Shown here: piece by piece, positions 1-32,000 of the stretch | Layout of the letters: the number at the start of each line of letters is the position of its first letter | How positions within the stretch are numbered: position 1 is the stretch's first letter | From: Synechocystis sp. PCC 6803 substr. PCC-P | Lineage (GTDB): Bacteria; Cyanobacteriota; Cyanobacteriia; Cyanobacteriales; Microcystaceae | Direction: 5' to 3' | Length of the DNA: 32,000 bases | NCBI RefSeq assembly: GCF_000284455.1 | Contig: NC_017039.1 | Span: forward strand, 780,001-812,000 | Notes under the pieces: model-generated | What the model saw: only the letters and a program-made list of their open reading frames with translations | Databases searched by the model: none | What the model was told of the DNA's origin: nothing | Program-made: the position numbers and the translations under genes

Positions 1-63
1 CACTACATTACCGGACAAACTTTCCTAGGCGATCGCCTTTTGCCCCGGCCGGACAGCCGTTAA
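1..63 (+). CDS. 3' end of an unidentified upstream gene (partial, runs off the left edge)
   Basis: Frame 1 is open from the window edge to TAA at 61-63 (...HYITGQTFLGDRLLPRPDSR*). It is too short to identify. Confidence 0.25.
   Translation, partial: HYITGQTFLGDRLLPRPDSR
29..36. repeat. HIP1 octamer GCGATCGC; one example of more than 20 copies in the window
   Basis: Exact palindrome GCGATCGC. By eye, other copies are at about 1167, 2250, 2392, 4982, 5347, 5820, 9150, 10438, 12904, 14745, 14891, 16195, 16555, 18846, 20230, 21712, 22938, 24765, 24836, 25022, 26739, 26851, 30132 and 30774. Confidence 0.9.
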
Positions 64-193
64 AACCATGCACTCCATGGGTCAAGGTAGAATGGGCCAG
101 GATAAGTAATCCATTGAACTAACGCGATCTTCGTAATTCTCGATAACTTTTTTACCCATCAAACCACCGCCTTGCCCCCTTGCCCCATAAGTC

Positions 194-1549
194 ATGAGTG
201 AAGTTTCTCTGCGTCCCGCCAAAATTAGTACTGTATTGCCGGGGTCCCTGGGGGAAGAAATGGGCTTTGAGCCGGGGGATGCCATTGTGCGTATTAATGG
301 TCAGGCACCGAGAGATTTGATTGATTATCAATTTCTCTGCGCTGACGATTATTTGGAATTGGACGTATTGGACAGTCAGGGAGAATTACATGAACTGGCG
401 GTAGAAAAGGAATTCGATCAGGATTTGGGACTGGGGTTTGAAACGGCCCTATTCGACGGGCTGATCCAGTGCAATAACCGTTGTCCCTTTTGTTTCATCG
501 ACCAACAACCGCCGGGGAAACGGGAGAGTTTGTATTACAAAGATGATGACTATCGCCTGAGTTTTCTCTACGGCAGTTATCTCACTTTGACTAATTTGAG
601 TGCCAAGGAATGGCAACGCATAGAACAGTTAAGGCTTTCTCCCCTCTACGTTTCCATCCATGCCACGGAAGCATCGGTGCGGGAAAGATTGTTAAAAAAT
701 CATCGGGCCGGTCAGATTCTTGACCAGTTGGCTTGGTTCCAAGCTAGAAGATTACAGATCCACGCCCAGGTGGTGGTTTGTCCTGGTGTTAATGATGGTA
801 AGCACTTAGAGCAAACTTTGAGGGACTTAGCCCAGTTTCACCAAGGGGAAACCCCAGCGGTGATTTCAGTGGCGGTGGTGCCGGTGGGTCTAACCCGTTT
901 TCGTCCCCAGGAAGATGAGTTAAGCCCCGTTGGTCAAGCTAAAGCCACGGAGGTAATTGCCCAGGTTCAAGCTTTGCAAAAGGAATTTGCCCAGCAACTA
1001 GGTGGTAACTTTGTTTGGTTGGCCGATGAATGGTTTCTCATTGCCCGTCAACCTTTGCCACCGGAAAGCCATTACGAAGACTATCCCCAAATTGGCAACG
1101 GGGTAGGGTCTATCCGTCAATTCATTAAGGAGTTTCAACAACAAGCTGCGGAATTTCTCCCCCCGGCGATCGCCGAAGCCAAGACGTTGACCTGGGTAGT
1201 GGGCAATGCTGTAGAACAAGCGTTTGAGCTACTGGTGGAACAGTTAAATCAGGTAAAGGGTTTAACAGTTAATTTAGCGCCCTTAAACAGTGACTATTGG
1301 GGTCAGGAAATTACGGTGACGGGACTATTGACGGGGCAGGATTTAATCGCTAAATTGGCAGGCAGAGATTTAGGGGATGGTATTCTATTGCCTGCTCTGA
1401 TGTTGAAACATGATGATACTCGCTTCTTGGATGACCTCCGGGTGGCCGATGTGGCTCAAAAGTTGGGCACAACCATTTACCCTGTGGCTGATGTGGCCAG
1501 TTTGTTGGAACATTGTGTTCAGCCCATGGCTGTCTCCCGCCATTGCTAA
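194..1549 (+). CDS. PDZ-domain / radical-SAM-like Fe-S protein (DUF512-type, cyanobacterial conserved, function unknown)
   Basis: 451-aa ORF with an ATG start. The N-terminus is PDZ-like (GSLGEEMGFEPGDAIVRINGQ). It carries the CxxxCxxC radical-SAM cysteine triad in CNNRCPFCFIDQ. The layout matches the conserved cyanobacterial DUF512 family as I remember it. Confidence 0.8.
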   Translation: MSEVSLRPAKISTVLPGSLGEEMGFEPGDAIVRINGQAPRDLIDYQFLCADDYLELDVLDSQGELHELAVEKEFDQDLGLGFETALFDGLIQCNNRCPFCFIDQQPPGKRESLYYKDDDYRLSFLYGSYLTLTNLSAKEWQRIEQLRLSPLYVSIHATEASVRERLLKNHRAGQILDQLAWFQARRLQIHAQVVVCPGVNDGKHLEQTLRDLAQFHQGETPAVISVAVVPVGLTRFRPQEDELSPVGQAKATEVIAQVQALQKEFAQQLGGNFVWLADEWFLIARQPLPPESHYEDYPQIGNGVGSIRQFIKEFQQQAAEFLPPAIAEAKTLTWVVGNAVEQAFELLVEQLNQVKGLTVNLAPLNSDYWGQEITVTGLLTGQDLIAKLAGRDLGDGILLPALMLKHDDTRFLDDLRVADVAQKLGTTIYPVADVASLLEHCVQPMAVSRHC

Positions 1550-1820
1550 AAAACCCCGTTAATTTTTCTTACCCATGGGGAAGTTTGCTGGTTCAATAGG
1601 CCGAGTTGTAGTCGGCAGTCTATCTTGAGAACAATTGTTTTTACATGACAGATAGTGGGCTAAGAATAACTTTGCTCAAACCATTTGGTAAAACTGCTCA
1701 ATGGACGAGCCGATTTTCACCCCGGCTTTAAACGTCATGCACCAATCTCTGATTTACTGGTTTATTCATCTATCAATTCCATAGGCTTTTTGCTTCATCG
1801 CTCCAACTAACTTTTCTGGG

Positions 1821-3266
1821 ATGTCCTCCATGCCCCCCGTGCCTAGCTTACCGTCCACCGATGCCGTTATTCCCCCCGGCAATTTTGTTGAACCTCCCAC
1901 TTCTCCGGTGGTCATTCTCAAGGAGTTGGTGGCTAAGTTGTACCGGGAACAAAATAAAGTGCAGGATCTGTTGGGGGCCATGGGCTACGCCCTGCGGAGT
2001 TTACATAATCTGAATCAGTTTCTGGAATTGACCCCTCTGATGGCCACCAGGGTCACCGATGCCGATGGCAGTGCTTTAGTTCTAATGAGAGAGGGGGAAA
2101 TATCTATCTTTGAACAAATCCATGGCCACAAAAATAGTCTTAAGGGCACCATTAAAGGCGCTTTGCAGAAGGCCCGCCAGGTTAACCTCACATTGGATTC
2201 TTCCACTGTCCTGAGTTATTTTGACCGTCAATTGCGCCAAGAATTACCGGCGATCGCCTGTTATAACACCCCCATTTTGAGTCACCAAGAGGAAGTGGGC
2301 CGCTTATATATCTTTAGTCAAGATCGTAACTATAGCTGGACTCCCACCCGTCGTAAGTTACTACAGCTAATTTCTGATCAAACCGCTGTGGCGATCGCCA
2401 ATAGTGATTTAAACCAAAAGTTGAGATCCAGAGAAAGTCAGGATCGGGAATTGGAAATTGCTTCAGAAATTCAAAATCAACTATTGCCCCGTTGTTGTCC
2501 CCAAATTAATGGTTTGGACATTGCTGCCCAGTGTAAAACCGCCAGTCGGGTAGGTGGGGATTACTACGATTTCATTCCTGCCAACTATGACCAACTGCGC
2601 CAGGGGGATTGGTTATGTCGTAACACAAGCCATTTGGGGGTGCCCTGGAGTATTGTCATCGGCGATGTCATGGGTAAAGGAGTACCGGCGGGTCTAATTA
2701 TGACCATGACTAGGGGGATGCTGCGGGCAGAAGTGCTGAACCGCCATAGTCCAGCCCAAATTCTTAACCACCTCAACCGGGTAATGTATGCCGACCTGGA
2801 AAATTCCCATCGCTTTGTCACCTTGTTTTATTCTGAATATAACCCCGAAACGAGCATACTTTCCTATAGCAACGCCGCCCATAACCCTCCCCTATTGTGG
2901 CGGGCCGGCAGTGACAGCCCCCAATGTTTAATTCCCCTGGATACGGAAGGAGCTTTAATCGGCTTGGAGTCGGATTCCAATTACCGGGATGCCCAGATTC
3001 AGCTTGTTCCCGGGGACGTGGTTCTGTACTATACCGATGGTCTGACCGATGCGGGCAATGCCAAAGGCGATCGATTCGACGACAAAAATCTCCGCATTGC
3101 TTTCCAACGGGCCTGTGAAACCGCCCAAACTGCCCAGGGTATCCTTACGGAAATTTTCACTTCGGTGGAAGCATTTGTGGGCTCAGACAATAGTCATCAA
3201 ACCGATAAAATCCCCGCCCGAGACGATATGACATTGGTCGTTCTGCGGGTAAAATCGACGGAGTGA
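1821..3266 (+). CDS. GAF-like sensor domain fused to a PP2C/SpoIIE-family (RsbU-like) protein serine phosphatase
   Basis: 481-aa ORF. The C-terminal half has SpoIIE/PPM hallmarks: ASEIQNQLLP, VGGDYYDF, GDVMGKGVPAG, YYTDGLTDA and DDMTLVVLRV. Confidence 0.85.
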   Translation: MSSMPPVPSLPSTDAVIPPGNFVEPPTSPVVILKELVAKLYREQNKVQDLLGAMGYALRSLHNLNQFLELTPLMATRVTDADGSALVLMREGEISIFEQIHGHKNSLKGTIKGALQKARQVNLTLDSSTVLSYFDRQLRQELPAIACYNTPILSHQEEVGRLYIFSQDRNYSWTPTRRKLLQLISDQTAVAIANSDLNQKLRSRESQDRELEIASEIQNQLLPRCCPQINGLDIAAQCKTASRVGGDYYDFIPANYDQLRQGDWLCRNTSHLGVPWSIVIGDVMGKGVPAGLIMTMTRGMLRAEVLNRHSPAQILNHLNRVMYADLENSHRFVTLFYSEYNPETSILSYSNAAHNPPLLWRAGSDSPQCLIPLDTEGALIGLESDSNYRDAQIQLVPGDVVLYYTDGLTDAGNAKGDRFDDKNLRIAFQRACETAQTAQGILTEIFTSVEAFVGSDNSHQTDKIPARDDMTLVVLRVKSTE

Positions 3267-3562
3267 GCCTTACTGTTTGGGAGTCAGCGTCTATGTGGCA
3301 GTTTACAGAAGTAATTTCAATCTTTGTACCATCTGACTGGCTGGGACACAGTTATATCCACTGGCAAATGTCTCAAATAATTTCTTTTCCTTGGCTGACG
3401 GACAGTATGGTTTTTGCTCAGAATATCAGTGCGATTAAATCCATTGATATCCTCGCTGACTTCCAAAATGCCTGGAATAATTTTATCCAGTCTGGGCAAA
3501 TTTGGGCTTTGATTATTGGTTTTGTGCTTGGTTGGGGCATACGGGGTTTCACTGGTGGTTAA
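3263..3562 (+). CDS. Hypothetical small protein with a C-terminal hydrophobic helix (start uncertain)
   Basis: 99-aa ORF from a GTG that overlaps the phosphatase stop by 4 nt. Internal ATGs (MWQF.., MSQII.., MVFAQ..) are alternative starts. The C-terminus IWALIIGFVLGWGIRGFTGG looks like a membrane anchor. I recognise no family. Confidence 0.35.
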   Translation: MSLTVWESASMWQFTEVISIFVPSDWLGHSYIHWQMSQIISFPWLTDSMVFAQNISAIKSIDILADFQNAWNNFIQSGQIWALIIGFVLGWGIRGFTGG

Positions 3563-3633
3563 TATTTTTCCCCTCTCAAACTAACTACTCCGCCATCATT
3601 TGCTAACTATCACAACGAAATCCCCCCATCCCA

Positions 3634-5019
3634 ATGACAAAAAAAACCTGGAGCGATCGTTTTGAAGGCACATTGCACCCCGCCATTGCCCTGTTTAATG
3701 CCAGCATTGGTTTTGACATTGAACTAATCGAATATGACCTGGATGGCTCGATCGCCCATGGCAAAATGTTGGCCAAGACGGGCATTATCAGCCCAGGGGA
3801 AGCAGAACAGCTAGTGCAGGGCTTGGAGCAAATTCGCCAGGAATACCGAGCCGGTAATTTCAATCCAGGGGTAGACCAGGAAGACGTTCACTTTGCTGTG
3901 GAACGCCGATTAACAGAATTGGTGGGGGATGTGGGCAAAAAACTCCACACTGCCCGTTCCCGCAATGACCAAGTAGGAACCGATGTTCGTCTTTACCTGC
4001 GTGCCCAAATTGATGACATCCGCCAACGGTTAAGGGATTTTCAAGCAGTGTTGCTCCAACTGGCGGAAACCAATGTGGAAACCTTAATTCCCGGCTACAC
4101 CCACCTACAACGGGCCCAACCGGTCAGTTTGGCTCACCATCTACTGGCCTATTTCCAGATGGCCCAACGGGATTGGCAACGGTTAGGGGAAATTCGAGCT
4201 AGAACTAACGTTTCTCCCCTCGGTTCTGGGGCTTTAGCAGGAACAACTTTTCCCATCGATCGCCATTACAGTGCCGAATTGTTGGGGTTTGCAGGGGTTT
4301 ACGCCAACAGCTTAGATGGGGTGAGCGATCGGGATTTTGCCATTGAATTTCTCAACGCCGCCAGTTTGATCATGGTGCACCTCAGTCGGCTGAGCGAAGA
4401 AATGATCCTCTGGGCTTCCCAGGAATTTAGCTTTATCAGTTTGACCGATAGCTGTGCCACAGGATCAAGCATTATGCCCCAAAAGAAAAATCCAGACGTA
4501 CCAGAGTTAATTCGGGGTAAAGCCGGGCGGGTGATGGGTCATCTGCAAGGAATGCTAGTACTGATGAAAGGTTTGCCCCTGGCCTATAACAAGGATTTGC
4601 AGGAAGACAAGGAAGCCCTGTTTGATGCAGTAAAAACGGTGCAAGTGAGCCTGGAAGCCATGACCATTTTGCTTGATGAAGGTATTGTTTTTCGTCAAGA
4701 ACGGTTAGCGGAGGCGGTGGCGGAAGATTTTTCCAATGCGACGGATGTGGCGGATTACTTGGCGGCTAAGGGAGTCCCCTTCCGGGAAGCTTATAATCTG
4801 GTGGGCAAGGTGGTTAAAACCAGTTTGGCGGCAGGGAAATTGCTCAAGGATTTAACCCTGGCGGAATGGCAAGCGCTCCATCCCGCTTTTGAAGAGGATA
4901 TTTACCAAGCTATTACCCCCCAGCAAGTGGTGGCGGCACGCAATAGTTACGGGGGCACGGGCTTTGAACAGGTGAAAATGGCGATCGCCAATGCCAAAGC
5001 TGAATTAAGCCAGACTTAA
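3634..5019 (+). CDS. argH: Argininosuccinate lyase
   Basis: 461 aa. It has the fumarate-lyase superfamily signature [15 protein letters not shown], an ArgH-typical N-terminus (WSDRFEG...) and [10 protein letters not shown]. Confidence 0.97.
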
Positions 5020-5020
5020 A

Positions 5021-5470
5021 TTGGTGTGGAGATATGCCCAGGTTTTCATTAAGTTACTGCTCCGTCGTCCCCTATCAGCAGTGACGGTAATTCCGGTTCT
5101 ATCAGATAGTTCCATAGTCCTAGTCAAACGACGGGATACAGGGCAATGGAGTTTACCAGGGGGGCTGATCGACTGGGGGGAAACAGTGGCAATAACGGCC
5201 GCCCGAGAGTTACAGGAAGAAACTGGTTTACGGTTGATAAAAATAGATCGCCTGCTTGGGGTCTATTCCAGTCCCGACAGAGATCCCCGCATGCACTCCG
5301 TCACCATTTCCCTGGTGGTTAAAGCGCAAGGTGATTTGCTCATTGGCGATCGCCAGGAAATATCCGAAGTAAAAGCTTTTGCGGTGGAAGATTTACCGTT
5401 AGGAGCATTAAGCCATGACCACGATCAACAACTACAGGATTTTTTACGGGGGGAAACAATCATTGCTTGA
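5021..5470 (+). CDS. Nudix (MutT-family) hydrolase
   Basis: The Nudix box GGLIDWGETVAITAARELQEETGL fits Gx5Ex7REUxEExGU. The ORF starts at TTG 5021 or GTG 5024, 1-4 nt after the argH stop, so the exact start is uncertain. Confidence 0.85.
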   Translation: MVWRYAQVFIKLLLRRPLSAVTVIPVLSDSSIVLVKRRDTGQWSLPGGLIDWGETVAITAARELQEETGLRLIKIDRLLGVYSSPDRDPRMHSVTISLVVKAQGDLLIGDRQEISEVKAFAVEDLPLGALSHDHDQQLQDFLRGETIIA

Positions 5471-5559
5471 TTCCCTGCATTTCTTATTGAGCAAATATTT
5501 TGTATAAATCAGCTAAGTTTTCGACAAGGTCTTTGATACCCATCCCCTATGTTCAATGG

Positions 5560-5716
5560 TCGGGGAACTGGTCCAAATTGGCGATCGTCTCTCATCCGAT
5601 TTCCCTAAGTACACCAACTGCTCAATATCTGAAGCTTTAAAATCAGGTTTTTATAAAGTGGCGATCGTTTGCTCAATCTACTTTTGTAAATCCTGTTCAT
5701 AAAGAGTTTTAGCCAT
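5560..5716 (-). pseudogene. Decayed DUF29-like gene fragment
   Basis: The minus-strand reading from ATG 5716 gives MAKTLYEQDLQK*IEQTIATL*KPDFKASDIEQLVYLGKSDERR. This resembles DUF29 N-termini as I recall them (LYEQDFY.W..Q....L...DF..LD.E.L.EE.E.LG.S.KR). It is broken by two in-frame stops and loses similarity after a HIP1-like GACGATCGCC. Confidence 0.45.
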
Positions 5717-5876
5717 TATAACTACCTTCTATATCAGGGCAATTCAATCCCAGTTGCTTTAGCATAGCGTTTAGTGTTCCAGTTTTTAGTTCATCACTAG
5801 GATTTCGCACAATGGTCAGGCGATCGCTTCTACACTGGGATTACGCACAGTCGCATATTTAACATCAAAGATAATT
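5709..5876 (-). pseudogene. 5'-truncated HicA-like (YcfA-family toxin) remnant with a short internal duplication
   Basis: The minus-strand frame ending at TAA 5709-5711 reads ..LTIVRNPSDELKTGTLNAMLKQLGLNCPDIEGSYNG*. Compare the E. coli HicA C-terminus ..PRHPCDEIKEPLRKAIIKQLGLS. A second partial copy (IIFDVKYATVRNPSVEAIA*) lies just upstream in another frame, across the HIP1 site at 5820-5827. There is no start codon or N-terminal third. Its stop overlaps the ATG of the DUF29-like fragment (ATGGCTAA). Confidence 0.5.
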
Positions 5877-8067
5877 TAAATGGGCTAAAATAGCAAAATT
5901 ATCAAACATTAGGTAAGCTATGATTGAAGATAATCAGTCCCACAATGAAAATATTAAAGAATATCTTAATTACTATAAAAAATTAGATTCTCCTGGTTTC
6001 GCCATTCTTTTAAAAGGTGAATGGGGATGTGGAAAAACCCATTTTATCAAGAATTATTTTCAATTGGAAGACAAAGAAAATAATGAAAGTTTTAATTTTA
6101 AAAAGAAATATTTTTCATTAAAAAACAATCAGCATAAGGAAAATTCAAAAGCAATATATATTAGTTTGTATGGAATTAAGGATATAGAATCTATTGATAT
6201 TCTCATTATACAAAAACTTATACCCATCTTGGCAGATAGGAAAATTCAATTAACTGGCTCTGTTATAAATATTCTTTTAAAATCTTCATTGAAAATTGAT
6301 TTAAAAGACTTAAAAAATACTAAAATTTTAAATGAGTTTACAAATCTAGATAATAAAATTCTAATCCTTGATGATTTAGAAAGGTGTAAAATTGACATCA
6401 ATGATCTACTTGGTTATATTAATTTTTTTGTTGAGCATCAAGCACTCAAAGTTATTCTTATTGCTGATGAAGATAAAATTGAGGGAAACATAATTCAGTC
6501 TTATGAAACAAAGACATTTGACAAAATCAAAGAAAAGGTTATAGGTAAGAGATTTACTGTCAACACATCCTTTAATAAAGCTTTTGAACAATTTTTAAAC
6601 TTAGTTTGTAAAGATGAACAAGAGAAAACATATTTATCTAAAAAACGAGACTTTATTAAAGAGCTATTTGAAACTAGTGACTCTAATAATTTAAGGACAT
6701 TGAAATCAATAATTTATGATTTTGATCGTATTTATTCTTATTTACCTGAAAAAGCCTTAAATAATATTGATTTTCTTGATGATCTATTAAAGTCTCTGAC
6801 CATTCTATCTATAGAAACTAAACTAGGTAATCTCCCAGAAGACCAGATAAAAATATTAAGCGATATATATGGTGAATATTCTTCAAATATTGCTTCAAAT
6901 TACACAAAAATAAGTGAAAAAGTAAAAGAAAACTATAAATATGAACATTTTTTTACGTTTTGTCATCGATTACAATACAAATATGTTTTCAGTTTTGAAT
7001 ATTTTTTGCCTAATTATTTATGGTGGGGAGAATTTTTTGAACATGGCATAATTGACAAGCAAGCTTTGTATCATACATTCATCAACAGTAAGTATTATGT
7101 TAGTCAAGACTCTGAATTATGGCTTAAGCTTTATCACTATGATCGAATTGAATCCGATGAAATATTTGATGAATTAATAAATATTGCTATTGAGAAAATC
7201 AAAAATAGGGATCAATTTGAACATATTGGAATTTTTCTACATGTCATTTCTCTCTTAATATTTTTCTCTAAAGAAGAGTTAATTTCAGAAGATATAAGTA
7301 TGCTAATTCAAATGGCAAAGGATTATATTCAACATTTTTCAATCACGAATGAAACTCGATTTTGGCAGGAAGTTCTAGAAATATCCAATTTTTCTTCAGA
7401 AACATATTTTGTACAATATAAAGAACTTGCGTTTACTAGTGACAATGACTCATATTTCGAAGAAATCAAGTTAACTATTGCAAGAAAAATGCGTTCTATT
7501 TATAATAATAACTATCTAAAGAAAATTAATCAAATTTTAGATACTAATCCTTTGAATCATTACCCACACATGAATCTTGCCGAATTAATCTATCGAAAAA
7601 ATGACGAAATTGAATATTTTCTCCCTAAAGAAGAGTTTCTAAATAAAATTGACGTCAAAAAATCAACTGATTATTTTTTAAAGATAAGCTCTTTTCAACA
7701 AGGTCATATTCTTTATTCAATTTTTAATTATTTTCAGTTGCTATATCACCATAATGAACACAAATCATGTATTGGCTATGAGGCTTGTTTTATCTGTGAA
7801 TTTTTAATTGTAGTTGAGTATAGAAGCATTGAGGCAATTCAAGAGAACAACAGGTTAAATAATCATAAAATCCAAAAAAATTTAAATAAATATTTAACTG
7901 TTAAAACAACTCAGGCTTTAGGCGCATTTATTGTATATATTATTGATTATTATATTTCTCTTATTAGGCAATACAAGAAATATATTGCTTATTCTCCTGC
8001 TATTGTTAATAAAATAAATAAACTCATAGGAATAATGTTTTTTAATCAAAAACCTGATAGCTTTTAA
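5860..8067. other. AT-rich, HIP1-free compositional island (probable horizontal acquisition)
   Basis: Base composition drops abruptly to clearly AT-rich at about 5860, with long A/T runs and Asn/Lys/Ile/Tyr/Phe-rich coding. It returns to host-like composition right at 8067. There is no GCGATCGC between 5828 and 9149. No integrase, transposase or flanking direct repeats are visible. Confidence 0.65.
5920..8067 (+). CDS. KAP-family P-loop NTPase (uncharacterised, 715 aa)
   Basis: Walker A is LLKGEWGCGKTHF (6016-6039), the GxWGxGKT form typical of KAP NTPases. Walker B is KILILDDLERC (about 6355-6384), matching the KAP DDLDRC-type motif, followed by LKVILIADEDKI. A long helical Asn/Lys-rich C-terminal region follows. 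AGGT lies 6 nt upstream of the ATG. Confidence 0.8.
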   Translation: MIEDNQSHNENIKEYLNYYKKLDSPGFAILLKGEWGCGKTHFIKNYFQLEDKENNESFNFKKKYFSLKNNQHKENSKAIYISLYGIKDIESIDILIIQKLIPILADRKIQLTGSVINILLKSSLKIDLKDLKNTKILNEFTNLDNKILILDDLERCKIDINDLLGYINFFVEHQALKVILIADEDKIEGNIIQSYETKTFDKIKEKVIGKRFTVNTSFNKAFEQFLNLVCKDEQEKTYLSKKRDFIKELFETSDSNNLRTLKSIIYDFDRIYSYLPEKALNNIDFLDDLLKSLTILSIETKLGNLPEDQIKILSDIYGEYSSNIASNYTKISEKVKENYKYEHFFTFCHRLQYKYVFSFEYFLPNYLWWGEFFEHGIIDKQALYHTFINSKYYVSQDSELWLKLYHYDRIESDEIFDELINIAIEKIKNRDQFEHIGIFLHVISLLIFFSKEELISEDISMLIQMAKDYIQHFSITNETRFWQEVLEISNFSSETYFVQYKELAFTSDNDSYFEEIKLTIARKMRSIYNNNYLKKINQILDTNPLNHYPHMNLAELIYRKNDEIEYFLPKEEFLNKIDVKKSTDYFLKISSFQQGHILYSIFNYFQLLYHHNEHKSCIGYEACFICEFLIVVEYRSIEAIQENNRLNNHKIQKNLNKYLTVKTTQALGAFIVYIIDYYISLIRQYKKYIAYSPAIVNKINKLIGIMFFNQKPDSF

Positions 8068-10661
8068 TTACTACTAGCAAGCATCAACGTCAGGCGATGA
8101 ATTTGACCTAACTGCATATTAACCCCACTCACTTGCTCAAACAAATATGCTAAATTACGGGGTTGTAGCTGGGTGCCATCATTGCGGCAAGTTCCCATGT
8201 AATCAACAGTAACTCCTTCTGATGTCATTGCAAGGATAGATAAATCAAGCAACTGTTCCCGTAAATTAAGGGTGACTTTTTTGCCCCGTTTGGTTGTTTT
8301 TTCCCACAATATTTCTTCTTGAGCAAGAATTTCTTCCGTCCAGGTTTGCCATTGGGTTAATGTCACCGGTTCTTCAGTAATTAATTGCACTTGGTAACGG
8401 GCTTGGGCCAATAATTGCGTCACCGCTGGGGATTTGGGATCCACTTCTTCCACTTGGTAAACAGGTAAATCTACTGGTAAAACGGCGGCTAAGCGTTGGC
8501 GAAATTCCCCTGGGTCGAGCATTTCTGTGAGGTCAAAATCGACTATTTCCCCGCTACTACTGGAGCCCAAAGGTAAGGCATTGGCAATGGAAATACGGGG
8601 TCCAGGATGGAATCCTCCGGTGAAGGCAATGGGCAAACCTGTGCGACGCATAGCTCGATCAAATAGTCGCACTAGGTCGAGATGACTCACCAAAGCCATG
8701 GAATTTTGCTTGCCAAACCAGACTCTTAGGCGCTGTACCCGGTTAGTGTTGGGTTTAAAGTCCCCATCAAAAACTGGAATAGAGGGCACCGGAGCAATAA
8801 TATTGTGACCAAAATCCACCCCACACACGCCGCAATGGGAGCAACCGTCAAAGGAACAGTCGGGAACGGTGGCCGCTTCTAGGGCGTTAAATAAGTCATT
8901 TTTGAGCCAAGTTTTATCAATGCCGGTATCGAGGTGGTCCCAGGGTAGGGGAGCATCATAGACATTTTCATCGGGGGTATCCCCATGGAAAATATTCCAT
9001 TCTCCGTCTTCTACAAGGCGATATTTCCAGGTTAAATCCGCTTCGTCGATCGCCTGGGCCCAGGCCCCATAGGCTTTGTCCAAACTTTCCCACCAGGCAT
9101 CCATTCCTGCTCCCAATTCCCAGGCACGACGTACCACTTGCCCCAAACGGCGATCGCCTCGACCGACAAAGTCTTCCATGGCGGAAATGCGGACATCGGT
9201 ATAATTCACTTTCACTCCTCGCACCCCTTTAAAAGCCTGTCGCAGTAAATCCTGTTTGCGGCGGAACTCACTGGTAGAAACAGAATGCCATTGAAAAGGG
9301 GTATGGGGTTTGGGGGTGAAATTGGAAATGGTCAGATTAAAATTTAAAGCTCGACGCTGGGGTAAACGACATTCTTGGCGCAACCATTGCACCGTTTCCA
9401 CAATACCTAGAACGTCCACATCGGTTTCCCCCGGCAAGCCAATCATGAAATAAAGTTTGACCTTATCCCAACCCTGTTCCACCGCGGTTTTAATTCCCCG
9501 CAATAATTCTTCGTTGGTCAACCCCTTGTTAATCACATCCCGCAACCTTTGGGTGCCTGCCTCTGGAGCAAAAGTTAAACTTCCCTGTCTAGTGCCGCCA
9601 AGAATGTTGGCAATATTTTCATCAAAACGATCCACCCTTTGGCTGGGCAAAGTGAGGGCAATATTTTCATTTTTGAGGCGATTTCTGATTTCCAATCCCA
9701 CCGCTGGTAAAGCTAAATAATCGGAACAACTGAGGGAAAGCAAAGAAAATTCGTTATAACCCGTTTGTCGAATACCTGTTTCAATGGCATCAATCACTGC
9801 TTCCGGCTCCACATCCCTGGCCGGACGGGTCAACATTCCCGGTTGGCAAAAACGACAGCCCCTAGTACAGCCCCGACGAATTTCCACCGTCAGGCGATCG
9901 TGAACAGTTTCAATCAAAGGTACCAAGCCAATGGAGTAAGCAGGGATGGGGGTGGCCACCCGGCGCATAATGCGTTTGGGCACATCGTCCCGATTAGGAT
10001 GTACGGAACCATCATTGGCCATGTCATAAAAGCGGGGCACATAAACCCCTGGCACTTGGGCTAAATCAAGTAATAAATTTTCTTTGCTTAATCCCTGAAG
10101 TTTCCCTTCTTCTAGTACCAAGCCAATTTCTGGTAACAATTCTTCCCCGTCCCCCAGGGCAATGAAATCGAAAAAGTCGGCATAGGGTTCGGGATTAGAA
10201 GTGGCAGTTTGTCCCCCGGCAAAAATCAGTGGATAATCCCCCTCTTTTCTTTCCTGCCAAGTGAGGGGAATATGGGCCAATTCCAACATTTCCAAAATAT
10301 TAGTGGCTCCCAATTCGTAGCTCAAACTAAAGCCTAAAATGTCGAATTCTGGTAAGTAACGACGGGATTCCAAGGAGAATAAGGGCGTATTTGTTTCTCG
10401 CAGTTTTGTTGCCAAGTCGGCGGCGGGGAGATAGGTGCGATCGCACAATTGCCTGGGTTGGGCATTGATGATGTTGTAGAGCAAAATATGCCCCAGGTTG
10501 GAGGCTCCCAGCTCATAAACTTCGGGATAGGTCAATACCCAGCGCACCGTAGCACTTTTCCATTCCTTGTGCACTGTCCCCAATTCGTTGCCTAGATACC
10601 GGGCGGGCTTATGGATCTCGGCATTAATCAGGGTTTCTACGGGCACTGGCATGGTTTTCAC
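8064..10661 (-). CDS. Uncharacterised radical-SAM protein: B12-binding-like/radical-SAM N-terminal part fused to a DUF2344-type 'radical SAM-linked' C-terminal part
   Basis: 865-aa ORF with the radical-SAM triad in RRGCTRGCRFCQPG. A second Cys cluster, PDCSFDGCSHCGVCG, follows the core. The C-terminal ~230 aa (RVWFGKQNSMALVSHLDLVRLFDRAMRRTGLPIAFTGGFHP) resemble the separately encoded radical-SAM-linked protein family. Confidence 0.85.
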   Translation of the reverse strand: MKTMPVPVETLINAEIHKPARYLGNELGTVHKEWKSATVRWVLTYPEVYELGASNLGHILLYNIINAQPRQLCDRTYLPAADLATKLRETNTPLFSLESRRYLPEFDILGFSLSYELGATNILEMLELAHIPLTWQERKEGDYPLIFAGGQTATSNPEPYADFFDFIALGDGEELLPEIGLVLEEGKLQGLSKENLLLDLAQVPGVYVPRFYDMANDGSVHPNRDDVPKRIMRRVATPIPAYSIGLVPLIETVHDRLTVEIRRGCTRGCRFCQPGMLTRPARDVEPEAVIDAIETGIRQTGYNEFSLLSLSCSDYLALPAVGLEIRNRLKNENIALTLPSQRVDRFDENIANILGGTRQGSLTFAPEAGTQRLRDVINKGLTNEELLRGIKTAVEQGWDKVKLYFMIGLPGETDVDVLGIVETVQWLRQECRLPQRRALNFNLTISNFTPKPHTPFQWHSVSTSEFRRKQDLLRQAFKGVRGVKVNYTDVRISAMEDFVGRGDRRLGQVVRRAWELGAGMDAWWESLDKAYGAWAQAIDEADLTWKYRLVEDGEWNIFHGDTPDENVYDAPLPWDHLDTGIDKTWLKNDLFNALEAATVPDCSFDGCSHCGVCGVDFGHNIIAPVPSIPVFDGDFKPNTNRVQRLRVWFGKQNSMALVSHLDLVRLFDRAMRRTGLPIAFTGGFHPGPRISIANALPLGSSSSGEIVDFDLTEMLDPGEFRQRLAAVLPVDLPVYQVEEVDPKSPAVTQLLAQARYQVQLITEEPVTLTQWQTWTEEILAQEEILWEKTTKRGKKVTLNLREQLLDLSILAMTSEGVTVDYMGTCRNDGTQLQPRNLAYLFEQVSGVNMQLGQIHRLTLMLASSN

Positions 10662-10973
10662 TTTGGCGTTGGGCAGTTACCCATTATCGCACGGAGCTTT
10701 GGGGGAATAGTCTGCTACCAGTTTTGAGAACCAGGATTAGGGAGGGATTAGCAACAGAAAACATTCGTTGCTGCAGGGGTAGAAATCCCCTTTATCAGCG
10801 AAGACAATGATTGCCATAGAACAAATTTATCATAAAAACAGGCACAGAAGGAGACGGCAAGATTGTTAAAGAACTCTGAAGAATTTGGCTGGAGCTTGAC
10901 CCCGCTCTGGAGAATTGCTTTACCCTGTAGGGGATTGTAATTTTTGTTGTTTTCCGAGAGATAGAGGTTTGCT

Positions 10974-11972
10974 GTGAAAATTCCCGGTAGTGTCATAACC
11001 CTTCTCATCGGCGTTGTGATCACAGTTGTTAGTTTATGGTACGGACAGAATCATGGTCTGATGCCCGTGGCTGCCTCCGCCGATGCAGAAAAGGTGGATG
11101 GCATTTTTAACTACATGATGACCATTGCCACAGGATTATTCCTCTTGGTAGAAGGAGTTTTGGTTTATTGCCTGATCCGCTTTCGCCGACGCAAAGACGA
11201 CCAAACCGATGGTCCACCCATAGAAGGTAACGTGCCCCTGGAAATTCTCTGGACTGCCATCCCTACGGTGATTGTTTTTACCTTGGCGGTGTATAGCTTT
11301 GAGGTGTACAACAACCTGGGCGGTTTGGATCCAACCATTTCTAGGGATAATGCCGGTCAGCAGATGGCCCATAACCACATGGGACATATGGGGAGCATGG
11401 GGAATATGGTGGCTATGGCTGGGGACGGAGATGTTGCCCTGGGCATTGGTTTAGATAGCGAAGAACAAGGAGTCAACCCCCTGATGGTAGATGTGAAGGG
11501 AATTCAGTATGCGTGGATTTTCACCTATCCCGAAACGGGGATTATTTCCGGCGAACTGCACGCCCCCATCGATCGCCCGGTGCAATTGAACATGGAAGCC
11601 GGGGATGTGATCCATGCCTTTTGGATTCCCCAATTACGGTTAAAGCAGGATGTGATTCCGGGGCGGGGCAGTACCTTGGTGTTTAATGCCAGCACCCCTG
11701 GGCAGTATCCGGTTATCTGTGCTGAGTTGTGTGGTGCTTACCATGGGGGCATGAAATCGGTCTTCTACGCCCATACCCCCGAAGAGTATGACGACTGGGT
11801 GGCGGCCAATGCTCCGGCTCCAACGGAATCCATGGCAATGACATTGCCCAAAGCGACCACCGCCATGACCCCCAACGAATATTTAGCCCCCTATGCGAAA
11901 GAAATGGGAGTACAAACTGAAGCTTTAGCCCAATTAAAAGATCAAACCTCTCCGGTTGGAGATCTACTCTGA
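10974..11972 (+). CDS. ctaC: Cytochrome c oxidase subunit II
   Basis: GTG start with GAGG 6 nt upstream. It has two N-terminal TM helices and the CuA site HAFWIP...CAELCGAYHGGM. It is followed directly by ctaD and ctaE. Confidence 0.93.
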   Translation: MKIPGSVITLLIGVVITVVSLWYGQNHGLMPVAASADAEKVDGIFNYMMTIATGLFLLVEGVLVYCLIRFRRRKDDQTDGPPIEGNVPLEILWTAIPTVIVFTLAVYSFEVYNNLGGLDPTISRDNAGQQMAHNHMGHMGSMGNMVAMAGDGDVALGIGLDSEEQGVNPLMVDVKGIQYAWIFTYPETGIISGELHAPIDRPVQLNMEAGDVIHAFWIPQLRLKQDVIPGRGSTLVFNASTPGQYPVICAELCGAYHGGMKSVFYAHTPEEYDDWVAANAPAPTESMAMTLPKATTAMTPNEYLAPYAKEMGVQTEALAQLKDQTSPVGDLL

Positions 11973-12060
11973 TTTGGTTGGAACACCTAACCTTGAGTCG
12001 TACTGGTCAGTTTTGCTTTAAAACCCTGTAAATTTTGACAAATTTGGTAGAAAACTTTTT

Positions 12061-13716
12061 ATGACTATTGCCGCTGAGAATCTAACGGCTAATCATCCCC
12101 GCCGCAAATGGACGGATTACTTTACCTTTTGCGTTGACCATAAGGTGATTGGCATCCAATATCTAGTTACGTCTTTCCTCTTCTTTTTCATTGGCGGTTC
12201 CTTTGCGGAAGCCATGCGGACGGAATTAGCCACTCCATCCCCGGATTTTGTCCAGCCGGAAATGTATAACCAACTGATGACCCTCCACGGCACGATTATG
12301 ATCTTTCTGTGGATTGTGCCGGCAGGGGCGGCCTTTGCCAACTATCTCATTCCCCTCATGGTGGGCACAGAGGATATGGCTTTTCCTCGCCTCAATGCCG
12401 TTGCTTTTTGGCTAACTCCACCGGGGGGCATTTTGCTTATTTCCAGCTTTTTTGTGGGGGCACCCCAGGCAGGCTGGACTTCCTATCCACCTTTGAGTTT
12501 GCTGAGTGGTAAATGGGGAGAAGAACTGTGGATTTTGAGTTTGCTGTTGGTGGGGACCTCCTCCATTCTGGGGGCGATTAATTTTGTTACCACCATTTTG
12601 AAGATGCGTATCAAGGACATGGATTTGCACAGTATGCCCCTGTTTTGCTGGGCTATGCTGGCCACCTCTTCTTTGATTTTGCTTTCCACCCCAGTGTTAG
12701 CATCCGCTCTGATTCTGCTTTCCTTTGACCTGATTGCCGGCACTAGCTTCTTTAACCCAGTGGGGGGGGGAGACCCGGTGGTTTACCAGCATTTATTCTG
12801 GTTTTACTCCCATCCGGCGGTGTACATCATGATTTTGCCCTTTTTTGGCGTAATCTCTGAGGTCATTCCTGTCCACGCCCGCAAACCCATCTTTGGCTAC
12901 CGGGCGATCGCCTATTCGAGTTTGGCCATTAGCTTTCTGGGCTTGATTGTCTGGGCCCACCATATGTTCACCAGCGGTACCCCCGGTTGGTTACGGATGT
13001 TCTTCATGGCTACCACCATGTTGATTGCTGTGCCCACGGGGATCAAAATTTTCAGTTGGTGCGGTACCCTCTGGGGCGGCAAAATTCAACTCAACTCCGC
13101 CATGTTGTTTGCCTTTGGTTTCCTATCTAGCTTCATGATTGGTGGGCTAACCGGGGTAATGGTGGCGTCTGTTCCGTTCGATATCCATGTCCACGACACC
13201 TATTTTGTGGTGGGACACTTCCATTACGTGCTCTTTGGTGGCAGCGCCTTTGCTTTATTTTCTGGGGTTTACCACTGGTTCCCGAAAATGACTGGCCGCA
13301 TGGTCAATGAGCCCCTGGGTCGTCTTCACTTCATCCTCACTTTTATCGGCATGAATTTAACCTTTATGCCCATGCATGAGTTGGGGTTAATGGGAATGAA
13401 CCGCCGCATTGCCCTCTACGACGTTGAATTTCAACCCCTAAACGTTTTGAGCACCATTGGAGCCTACGTTTTAGCCGCTTCCACCATTCCTTTTGTCATC
13501 AACGTTTTTTGGAGTTTGTTTAAGGGGGAAAAGGCGGCCCGGAATCCTTGGCGAGCTCTGACCCTAGAATGGCAAACGGCCTCTCCTCCTATTATTGAAA
13601 ACTTTGAAGAAGAACCAGTGCTCTGGTGTGGTCCCTACGATTTTGGTATTGACACGGAGTTAATGGATGACGAAGAAACAGTCCAAACCCTAATTGCCGA
13701 TGCGGCAGGAAGTTAG
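12061..13716 (+). CDS. ctaD: Cytochrome c oxidase subunit I
   Basis: 551 aa and polytopic. It has heme-copper oxidase motifs: GGGDPVVYQHLFWFYSHPAVY, WAHHMFT and GHFHYVLFGG. Confidence 0.97.
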   Translation: MTIAAENLTANHPRRKWTDYFTFCVDHKVIGIQYLVTSFLFFFIGGSFAEAMRTELATPSPDFVQPEMYNQLMTLHGTIMIFLWIVPAGAAFANYLIPLMVGTEDMAFPRLNAVAFWLTPPGGILLISSFFVGAPQAGWTSYPPLSLLSGKWGEELWILSLLLVGTSSILGAINFVTTILKMRIKDMDLHSMPLFCWAMLATSSLILLSTPVLASALILLSFDLIAGTSFFNPVGGGDPVVYQHLFWFYSHPAVYIMILPFFGVISEVIPVHARKPIFGYRAIAYSSLAISFLGLIVWAHHMFTSGTPGWLRMFFMATTMLIAVPTGIKIFSWCGTLWGGKIQLNSAMLFAFGFLSSFMIGGLTGVMVASVPFDIHVHDTYFVVGHFHYVLFGGSAFALFSGVYHWFPKMTGRMVNEPLGRLHFILTFIGMNLTFMPMHELGLMGMNRRIALYDVEFQPLNVLSTIGAYVLAASTIPFVINVFWSLFKGEKAARNPWRALTLEWQTASPPIIENFEEEPVLWCGPYDFGIDTELMDDEETVQTLIADAAGS

Positions 13717-13850
13717 TTTCTTTAACTTTCTGTGCTTAGGGGGATGGCTAGCTTAATGACCTAATGACCTCCCCCATGGGCCCGACCGCCAGAGATTTTT
13801 GGCAAAATTCTAGAAATTCAGCAACGATCCAGCGATTAATTGTCAGTCCT

Positions 13851-14465
13851 ATGCAAACCACTGCCCTTAGCTCCGATTTAAACAGTACCTATACCCCAGG
13901 GGAAGCCCACGGCCACCATGGTCACCCCGATCTACGAATGTTTGGAGTTGTCCTGTTCCTGGTGGCGGAAAGTGCCATTTTTTTGGGTCTGTTCACCGCC
14001 TATCTGATTTATCGCAGTGTGATGCCTGCCTGGCCTCCTGAGGGCACACCAGAGTTAGAATTACTCCTGCCAGGGGTCAACAGTATTATTCTGATTTCCA
14101 GTAGCTTTGTCATGCACAAAGGTCAAGCCGCCATTCGTAATAATGACAATGCCGGGTTGCAAAAATGGTTTGGCATTACTGCCGCCATGGGTATTATCTT
14201 TTTAGCTGGTCAGATGTATGAATATTTCCACCTGGAAATGGGGCTAACTACCAATTTATTTGCCAGTTGCTTTTATGTGCTCACGGGCTTTCACGGGCTC
14301 CATGTTACTTTTGGATTGCTATTAATCCTTTCTGTGCTCTGGCGATCACGGCAACCGGGCCATTACTCCCGCACATCCCATTTCGGGGTAGAAGCGGCGG
14401 AATTGTACTGGCATTTCGTCGATGTGGTCTGGATTGTTTTGTTTATTTTGGTTTACTTACTGTGA
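13851..14465 (+). CDS. ctaE: Cytochrome c oxidase subunit III
   Basis: The ORF is open from 13764. Subunit III homologues begin near MQTTALSS...HGHHGHPDLRMFG, so I place the start at ATG 13851. HWHFVDVVWI is the conserved subunit III C-terminal motif. Confidence 0.88.
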   Translation: MQTTALSSDLNSTYTPGEAHGHHGHPDLRMFGVVLFLVAESAIFLGLFTAYLIYRSVMPAWPPEGTPELELLLPGVNSIILISSSFVMHKGQAAIRNNDNAGLQKWFGITAAMGIIFLAGQMYEYFHLEMGLTTNLFASCFYVLTGFHGLHVTFGLLLILSVLWRSRQPGHYSRTSHFGVEAAELYWHFVDVVWIVLFILVYLL

Positions 14466-14616
14466 TGGAAAGACCTTGGGCGTTAGGGCAAACCTACCTT
14501 GTGATGGGTTAATTTCGTGGGATGATAGAGAGTCGGGTTGGCATTCCCTAGTCCTTCCATTGCCCAACTGAATAGCCCAAACCCCTAAGTAATCAAAAGA
14601 GTTCTTGACCATTACC

Positions 14617-14946
14617 ATGAGTTTACTGGAAATCACCGACGCTGAATTTGAGCAGGAAACCCAAGGGCAAACTAAGCCTGTGTTGGTTTATTTTTGGGCT
14701 TCCTGGTGTGGCCCTTGTCGGTTGATGGCCCCTGCTATCCAGGCGATCGCCAAGGATTATGGTGATAAGCTCAAAGTGCTCAAGTTGGAAGTGGATCCCA
14801 ACCCTGCCGCCGTAGCCCAATGCAAAGTGGAAGGGGTACCAGCGCTGCGTTTGTTCAAAAATAATGAGCTAGTGATGACCCACGAAGGGGCGATCGCCAA
14901 ACCCAAATTACTGGAGTTACTGAAAGAGGAATTGGATTTTATTTAA
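14617..14946 (+). CDS. trxA: Thioredoxin (I recall the thioredoxin next to the cta operon in Synechocystis being the x-type, slr1139)
   Basis: It has the WCGPC active site. I use the ATG at 14617 (MSLLEITDAEF...), giving 109 aa, rather than the upstream TTG of the ORF track. Confidence 0.9.
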   Translation: MSLLEITDAEFEQETQGQTKPVLVYFWASWCGPCRLMAPAIQAIAKDYGDKLKVLKLEVDPNPAAVAQCKVEGVPALRLFKNNELVMTHEGAIAKPKLLELLKEELDFI

Positions 14947-15018
14947 GACGGTGCTGATTGCCGAAAGCATTCCCTAAACTGACCAGAGCTATTTGTTTAT
15001 AATCCTTTCTCTCTAACC

Positions 15019-16155
15019 ATGGCCGCCGCAATTAAACCTTTTTACTTCGACATTAGCGACGACGAAATTGAATTTTTTCTGGATGAGGCCAGGCAAATCC
15101 TCAAATCCGGCACTTTGATTTTGGGAAACCACACCCAGGAGTTTGAACGGGGCTTTGCGGAATTTGTTGGTACCAAAAACGCTATTTCGGTTAATAGCGG
15201 CACCTCTGGGCTGGAAATTCTCTTGCGGTTGAAGCAGGCGGAAAATACCACTGTTCTTGTGCCCACCAACACAAATTTTGCCACCGTTGCTTCTGTGTTG
15301 CGGGTAAACAGTGATGTGCAATATTTGGACATGGACCCCAAAACCTTTGCCCCTTCCCTAGCCATGGTTAAGGAAGCGGTCGAAGGCAAAAGTTACCCCA
15401 AACCTTTGTCCGGTGTTTTTTGGGTGCATATCGGCGGCGTAATTTCCCCCGAATTCCCCGCAGTGGTGGATTATTGCCATGGCAAAGGCCTCTACGTTTG
15501 GGAAGATACGGCCCACGCCCACGGCAGTCAACTCCAAGGTAAACAGGCGGGCAACTTAGCTGATGGCGCTTCCTTTTCCTTTTTCCCCACCAAAGTAATG
15601 ACCACCTTTGAAGGCGGCATGGTCACCCTCAATGATGACGAAGAAGATACCATTGCCCGTTCATTGCGAAACCAGGGAAAACGGGGCATGAATTTTGGTG
15701 GTCTGCATACGGACTTTGGCAACAGCACCCGCATGACGGAAATCCACGCTTTGTTGGGACAAATTCACCTGGCCAAGTTAGAGAGAATGTTGGCCACCAG
15801 ACAAAAGGCCTACGAACTAATCACAACCCCCCTCAGGGAAGCGGGCATTGAGTTTGTTTCCACTGACCACATGGACAGGGCCAGTCAATACAAACTGATG
15901 GTGTTGTTACCGGAAGGCAAAACCCCGGCCCAAATGAAAGAAGCTCTGGCGGCAGAGGAAATTTATTTGGGAGGGACAGTGTACGAAATTCCCTGCCATT
16001 TACAACCGGTGTTTAAAGATGTTTGTCCTGGGCAATCTTTTCCCAATGCAGAAACCTGGTGTCCCCGTCACATTTGTCCCCCTTTAACCTCCGGTACTAC
16101 TCCAGAGGAAGCGACCCGGGTCGGGGAAGCGTTAGTTCGCCATTTGCAGTCCTAG
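15019..16155 (+). CDS. DegT/DnrJ/EryC1/StrS-family PLP-dependent aminotransferase
   Basis: 378 aa. Family-typical segments are FEREFAEF-like GFAEFVGTKNAISVNSGTSGLEI, DTAHAHGS and the PLP-lysine region SFSFFPTKVMTTFEGGMV. Confidence 0.85.
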   Translation: MAAAIKPFYFDISDDEIEFFLDEARQILKSGTLILGNHTQEFERGFAEFVGTKNAISVNSGTSGLEILLRLKQAENTTVLVPTNTNFATVASVLRVNSDVQYLDMDPKTFAPSLAMVKEAVEGKSYPKPLSGVFWVHIGGVISPEFPAVVDYCHGKGLYVWEDTAHAHGSQLQGKQAGNLADGASFSFFPTKVMTTFEGGMVTLNDDEEDTIARSLRNQGKRGMNFGGLHTDFGNSTRMTEIHALLGQIHLAKLERMLATRQKAYELITTPLREAGIEFVSTDHMDRASQYKLMVLLPEGKTPAQMKEALAAEEIYLGGTVYEIPCHLQPVFKDVCPGQSFPNAETWCPRHICPPLTSGTTPEEATRVGEALVRHLQS

Positions 16156-16186
16156 ATTTCTTATTCAGGAATATTCTGCCCCAATT

Positions 16187-16987
16187 TTAGCTAGCGATCG
16201 CCTCCGTTTCTTCCGTTTCCCTACCCCTCAATAGGCTAGAAATTTCATCGCTATATTTAAAAAACTCTGGTTCCCGCTTAATTTTATAGGTCCGATTTTT
16301 CGGAGTTTCTTCATCCCCCGGCAGATTAATGGTTAATTCCCGCTGAATAGTGCCGGGACGGGAACTCAACACATAAACCCGTTGGGCCAGAAATACGGCT
16401 TCCTCCACGTCATGGGTAATCATCAAAATGCTACATTGCAGTCTTTGCCAAATATCAATCAGATATTCATGCATCCTTTCCTTGGTTTGAATATCTAAAG
16501 CGCCAAAGGGTTCATCCATTAATAAGACTTTTGGATGGCAAGCCAAAGACCTGGCGATCGCCACCCGTTGTTTCATGCCACCGGACAATTCCCTGGGATA
16601 AGCTTCAGAAAAATTAATTAGCCCCACCACGTCCAGATAATAACTAGCGGTGTCAAAGCGTTCCTTTTGGGAGCAACCTTGGAGTTTGAGACCAAATTCT
16701 ACATTTTGCCGCACAGTCATCCAGGGAAAAAGACTGTAATGTTGGAAAACCATACCCCGGTCAGCCCCTGGTCCCGTCACCCTTTGTCCATCCACATTAA
16801 TGGTGCCGGAAGTCGGAGTATCCAAACCAGCAATTAACCTCAAAAGGGTCGATTTTCCGGAACCAGAAGCCCCCACTGCACACACAAATTCCCCGGTTTC
16901 AATGTGCATATTGATGTTTTTTAGAGCTACCACTGACCCCCGTTTGCCGACAAACACCCGATTTAAATCAGTTATTTCTAGATGCAT
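16187..16987 (-). CDS. ABC transporter ATP-binding protein (NitT/TauT family); last gene of the riboswitch-led operon
   Basis: Walker A GASGSGKST, ABC signature LSGGMKQRVAIARSL, Walker B LLMDEPFGALD and H-loop ITHD. Confidence 0.92.
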   Translation of the reverse strand: MHLEITDLNRVFVGKRGSVVALKNINMHIETGEFVCAVGASGSGKSTLLRLIAGLDTPTSGTINVDGQRVTGPGADRGMVFQHYSLFPWMTVRQNVEFGLKLQGCSQKERFDTASYYLDVVGLINFSEAYPRELSGGMKQRVAIARSLACHPKVLLMDEPFGALDIQTKERMHEYLIDIWQRLQCSILMITHDVEEAVFLAQRVYVLSSRPGTIQRELTINLPGDEETPKNRTYKIKREPEFFKYSDEISSLLRGRETEETEAIAS

Positions 16988-17043
16988 GGTTTTTATTATT
17001 TACAATTAATTTAATAGTTTTGTAATGATGGAAAAAATCTGAC

Positions 17044-17886
17044 TTATTGTTCCAAAGACCATTTACAAGTGAATCTGAGGATGAGGCGAAATGATAAATC
17101 CAACGCAAAGCCAATTAATCCCAAAACAATTAAGCAAGCAAAAATCTCATCGGTTTTCAAAAATTTCTGAGCTAGCAAAATACGCTTCCCTAAGCCATTG
17201 TCTGCCGCCACCAATTCCGCCACCACTACCAAGTTCCAAGCCGCCGCCATGTTGATCCGAAAGGCGTCAAGAATATTGGGAATAATGTAGGGGGTGATGA
17301 CCTTAAACAAAATCTGTTTCCTTAATCCCCCTAGGGTATAGGTAACTTCAATTAATTCCTTGGGAATAAATTTGACCGCATCCATAATCATCAGGGTATT
17401 AAAAAATATTGTCCCAATGAAAATTAAGGCAATTTTTGAAGCCTCATCAATGCCGAGGTAAATAATTAATAATGGAATAAAGGCTGGGGCTGGCATGTAA
17501 CGCACCACACCAATAATTGGCTCTGTTAGGCTACGTATGCTGGGAAATGTCCCCATTAAAATCCCCAAGGGAATAGCCACCAATCCCCCTAAAAAAAATC
17601 CCCCCACTACTCGCCCAAAACTAGTCAGGGAATCCTGGATTAGAAATCCATCCTTAAATAGCTTTATCAAGGCTTGAATTACCGACTGGGGCGAAGGCAG
17701 AAAAACATCACTCACAGTGGGTAAAGATGAAAGCAGTGCCCACAATACCAAAGGAATAATGATCGATAAGGACATTAACGACCATTTGAGAGATTCGGGT
17801 ATTTCCCCACCAATGCGCCAAAAAACTGTGGGCTTGAGGGATTCTTTAGAGGGATAATCTGATAATTTATCCTGGGCAATAGTCAT
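17044..17886 (-). CDS. ABC transporter permease (NitT/TauT family)
   Basis: 280 aa and polytopic. The EAA-like loop region DEASKIALIFIGTIFFN is typical of binding-protein-dependent permeases. It lies between the binding-protein and ATPase genes. Confidence 0.88.
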   Translation of the reverse strand: MTIAQDKLSDYPSKESLKPTVFWRIGGEIPESLKWSLMSLSIIIPLVLWALLSSLPTVSDVFLPSPQSVIQALIKLFKDGFLIQDSLTSFGRVVGGFFLGGLVAIPLGILMGTFPSIRSLTEPIIGVVRYMPAPAFIPLLIIYLGIDEASKIALIFIGTIFFNTLMIMDAVKFIPKELIEVTYTLGGLRKQILFKVITPYIIPNILDAFRINMAAAWNLVVVAELVAADNGLGKRILLAQKFLKTDEIFACLIVLGLIGFALDLSFRLILRFTCKWSLEQ

Positions 17887-17988
17887 AGTATTAGGGAAAT
17901 TGATTGGCTAACAGAGTGAGCAAATTGTCACAAAGAAAAATCAAAATCCCTCCGATTACTGGTTGGAGATGAGAACTCGAAGTAAAAA

Positions 17989-19017
17989 CTAAGCCTTACC
18001 AGCTAAGGTTTTCACAAACTGAGCATCGAGAATCTTGGTCAGGTCAGGGGCTTTTTCAATAAAGCCGACTTTAGTCATAAAATCTGCCATTTTTTGGGCA
18101 GCAAAGGGCATGTGCACCATACTATCTCCAGGGCTAAAAGCTTCTAAATTTTCCTCTAGAGTTAAAAAGCGAGTGCCATCCTTAAATAGTTGTAGTTCTT
18201 CTTGGCTCACCCCCGCCCGTTTAGCCATAATTTCATCGGATTTTTCGGGATTTTCCTCCATGAATTTACGAATATCAAACCAGGTGTTAACTAATGCTTG
18301 TACTTGCTCTGGTTTTTCCTGAATTAATTTTTCTGTCACGACTAAAAGGTCAGGAATAGCTCCGGGAAATTCGGCGGAAGTAACTAACTCTTTAGAGCCT
18401 TCCCGTTTCAGAGCTGTTAACCAAAATGGAGGAAACGCCCCTACTGCGTCCACTTGTCCCGCTGCAAAGGCCGCCGCCGCCGCCCCTGTTTCCAAAGGCT
18501 TGATTACCACATCATCCCGGCTCATGCCTTCCCTTTCCAGAGCTAAACTGAGCAGAAAATCATCCACTACCCCTTCTTCGATCGCCACGGTTTTACCCTT
18601 GAGATCCTGAACAGTATTGATGTCGGCGGTAACAATAATTTTGTCATTGCCAGCGGAGTTATCATTCACTAGTACTGCCACTTCTCCGTTAACTGCCTCC
18701 CCAGCAAAGGAAATGGTGTCGTTTAAAGTTTGACTATTGCCATCCAACTGCCCGGCGGCTAAGGCTTGCATGGATTCCAGATAACCGTCAAACCACTTCA
18801 TTTCCACATTGACACCGTTTTTGGCAAATAGGCCTTCTTCCTCGGCGATCGCCCAGGGCCACCAACCCGCCCAGTTGCTATAACCAATGACAATGGGAGG
18901 TCCTTCGGGAACCGGAGCAGAGGTTTGGGATTGCTCTGGGGTTTGGGCACAACTAACTGTTAACAGTAAGGTGCTACAAAAAATCAGAATTAAGGAAATT
19001 AAACTACGTCTGGGCAT
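17989..19017 (-). CDS. ABC transporter periplasmic substrate-binding lipoprotein (NMT1/TauA/NrtA-like); probable guanidine-binding component
   Basis: I take ATG 19017 as the start because GGAG lies 9 nt upstream; the ORF track extends to 19047. The signal peptide ends in a lipobox-like LLLTVSC. The fold family is suggested by GYSNWAGWWPW and the overall NitT/TauT context. Confidence 0.82.
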   Translation of the reverse strand: MPRRSLISLILIFCSTLLLTVSCAQTPEQSQTSAPVPEGPPIVIGYSNWAGWWPWAIAEEEGLFAKNGVNVEMKWFDGYLESMQALAAGQLDGNSQTLNDTISFAGEAVNGEVAVLVNDNSAGNDKIIVTADINTVQDLKGKTVAIEEGVVDDFLLSLALEREGMSRDDVVIKPLETGAAAAAFAAGQVDAVGAFPPFWLTALKREGSKELVTSAEFPGAIPDLLVVTEKLIQEKPEQVQALVNTWFDIRKFMEENPEKSDEIMAKRAGVSQEELQLFKDGTRFLTLEENLEAFSPGDSMVHMPFAAQKMADFMTKVGFIEKAPDLTKILDAQFVKTLAGKA

Positions 19018-19100
19018 CGATTTTTCTCCGCTAGTTGTTAATAACATATAAAACTAAATTGAAAAGTTTTACTGTGTTGATTTTGACTTTTTAAAAATTT

Positions 19101-19790
19101 CTAGATAGAAACTATCATCGGTACTTTAACTTGACTCTTAACCCAACTAAACCAAGTATCCAAACCCTCTCCGGTTTTAGCCGATACTGGAATAATGGTC
19201 ACATGGGGGTTCATGGAACGGACGTTAGCGGCTAATTTTTCTAGATCAATATCTAAATGGGGAATGAGATCAGTTTTAGTAATTAGTAAACAATCTGCTT
19301 CCTGGAACATAACTGGATATTTTAGGGGTTTGTCTTCCCCTTCGGTGACACTGAGTAGTGCGACTTTACTATGTTCCCCCACTTCAAATTCCGCTGGGCA
19401 AACTAGATTGCCCACATTTTCCACCAGCACCAAATCAAATTCTTTAGGATTGTAATCTTCCTGTAAACGATGAATTCCCCCTGCCACCATTTTGGCATCT
19501 AAATGACAGGAACGACCGGTGTTAATGGCGATTACAGGGCTACCATATTGCCGCAGGCGATCGGCGTCTAATTCCGTGGTCATATCCCCTTCGATAACCG
19601 CCATTTTTAACTCACTTTGGAGGGCGGCCAAGGTTTTTTCGAGCAGAACAGTTTTACCGGCTCCGGGGCTACTCATTAGGTTTAAACAGGTAATACCCCA
19701 TTCATCAAAATGTGCTCGATTATGGTCGGCACCTGCCTGGTTTGCGTGGAGCAAATTTAGACCGATCGCCGTGTCAATGGATTGGTGCAT
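19101..19790 (-). CDS. hypB: HypB-like nickel-metallochaperone GTPase (second HypB paralogue, not in a hydrogenase cluster)
   Basis: G1 motif SSPGAGKT, plus [26 protein letters not shown] and ITKTDL (NKxD-like). There is no His-rich N-terminal tract. Confidence 0.88.
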
Positions 19791-19850
19791 AGTTTCTTGG
19801 CAGTAACAGTGGACAAGTTAATAAAAAATTTAGTCTCGGTGGGTTAGGGC

Positions 19851-20213
19851 TTAAGCCGGAGTGCACTGATGATGTTCAATGCGGTCAATTTTTAGCTCCC
19901 GCCCGGAACGGATGTCATCCATCGGAGATCGGCAGGTGGGACAGGAATATTGCAAACCAATTTCGGGACTATATTCCGTTTGGCAAGTATGGCAGTAGGC
20001 AACCAAAGGCACATCTTTGATTACCAATTCCGCCCCATTTAAAAAGGTTTGCTTGGTTTGCACTTCAAAAGCAAATTGCAAACTCACTGGTTCCACACAG
20101 GTAAACTGACCCACTAGGAGGTGAATCTTGGTGATTTGGGGTTTTTCAACTTGTTGATCAAACCAATCCTGAATAGTCATAATCAGGGCTTTGGTCATGT
20201 CTGTTTCATGCAT
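19851..20213 (-). CDS. hypA: HypA-like nickel-insertion zinc-finger protein
   Basis: The start is taken at MHETDMTKAL, the canonical HypA MHE N-terminus (Ni site); the ORF is open to 20228. The zinc site is CHTCQ...CPTCRS. Confidence 0.85.
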   Translation of the reverse strand: MHETDMTKALIMTIQDWFDQQVEKPQITKIHLLVGQFTCVEPVSLQFAFEVQTKQTFLNGAELVIKDVPLVAYCHTCQTEYSPEIGLQYSCPTCRSPMDDIRSGRELKIDRIEHHQCTPA

Positions 20214-20288
20214 TTTTACCTCTCCCAAAGGCGATCGCCGATTATTTCAGAGCCATCAATTTGGCAATAATTAGTCAAGTTAAAGTTA

Positions 20289-21461
20289 CTATTGCCAGGG
20301 CTCATCCACTGCCATGTTCGCTTCAGCATGGATATAGGCCGGTTTTTCCGTGCGGGGTAATTGGCCAGAAACCACTAAATGGGCCATGGTGTCGCAAATT
20401 ACCCTGGTGGCCATCAACGAAGTCATGTCGCTGATGTCGTAGGGAGGGGAAACTTCCACCACTTCCATGCCGCAAACGTTAGTTTCCCGAATAATGCGTT
20501 TAAGTAAATACAGAGCTTCTCGGGGTAGTAAACCACCGGGTTCTGGCCAACCGGTGCCGGGGACAAAACCTGCATCAATGCAGTCAATGTCAAAACTAAT
20601 CCAAACGCAATCGGTGCCATCGGTGGCCCGGGCAATGGCAAAGTCCGCCGCCGCATCCAAACTCATTTCGGTAATATCAGTGACGGTCAAAATGTTGGTG
20701 GCCCGTTCCCGACAAACTTTGACCCCCTGGCGGGGTACTTGCCAACCACCAATGCCTAATTGCACTAGGTTTTTAGCTGGAGCGTTGGCCATGTTGGTGG
20801 CGTGGAACCAGGGACAAGTGTGCATCCGTTCGTCTAAGTCCGTTTCCTGGGTGTCCACATGGCGATCGAAATGGATAATGCCGACTTTTTTATCCCCCAA
20901 ATGACGACAGATGCCCCGCACCGTAGGAAAACCAATGGAATGATCACCCCCCAGAATTATCGGAAACGCTCCGGAACTGAAAATGTGGGCAATACCTTTG
21001 GAAATTTGGTCAAAGGATTTCTCATTGTTGGCGGGAATGGTGAAAATATCCCCCACGTCACAGAGACTAATTTGCTCCCGTAAATCCACCCCCATTTCAA
21101 AGTTGTAGGGAGTGTACAAAGCAGAAATACGACGAATCCCCTGGGGGCCAAAACGGGTACCTGGTCGATAGGTGGTGCCAGAATCATGGGGCACTCCGAC
21201 GATCGCCACATCATATTTCCCGACTTCCCGCACATCTTCCAGATATGGAGCCTTCATGAAGGTGTTAATGCCCGCATAGTGGGGCAATTCTCCCCGGGAA
21301 AAGGTGGGGATGGAGCGGTCTTTAATGCTGGCGGCGGCTTCTAAACCATAGGTTAGCCCTTGGTCAACCTCCTGCTGCCAACCGGTCAGGGGTAGCCGAG
21401 TTTCTTTGATTAAGGCTTCTTCAGCTTCAGAAGGGGGACGAAACGGGGTGGCATCGCTCAT
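20289..21461 (-). CDS. gdmH: Arginase/agmatinase-family ureohydrolase; in this riboswitch and HypAB context a Ni-dependent guanidine hydrolase (usually annotated agmatinase/speB)
   Basis: 390 aa with ureohydrolase metal-binding motifs GGDHSIGFP, HFDRHVDT and SFDIDCIDAGFVPGTG. It is the first ORF after a guanidine-I riboswitch and is followed by hypA- and hypB-like genes. I recall the Synechocystis orthologue (sll1077) being shown to hydrolyse free guanidine. Confidence 0.85.
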   Translation of the reverse strand: MSDATPFRPPSEAEEALIKETRLPLTGWQQEVDQGLTYGLEAAASIKDRSIPTFSRGELPHYAGINTFMKAPYLEDVREVGKYDVAIVGVPHDSGTTYRPGTRFGPQGIRRISALYTPYNFEMGVDLREQISLCDVGDIFTIPANNEKSFDQISKGIAHIFSSGAFPIILGGDHSIGFPTVRGICRHLGDKKVGIIHFDRHVDTQETDLDERMHTCPWFHATNMANAPAKNLVQLGIGGWQVPRQGVKVCRERATNILTVTDITEMSLDAAADFAIARATDGTDCVWISFDIDCIDAGFVPGTGWPEPGGLLPREALYLLKRIIRETNVCGMEVVEVSPPYDISDMTSLMATRVICDTMAHLVVSGQLPRTEKPAYIHAEANMAVDEPWQ

Positions 21462-21476
21462 AGGTAGTTACTAGCT

Positions 21477-21544
21477 AAACAACAAAATCTGCCCAGGAGT
21501 TATTAATGACAACACCTAAGCACTGGTCATTAAAGTCTCCCGGG
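21477..21544 (-). terminator. Intrinsic terminator forming the riboswitch expression platform
   Basis: Minus-strand sequence: CCCGGGAGacttTAATGACcagtgcttaggtgttGTCATTAataaCTCCTGGGcagAUUUUGUUGUUU. An outer 8-bp stem (one G.U) and an inner 7-bp stem are followed by a U-rich tract. The 5' arm CCCGGGAG (21537-21544) is also the conserved 3' end of the aptamer, so the two folds are mutually exclusive. Confidence 0.7.
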
Positions 21545-21650
21545 CTTTTGTCCCGCCGTGTAGCTAGTGGCAAAAATCTTTACAAAGCCTAGCCTGTTTC
21601 TCTCGGACCAGCCATTCCCCACATCACCAGGAATCGGAACCCTAGAAACA
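21535..21650 (-). promoter_or_regulatory. Guanidine-I riboswitch aptamer (ykkC-yxkD class, subtype 1)
   Basis: Minus-strand sequence: UCUAGGGUUCCGauuccuggugauguggggaauggcuGGUCCGAGAGaaacaggcuaggcuuuguaaagauuuuugccacuagcuACACGGCGGGAcAAAAGCCCGGGAGAc. All blocks I remember as invariant in ykkC RNAs are present in the right order and spacing: CUAGGGUUCCG, GGUCCGAGAG and ACACGGCGGGA.AAAAGCCCGGGAGA. Confidence 0.88.
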
Positions 21651-21897
21651 ATATCCCCTACCCTAGCTAGGGATGATTAAGTTAACTGTGTTCTGTGCTA
21701 CTTTTTATCGGCGATCGCCAAACTAAAGTTTAAAACCTGACATCAATTAGCTTTTTTTCCCTATCCAGGGATTGAGCATAGCTTTGCGATATCCTGAGTA
21801 TGCACATGGGAAAAGGTCACAGGTCTCGCACCATTGGTGTGATTACTAATTGATCTAACTATTCAGGAACGCAACTCAATCAACAATTGCCCAGCCA

Positions 21898-22407
21898 ATG
21901 CAACAAGCGGCCATCCCAGCCAATGAACAGCAGCGCTTAGCCCATCTACAGAATCTTAAAATTCTTGATACGCCAAGCGATGAAAAGTTCAACCGCATTA
22001 CTAGGCTATTATGTCGGGTGCTGGATATGCCCGTAGCTGCCATTTCTTTGGTTGATGAAAATCGTCAATGGTTTAAATCCATTCGGGGCTTAGACTTAAC
22101 CGAAACTCCCCGCTGTGTCTCCTTCTGCGCCCATACAATTCTGGAGGACCGCACCCTAGTTATTTCCGATACCCTATCTGACCTCCGTTTTGCCGACAAT
22201 CCCCTTGTCCTCGAGGCCCCCCACGTCCGATTTTATGCTGGTCACCCCCTGAAAATACTCGATAATATCCATGTGGGCACTCTCTGTGTTTATGACACTA
22301 AGCCCAGGGAAATATCCGACGACGATGTTCAGTTTTTAGAAGACCTTGCAATCACCGTGGCTAATGAGCTAAAGGCTCACATGTTCAAGAGATTTTTTAC
22401 GGTTTAG
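21898..22407 (+). CDS. Stand-alone GAF-domain protein
   Basis: 169 aa. The whole length aligns with the GAF domain of the next gene (EQQRLA.L..L.ILDTP.E..F.RITR..C..L..P.AAIS.VDE.RQWFKS..GL...ETPR...FCAH.I...........D.RFADNPLV...P..RFYAG.PL.....I.VGTLC). Confidence 0.85.
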   Translation: MQQAAIPANEQQRLAHLQNLKILDTPSDEKFNRITRLLCRVLDMPVAAISLVDENRQWFKSIRGLDLTETPRCVSFCAHTILEDRTLVISDTLSDLRFADNPLVLEAPHVRFYAGHPLKILDNIHVGTLCVYDTKPREISDDDVQFLEDLAITVANELKAHMFKRFFTV

Positions 22408-22461
22408 GTAAAGTTTCAGTAAAGTAAAAATTCAGCCACAGCAAAGTCAGGAAATGTAGGG

Positions 22462-23493
22462 ATGGAAGCTAAATTACCGCAAAATGAGGAGCAACGCCTG
22501 GCAGTTTTGAGGCAACTCAATATTTTGGATACTCCCATTGAAGAAAGATTTGAGCGTATTACCCGTATGGTCTGCCGGTCCCTCAAAGTGCCCATTGCCG
22601 CCATATCAATAGTTGATGAATCACGCCAGTGGTTTAAATCTATTCAAGGGTTAAATGCTTCCGAAACCCCCCGTGAAATTGCCTTTTGCGCCCACGCCAT
22701 CCTCAGGGATGAATTACTGTTGGTCGAGGATGCTACCCAGGATGAACGCTTTGCTGACAATCCCTTGGTAACCGACGAGCCTTTCATCCGATTTTATGCC
22801 GGTTATCCCCTTAATTTGGGTCAAGATATCCATGTGGGAACCCTCTGCGCCATTGATCGGGTGCCCCGGGAATTGTCGGCGGAAGAACAGGAAATTCTCT
22901 ACGACCTCTCCAAAATGGTGGAGTCTGAACTGGCGGCGATCGCCCTATCGGAGGCTCAAATACAGCTAATTCAAGAACTGGATGAACTTGAAAGGGTGGC
23001 CATGGTCGATAGCTTAACAAGACTCTGGAACCGTTTGGGCATTGAAACTCTTCTAAAACGGGAATGGGAGTACGCTACCCGCAAAAATTCTCCTATTTCC
23101 ATTGTCATGATTGATTTTGACAACTTTAAACAAATCAACGATCAACACGGTCATTTAGTCGGAGACGAGGTTCTGCAGGGTAGTGCCCGTTTAATCATTT
23201 CAGTTCTTCGTTCCTACGATATTTTGGGCAGATGGGGAGGAGATGAGTTCATGCTTATTCTGCCTGGTTCTGGTCGGGAGCAGACCGCTGTGCTCCTAGA
23301 AAGAATTCAAGCCACCATTGCCCAAAACCCAGTACCCACATCTGCGGGACCCATGGCAATCAGCTTGAGTATGGGGGGAGTCAGTGTATTTACCAACCAG
23401 GGTGAAGCACTCCAGTATTGGGTAGAACAGGCAGATAATCAGTTGATGAAAGTCAAACGTCTTGGTAAGGGCAATTTTCAACTGGCAGAATAA
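22462..23493 (+). CDS. GAF-GGDEF diguanylate cyclase (I recall the Synechocystis orthologue slr1143 as an active cyclase that interacts with Cph2)
   Basis: N-terminal GAF domain, a coiled linker, then a GGDEF domain with an intact active site GRWGGDEFMLIL. An RxxD I-site (RSYD) lies 5 residues upstream. Confidence 0.9.
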   Translation: MEAKLPQNEEQRLAVLRQLNILDTPIEERFERITRMVCRSLKVPIAAISIVDESRQWFKSIQGLNASETPREIAFCAHAILRDELLLVEDATQDERFADNPLVTDEPFIRFYAGYPLNLGQDIHVGTLCAIDRVPRELSAEEQEILYDLSKMVESELAAIALSEAQIQLIQELDELERVAMVDSLTRLWNRLGIETLLKREWEYATRKNSPISIVMIDFDNFKQINDQHGHLVGDEVLQGSARLIISVLRSYDILGRWGGDEFMLILPGSGREQTAVLLERIQATIAQNPVPTSAGPMAISLSMGGVSVFTNQGEALQYWVEQADNQLMKVKRLGKGNFQLAE

Positions 23494-23720
23494 TGGCGAT
23501 CGTAAAAACTTTTTAAGGTGAGGTAGACTTACCCTTTTGGTGATTGGCTCCACTCCACTTCTTCAAGCAAACATGGTGGGTCATAGATTACCGAAAAGAT
23601 GAACAATCTCTACCATCAAATCAATTGGATTTACTTAAGCTTGATGTATTAGAATTTTTTCACCAGGATGAGCTAGAAGATGTGAAGTAAAGACAATGGT
23701 AGTCATTCAAGTCATTATGA

Positions 23721-26639
23721 TCATAGGAATTTAAATTTCCGTAACTCCTCCGCTCCTAACAATAAAGGAGGACAGGAAAGAAGCAGAGCAAACTGCCAAT
23801 TTGTCAGTGGAGTGGTAGTGAAAATAGCTTGGAGAGAAGGAAAATACATTAAAGACAAAATTAACATCCATTCCGTGGCAATGCCAATCCAAATTAAGGG
23901 ATTACTAAACCAGCCTAACTTGAAGGCAGAAGTGCGTTCTGAGCGGCAAGCAAAAACATTTCCATCTTGACAGGCCACAATCACTGCTAGGGTCATGGTG
24001 GTGGCCTGGGCATAGATAGCCATTAAAATTGGATCTGCTGTGTGATGGAGAATACTTGTCGTAACGGCTTGTAACTCAGCTAATCCGTAACCGTAACTTC
24101 CCCAAACTAAGAAAAATCCGGCCATGCCCAAACCCGCTTCAATTATGCCTAGAAAGCAGTAAGCTCTTAACAATAAAGCACGATCTAATAGGGCTTGATT
24201 TTTTTGGCGGGGAGGCAATTTCATCGTTCCGACTTCAGCTTTTTCTATACCCAAGGCTAAGGCCGGAACCATGTCCGTTCCTAAGTCAATGGCTAGAATT
24301 TGCATAATTAGTAATGCGGGGGGAATGTTGAGGAAAATCATTGCTAAAAATGGTACTAACTCCGCTACATTGGAAGCCAAAATGTAAGTTATAAACTTGC
24401 GGATGTTTTGATAAACTGTGCGGCCTTCTTCCACTGCGCTGACAATGGTGGCAAAATTATCGTCGGTAAGCACAATATCCGCCGCTTCCCTGGCCACATC
24501 GGTCCCGTTTAAGCCCATGGCAATGCCAATGTTGGCCGCCCGCAATGCCGGAGCATCATTGACCCCATCCCCCGTTACCGCCACAATCTGCCCCAAGCCC
24601 TGATAAGCTTGCACTAAGCGTAGTTTTTGTTCCGGGGCCATGCGGGCAAAGATAAGACCAGAACGATATTTTAAAATCTGTCGCAGTTGGGCATCGGACA
24701 AATGGGTTAGCCCATCCCCAGTCACTACCCGTACTTTTTCCTTGACTAGACCAATACTTCTGGCGATCGCCTCTGCGGTGAGGCCATAGTCCCCAGTGAC
24801 CATGGTGATAGCAATACCGGCCCCATGACAACGGGCGATCGCCTCAGGCACTTCTGGCCGAGGAGGATCAAACATGGCCACTAAACCCACGAAAATTAAT
24901 TGTTGCTCTAGGGTTTGGGGTGATGCTTCTAGTAAATTTTCATGGTCGGCCCGAACCGCCAAGCCCAATACTCGAAAACCTTCCTTGGCGTAGTGATCAT
25001 TGGCCTCCGTAATTATTTGGCGATCGCCGGAGGTTAGTTCGGTCACCTGTCCGGCTTTTAAAATGGATTGACAACAGCGCAACACCTCCAGGGGAGCACC
25101 TTTGGTAAAAGCCAAATTTTCCCATGGCAAATCATTTCTGCCGGAAGTAAGGAAAGGCAAATTTTCCCCAGCCTTTTGCCAATCCAAAACCACCGTCATC
25201 ATCCGTCGTCGGGAATCAAAGGGCACTTCCCTGCGCCGGGGATAATCTTGCTGGAGTTGTTCTAAATCAAAATCTGCCTTCAGAGCGGCCACCAATAATG
25301 CCGCTTCCGTGGGGTCTCCCATTTCTTGCCAACGGCTGGAACCGGAAGGATGAATCAAATGGGCATTGGAACAAAGAGCGGAACCAATGAGCAGTAATTT
25401 AACCTGTTGCTTTTCATCTTTACCTGGGGGAAAGGTAATTTTGCCCGTGCTGGGATCATAGCCTTCCCCTGGCACCGTTAAGGTTTGGCCATGGTTCGTT
25501 GCCGGAATCCAAAGAGAACGAACGGTCATTTCATTTTTAGTTAAAGTTCCCGTTTTATCTGTACAAATAACTGTAGTGGCACTGAGGGTTTCCACCGCCG
25601 ATAATCGCCGCACCAAAGCATTACGTTTGGCCATCCGTTGTACCCCCATGGCCAGGGATAAAGTCACCGTGGGCAACAAACCTTCTGGCACTAGGGCAAC
25701 AATAATGCCAATGGCAAAAATGAAACTTTCCTTTAATTCCAGATGGGTCACCAGGGACGCCAACACAAACACCAAAACTCCCATGCCAACGGCAATCAGG
25801 GTAATTACCCGCACAATCTGGCTAATTTGGACTTCCAGGGTGCTGGGTTCCCGCTTAACATTGGTGGTGAGATGGGCCATATGGCCAAATTCCGTTTCCG
25901 CTCCGGTGGCATAGACAACCCCTACTCCCCGCCCCGTGGCAATGGTGGAACCGGCTAGGACTAAATTGCGAATTTCCTGGGCTTTAACCGGGTCTTGCAG
26001 TGCCCTTTCCCCCCCATGGACTAAAACTTGACCGCCCCGTTTAGGCACAACTTCTCGAATTTGGGCCGATTCGGCAAAACGAGCTACGGGTAAGGATTCC
26101 CCCGTCATCACCGACACATCAACGTATAAACTATCCGCTGAAACTAAGCGCAAATCCGCCGATACCCGATCGCCTTCTTCCAATTGCACCACATCCCCCC
26201 GCACTAATTCCCTAGCCAGAACAGACTGTAAAGTGCCGTCCCGATAAACTTTTACCTGGGCTGGGAGAACTTTCTTGAGGGTCGCCAGGGCTTTTTCGGC
26301 CCGAAATTCCTGACTAAAACTAAATAAACCATTAATCCAAATCACCGCCCAAATGGCCCAGCCCAACTGCGGCGTACCGGAAACAAAAGCCAGAATGCCC
26401 GCCACCCAGAGCAATAACGCCATGAAATGGGTCATCTGATCAACAAAACGCAACCATAAAGGTCGTTGTACCGGTTCCGCCAGCTCGTTCAGTCCATAGC
26501 GTTGCAATCTTCGGGCCGCTTCCTCGCCGGATAAACCTTGGGGACTCGTCTCCAACCTTTCGTAAACCGCTTCTGGGGCAATAGACCAAACCGTGGTGGA
26601 GGAATTCATCGGTGCAACAAAGATGGTTTTCCATCCCAT
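23721..26639 (-). CDS. P-type (type II) cation-transporting ATPase
   Basis: Motifs DKTGTLT, TGES, MVTGD and TGDGVNDAPAL. The M4 motif VPEGLLPTVTLSLAMG is closest to the Na,K/H,K-ATPase form PEGLLATVT. The start could be ATG 26639 or 26609. Confidence 0.92.
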   Translation of the reverse strand: MGWKTIFVAPMNSSTTVWSIAPEAVYERLETSPQGLSGEEAARRLQRYGLNELAEPVQRPLWLRFVDQMTHFMALLLWVAGILAFVSGTPQLGWAIWAVIWINGLFSFSQEFRAEKALATLKKVLPAQVKVYRDGTLQSVLARELVRGDVVQLEEGDRVSADLRLVSADSLYVDVSVMTGESLPVARFAESAQIREVVPKRGGQVLVHGGERALQDPVKAQEIRNLVLAGSTIATGRGVGVVYATGAETEFGHMAHLTTNVKREPSTLEVQISQIVRVITLIAVGMGVLVFVLASLVTHLELKESFIFAIGIIVALVPEGLLPTVTLSLAMGVQRMAKRNALVRRLSAVETLSATTVICTDKTGTLTKNEMTVRSLWIPATNHGQTLTVPGEGYDPSTGKITFPPGKDEKQQVKLLLIGSALCSNAHLIHPSGSSRWQEMGDPTEAALLVAALKADFDLEQLQQDYPRRREVPFDSRRRMMTVVLDWQKAGENLPFLTSGRNDLPWENLAFTKGAPLEVLRCCQSILKAGQVTELTSGDRQIITEANDHYAKEGFRVLGLAVRADHENLLEASPQTLEQQLIFVGLVAMFDPPRPEVPEAIARCHGAGIAITMVTGDYGLTAEAIARSIGLVKEKVRVVTGDGLTHLSDAQLRQILKYRSGLIFARMAPEQKLRLVQAYQGLGQIVAVTGDGVNDAPALRAANIGIAMGLNGTDVAREAADIVLTDDNFATIVSAVEEGRTVYQNIRKFITYILASNVAELVPFLAMIFLNIPPALLIMQILAIDLGTDMVPALALGIEKAEVGTMKLPPRQKNQALLDRALLLRAYCFLGIIEAGLGMAGFFLVWGSYGYGLAELQAVTTSILHHTADPILMAIYAQATTMTLAVIVACQDGNVFACRSERTSAFKLGWFSNPLIWIGIATEWMLILSLMYFPSLQAIFTTTPLTNWQFALLLSCPPLLLGAEELRKFKFL

Positions 26640-26706
26640 TAGGTATGATTCCCAATCTTACAAAGATTCAAACTTAACTGTTGTCGCCTAAAAAGTTGTC
26701 TCTAAT

Positions 26707-26943
26707 TTATGGCAATGGCCCAATGCGGGATAGGAGCGATCGCCTTTGTAAATGAAGACTGATCAATTCGTCTGCGCCCAAGCTACCGATAATCAGGGCG
26801 GCAAACAATGATCCCATTCTATTGGCCGGGGTGGATAACACCAGAATGGCGATCGCCAGGGCGAGGAAAAATAGACCAAAAAAAGATCTGATTACCAACT
26901 CCTGTTTTGATCTGGTAACTTGTTGGCCGGCGTTTTTTTTCAT
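26707..26943 (-). CDS. Hypothetical small two-helix membrane protein
   Basis: 78-aa ORF with two hydrophobic segments (FFGLFFLALAIAILVLS and LFAALIIGSLG). It has an ATG start with GGGGGA about 9 nt upstream. It sits between leuS and the ATPase on the same strand. Confidence 0.5.
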   Translation of the reverse strand: MKKNAGQQVTRSKQELVIRSFFGLFFLALAIAILVLSTPANRMGSLFAALIIGSLGADELISLHLQRRSLLSRIGPLP

Positions 26944-26970
26944 TGGCGCAATTCCCCCGTAAAATCAGCC

Positions 26971-29589
26971 CTAGGTGATAACAAAATTGACTAATTTACC
27001 CGGTACGACAATTACCTTTTTAATCGTTTTCCCTTCCAAATAACGTTGGGCTAAATCAGAATTACGGGCCAATTCTTCCAACTGGGTTTTATCCGCACTG
27101 GCGGGAACAGTGATAGTTCCCCGAGTTTTGCCTAGCACTTGAATGACCAACGTAATTTCATCTAATACTAGGGCAGTGGGATCCACCTGCAACCAAGCCT
27201 GTTGGTGAATGGAGTCAGTACGACCCAAACGATGCCACAATTCCTCCGTCAAGTGGGGCGCAAAGGGAGCAAGGAGTAACAGCAGGGTTTCAATGCCTTC
27301 TTGGTAAACGGGAAAAGAAATCAAATCCGTCGCCGCAATTAGGGCATTACTGAGTTTCATCATTTCGGAAATAGCGGTGTTGAACTGGTAATCGTCGTTC
27401 AAATCCTCCGCCACTTCTTTGATTGCCCCATGGATAGCCCGCCGTAAATCTTTCTCCGCTTTAGTTAAAGGCTCGTTGGTCACTAAGGTTTCGGGGCGCA
27501 CCGCGAAGCGGATCCCTGCGGGATCGCCAATGTAATCGGTTACTAAGCGCCAAACCCGATTGAGAAAGCGGAATTGACCTTCCACGTCCGCATCGTCCCA
27601 TTCTAAATCCTTCTCTGGAGGGGCTTTGAAAAGGATAAACATCCGGGCGGTGTCGGCACCATATTTAGCCAACACTTCTTGGGGATCCACACCGTTAAAT
27701 TTGGATTTAGACATTTTTTCGTAGAAAACCTGTAGCGGTTCCCCACTGTCGGGGTCCTTTGGATCCTTGGGATCAATTACCTGTTGTCCCGTTTGCAAAT
27801 CCTTGGCCGGCACATATTTGCCCGTGGTGGGATTTTTGTAGGTAATACCCTGCACCATGCCCTGGGTTAACAATTTTTGGAACGGTTCTTTGACGGGAAT
27901 TAACTGGCGATCGGCCAAAACTTTGGTGAAAAAGCGGGAATAAAGCAAATGTAAAATGGCGTGTTCAATGCCCCCCACATACTGGTCTACCGGCAACCAG
28001 TGGGCAACTTTTTCCCCATCAAAGGGCAACTCAGTGTTTTGGGCATCGGCATAACGCAGAAAATACCAGGAAGAATCAATGAACGTATCCATGGTGTCCG
28101 TTTCCCGCCGGGCTGGTTTTCCACAACTGGGACAGGGCACGTTAATCCAATCCTCTAATTTCGCTAGGGGAGAAGGGCCACGACCGGAAAATTCCACATT
28201 ATCTGGCAACTCCACCGGCAAATCCTTGGTCGGTACGGGCACTGCTCCACAGTCATCGCAATGAATGATGGGAATGGGACAGCCCCAATATCGTTGTCGA
28301 GAAATCAACCAATCCCGCAGACGATATTGCACTTTGGCCCGACCATAATCATTATCTTCAGCGAATTTAATAATGGCCTGTTTTGCTTTGGGGGAAGCCA
28401 TACCGGTGAATTGAGCTGAATTAACCATCACCCCCGCTTCGGTATAGGCCACCGTCAAATTCACATCACTGTTATCGGCATCGTCGGGAATAATCACCAC
28501 TTGCATGGGCAAATTATTATCCTGGGCAAATTTGAAATCCCGTTGATCGTGGGCGGGAACCCCCATCACTGCGCCGGTGCCGTATTCGTATAGAACATAA
28601 TCGGCAATCAAAATGGGAATTTCTTCTCCGTTGAAGGGATTGATAGCAATGCCACCGGTTTTAACACCACGCTTGGGTTTATCCTCCGCTGTCCGTTCAA
28701 TTTCACTCTCTTTGGCCACCATGGCGACAAACTCATCCACTGTGCCCTGTTGTTCTGCTGTGGTAACCACCTTGGTTAAAGGATGTTCTGGGGCTAAAAC
28801 CACGTAGGTAACGCCGTAAACCGTGTCCGGGCGGGTGGTGAAAACAGCAATTTTTTCCTGACTATCCTTGATGGGAAATTCCAAATAAGCCCCCACGGAT
28901 TTGCCAATCCAATGGGACTGCATCAGTTTGACCCGTTCTGGCCAGCCCGTTAATTGCTCTAAATCATTCAGTAAAGCTTCGGCGTAGTCGGTGATTTTTA
29001 AGAACCATTGCCGCAATAATTTACGCTCCACCATGGCCCCCGATCGCCAGGAGCGGCCTTCACTATCGACCTGCTCATTGGCCAGAACTGTTTGATCAAT
29101 GGGGTCCCAATTAACGGTGGCTTCTTTTTGGTAGGCCAAACCAGCTTGGAAAAATTCCAAAAACAACCATTGGGTCCAACGGTAATAATCGGGGGCACAG
29201 GTGGCCACTTCCCGTTCCCAATCGATGGAAAGCCCCAACTGTTGCAACTGGGCTCGCATCTGGGCAATATTTTTTTCTGTCCACTGCTTGGGGGGAATAC
29301 CCCGCTCAATGGCTGCATTTTCCGCCGGTAAACCAAAGGCATCCCAACCCATAGGATGCAACACCTGGTAACCCTGCATCCGTTTTAACCGAGCAATGAC
29401 ATCGGTGATGGTGTAGTTGCGCACATGGCCCATGTGGAGGTTCCCGGAAGGATAGGGAAACATGGACAGGGCATAAAATTTAGGCAGATCAGAGGCGATC
29501 GGTGTTTTGTCCAACCCCCATTCAGCCCAGCGTTGTTGCCATTTTTGCTCGATTTCACCAGCGTTGTATGGGGATGCCACGACGACCAA
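26971..29589 (-). CDS. leuS: Leucyl-tRNA synthetase
   Basis: Class I signatures are [11 protein letters not shown] (HIGH) and KMSKSK (KMSKS). The CP1 editing region and the overall 872-aa length are typical of bacterial LeuS. The start is TTG 29589 or GTG 29580. Confidence 0.97.
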
Positions 29590-29704
29590 GATCTCCTAAG
29601 CCCAGTTGATTACAGGCTTGTTAGTATACCATTCTGACTTGGGCCCAAGGTTGTCTGTTAACCATCCTAGACCAGTGACCACGTAGAGATTGAAATTTGC
29701 GATT

Positions 29705-30913
29705 ATGGAAACTATTCAATTCAACATACGCCAGACAATTATTGTCGCAATTTTAGTGCTTTACATTGGTAAATATCTCACTAAAAAAATTAAGTTTTTG
29801 CAGAGTTTTAATATTCCCGATGCCGTTTCCGGTGGAGTGCTAGCTTCCCTGTTTTTTGGTCTCATCTACGGTATTTTTCGCACAGAAGTAGCTTTCAATT
29901 TTCCGATTAGGGATGCTTTTTTAATTATTTTCTTTACCTGCATTGGTCTATCTTCCAAGTTAAAAGTCCTACTCCAGGGCGGCAAACCCCTATTGATTCT
30001 TTTAGCAACAGCGGTGAGTTTTTTAGTAATTCAAAATTTTGTCGGGGTGGGTATGGCTTCCCTATTGGGGCAGGCGTTACCAGTGGGTTTACTCTCCGGG
30101 TCCATTTCCCTGAGTGGTGGCCATGGCACGGCGATCGCCTGGTCTCCGGTTTTTTATGATAACCACGGCATCCGTAATGCTTCGGAAATTGCCATAGCCT
30201 GTGCCACTTTTGGGCTGGTGTTCGGGGGCATTGTGGGAGGCCCCATCGCCAAATTTTTAATTATCCGCAATAAGTTAGAACCGGATTGTGACACTAAAGA
30301 TTTGACCATTGGCATCCGGCGAGATCAGGACAATGTGCAAATTGATTACAACACCATGCTCCACACCATTTTAGTCATTGGCGTTACCATCGGTCTTGGC
30401 TATGAAATTAACGATCTGGTTGCTAAGTTGGGGTTAATGTTGCCGGCCTTTGTTTCCTGTTTACTGGCGGGGATCGTGCTCACCAACACCATTCCCCTCG
30501 CTTTTAAAAAATTCCCTTGGCCGGCGGAAACCCCTTCCCTCGCCCTGATTTCCGACGTTAGTTTGGGACTATTCCTGGCCATTTCCCTGATGAGCCTGCA
30601 ACTCTGGACCTTAGCCGACATTGGCGGAGTGATCGCCCTGATCCTCCTGGTCCAATTCATGGCCACAGTGCTCTACAGCATTGCTGTTGTTTTTCCCCTC
30701 ATGGGGCGTGACTACAACGCAGCGGTAGTTTGCTCCGGTTATTCCGGTTTAACCCTGGGGGCCACCCCCACGGCGATCGCCAATATGACCGCAGTGACGG
30801 AAAAATTCGGCGCCGCTCCCCAGGCTTTCATCGTTGTACCCTTGGTGGGGGCCTTCTTCATCGACATTGCCAATGCCTTTGTGATCCAGCAATTTCTCAA
30901 TTTTCTTGGCTAG
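29705..30913 (+). CDS. gltS: Sodium/glutamate symporter
   Basis: Polytopic, about 400 aa. The GltS-family N-terminus (METIQFNIRQTIIVAILVLYIGKYL) parallels E. coli GltS, and SGGHGTA is a conserved GltS motif. I use ATG 29705 rather than the upstream TTG 29690. Confidence 0.88.
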   Translation: METIQFNIRQTIIVAILVLYIGKYLTKKIKFLQSFNIPDAVSGGVLASLFFGLIYGIFRTEVAFNFPIRDAFLIIFFTCIGLSSKLKVLLQGGKPLLILLATAVSFLVIQNFVGVGMASLLGQALPVGLLSGSISLSGGHGTAIAWSPVFYDNHGIRNASEIAIACATFGLVFGGIVGGPIAKFLIIRNKLEPDCDTKDLTIGIRRDQDNVQIDYNTMLHTILVIGVTIGLGYEINDLVAKLGLMLPAFVSCLLAGIVLTNTIPLAFKKFPWPAETPSLALISDVSLGLFLAISLMSLQLWTLADIGGVIALILLVQFMATVLYSIAVVFPLMGRDYNAAVVCSGYSGLTLGATPTAIANMTAVTEKFGAAPQAFIVVPLVGAFFIDIANAFVIQQFLNFLG

Positions 30914-31176
30914 ATCTATTGTGAAAAAAAGAGGGATGAGGCGCATTATTAACGGACAGCAACAGCCACCCCAACCCGCAGGCTAGAGTGGACTCAGTTG
31001 CCAAAACATGACATGATTCCGTTGGAGCTGAGCTCCTTGGACAGGAATGGAAGCGAAAACAGACCACTTCTTCCCCCAGTTCAGGTAGAGTTTTTCCCCA
31101 GAACCTAATCTGGAGTCAACTTGCTAAGAGAGACCAGCCCGGACAAAACCAATACTATTGCCTAGAAACCGCTCAG

Positions 31177-31500
31177 TTAACGAGTTCCAGCGCCTACAGG
31201 AGTTTTGGTGCTAGGGGTGGGTAGTTGATACTCCCGCAGACTGGGGAATAGAAAATGATTCTCTTCCACATACTGGGCCCCAAACAGTCCCTTCTCGGCC
31301 CAAAAATATCGATCAGTAGTGTGCTCATTTCGTTTTACAATGAGCAAGGCCGGGGGCTGAATTTCGTTAGCTTGGATGTAGCGACGAGCGGCCGTGACAG
31401 GCTTATCCTCGCCGCTTTCAATATTAAACTGAGGAACAAGCTCCAAAATCTTACGACCTTCTTGACGACGACGACTCTTCCGTTTGCGTTTACGTGCCAA
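31177..31500 (-). CDS. Conserved-looking hypothetical protein with a highly basic N-terminus
   Basis: 107 aa with a TTG start 7 nt after a strong AGGAGGT. The N-terminus is MARKRKRKSRRRQEGRK. A near-consensus promoter lies upstream. I believe this matches a small cyanobacteria-specific DUF family but cannot name it with certainty. Confidence 0.65.
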   Translation of the reverse strand: MARKRKRKSRRRQEGRKILELVPQFNIESGEDKPVTAARRYIQANEIQPPALLIVKRNEHTTDRYFWAEKGLFGAQYVEENHFLFPSLREYQLPTPSTKTPVGAGTR

Positions 31501-31557
31501 CCCAGTTACCTCCTATTTCAGCTATATGCTGTAATGATAGTTACAAAAGCCGTGCCG

Positions 31558-31586
31558 ATTATATCCGGTCTAATTCTAAATATCAA
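31558..31586 (-). promoter_or_regulatory. Sigma70-type promoter for the 31177-31500 gene
   Basis: On the minus strand: TTGATA (31586-31581), a 17-nt spacer, then TATAAT (31563-31558). This is about 55 nt upstream of the TTG start. Confidence 0.55.
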
Positions 31587-31723
31587 GCCCCTCAAGCCCT
31601 TGCGGCGCTAAGGGGATCGCTGATTCTAAACACCATTTAGGTAGGGTTTCACCCCCTAAAACTGCCCCCTAGGGCCATAAGTAGACCAATTCAAATCTTA
31701 ATATTTCTTAACATTTCTGGGGT

Positions 31724-31957
31724 CTAGCCCCACCACAAGCCCCATGGCCGGTTCCATCTCATCAATGTATTCCCCCAGTGCTGGGTTAATTTCCCTTTGT
31801 CAGTCACAGGTTCGGCTTTTGCAACAGGGATTGCGGGTGGACTGGTGCGGCGTTTATCTAAATCAAGAAGAAACGGAACAGGGATTGGTGCCGCTGGTGG
31901 TTTCCCATGGTTCAACGCTGGTTGAGTCAGAAAGTTATGGGTTAATAAGTCTACCAC
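31724..31957 (-). CDS. Doubtful hypothetical ORF (Pro/Trp-rich, GTG start)
   Basis: This is the only ORF of at least 60 aa in a 370-bp gap. It has no Shine-Dalgarno sequence and no recognisable motif. Confidence 0.2.
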   Translation of the reverse strand: MVDLLTHNFLTQPALNHGKPPAAPIPVPFLLDLDKRRTSPPAIPVAKAEPVTDKGKLTQHWGNTLMRWNRPWGLWWG

Positions 31958-32000
31958 AAGGAGAGGTGTCTCCCCCGATGGACGATTTTTCTTTGCCGGC

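Follow-up and report, generated by a model that had tools for sequence, protein, structure and literature searches.

The 32 kb window (the whole stretch of DNA analysed here) lies in the chromosome of Synechocystis sp. PCC 6803 and contains an AT-rich foreign segment of 2.25 kb with one intact gene aboard, which encodes a KAP-family P-loop NTPase and has as its neighbours a nudix gene, a remnant of hicA and sll1084 (Table 1). Lying as it does with the nudix gene on one side and ctaC on the other, the KAP gene is probably slr1135, a name that the literature text does not mention.

Table 1. Features of the KAP locus, with positions given in the window
Feature	Position	Strand	Basis or remark
Deletion scar	5627..5728	.	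blastn block structure
hicA toxin gene remnant, C-terminal half only	5709..5827	-	Pfam HicA_toxin 1.5e-5
HIP1 octamer GCGATCGC at exact left junction	5820..5827	.	minus strand: 'GDR' of hicA
Horizontally acquired AT-rich island	5828..8078 (right edge approximate)	.	blastn + MAFFT, composition
5' leader, presumed promoter region of KAP gene, island-borne	5828..5919	+	direct sequence reading
715-aa KAP-family P-loop NTPase gene, PADLOC PDC-S49 family member	5920..8067	+	
KAP NTPase domain, residues 13–274	5956..6741	+	Pfam PF07693 5.3e-53
Walker A GEWGCGKT, residues 33–40 (K39)	6016..6039	+	alignment A1
Walker B ILILDDLERC, residues 147–156	6358..6387	+	alignment A1
Family-specific all-alpha C-terminal domain, residues 276–660	6745..7899	+	AF2 models
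C-terminal extension of ~55 aa, residues 661–715, unique to window copy	7900..8064	+	
Variable 3' end of sll1084 (TIGR03960 radical-SAM gene)	8064..8094	-	

Composition and boundaries of the island

The original prediction had placed a foreign segment at 5860–8067, with an abrupt change of composition at each edge. The change is indeed abrupt, G+C dropping from ~0.49 to 0.23–0.28 over ~5800 to ~8000, and the island is real, but its edges, set by synteny (blastn and MAFFT against loci L085, L086 and L087), move to 5828 and ~8078, an interval with 25% G+C and 20% GC3 between flanks of ~48% G+C. Within the ORF, GC is 0.254 (0.478 for the remainder of the window) and GC3 is 0.197 (0.45–0.59 in eight neighbouring genes), and FYMINK residues are likewise enriched in the KAP protein (45.5% vs 22.5%). 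The segment was also said to be free of HIP1 octamers; none occurs in 5827–9150, against 25 sites across the 32 kb window, but this absence is weak evidence when taken alone, because 1.9 sites are expected per 2.25 kb [P(0) = 0.15, not significant] and a stretch of normal G+C and equal length (26849–30131) is likewise HIP1-free. We have therefore not counted HIP1 depletion as an independent sign of foreign origin.

The right junction of the island falls within the last codons of sll1084, the final few of which differ in every strain compared, and the stop codons of sll1084 and of the KAP gene overlap in TTAA (8064–8067). The island has no recombinase ORF, and equally no transposase or integrase; its ends show no convincing terminal repeats or target duplication, and the window contains no tRNA. 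A transposon or integrative element is rejected on this lack of direct or terminal repeats, recombinase and tRNA, and recombination at a hotspot becomes the favoured route of acquisition. The leader of the KAP gene has TAAAAT at 5887–5892 and AGG 8 nt ahead of the ATG; a consensus promoter scan gave hits no commoner than in shuffled sequence, and zero in the leader at the threshold used. Rfam returned no RNA element in 5300–8400 at E<=0.1.

Insertion into hicA at a variable site

In Synechocystis sp. CACIAM 05, the closest relative of the strain, the sll1084 orthologue is 98% identical and the order ctaEDC–rSAM–slot–nudix–argH is the same as in PCC 6803. The slot of CACIAM 05 holds a hicA/hicB toxin–antitoxin pair instead of the KAP gene, which is thus not vertical, and ~183 bp stand where PCC 6803 has the island. 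The toxin–antitoxin debris predicted to adjoin the segment proved to be the C-terminal half of HicA, which matches positions 33–58 of the 58 in the Pfam HicA_toxin profile, in a region with 84% nt identity to the hicA region of CACIAM 05; the 5' half of hicA has been displaced by the island in PCC 6803. The KAP gene is thus foreign and inserted into hicA, and the truncation of hicA shows that the 6803 lineage gained it. At the nearby scar, PCC 6803 has ~100 bp where CACIAM 05 has ~520 bp including the hicB antitoxin gene; a HicB-like_2 gene was found in L085. In other Synechocystis genomes pAgo together with MNT/HepT, MNT/HepT alone or hicAB is found either in this slot or on the opposite flank of the sll1084 orthologue, and the presence of Argonaute and/or MNT/HepT there indicates that the site is a variable defence/toxin–antitoxin hotspot.

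Architecture of the KAP protein

Both motifs quoted in the original prediction are present in the 715-aa product, and its assignment to the KAP family is upheld by the profile search, in which PF07693 scores 180.6 bits against a cut-off of 20, with residues 13–274 covering positions 3–292 of 293 and ~12 residues preceding the domain. Among the 41 sequences of alignment A1, G33, W35, G36, G38, K39 and T40 of Walker A and D151, D152, L153, E154 and R155 of Walker B are invariant columns. The domain has two low-confidence inserts (AF2 pLDDT and alignment A1), at residues ~50–77 (low complexity) and ~107–133, which fall where other KAP proteins bear TM helices and are polar or basic; the insert following Walker A amounts to 28 aa in the window copy, and residues 101–133 form a basic amphipathic insert. 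As anticipated, there is no TM insertion between Walker A and Walker B, nor is there a TM-grade segment anywhere in the protein, the top 19-residue Kyte–Doolittle mean being 1.56, in a helix common to soluble homologues.

The part that follows (residues 276–715) had been described as ~500 unrecognisable helical residues; it is all-helical and has no Pfam match, but its length is ~440 aa. Structure prediction gave an all-alpha arrangement in which no effector domain was recognised. The family-specific C-terminal domain bears the conserved motif WWxxFFxxG (residues 368–376), and neither a catalytic fold nor a recognisable enzymatic effector was detected in it; its Foldseek matches are generic solenoids (best E = 0.11). 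At E<=1e-3 Foldseek returned nothing, either for the full model against PDB and BFVD or for the C-domain against PDB, and the P-loop core showed weak likeness (E ~1e-2 to 1e-1) to ORC/Cdc6, MuB, RADAR RdrA rings, ZAR1, TnsC and also RFC. Apart from a chance P-loop hit, sequence comparison yielded no relatives of solved structure. The AF2 model has a whole-protein pLDDT of 78.7; the extension at residues 661–715 is of low confidence (pLDDT 36–59) and moderately hydrophobic (KD 1.47 and 1.05).

Intactness and divergence of the PCC 6803 copy

The ORF is intact, all family-invariant catalytic residues are kept and purifying selection has acted in its evolution. At this composition (9% stop probability per codon) 715 stop-free codons have P ~10^-30, and the longest open run in the remaining five frames is 70 codons; the 22 family-invariant columns of alignment A1 (41 sequences) are retained without exception, and dN/dS is 0.23 against the closest relative of the gene (L088), itself a pseudogene. 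Many PCC 6803-derived assemblies on record have an identical KAP protein sequence.

Towards the C terminus the protein departs from its family. At residues 561–660 its identity to relatives is down to 12%, where the family median is 29%, and 22 of the 101 near-invariant columns are altered, including R-Y and P positions near the C terminus. A hidden frameshift behind this divergence was rejected, as tblastn with 40 homologues against 5401–8400 matched the annotated frame only, and in the AF2 model the divergent part consists of confidently predicted, family-like helices (pLDDT 80–85 for residues 590–660). Given the divergence of residues 561–660, the lost near-invariant positions and the unique tail, the sensor end of the protein may be re-specified or decaying. 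We regard the gene as a horizontally acquired and probably functional member of a known candidate defence family.

Family PDC-S49 and its genomic neighbourhoods

The supposition that this type of protein was undescribed did not hold, since PADLOC already catalogues the family as PDC-S49, a 'phage defence candidate' comprising a single gene (Payne et al., bioRxiv 10.1101/2024.01.29.577857) and as such one of a set of 145 candidates (PDCs) defined by their occurrence inside BREX, DISARM and type I R-M systems (bioRxiv 10.1101/2024.01.29.577857). The window protein matches the PDC-S49 model PDLC05031 at 3.6e-123 (410.6 bits, residues 6–660 to 3–610 of 624), and the other PDC-S49 HMMs, PDLC05029 and PDLC05030, at 1.4e-104 and 8.1e-69. 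PDC-S49 is not named in the supplements of the preprint, nor in the literature text. The term 'orphan' is apt locally, the island carrying the KAP ORF alone, but not for the family, which a profile search puts at ~2,000 clusters at 50% identity. The C-terminal domain is confined to the architecture of KAP plus C-domain in the 150 best of the 1,979 representative clusters matched. Identity within the family declines from 0.49 to 0.29 from the N to the C terminus; the window copy is 29–40% identical to the family, and its nearest full-length homologue 38–40%. The distribution of the family is patchy across phyla, and in 70 of 72 homologous loci the gene is AT-richer than its flanks (median -10.4 points).

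Neighbours in 80 homologous loci were classed by Pfam aggregates and BLAST clustering. No conserved partner gene emerged from these loci, the commonest neighbour cluster occurring in at most 11 and at variable positions, and the majority of neighbourhoods are mixed or housekeeping. Nevertheless, the expected association of homologues with defence or mobile DNA was observed: hsdM, hsdS or hsdR lies within 1.5 kb in 12 of the 80 (a raw count), some with gaps of 0–11 bp, and further neighbours include ParE, HipA, AAA_21, TniQ, integrases and HTH_3. In three Nostoc loci the homologue stands 210–265 bp downstream of TniQ with type I R-M genes next to it, an arrangement that cargo would be expected to show; the Leptolyngbya boryana homologue is found at a prophage end, and some others reside on cyanobacterial plasmids. 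A PADLOC scan pooled over the neighbour proteins returned mostly redundant type I specificity models and is uninformative alone. The PDC-S49 family thus lacks a conserved partner, a TM segment and any recognisable domain for an enzymatic effector. Three results had been named beforehand as refuting the prediction, namely a vertical gene, homologues lacking any association with defence or mobile DNA, and a protein outside the KAP family; all three were checked and none was found.

Discussion

The analyses presented here suggest that a recent single-gene cargo island supplies PCC 6803 with a soluble KAP NTPase, which most likely serves as a stand-alone, NTP-driven sensor-switch directed against phages or mobile elements, a reading in which we place somewhat more confidence than doubt. 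The defensive role is one that we infer. The alpha-helical C-terminal domain (residues 276–660) would bind a trigger derived from the phage or element, and this binding may license nucleotide-dependent assembly of the N-terminal AAA+/STAND-like P-loop domain into a ring or filament. Once assembled, the NTPase would itself be the effector, possibly by burning NTP, or by clamping or remodelling nucleic-acid or protein complexes of the invader. In E. faecalis, phage protection is conferred by KAP NTPases that are encoded by single genes and have C-terminal regions of unknown function (PLoS Biol 2026, PMC13552941), and defence by EF_KAP requires both Walker B and the C-region (PMC13552941), a dual need that our proposal parallels. 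A bolder version, which we advance tentatively and think doubtful, would make PDC-S49 a mechanistically new class of immune NTPase, soluble, without transmembrane anchor or enzymatic effector and with a private alpha-solenoid, in which the assembled NTPase is the weapon and the AT-richness seen in almost all hosts is perhaps biological (a costly gene might, for example, be silenced or have its expression controlled in this way).

Like PDC-S49 at large, the window protein is the product of a single gene, gives a near full-length HMM match and has relatives inside type I R-M operons; it differs in sitting alone between housekeeping genes rather than within an R-M system, and in its divergence (a weakly conserved last quarter, the 28-aa insert and the 55-aa tail). 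Compared by description, EF_KAP and three metagenomic KAP NTPases resemble it in joining a KAP NTPase to a long C-terminal region that has no known domain or structural match, whereas genes of that group adjoin small serine recombinases, of which there is none at the window locus (PMC13552941). PifA of the F plasmid, which excludes T7, is likewise a TM-less KAP NTPase (741 aa) borne on mobile DNA and has a defence phenotype; however, PifA matches the PADLOC models for PifA (963 bits), QatA and PDC-S20, whereas the window protein matches PDC-S49 only, and the regulator pifC lies upstream of pifA, whereas the window locus has no regulator.

P-loop NTPases of the same broad group operate in other anti-phage systems. 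QatA, a KAP protein in defence, forms 7–8-mers and binds DNA, and Tmn senses a phage protein and raises its ATP turnover. The window protein is neither: no QatA model is matched at E<=1 and genes for QatB, QatC and QatD are absent nearby, and identity with the Tmn/YobI family is rejected by the lack of a Tmn model match at E<=1 and of a TM-grade segment. Since it has no TM helices, a Tmn-like membrane mechanism or Mg2+ export is unlikely for this protein. The window protein shares with STAND/Avs proteins and RADAR RdrA a conserved P-loop switch with a helical region of greater variability on its C-terminal side, and structural likeness to RdrA heptamers and the NLR ZAR1 is weak (E ~1e-2). The window protein differs from STAND/Avs proteins in having no N-terminal effector and no NACHT/NB-ARC/STAND Pfam signature, and the locus differs from RADAR in having no RdrB-like partner. 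Judged from the models, its helical C-terminal region would be compatible with a sensor of the STAND type.

It is formally possible that the gene is an inactive passenger, transferred horizontally, intact merely through recency and now silent or losing function in PCC 6803. The divergent C-terminal quarter (12% against 29%), the 22 departures at 101 near-invariant columns, the additional 55-aa tail, the pseudogene state of the closest relative, the extreme and un-ameliorated composition and the promoter scan without a detection would all fit; yet an ORF of 715 codons at P ~10^-30, the retention of 22 of 22 invariant residues (Walker A and B included), a dN/dS of 0.23, the identical protein in many PCC 6803-derived assemblies and the confident family-like helices that AF2 gives the divergent part make this, in our opinion, unlikely. 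Distinctly unlikely, we think, is abortive infection in the manner of PifA, whereby sensing of a phage protein would be followed by membrane association by way of amphipathic and hydrophobic segments, depolarisation, nucleotide leakage and death of the infected cell. The precedent is PifA itself, the one KAP NTPase without TM helices whose exclusion of phage has long been known (PMC13001434), and the copy-specific, moderately hydrophobic tail and the basic amphipathic insert (residues 101–133) point in the same direction. Homology to PifA, however, does not extend beyond the surroundings of Walker A (39 columns at 60% probability when alignment A1 is compared with F-plasmid PifA by hhalign), the PADLOC PifA model is unmatched at E<=1, the rest of the family has no hydrophobic tail, and the enterococcal KAP protein that was tested did not behave as an abortive-infection system (PMC13552941).

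We consider it very unlikely that the protein is a housekeeping NTPase of a mobile element, concerned with target selection, partition or maintenance (as MuB and TnsC) or with addiction rather than with host defence. The P-loop core weakly resembles filaments of MuB and TnsC (E ~1e-2 to 1e-1), which might suggest such a role, but this likeness is generic to AAA+/STAND folds, because ORC, RFC, RdrA and NLRs were also matched; the TniQ gene upstream in three Nostoc loci is accompanied by type I R-M genes, as cargo would be; and, although the family is sporadic and AT-rich everywhere, neither a transposase or integrase nor terminal repeats, a target duplication or a tRNA is present in the island itself, and the 80 loci share no conserved partner gene. 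That the protein is instead a Synechocystis-specific physiological NTPase of the host, a signalling or scaffold protein like eukaryotic Kidins220/ARMS and unrelated to conflict, strikes us as the most improbable explanation. The KAP family does have non-defence eukaryotic members, and many homologous loci have housekeeping neighbours, but the closest relative of the strain is without the gene despite otherwise identical synteny, and the foreign composition, the insertion in a toxin–antitoxin gene at a hotspot elsewhere occupied by pAgo and toxin–antitoxin modules, and the patchy phyletic spread across phyla all argue against a host function.

The defences of PCC 6803, the main genetic model among cyanobacteria, are to our knowledge poorly charted apart from CRISPR and R-M. 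The gene described here is a clean single-gene representative of PDC-S49 for which CACIAM 05 provides a natural empty-site control, and occupied and empty sites in a transformable model cyanobacterium make possible a direct test of the idea that PDC-S49 forms a new class. Activity, if shown, would validate a PADLOC candidate, would bring TM-less proteins and cyanobacteria into the recently established defence class of 'KAP NTPase plus unknown C-domain', and would flag the 3' end of sll1084 as a defence/toxin–antitoxin hotspot to be mined for further systems; if inactive, the gene would stand as an annotated case of recent horizontal transfer.

With regard to viral relatives, an IMG/VR scan with the single window protein found none, GenBank phages gave one partial match, and the window protein matched phrog_4740 at 3.4e-59.

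A foreign KAP NTPase gene of a catalogued type

The AT-rich island of Synechocystis sp. PCC 6803 almost certainly carries a foreign, intact gene for a KAP NTPase of PDC-S49, a PADLOC single-gene phage defence candidate family. The locus reads RNase II – DUF512 – SpoIIE – argH – nudix – [KAP] – sll1084 (radical SAM, minus strand; the name Sll1084 for its protein is taken from a source) – ctaCDE, and an identical copy of the 715-aa KAP protein is present in the PCC 6803 chromosome (BA000022.2) and in many derived assemblies. Judging by position the gene is probably slr1135; no mention of slr1135 or PDC-S49 was found in the text of papers. The abrupt compositional break that had been predicted is extreme: G+C is 0.23–0.28 from ~5800 to ~8000 and ~0.49 in either flank, the KAP ORF has a GC of 0.254 and a GC3 of 0.197 (0.45–0.59 in eight neighbouring genes), and FYMINK (AT-rich-codon) residues make up 45.5 % of the protein versus 22.5 % in its neighbours. 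The HIP1 octamer (25 in the 32-kb window) is indeed absent between 5827 and 9150, but this adds little: the expectation for 2.25 kb is only 1.9 sites (P(0) = 0.15), and an equally long HIP1-free stretch of normal G+C lies elsewhere in the window (see table). Since 715 stop-free codons have a probability of ~10^-30 (per-codon stop probability 0.091 at island composition), the ORF is certainly a gene; the remaining five frames are open for at most 70 codons. The KAP stop (TAA) overlaps the convergent sll1084 stop (TAA, minus strand) in the palindrome TTAA and no terminator-like site was found between them, so that each transcript would run antisense into the opposite gene. A separate 99-codon ORF between the SpoIIE-domain gene and argH (a 64–89 aa gene in public assemblies) has no Pfam match.

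Family membership is directly supported: Pfam KAP_NTPase matches residues 13–274 (5.3e-53; 180.6 bits, gathering score 20), placing the protein in KAP as predicted. No Pfam match was found in residues 275–715 and no NCBIfam model for the protein. All three PDC-S49 models match nearly end to end (best 3.6e-123, residues 6–660 to profile positions 3–610 of 624); the PADLOC PifA, QatA and Tmn models gave no match even at E<=1. In a direct comparison, F-plasmid PifA scored 963 bits on the PADLOC PifA model and also touched the QatA and PDC-S20 models. Considering this lack of model matches, and that PifA could be aligned to the family profile at 39 columns around Walker A only, the protein belongs to a KAP subfamily separate from the characterised ones. 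PDC-S49 is one of 145 PADLOC candidates, all derived from genes that lie within BREX, DISARM or type I R-M systems (Payne et al., bioRxiv 10.1101/2024.01.29.577857). The type is thus already catalogued, and what the original prediction had considered 'undescribed system'-like is a newly found and clearly bounded member of a candidate kind that was known before.

Insertion into a hic locus beside sll1084

Loci of close relatives were fetched via their sll1084 orthologues. Synechocystis sp. CACIAM 05 (CP019225.1; orthologue 98 % identical) shares the order ctaEDC – rSAM – [slot] – nudix – argH with the window, and its slot, the site between the nudix and radical-SAM genes, holds a short hicA reading frame and a 153-aa HicB-like gene without the KAP gene. 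By blastn, 2.25 kb of the island correspond to ~183 bp in CACIAM 05, and the hicB-carrying ~520 bp of CACIAM 05 to only ~100 bp in the window. Aligned base by base, the left junction falls directly after a HIP1 site, which on the minus strand encodes 'GDR' of HicA, and the right junction falls inside the final three or four sll1084 codons; the Sll1084 C-terminal tail is different in each of the four strains compared. The toxin–antitoxin debris predicted beside the island is a C-terminal HicA remnant, '...DRLTIVRNPSDELKTGTLNAMLKQLGL...' only, which matches the HicA_toxin profile (58 positions) from 33 to 58. Since the island took the place of the 5' half of a hicA that was already there, the event was a gain by the PCC 6803 lineage and not a loss elsewhere. 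The island was found to have neither a recombinase nor a tRNA, and no terminal repeat or target duplication, so that capture through recombination at the hotspot is likelier than integration at a specific site. The anatomy of the insertion (junction at HIP1, truncated hicA, lost hicB, stops overlapping in TTAA) and the naturally empty CACIAM 05 site are additions to the original prediction, as are the hotspot, the family-wide AT bias, and the exclusivity and fold novelty of the C-domain.

The CACIAM 05 hicB is intact and its hicA nearly complete, split over two frames (N-terminus 'MRGNEFVKRLKQLAREQ' / 'KRGKGSHVTLYYGDRLTIV...'); either the toxin is frameshifted or the sequence contains an error. 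The nudix–KAP intergenic region contains three 13-mers with GGCGATCG, 80 and 159 bp apart, of which the third only, at the island junction, has the full HIP1 octamer. To the left of the hicA remnant, 34 bp resemble the sequence immediately past the truncation point of a pseudogenised KAP relative (P0001, in locus L088); behind this similarity may lie a recombination scar common to both, or some connection of hic loci with the KAP gene.

Differing cargo at both sides of Synechocystis sll1084 orthologues, including the hicAB of CACIAM 05, marks the site as a defence/TA hotspot. In JAHLZD010000011.1 (Synechocystis; orthologue 94 %) a full-length prokaryotic Argonaute (PADLOC pAgo 1015 bits; Pfam PAZ_3) lies directly 3' of the orthologue, followed by an MNT/HepT pair and a DUF29 gene; a metagenomic Synechocystis (98 %) has a 142-aa ORF of no known identity and MNT/HepT in the 3' position; and S. 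salina has an uncharacterised 306-aa ORF 3' and MNT/HepT on the opposite side. In PCC 7338 the synteny around the orthologue differs. The 'housekeeping neighbourhood' originally described is therefore broken at exactly one variable point, and this hotspot could be mined further.

Coordinates of features in the window and in homologous loci
Feature	Locus	Position	Identity
99-codon ORF	window	3263-3562	
blastn block vs CACIAM 05	window	3001-5626	91%
blastn block vs CACIAM 05 hicA region	window	5729-5827	84%
blastn block vs CACIAM 05	window	8095-11000	96.5%
GGCGATCG 13-mers	window	5580-5592, 5660-5672, 5819-5831	
34-bp similarity	window / L088	5685-5718 / 9309-9342	85%
HIP1 site at left junction	window	5820-5827	
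KAP stop	window (+)	8065-8067	
sll1084 stop	window (-)	8064-8066	
HIP1-free stretch, normal G+C	window	26849-30131	
hicA	L085 (CACIAM 05)	12593-12850	
Cargo beside sll1084 orthologue	L085 (CACIAM 05)	12758-13318	
Cargo beside sll1084 orthologue	L087	12785-16171	
Cargo beside sll1084 orthologue	L098	8601-9732	
Cargo beside sll1084 orthologue	L100	4634-5637, 9074-9994	
TniQ-linked homologue region	L017 (Nostoc)	2050-3039	
P0003 homologue region	L089	10251-18067	

Conservation and genomic contexts of the family

At least 765 homologues were found at E<=1e-3 in a large protein collection (8,000 candidates scored); among the candidates scored, the best full-length homologue is 38 % identical (BLASTP) and a 399-aa fragment 59 %. 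A 41-member alignment shows homology over ~640 residues with 22 invariant columns, all kept in the window KAP protein, which include the predicted Walker A (G33, W35, G36, G38, K39, T40) and Walker B (D151, D152, L153, E154, R155) motifs together with E205–K206, N257, R259 and W401. A C-region-only profile (residue 276 to end) matched 1,979 representative clusters (E<=1e-3; 772 at E<=1e-30), and since the C-domain lies always at ~255–640 of 600–700-aa proteins, or in fragments, in the best 150 of the 1,979, it is private to this architecture. Median pairwise identity falls from 0.49 in the NTPase to 0.29 at the C-terminus, a pattern that would suit a conserved switch driving a faster-evolving recognition module.

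The 80 fetched homologue loci come from many cyanobacteria (including a Calothrix plasmid), Zetaproteobacteria, Bacteroidota, Campylobacterota, and Alpha- and Gammaproteobacteria. Clustering every neighbour ORF revealed no conserved partner gene, the commonest clusters (in at most 11 loci) being the type I R-M subunits HsdM, HsdS and two HsdR types. Such a gene lies within 1.5 kb in 12 of the 80 loci, sometimes 0–11 bp from the KAP gene, which independently reproduces the basis of PADLOC's PDC-S49 call. Uma2, ParE, HipA, AAA_21, TniQ, phage integrases and HTH_3 also recur, amid much housekeeping. The Leptolyngbya boryana homologue stands at the end of a prophage-like block that includes Phage_YomQ_N and a tape-measure protein, one metagenomic copy is surrounded by an integrase and small unannotated ORFs, and that of Aliarcobacter butzleri has mostly housekeeping neighbours, with strain-variable genes downstream. 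The window protein matches phrog_4740 (3.4e-59); with one partial match in 50,697 records the family is almost never carried by sequenced phages, and a single-protein scan of IMG/VR found no relatives. Several cyanobacterial plasmids carry members. In three Nostoc loci a TniQ gene lies 210–265 bp upstream of the homologue, which also adjoins type I R-M genes; this suggests cargo of Tn7-like elements. In L089, the locus of homologue P0003, a >3,250-aa ORF follows and runs off the locus; the tyrosine integrase and many small unannotated ORFs before it make this region probably a mobile element.

Family members have a lower G+C than the DNA around them in 70 of 72 loci (median -10.4 points; below -10 in 43), in hosts of 26 % to 70 % G+C. 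The PCC 6803 value (-22 points) is thus the extreme of a family-wide trait and no peculiarity, and the bias is too consistent for one recent transfer every time.

Structure, integrity and possible function

The nearest relative, P0001 (gene G+C 27.8 %, contig flanks 47.6 %; DNA 70.5 % identical over 1.3 kb), has an in-frame stop, is truncated and adjoins a HicB-like gene lying divergently upstream. A dN/dS of 0.23 against it (Nei–Gojobori, 418 aligned codons; rough, since dS is ~1.0) indicates purifying selection along the lineage, and no alternative-frame similarity was found for the KAP protein. Other features point away from function: residues 561–660 are 12 % identical to relatives, where the family median is 29 %, the protein deviates at 22 of 101 near-invariant columns, mainly toward the C-terminus, and the window copy has a 28-residue low-complexity insert behind the Walker A helix and a unique ~55-residue tail. 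AlphaFold2 is confident for residues 590–660 all the same (block means 80–85).

The full-length model (mean pLDDT 78.7, pTM 0.67) has an alpha/beta core with the P-loop, after which the chain is helical throughout. Foldseek returned nothing for it at E<=1e-3, and every weak match (E 6e-3 to 1e-1; ORC/Cdc6, MuB, RADAR RdrA, ZAR1, RFC, TnsC) is the nucleotide-binding core of a ring- or filament-forming AAA+/STAND protein. The C-domain modelled separately (pLDDT 72.3) is helical, as expected, and matches generic alpha-solenoids only (E>=0.11); BFVD yielded nothing, nor did a sequence search of the PDB. Nor was any nuclease, protease, TIR, pore or other effector fold seen in the protein, or any TM-grade hydrophobic segment, in keeping with the predicted absence of a TM insertion.

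A KAP NTPase with an unknown C-terminal region was shown in 2026 to act alone against phage in other proteins: the enterococcal single-gene protein blocks phage, requires Walker B and the C-region, and does not work by abortive infection (PMC13552941). PifA and QatA are KAP examples known for longer. We lean towards a role in defence for the PCC 6803 gene, as a candidate; the observations behind the original prediction are confirmed and its interpretation supported, with two corrections: the type had already been catalogued, and defence is a candidate role. Combining the conservation pattern and architecture with the enterococcal result, we tentatively suggest, as the best-supported though still doubtful model, an NTP-driven sensor-switch in which the C-domain would bind a trigger, oligomerization would follow and the assembled NTPase would itself be the effector. 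Tmn-like membrane action is unlikely since the protein, in contrast to Tmn, has no TM helices. Abortive infection of the PifA kind is conceivable; similarity to PifA is confined to the surroundings of Walker A.

Two database oddities were met: AP012495.1 (L002), a 7.59-Mb record, contains an identical Synechocystis locus, and NZ_CP141089.1 (L097), a 4.94-Mb E. coli record, is filed under plasmids in PLSDB.

Follow-up and report, generated by a model that had tools for sequence, protein, structure and literature searches.

The locus at positions 19101–21461 of the window, i.e. of the whole 32-kb stretch of DNA that we have analysed, is almost certainly the published gdmH-ghaA-ghaB operon (sll1077-sll1079) of Synechocystis sp. 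PCC 6803: the exact-sequence look-up of its three proteins has returned Sll1077, Sll1078 and Sll1079 of this organism, and the UniProt names of these exact sequences are Guanidine hydrolase (GDMH_SYNY3) and Guanidine hydrolase-activating protein A and B. When the locus is set beside the GdmH/GhaA/GhaB system described for PCC 6803 (Wang et al. 2021 Nat Commun; Funck et al. 2022 Nature 603:515; PDB 7ESR and 7OI1), the three protein sequences, the riboswitch and the gimABC neighbours are the same, and we have found no difference; in a scan of genome contigs, Synechocystis salina (98 %) was the best among the matches listed. For nickel-dependent guanidine hydrolase systems, the operon of PCC 6803 serves as the type example, and the locus is thus already known, with nothing new in gdmH, ghaA and ghaB themselves. 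The first-pass annotation had named sll1077-sll1079 as a nickel-dependent guanidine hydrolase with accessory proteins, reported in 2021-2022, and had called the system recently described rather than new; the exact matches agree with the former, and papers of 2021, 2022 and 2025 on the identical locus bear out the latter. The gene identities, the motifs, the riboswitch, the terminator architecture and the conserved synteny have been obtained here from the sequence; the substrate, the nickel dependence, the activation by chaperones, the polycistronic transcript, the control by NtcA, the ligand binding of the riboswitch and the binding by GimA come from the literature on the identical locus. Nothing in the sequence contradicts the reading as a guanidine hydrolase operon.

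All three genes are located on the minus strand, with open reading frames at 20289–21461 (390 aa), 19851–20228 (125 aa, counted from a TTG) and 19101–19790 (229 aa), in agreement with the limits (19101–21461) of the first-pass annotation, which had described an enzyme gene, a HypA-like gene and a HypB-like gene. The spacing of about 60 nt that it had given is correct for the gap between ghaA and ghaB (60 nt), but not for the gap between gdmH and ghaA, which is 60 nt only up to the in-frame upstream TTG; since the HypA-like protein begins at the ATG at 20213 (MHE..., the 120-aa form of NCBI and UniProt), this gap is 75 nt. The three genes are co-transcribed as TU795 under the control of NtcA (PMC12704784).

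The first gene, gdmH (sll1077, formerly speB2; 20289–21461, minus strand), encodes a Ni2+-dependent guanidine hydrolase of the arginase fold: its product is 100 % identical over residues 1-390 to PDB 7ESR/7OI1 (PDB sequence search), it matches Pfam Arginase (PF00491, E 5e-78), and it carries the metal-ligand motifs of the ureohydrolases, i.e. GGDHS (171-175), DRHVD (199-203) and SFDIDCID (289-296). In front of the catalytic domain lies an N-terminal extension of about 60 residues, as the Pfam domain begins at residue 84 and the alignments with agmatinase-type PDB structures begin at 55-84; the extension has been described in PMC10927577. Extracts that express Sll1077 degrade guanidine to urea, but do not degrade agmatine, and the knockout is sensitive to guanidine (Wang 2021, PMC8390497). 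The Ni2+ dependence of GdmH and its activation by chaperones are attributed to Funck 2022 (Nature 603:515) in PMC12704784, PMC11399263 and PMC10927577, and the first of these names GhaA and GhaB as the maturases. The proposal that a nickel-loaded arginase-fold enzyme acts on the ligand of the riboswitch is thus supported by what has been published for the identical protein, in PMC8390497 and in Funck 2022 as represented in the papers that cite it.

The second gene, ghaA (sll1078, formerly hypA2; 19851–20213, minus strand), encodes a HypA-type nickel metallochaperone of 120 aa, with matches to Pfam HypA (PF01155, E 4e-31) and NCBIfam hypA (TIGR00100, 145.3 bits against a cut-off of 88.1), the MHE nickel site at residues 1-3 and a zinc site formed by CHTC (74-77) and CPTC (91-94). 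The PDB sequence search with GhaA returned no match at E <= 1e-3, so it is Pfam, NCBIfam and the motifs that place it in the HypA family. The third gene, ghaB (sll1079, formerly hypB2; 19101–19790, minus strand), encodes a HypB-type metal-binding GTPase of 229 aa, which matches Pfam CobW/HypB/UreG (PF02492, E 2e-26), NCBIfam hypB (TIGR00073, 328.1 bits against a cut-off of 121.2) and the HypB structure PDB 2HF8 (E 2e-48); its motifs are the Walker A sequence SSPGAGKT (40-47), CHLDA (95-99), NVGNLVCP (125-132) and a G4-type TKTD (171-174). The motifs that had been quoted beforehand (MHE, CHTC and CPTC for the HypA-like protein, SSPGAGKT and CHLDA for the HypB-like one) are all present.

The older names of these genes correspond to another reading, in which the enzyme, as SpeB2, would be an agmatinase that depends on Mn and serves the breakdown of polyamines or arginine, and the spare hydrogenase maturation factors HypA2 and HypB2 would merely adjoin it; we give this reading practically no chance. 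It agrees with the scores of the equivalog models, as GdmH narrowly passes the NCBIfam agmatinase equivalog TIGR01230 (176.2 bits, cut-off 174.3) and its neighbours pass those of hypA and hypB, and with the database names: RefSeq, GenBank and IMG list the enzyme as agmatinase and its neighbours as HypA and HypB, and in the 90 % cluster of the enzyme the RefSeq, GenBank and IMG entries are called "agmatinase" or "agmatinase family protein", the mis-annotation to which the first-pass annotation had drawn attention. Against it, GdmH falls far short of the agmatinase subfamily model PRK02190 (211.9 bits, cut-off 302), the gdmH leader carries a guanidine riboswitch, and the linkage of the enzyme with the HypA-like and HypB-like genes is kept in 72-75 of 80 cyanobacterial loci. 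HypA2 and HypB2 are, moreover, dispensable for the Hox hydrogenase of Synechocystis, which needs only HypA1 and HypB1 (PMC4517062), and we have found no hydrogenase subunit gene and no hypCDEF gene in the 32 kb by Pfam search of 24 of the 29 open reading frames of at least 100 aa, each of the other five overlapping a scanned frame; the earlier remark that no hydrogenase genes are nearby thus holds, and neither line of evidence places GhaA and GhaB among the hydrogenase maturation factors. The reading is refuted by the published assays, in which guanidine and not agmatine is degraded (PMC8390497), and has been rejected: GdmH is homologous to the agmatinases, yet it is not an agmatinase.

It may also be supposed that the enzyme is indeed a guanidine hydrolase, while GhaA and GhaB are general nickel chaperones that serve, for example, urease as well, and are co-transcribed with gdmH only to raise the supply of nickel. 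The HypA and HypB proteins of Helicobacter act on both hydrogenase and urease; GdmH yields urea, which Synechocystis uses through the nickel enzyme urease; and a few gdmH loci (L015 and L052) have neither ghaA nor ghaB within 6 kb. Cyanobacterial urease is, however, already served by an accessory set of its own, UreDEFG, and the adjacency of the chaperone genes to gdmH is tight and conserved, with all three co-transcribed. In addition, recombinant GdmH is activated by co-expressed chaperones, according to PMC11399263, where the wording is "activated by nickel chaperones", and PMC10927577. We consider such a general role very improbable, and retain GhaA and GhaB as dedicated to the guanidine hydrolase.

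Upstream of gdmH, the 5' leader contains a guanidine-I (ykkC) riboswitch aptamer at 21535–21656 (minus strand), matched over the full length of the Rfam model RF00442 with 84.8 bits (gathering score 63, E 5.4e-14); this is the riboswitch to which the first-pass annotation had alluded. In-line probing has given a Kd for guanidine of ~58 uM, and the G16C mutant has lost both the binding and the induction of the reporter (PMC12704784). Next to the aptamer, and overlapping it, we have found a candidate expression platform in the form of a predicted intrinsic terminator at 21477–21545 (minus strand): its 5' arm, GCCCGGGAG (21537–21545), is the 3' strand of the aptamer stem P3 and pairs with CUCCUGGGC (21491–21499), which is followed by AGAUUUUGUUGUUU (21477–21490). 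The segment 21462–21560 folds with a minimum free energy of -34.2 kcal/mol (z = -3.4), and a complementary arm with a T-tract is present in 60 of the 61 orthologous leaders, where shuffles give 4.3 expected and a maximum of 10. The riboswitch terminator is missing from the output of a generic promoter and terminator scanner, which accepts loops of 3-8 nt and so passes over the longer loop of this hairpin; the totals of the scanner are at the level of shuffled sequence (12 promoters against 9.3, and 9 terminators against 7.8), and for both reasons the folding and the comparative test have been used. From this pairing we infer that gdmH is probably controlled by an intrinsic terminator that overlaps P3, a small addition to the published picture, in which a transcriptional ON switch has likewise been arrived at by inference (PMC12704784).

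Further upstream, a pattern search has identified a candidate NtcA-like box, GTAGCACAGAACAC (GTA-N8-CAC), at 21688–21701 (minus strand); it is probably the published NtcA site of the gdmH promoter, a partial consensus centred near -42 that is supported by ChIP-seq and EMSA (PMC12704784). A second candidate box, GTATCGGCTAAAAC (GTA-N8-AAC), is located at 19174–19187 (minus strand), within the 3' end of ghaB and upstream of gimA, and an internal NtcA-dependent promoter (TU794) has been described upstream of gimA (PMC12704784). Downstream of ghaB, at 16187–19047, lie the genes of an ABC transporter of the NitT/TauT type, all on the minus strand: gimA (sll1080; 17989–19047), which encodes the periplasmic guanidine-binding protein (Pfam NMT1_2/NMT1; NCBIfam SsuA_fam, 341 bits), gimB (sll1081; 17044–17886), which encodes the permease (Pfam BPD_transp_1, E 6e-24), and gimC (sll1082; 16187–16987), which encodes the ATPase (Pfam ABC_tran, E 1.5e-34). 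PMC12704784, from which the names gimB and gimC are taken, describes GimABC as a guanidine importer and reports a KD of 97 +/- 51 nM for GimA and guanidine by ITC.

Taken together with the literature, these elements suggest the following sequence of events. Under nitrogen limitation, an NtcA-activated promoter starts a transcript that enters the guanidine-I riboswitch; when guanidine is absent, the 3' strand of P3 would pair with the downstream segment as an intrinsic terminator and the transcript would end before gdmH, while bound guanidine would keep P3 in the aptamer, no terminator would form and the operon would be read through. GdmH is a homo-oligomer of the arginase fold, with two Ni2+ in place of Mn2+ at the canonical His/Asp binuclear site, and converts free guanidine to urea and ammonium. 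GhaA, with its MHE nickel site and Cys4 zinc site, and GhaB, with its GTPase and its Cys-His-Cys metal site, load Ni2+ into apo-GdmH, the hand-over from GhaB/GhaA to GdmH being presumably driven by GTP; gimABC brings in guanidine at low concentration.

Among the known systems, the metformin hydrolase MfmAB/MefH (PDB 8SNF and 8RYI; E 1e-38 to GdmH in the PDB sequence search) shares with GdmH the arginase fold, the di-nickel centre, the activation by co-encoded HypA/HypB and an N-terminal extension located at the subunit interfaces, but there two paralogous subunits make up a heteromer that acts on metformin or dimethylguanidine, and its locus has the chaperone genes upstream, a HupE nickel transporter and no reported guanidine-I riboswitch. 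The agmatinase SpeB and the guanidino-acid hydrolases (PDB 7LOL, 3NIO, 3NIP and 1GQ6; E 1e-36 to 6e-49) share the fold of GdmH and its six His/Asp metal-ligand motifs; unlike GdmH, they work with Mn2+ and do not depend on maturation factors, their substrates are substituted guanidines, and control by a guanidine riboswitch is unrecorded for them in the literature consulted. Their alignments start at about residue 55-84 of GdmH, leaving its N-terminal ~55-80 residues uncovered; the extension is common to the two Ni-dependent ureohydrolases, i.e. GdmH and the metformin hydrolase, and is uncovered in the alignments to the Mn enzymes. It is conceivable, though we think it unlikely, that this extension docks chaperones of the HypA/HypB type, or that extra operon genes extend the pathway, for example towards substituted guanidines or local ammonium capture. 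GhaA and GhaB match the family models of the HypA and HypB proteins, which mature [NiFe]-hydrogenase and, in Helicobacter, urease, and carry the nickel, zinc and GTPase motifs; they differ in that the client of GhaA/GhaB is an arginase-fold hydrolase, the hydrogenase of Synechocystis being served by HypA1/HypB1, and in that GhaB, as read from its sequence, lacks a high-affinity nickel site of the CxxCGC or His-rich kind at its N-terminus.

GdmH is the first enzyme of the arginase fold for which the use of nickel has been shown, and it relies on chaperones of the hydrogenase type; the system accounts for the "agmatinase" genes that are found behind guanidine riboswitches, and means that cyanobacteria can use guanidine as a nitrogen source. 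This biological value has already been realised in the papers of 2021, 2022 and 2025 on the identical locus, and what remains is a practical problem of annotation: as the TIGR01230 cut-off is exceeded by 2 bits and the names agmatinase, HypA and HypB are propagated, GdmH will keep being re-flagged in genome scans. A higher TIGR01230 cut-off, or an equivalog model specific for GdmH, would end the spread of the "agmatinase" name.

Across 80 cyanobacterial gdmH loci, ghaA is present in 75, ghaB in 72 and gimA in 43, several of the missing neighbours falling at contig ends, and a guanidine-I core lies upstream of gdmH in 61 of 78 loci. Of the few loci that have neither chaperone gene within 6 kb, L015 and L052 both have full 6-kb flanks, and the linkage of gdmH with the gha genes is therefore common, but not obligatory. 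Some cyanobacteria, for example the Halomicronema or Hyella relatives of L004 and L016, carry additional genes within the operon: a gene of the glutamine-synthetase family between ghaA and ghaB, or a SAM-methyltransferase gene and a GST gene between gdmH and ghaA.

The minus strand carries a compact gene cluster (window 16187-21701), in which gdmH (20289-21461; a 390-aa ORF, Pfam Arginase E 5e-78) is followed by a HypA-like ORF, ghaA (19851-20228; Pfam HypA E 4e-31), and a HypB-like ORF, ghaB (19101-19790; CobW/HypB/UreG GTPase domain in Pfam, E 2e-26), as described in the first-pass annotation; downstream of ghaB, on the same strand, lie gimA (17989-19047; an SsuA/NMT1-type substrate-binding protein), gimB (17044-17886; ABC permease) and gimC (16187-16987; ABC ATPase). 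Across its full 390 residues, GdmH shows 100% identity to the PDB 7ESR and 7OI1 chains, and the exact sequences of all three proteins occur in Synechocystis sp. PCC 6803 records (BAA17298.1, BAA17297.1 and BAA17296.1), which places the cluster at sll1077-sll1082 on the PCC 6803 chromosome. UniProt names the proteins “Guanidine hydrolase” (GDMH_SYNY3), “Guanidine hydrolase-activating protein A” and “Guanidine hydrolase-activating protein B”. Together with the published locus, these records bear out the stated correspondence to sll1077-sll1079: the gdmH/ghaA/ghaB system is already known, i.e. recently described and not new.

Wang et al. 2021 (PMC8390497) have reported that Sll1077 degrades guanidine to urea and does not degrade agmatine, that the sll1077 knockout is guanidine-sensitive, that the ORF has a guanidine riboswitch motif upstream, and that homologues are often found in an operon together with hypA, hypB and the transporter genes sll1080-1082. 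That GdmH depends on Ni2+ and is activated by nickel chaperones is attributed by later papers to Funck et al. 2022 (Nature 603:515); with PMC8390497, these citations support the proposal of a Ni-loaded arginase-fold enzyme that acts on the riboswitch ligand. In PMC12704784 (PNAS 2025), gdmH-ghaA-ghaB is described as one transcript (TU795) induced through NtcA, gimABC as having its own NtcA-dependent promoter, and GimA (Sll1080) as binding guanidine with a KD of 97 nM. The Hox hydrogenase needs only HypA1/HypB1, HypA2/HypB2 likely maturing another metalloprotein (PMC4517062); in the 32-kb window, Pfam scans (24 of 29 ORFs of at least 100 aa) have found neither hydrogenase subunits nor hypCDEF genes, in agreement with the earlier remark that no hydrogenase genes are nearby.

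The two chaperone-like proteins score well over the NCBIfam equivalog cut-offs (hypA, 145 bits vs 88; hypB, 328 bits vs 121), and all of the motifs quoted earlier are present: MHE (residues 1-3), CHTC (74-77) and CPTC (91-94) in the HypA-like protein, and SSPGAGKT (40-47) and CHLDA (95-99) in the HypB-like protein, which additionally carries NVGNLVCP (125-132) and TKTD (171-174). The spacing of about 60 nt holds for the gap between the HypA-like and HypB-like genes (60 nt), but not for the gap after gdmH, which is 75 nt because the HypA-like protein starts at the ATG at 20213 (MHE...), the 120-aa form being the one on record. GdmH retains the ureohydrolase metal-ligand motifs GGDHS (171-175), DRHVD (199-203) and SFDIDCID (289-296), so that the ligand set itself does not reveal the change of metal. 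The claim of mis-annotation also stands: in RefSeq/GenBank and IMG, cluster members are named “agmatinase” or “agmatinase family protein” (GdmH), “hydrogenase maturation nickel metallochaperone HypA” (GhaA) and “hydrogenase nickel incorporation protein HypB” (GhaB). The first name likely persists in pipeline annotation because GdmH passes the agmatinase equivalog TIGR01230 by 2 bits (176.2 vs a cut-off of 174.3); it falls far under the NCBIfam agmatinase subfamily model (211.9 vs 302 bits).

Within the window, the guanidine-I riboswitch upstream of gdmH (21535-21656, minus strand; full-length, 84.8 bits, E 5e-14) is the only Rfam family to reach its gathering score. For this RF00442 element a guanidine Kd of ~58 uM has been published, the G16C mutation abolishing both binding and reporter induction, while its transcriptional mechanism was only inferred by analogy (PMC12704784). 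Folding of the RNA from the aptamer end to the gdmH start codon yields a long hairpin (MFE -34.2 kcal/mol, z = -3.4), whose 5' arm GCCCGGGAG (21537-21545, minus strand) is the 3' strand of aptamer stem P3 and pairs with the 3' arm CUCCUGGGC (21491-21499, minus strand), directly followed by the tract AGAUUUUGUUGUUU (21477-21490, minus strand). This predicted terminator, overlapping P3, is the classic guanidine-I ON-switch layout: bound guanidine would hold P3 in the aptamer, preventing terminator formation. In 60 of 61 orthologous leaders, a complement of the P3 arm likewise lies 21-41 nt downstream, with a T-rich tract after it; in shuffled controls the mean is 4.3 and the maximum 10. Fold and leader comparison thus support, computationally, the transcriptional mechanism inferred in PMC12704784. 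A pattern search has also located candidate NtcA-like boxes at 21688-21701 (GTA-N8-CAC) and, inside the ghaB end upstream of gimA, at 19174-19187 (GTA-N8-AAC); as sequence patterns, both are consistent with the published NtcA description. Divergent from the gdmH promoter/riboswitch region are tandem paralogous GAF proteins with similar N-termini (21898-22407 and 22462-23493, plus strand), one GAF-only and one a GAF-GGDEF diguanylate cyclase, so that both promoters must lie within the 240-nt intergenic region (21657-21897).

With GdmH as query, species-representative genomes have yielded at least 584 relatives, the best 80 loci of which (86-98% identity; handles beginning with L) were examined by tblastn with the window proteins. 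Within these 80, ghaA is found at 75, ghaB at 72 and gimA at 43, almost always downstream of gdmH on the same strand, several misses falling at contig ends; of the 78 loci with enough upstream sequence, 61 have a three-part guanidine-I core in the 450 nt 5' of gdmH. The counts for ghaA, ghaB and the core indicate that enzyme, chaperones and riboswitch are conserved together as one unit rather than adjacent by chance. Neither chaperone gene is found in the full 6-kb flanks of L015 and L052, which shows that these genes can be unlinked or absent, nor in the 6-kb flanks of L051, L054 and L059, which are cut by contig ends; the riboswitch core is present at L052 and was not found at L015. All 80 loci are labelled cyanobacterial or unclassified except L009 (CALRTB020000002.1, a MAG labelled Sphingobacterium thalpophilum), which carries a cyanobacterial-type gdmH (89% identity) in the alternative order ghaA-ghaB-gimABC-gdmH, also seen at L028, and where no riboswitch core immediately precedes gdmH; its label looks like that of a mis-binned contig.

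Some gdmH operons contain additional genes. A glutamine-synthetase-family gene (~455-474 aa, Pfam Gln-synt_C E 1e-96) occurs at 8 of the 80 loci, between ghaA and ghaB at seven (L007, at 7655-9079, L004, L010, L024, L029, L047 and L049) and downstream at L077; PMC12704784 notes that GS adjoins gdmH in Synechococcus WH8020 and does not mention the in-operon ghaA-GS-ghaB position. A SAM-dependent methyltransferase (Methyltransf_11) and/or a glutathione S-transferase lies just 3' of gdmH at 7-9 of the 80 loci, between gdmH and ghaA where positions were checked (L006, 7256-8649; methyltransferase also at L012, L016, L021, L039, L044 and L076; glutathione S-transferase at L027, L079 and L080), several with Pleurocapsales-type names (Hyella, Xenococcaceae, Waterburya, Myxosarcina, Pleurocapsa); a term search of the PMC12704784 text has found neither “methyltransferase” nor “glutathione”.

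Elsewhere, the window encodes argininosuccinate lyase, a NUDIX protein, a KAP NTPase, radical-SAM proteins, cytochrome c oxidase subunits II, I and III, thioredoxin, a DegT-type aminotransferase, the two GAF proteins, a P-type ATPase, leucyl-tRNA synthetase and a glutamate symporter. The KAP-family P-loop NTPase (715 aa; 5920-8067, plus strand) lies in a low-GC island (~5500-8100; 25-27% GC vs ~47% elsewhere in the window), matches PDC-S49, a candidate single-gene anti-phage system in PADLOC (E 3.6e-123), and probably represents a defence gene gained by horizontal transfer; its last 4 nt, at the stop, are shared with the end of the convergent radical-SAM ORF (8064-10661).

Follow-up and report, generated by a model that had tools for sequence, protein, structure and literature searches.

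The window, as we call the whole stretch of 32,000 nucleotides analysed here, carries on its minus strand a gene formerly annotated as an agmatinase, preceded by a long leader and followed by genes with nickel chaperone and ABC transporter signatures. What controls this cluster, and how far does that control reach? A sequence-only reading of the DNA had proposed that the leader is a complete guanidine-I (ykkC) riboswitch with an overlapping terminator, that annotation had overlooked it, and that the genes below it form one guanidine-responsive operon. The riboswitch is real but already known. It was not overlooked: the element is in Rfam, was predicted and drawn upstream of sll1077 by Wang et al. 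2021 (PMC8390497) and received experimental validation in 2025 (PMC12704784). Our analysis adds comparative support for a conserved terminator platform, which the literature asserts only by analogy. The whole reading, a guanidine-I riboswitch in the gdmH 5' UTR that acts as an ON switch by means of an overlapping terminator behind an NtcA-activated promoter, is very probably correct. The features discussed below are collected in Table 1.

Table 1. Positions in the window of the regulatory elements and genes of the gdmH locus
Feature	Positions	Strand	Basis or remark
Putative NtcA box GTAGCACAGAACAC (GTA-N8-CAC)	21688-21701	-	Pattern scan
Guanidine-I riboswitch aptamer (RF00442)	21535-21656	-	cmscan and RNAalifold
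Aptamer P1	21649-21644 with 21601-21596	-	
Aptamer P2	21594-21589 with 21567-21562	-	
Aptamer P3	GGG 21554-21552 with CCC 21544-21542	-	
Conserved block CUAGGGUUCCG	21635-21645	-	Invariant in 33/33 aligned homologues
Conserved block GGUCCGAGAG (internal loop L1, docks onto P3)	21600-21609	-	
Conserved 3' block ACACGGCGGGACAAAAGCCCGGGAGA (P3 module, forms ligand pocket)	21536-21561	-	
Terminator hairpin, two-tier	21491-21545	-	Fold energy and conservation
U-rich tract UUUUGUUGUUU	21477-21487	-	Set off from the stem by AGA (21490-21488)
Third tier: U tract and UAGCUAGU	21470-21487, paired with 21568-21551	-	MFE fold of the whole leader
gdmH (sll1077), Ni2+-dependent guanidine hydrolase, formerly 'agmatinase SpeB2'	20289-21461	-	Identity to PDB 7ESR/7OI1
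ghaA (sll1078), HypA-like Ni metallochaperone	19851-20213	-	Likely start ATG 20213 (MHE...)
ghaB (sll1079), HypB-like GTPase for Ni insertion	19101-19790	-	TIGR00073 hypB, 328 bits; name from PMC12704784
gimABC, guanidine ABC importer	16187-19047	-	Function and unit TU794 from PMC12704784
gimA, SsuA-family binding protein	17989-19047	-	
gimB, permease	17044-17886	-	
gimC, ABC ATPase	16187-16987	-	

The gdmH leader contains a complete guanidine-I aptamer

The sequence-only reading had suggested a covariance-model search of the leader, and we ran cmscan with Rfam 15 over the whole window. Guanidine-I (RF00442) matched positions 21656-21535 of the minus strand with 84.8 bits, above the gathering score of 63. 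The match is full-length (model positions 1-107 of 107) with an E-value of 5.4e-14 for the 32 kb window, and no other Rfam family exceeded its gathering threshold anywhere in that window. In a permissive Rfam scan of 21300-21900 (E <= 10) we found no other ykkC-like or riboswitch family, including subtype 2, and the remaining matches were at the level of chance. Among the weak signals, a NiCo-like match at 21341-21427, within the gdmH coding sequence, was rejected as noise (14.2 bits against 64.5; E = 5.3), despite the use of nickel by GdmH.

The three conserved ykkC blocks that the earlier reading had placed on the minus strand are all present there (Table 1). Within the blocks CUAGGGUUCCG, CUGGUCCGAGAG and CACGG...GCCCGGGAGA, the window agrees with RF00442 at each highly conserved consensus position. 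The extent proposed earlier, 21477-21650, begins with P1 and closes with the U tract; the Rfam match reaches six unpaired nucleotides further at the 5' end, to 21656. An RNAalifold consensus of the window aptamer and 32 cyanobacterial homologues (n = 33) independently recovered P1, P1a, P1b, P2 and P3. Compensatory changes were observed in 14 of the 26 aptamer pairs, with the P3 and P1a pairs invariant; the three conserved blocks vary little or not at all across the 33 aligned aptamers. Short motifs do recur, and a general caution on that account is all that would favour a chance resemblance with no functional RNA behind it. Against this stand the E-value, the helices with compensatory changes and the recurrence of the aptamer in the same position at 66 of 80 gdmH loci (see below), which together make chance the least probable of the alternatives considered here, to the point that it can hardly be credited. 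The identity of the aptamer is settled.

The ligand class can be read from the P3 module. The module CACGGCGGGACAAAAGCCCGGGAGA corresponds in length, residue for residue, to C64-A88 of the Dickeya dadantii riboswitch (PMC5340920), in which G67 forms the pocket floor and separates subtype 1 from subtype 2. Residues of the subtype 1 pocket are present in the window: G21557 corresponds to D. dadantii G67, and G21540, G21539 and A21538 correspond to G84, G85 and A86. The GGUCCGAGAG block is identical to the consensus. Since subtype 2 RNAs carry a pyrimidine at the pocket-floor position and do not bind guanidine, the presence of G21557 assigns the window RNA, on sequence grounds, to ykkC subtype 1, that is, to guanidine-I.

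Members of subtype 2 (2a ppGpp, 2b PRPP, 2c and 2d) share the P1/P2/P3 architecture and many conserved positions with guanidine-I, so the same covariance model can score them, and a variant sensing ppGpp, PRPP or another ligand could resemble the element found here. They differ from it in the pocket-floor pyrimidine and in other pocket changes, in the lack of guanidine binding and in gene context. The window RNA has the subtype 1 residues (G21557 and GGGAG at 21541-21537), no subtype 2 family matched at E <= 10, and the genes that follow are for hydrolysing and importing guanidine rather than for the metabolism of purines or branched-chain amino acids. Guanidine binding has, moreover, been measured for the gdmH 5' UTR RNA (PMC12704784). 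A subtype 2 identity is therefore very improbable.

The element is the one characterized in Synechocystis sp. PCC 6803

The leader has been studied experimentally as the gdmH riboswitch of Synechocystis sp. PCC 6803 (PMC8390497, PMC12704784). Protein identity, gene order and residue numbering all agree with the published element, and we detect no difference. Protein identity likewise assigns the window to Synechocystis sp. PCC 6803 or a strain nearly identical to it. With nucleotide 1 set at 21656, G16 falls on 21641, A54 on 21603, A98 on 21559 and G100 on 21557, each on the published base, which ties the published construct to the window sequence. The published 'A57' falls on a G (21600) in the same numbering and is probably a range label.

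Itzenhauser et al. 2025 (PMC12704784) applied in-line probing to the gdmH 5' UTR and obtained a Kd for guanidine of ~58 uM, close to the 60 and 39 uM of other guanidine-I riboswitches. Guanidine-dependent modulation was seen at A54-A57 and A98-G100, and the G16C mutant RNA lost guanidine binding (PMC12704784). Placed behind a constitutive promoter, the 5' UTR gave a 4-5-fold induction of GFP by guanidine, which was likewise lost in the G16C mutant (PMC12704784). These experiments settle ligand binding and ON-switch behaviour. As for the level of control, the same authors state only that likeness to other guanidine-I riboswitches 'suggests' transcriptional ON-switching (PMC12704784). Because their GFP reporter carried the whole 5' UTR, including the native translation start, it cannot separate transcriptional from translational control (PMC12704784). 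The expression platform was left unanalysed in both published studies; the conservation of the terminator and the third tier described below are additions of the present work.

The 3' end of the aptamer doubles as the 5' arm of a terminator hairpin

The two-tier hairpin proposed by the sequence-only reading, with the last conserved block as its 5' arm, is borne out by folding. In the basal tier, GCCCGGGAG (21545-21537) pairs with CUCCUGGGC (21499-21491); the core of this tier is formed by CCCGGGAG (21544-21537) and CUCCUGGG (21499-21492), and the ninth pair is G21545-C21491. The upper tier joins 21533-21520 to 21515-21503 and includes the pairing of UUAAUGAC (21533-21526) with GUCAUUAA (21510-21503). 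By itself, the hairpin has a predicted folding energy of -26.4 kcal/mol, compared with -5.9 kcal/mol for the aptamer P3 alone. Its 5' arm is common to P3 and the 3' tail of the aptamer, so the terminator hairpin and the aptamer fold are mutually exclusive. The whole leader folds better than all 200 of 200 shuffled sequences (z = -3.6).

Downstream of the hairpin, the minus strand reads AUUUUGUUGUUU at 21488-21477. The earlier reading of a hairpin followed by a U tract is thus right as to the U-rich segment at 21487-21477 and needs amending as to its placement, since the tract does not abut the stem and a 3-nt AGA spacer (21490-21488) lies between the two. A simple terminator scan of the window returned nine sites, compared with 7.9 in shuffled sequence, and did not list the riboswitch hairpin. 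This miss is uninformative because the rules of the scan (a loop of 3-8 nt and an uninterrupted stem) exclude internal loops and a long span.

A U tract offset by 3 nt from the stem is suboptimal for an intrinsic terminator and should weaken termination. The terminator of the Synechocystis lineage may therefore be leaky, which would fit two reported properties of the leader, a basal GFP signal and a modest induction, 4-5-fold (PMC12704784).

The terminator platform is conserved among gdmH leaders

We surveyed 80 loci that encode GdmH relatives (86-98% identity in the best segment) in species-representative genomes, nearly all of them cyanobacterial. Using a profile built from the aptamers, we found that gdmH is immediately preceded by an aptamer in 66 of the 80 loci. 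Expression platforms were compared in 66 aptamer-bearing sequences, comprising 65 loci and the window. A 3' arm complementary to all nine nucleotides of GCCCGGGAG is present 39-59 nt downstream in 59 of these 66 sequences. This arm lies outside the aptamer and varies almost exclusively by C<->U exchange opposite G. The upper stem differs in sequence from lineage to lineage, yet the hairpin forms every time. All 66 platforms have a U-rich tract, defined as at least four U among the eight nucleotides after the stem, and in most of them it abuts the stem.

With G-U pairs allowed, a 9-nt complement would be expected by chance in <1% of such windows, by our own estimate of (6/16)^9 over ~55 positions. 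The retention of the 9-nt complement in 59/66 sequences, the U tract in 66/66 and the low chance expectation constitute strong evidence, of a comparative kind, that selection maintains a terminator competing with P3. The conservation of the terminator is thereby established. In other guanidine-I riboswitches, structural work has likewise identified the last P3 residues as the 5' arm of a terminator. We infer that transcription termination is the control step in the gdmH leader. Of the ligand-dependent antitermination ON switch proposed by the sequence-only reading, the ON behaviour is published and the terminator is conserved, and antitermination is the presumed part.

The spacer between stem and U tract is AGA or AAA in the Synechocystis lineage, and a 3-nt AGC or AGU is found in L003, L020 and L022; the sequences with a 3-nt spacer are those of the window, L001-L003, L020 and L022. 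The 14 of 80 gdmH loci that have no aptamer are L005, L009, L015, L019, L028, L031, L049, L054, L058, L060, L061, L062, L072 and L075, of which L005 is cut off upstream. An Rfam search of eleven of the aptamer-less loci, at gathering thresholds, detected no riboswitch, whatever the class. L009 and L028, both without an aptamer, have a permuted gene order in which ghaA-ghaB-gimABC lies upstream of gdmH.

A predicted third helical tier in the Synechocystis lineage

The minimum free energy (MFE) fold of the whole leader adds a third tier to the hairpin, in which the U tract and the nucleotides that follow it pair with 21568-21551. The latter segment comprises the 3' strand of P2 and the 5' side of P3. 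UAGCUAG (21476-21470), just past the U tract, mimics the 5' strand of P2. Formation of the third tier would extend the OFF-state helix to within 9 nt of the AUG, with the AUG itself outside the helix. The third-tier duplex has a predicted energy of -19.2 kcal/mol, against -7.2 kcal/mol for shuffled sequences (z = -4.7), and is therefore well beyond what composition would give. Tested on 66 platforms, this complementarity reached significance in just two, the window and S. salina (L001); it is absent from the other 64 (median z = -0.13). We accordingly rejected the third tier as a conserved feature.

The third tier raises the alternative that control is mainly or additionally translational. In that case, the ligand-free three-tier helix (21568-21470) would block ribosome loading, and guanidine would free the start by keeping P2 and P3 in place. 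The third-tier pairing in the MFE fold and its energy relative to shuffled sequence speak for such a role, as does the lack of a Shine-Dalgarno sequence between the U tract and the AUG. The published reporter, which retained the native translation start, is compatible with it, and the 3-nt spacer suggests that the terminator alone may leak. Several observations point the other way. The third tier is confined to the window and S. salina, whereas the hairpin and U tract are universal; SD-like GAGG or GGAG motifs in other loci lie downstream of the terminator and are unpaired with it; and the AUG is outside the helix. Translational control as the main or an additional mechanism thus seems unlikely to us, though less so than the other alternatives, and we favour termination by the hairpin and U tract.

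Alongside termination, the third tier may reinforce the OFF fold or hinder the translation of read-through transcripts. A more specific proposal is that this 'anti-P2' tier locks translation as well, at a second level, when transcripts get past a terminator weakened by its 3-nt spacer, which would make the gdmH leader a dual-level guanidine-I switch. We put both ideas forward tentatively and think them rather doubtful.

Promoter and proposed mechanism

Upstream of the aptamer there is a -10-like TAGGGT at 21665-21660, and the putative NtcA box lies 22 nt upstream of it. By our reading of the sequence, this arrangement implies a probable transcription start near 21654, adjoining the start of the Rfam match. 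A partial NtcA motif centred near -42, together with NtcA binding upstream of gdmH, has been reported (PMC12704784).

In the mechanism that we propose, transcription would begin near 21654 at the NtcA-activated promoter. In the absence of guanidine, GCCCGGGAG would pair with CUCCUGGGC, ~40 nt downstream, to form the hairpin 21545-21491, and RNA polymerase would stop in the U tract near 21484-21477, short of gdmH. Once guanidinium binds, GCCCGGGAG would be held by P3 and the docked 3' tail so that no terminator forms, and transcription would run on into gdmH-ghaA-ghaB, possibly with partial read-through into gimABC. Expression of gdmH would thus depend on both nitrogen limitation, through NtcA, and guanidine. 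A joint requirement for nitrogen limitation and guanidine has been described for gdmH (PMC12704784).

Genes and transcription units downstream of the riboswitch

The sequence-only reading had suspected that 'agmatinase' was a misnomer for the first gene and had called the next ones 'hyp'. The suspicion was justified: the protein is the guanidine hydrolase GdmH, and the 'hyp' genes encode the nickel chaperones GhaA and GhaB. The product of 20289-21461 matches PDB 7ESR/7OI1 at 100% identity along its entire 390 aa, and 7OI1 is Synechocystis GdmH (Sll1077) according to the literature. Its next-best match is the guanidinase of N. inopinata (9FEK, E = 1e-171), with true agmatinases scoring far lower. 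The protein belongs to the Pfam family Arginase, and it barely reaches the cutoff of the NCBIfam agmatinase equivalog (176.2 against 174.3). For ghaA, the mechanical ORF starts at TTG 20228, and a HypA-type N-terminus (MHE...) begins at ATG 20213. The true start is probably 20213, because of this N-terminus and of an independent gene call of 120 aa at L081.

The order gdmH, ghaA, ghaB, gimABC on one strand is that of the published sll1077-sll1082 cluster. According to PMC12704784, gdmH-ghaA-ghaB form TU795 behind an NtcA-bound promoter, and gimABC make up another unit, TU794, transcribed from an NtcA-dependent promoter of its own, as a reporter confirmed. In strains that produce guanidine, Wang et al. 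2021 (PMC8390497) found increased levels of every product of sll1077-sll1082. The single guanidine-responsive operon of the earlier reading is therefore overstated: the common response of the six products agrees with it, and the separate promoter of gimABC does not. A simple terminator scan found no terminator-like site in the gap between ghaB and gimA. Since this gap has no such site and all six products rise, some read-through into gimABC is possible.

The region upstream of gimA contains two partial NtcA-like motifs, GTATCGGCTAAAAC (19187-19174) and GTCAAAATCAACAC (19087-19074), and either could be the published P1080 site. If GTCAAAATCAACAC is that site, the transcription start would fall at or inside the called gimA start (19047), and the true gimA start may be further downstream.

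Divergent from gdmH, on the plus strand, are genes for a stand-alone GAF-domain protein (21898-22407, 169 aa) and a GAF-GGDEF diguanylate cyclase (22462-23493, 343 aa). The HIP1 palindrome GCGATCGC, a cyanobacterial genome signature, has 25 copies in the window, where 0.22 would be expected. The putative NtcA box and the divergent GAF gene have one copy between them (21711-21718), and another (20231-20238) lies in the gdmH-ghaA spacer. The flanking regions 194-14465 and 23721-30913 contain ordinary-looking genes for a DUF512/radical-SAM-like protein, a SpoIIE-GAF phosphatase, argininosuccinate lyase, a KAP-family NTPase and a radical SAM/DUF2344 protein. The same regions encode cytochrome oxidase subunits II and I, a P-type cation ATPase, leucyl-tRNA synthetase and a Na/glutamate symporter; no tRNA genes were found in them.

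Comparison with other guanidine riboswitches and implications

The gdmH riboswitch has the same aptamer fold, conserved nucleotides and pocket residues as the guanidine-I riboswitches of Nitrosomonas europaea, Bacillus subtilis ykkC, Dickeya dadantii and Sulfobacillus acidophilus. It differs from most guanidine-I riboswitches in what it controls. The others mostly govern Gdx/SugE exporters or a guanidine carboxylase pathway, whereas the gdmH element precedes a nickel-dependent hydrolase and its maturases and lies behind an NtcA promoter. Unlike other guanidine-I examples, that of the Synechocystis lineage has 3 nt between the stem and the U tract. Guanidine-II (mini-ykkC), guanidine-III (ykkC-III) and guanidine-IV respond to the same ligand and control overlapping sets of genes, but have unrelated folds, and guanidine-II acts on translation only. 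None of these three classes was detected by cmscan in the window or by the permissive scan of 21300-21900.

The recovery of this element indicates that a sequence reading made without tools can find a real riboswitch together with its expression platform. To a known system, our analysis makes modest additions: the conservation of the terminator, the correction of the operon, in which gimABC have their own promoter, and a lineage-specific extension of the OFF-state helix. Cyanobacterial work already employs the gdmH riboswitch as a guanidine-inducible tool, and its lineage-specific third tier may be of use in engineering tighter versions of the switch.
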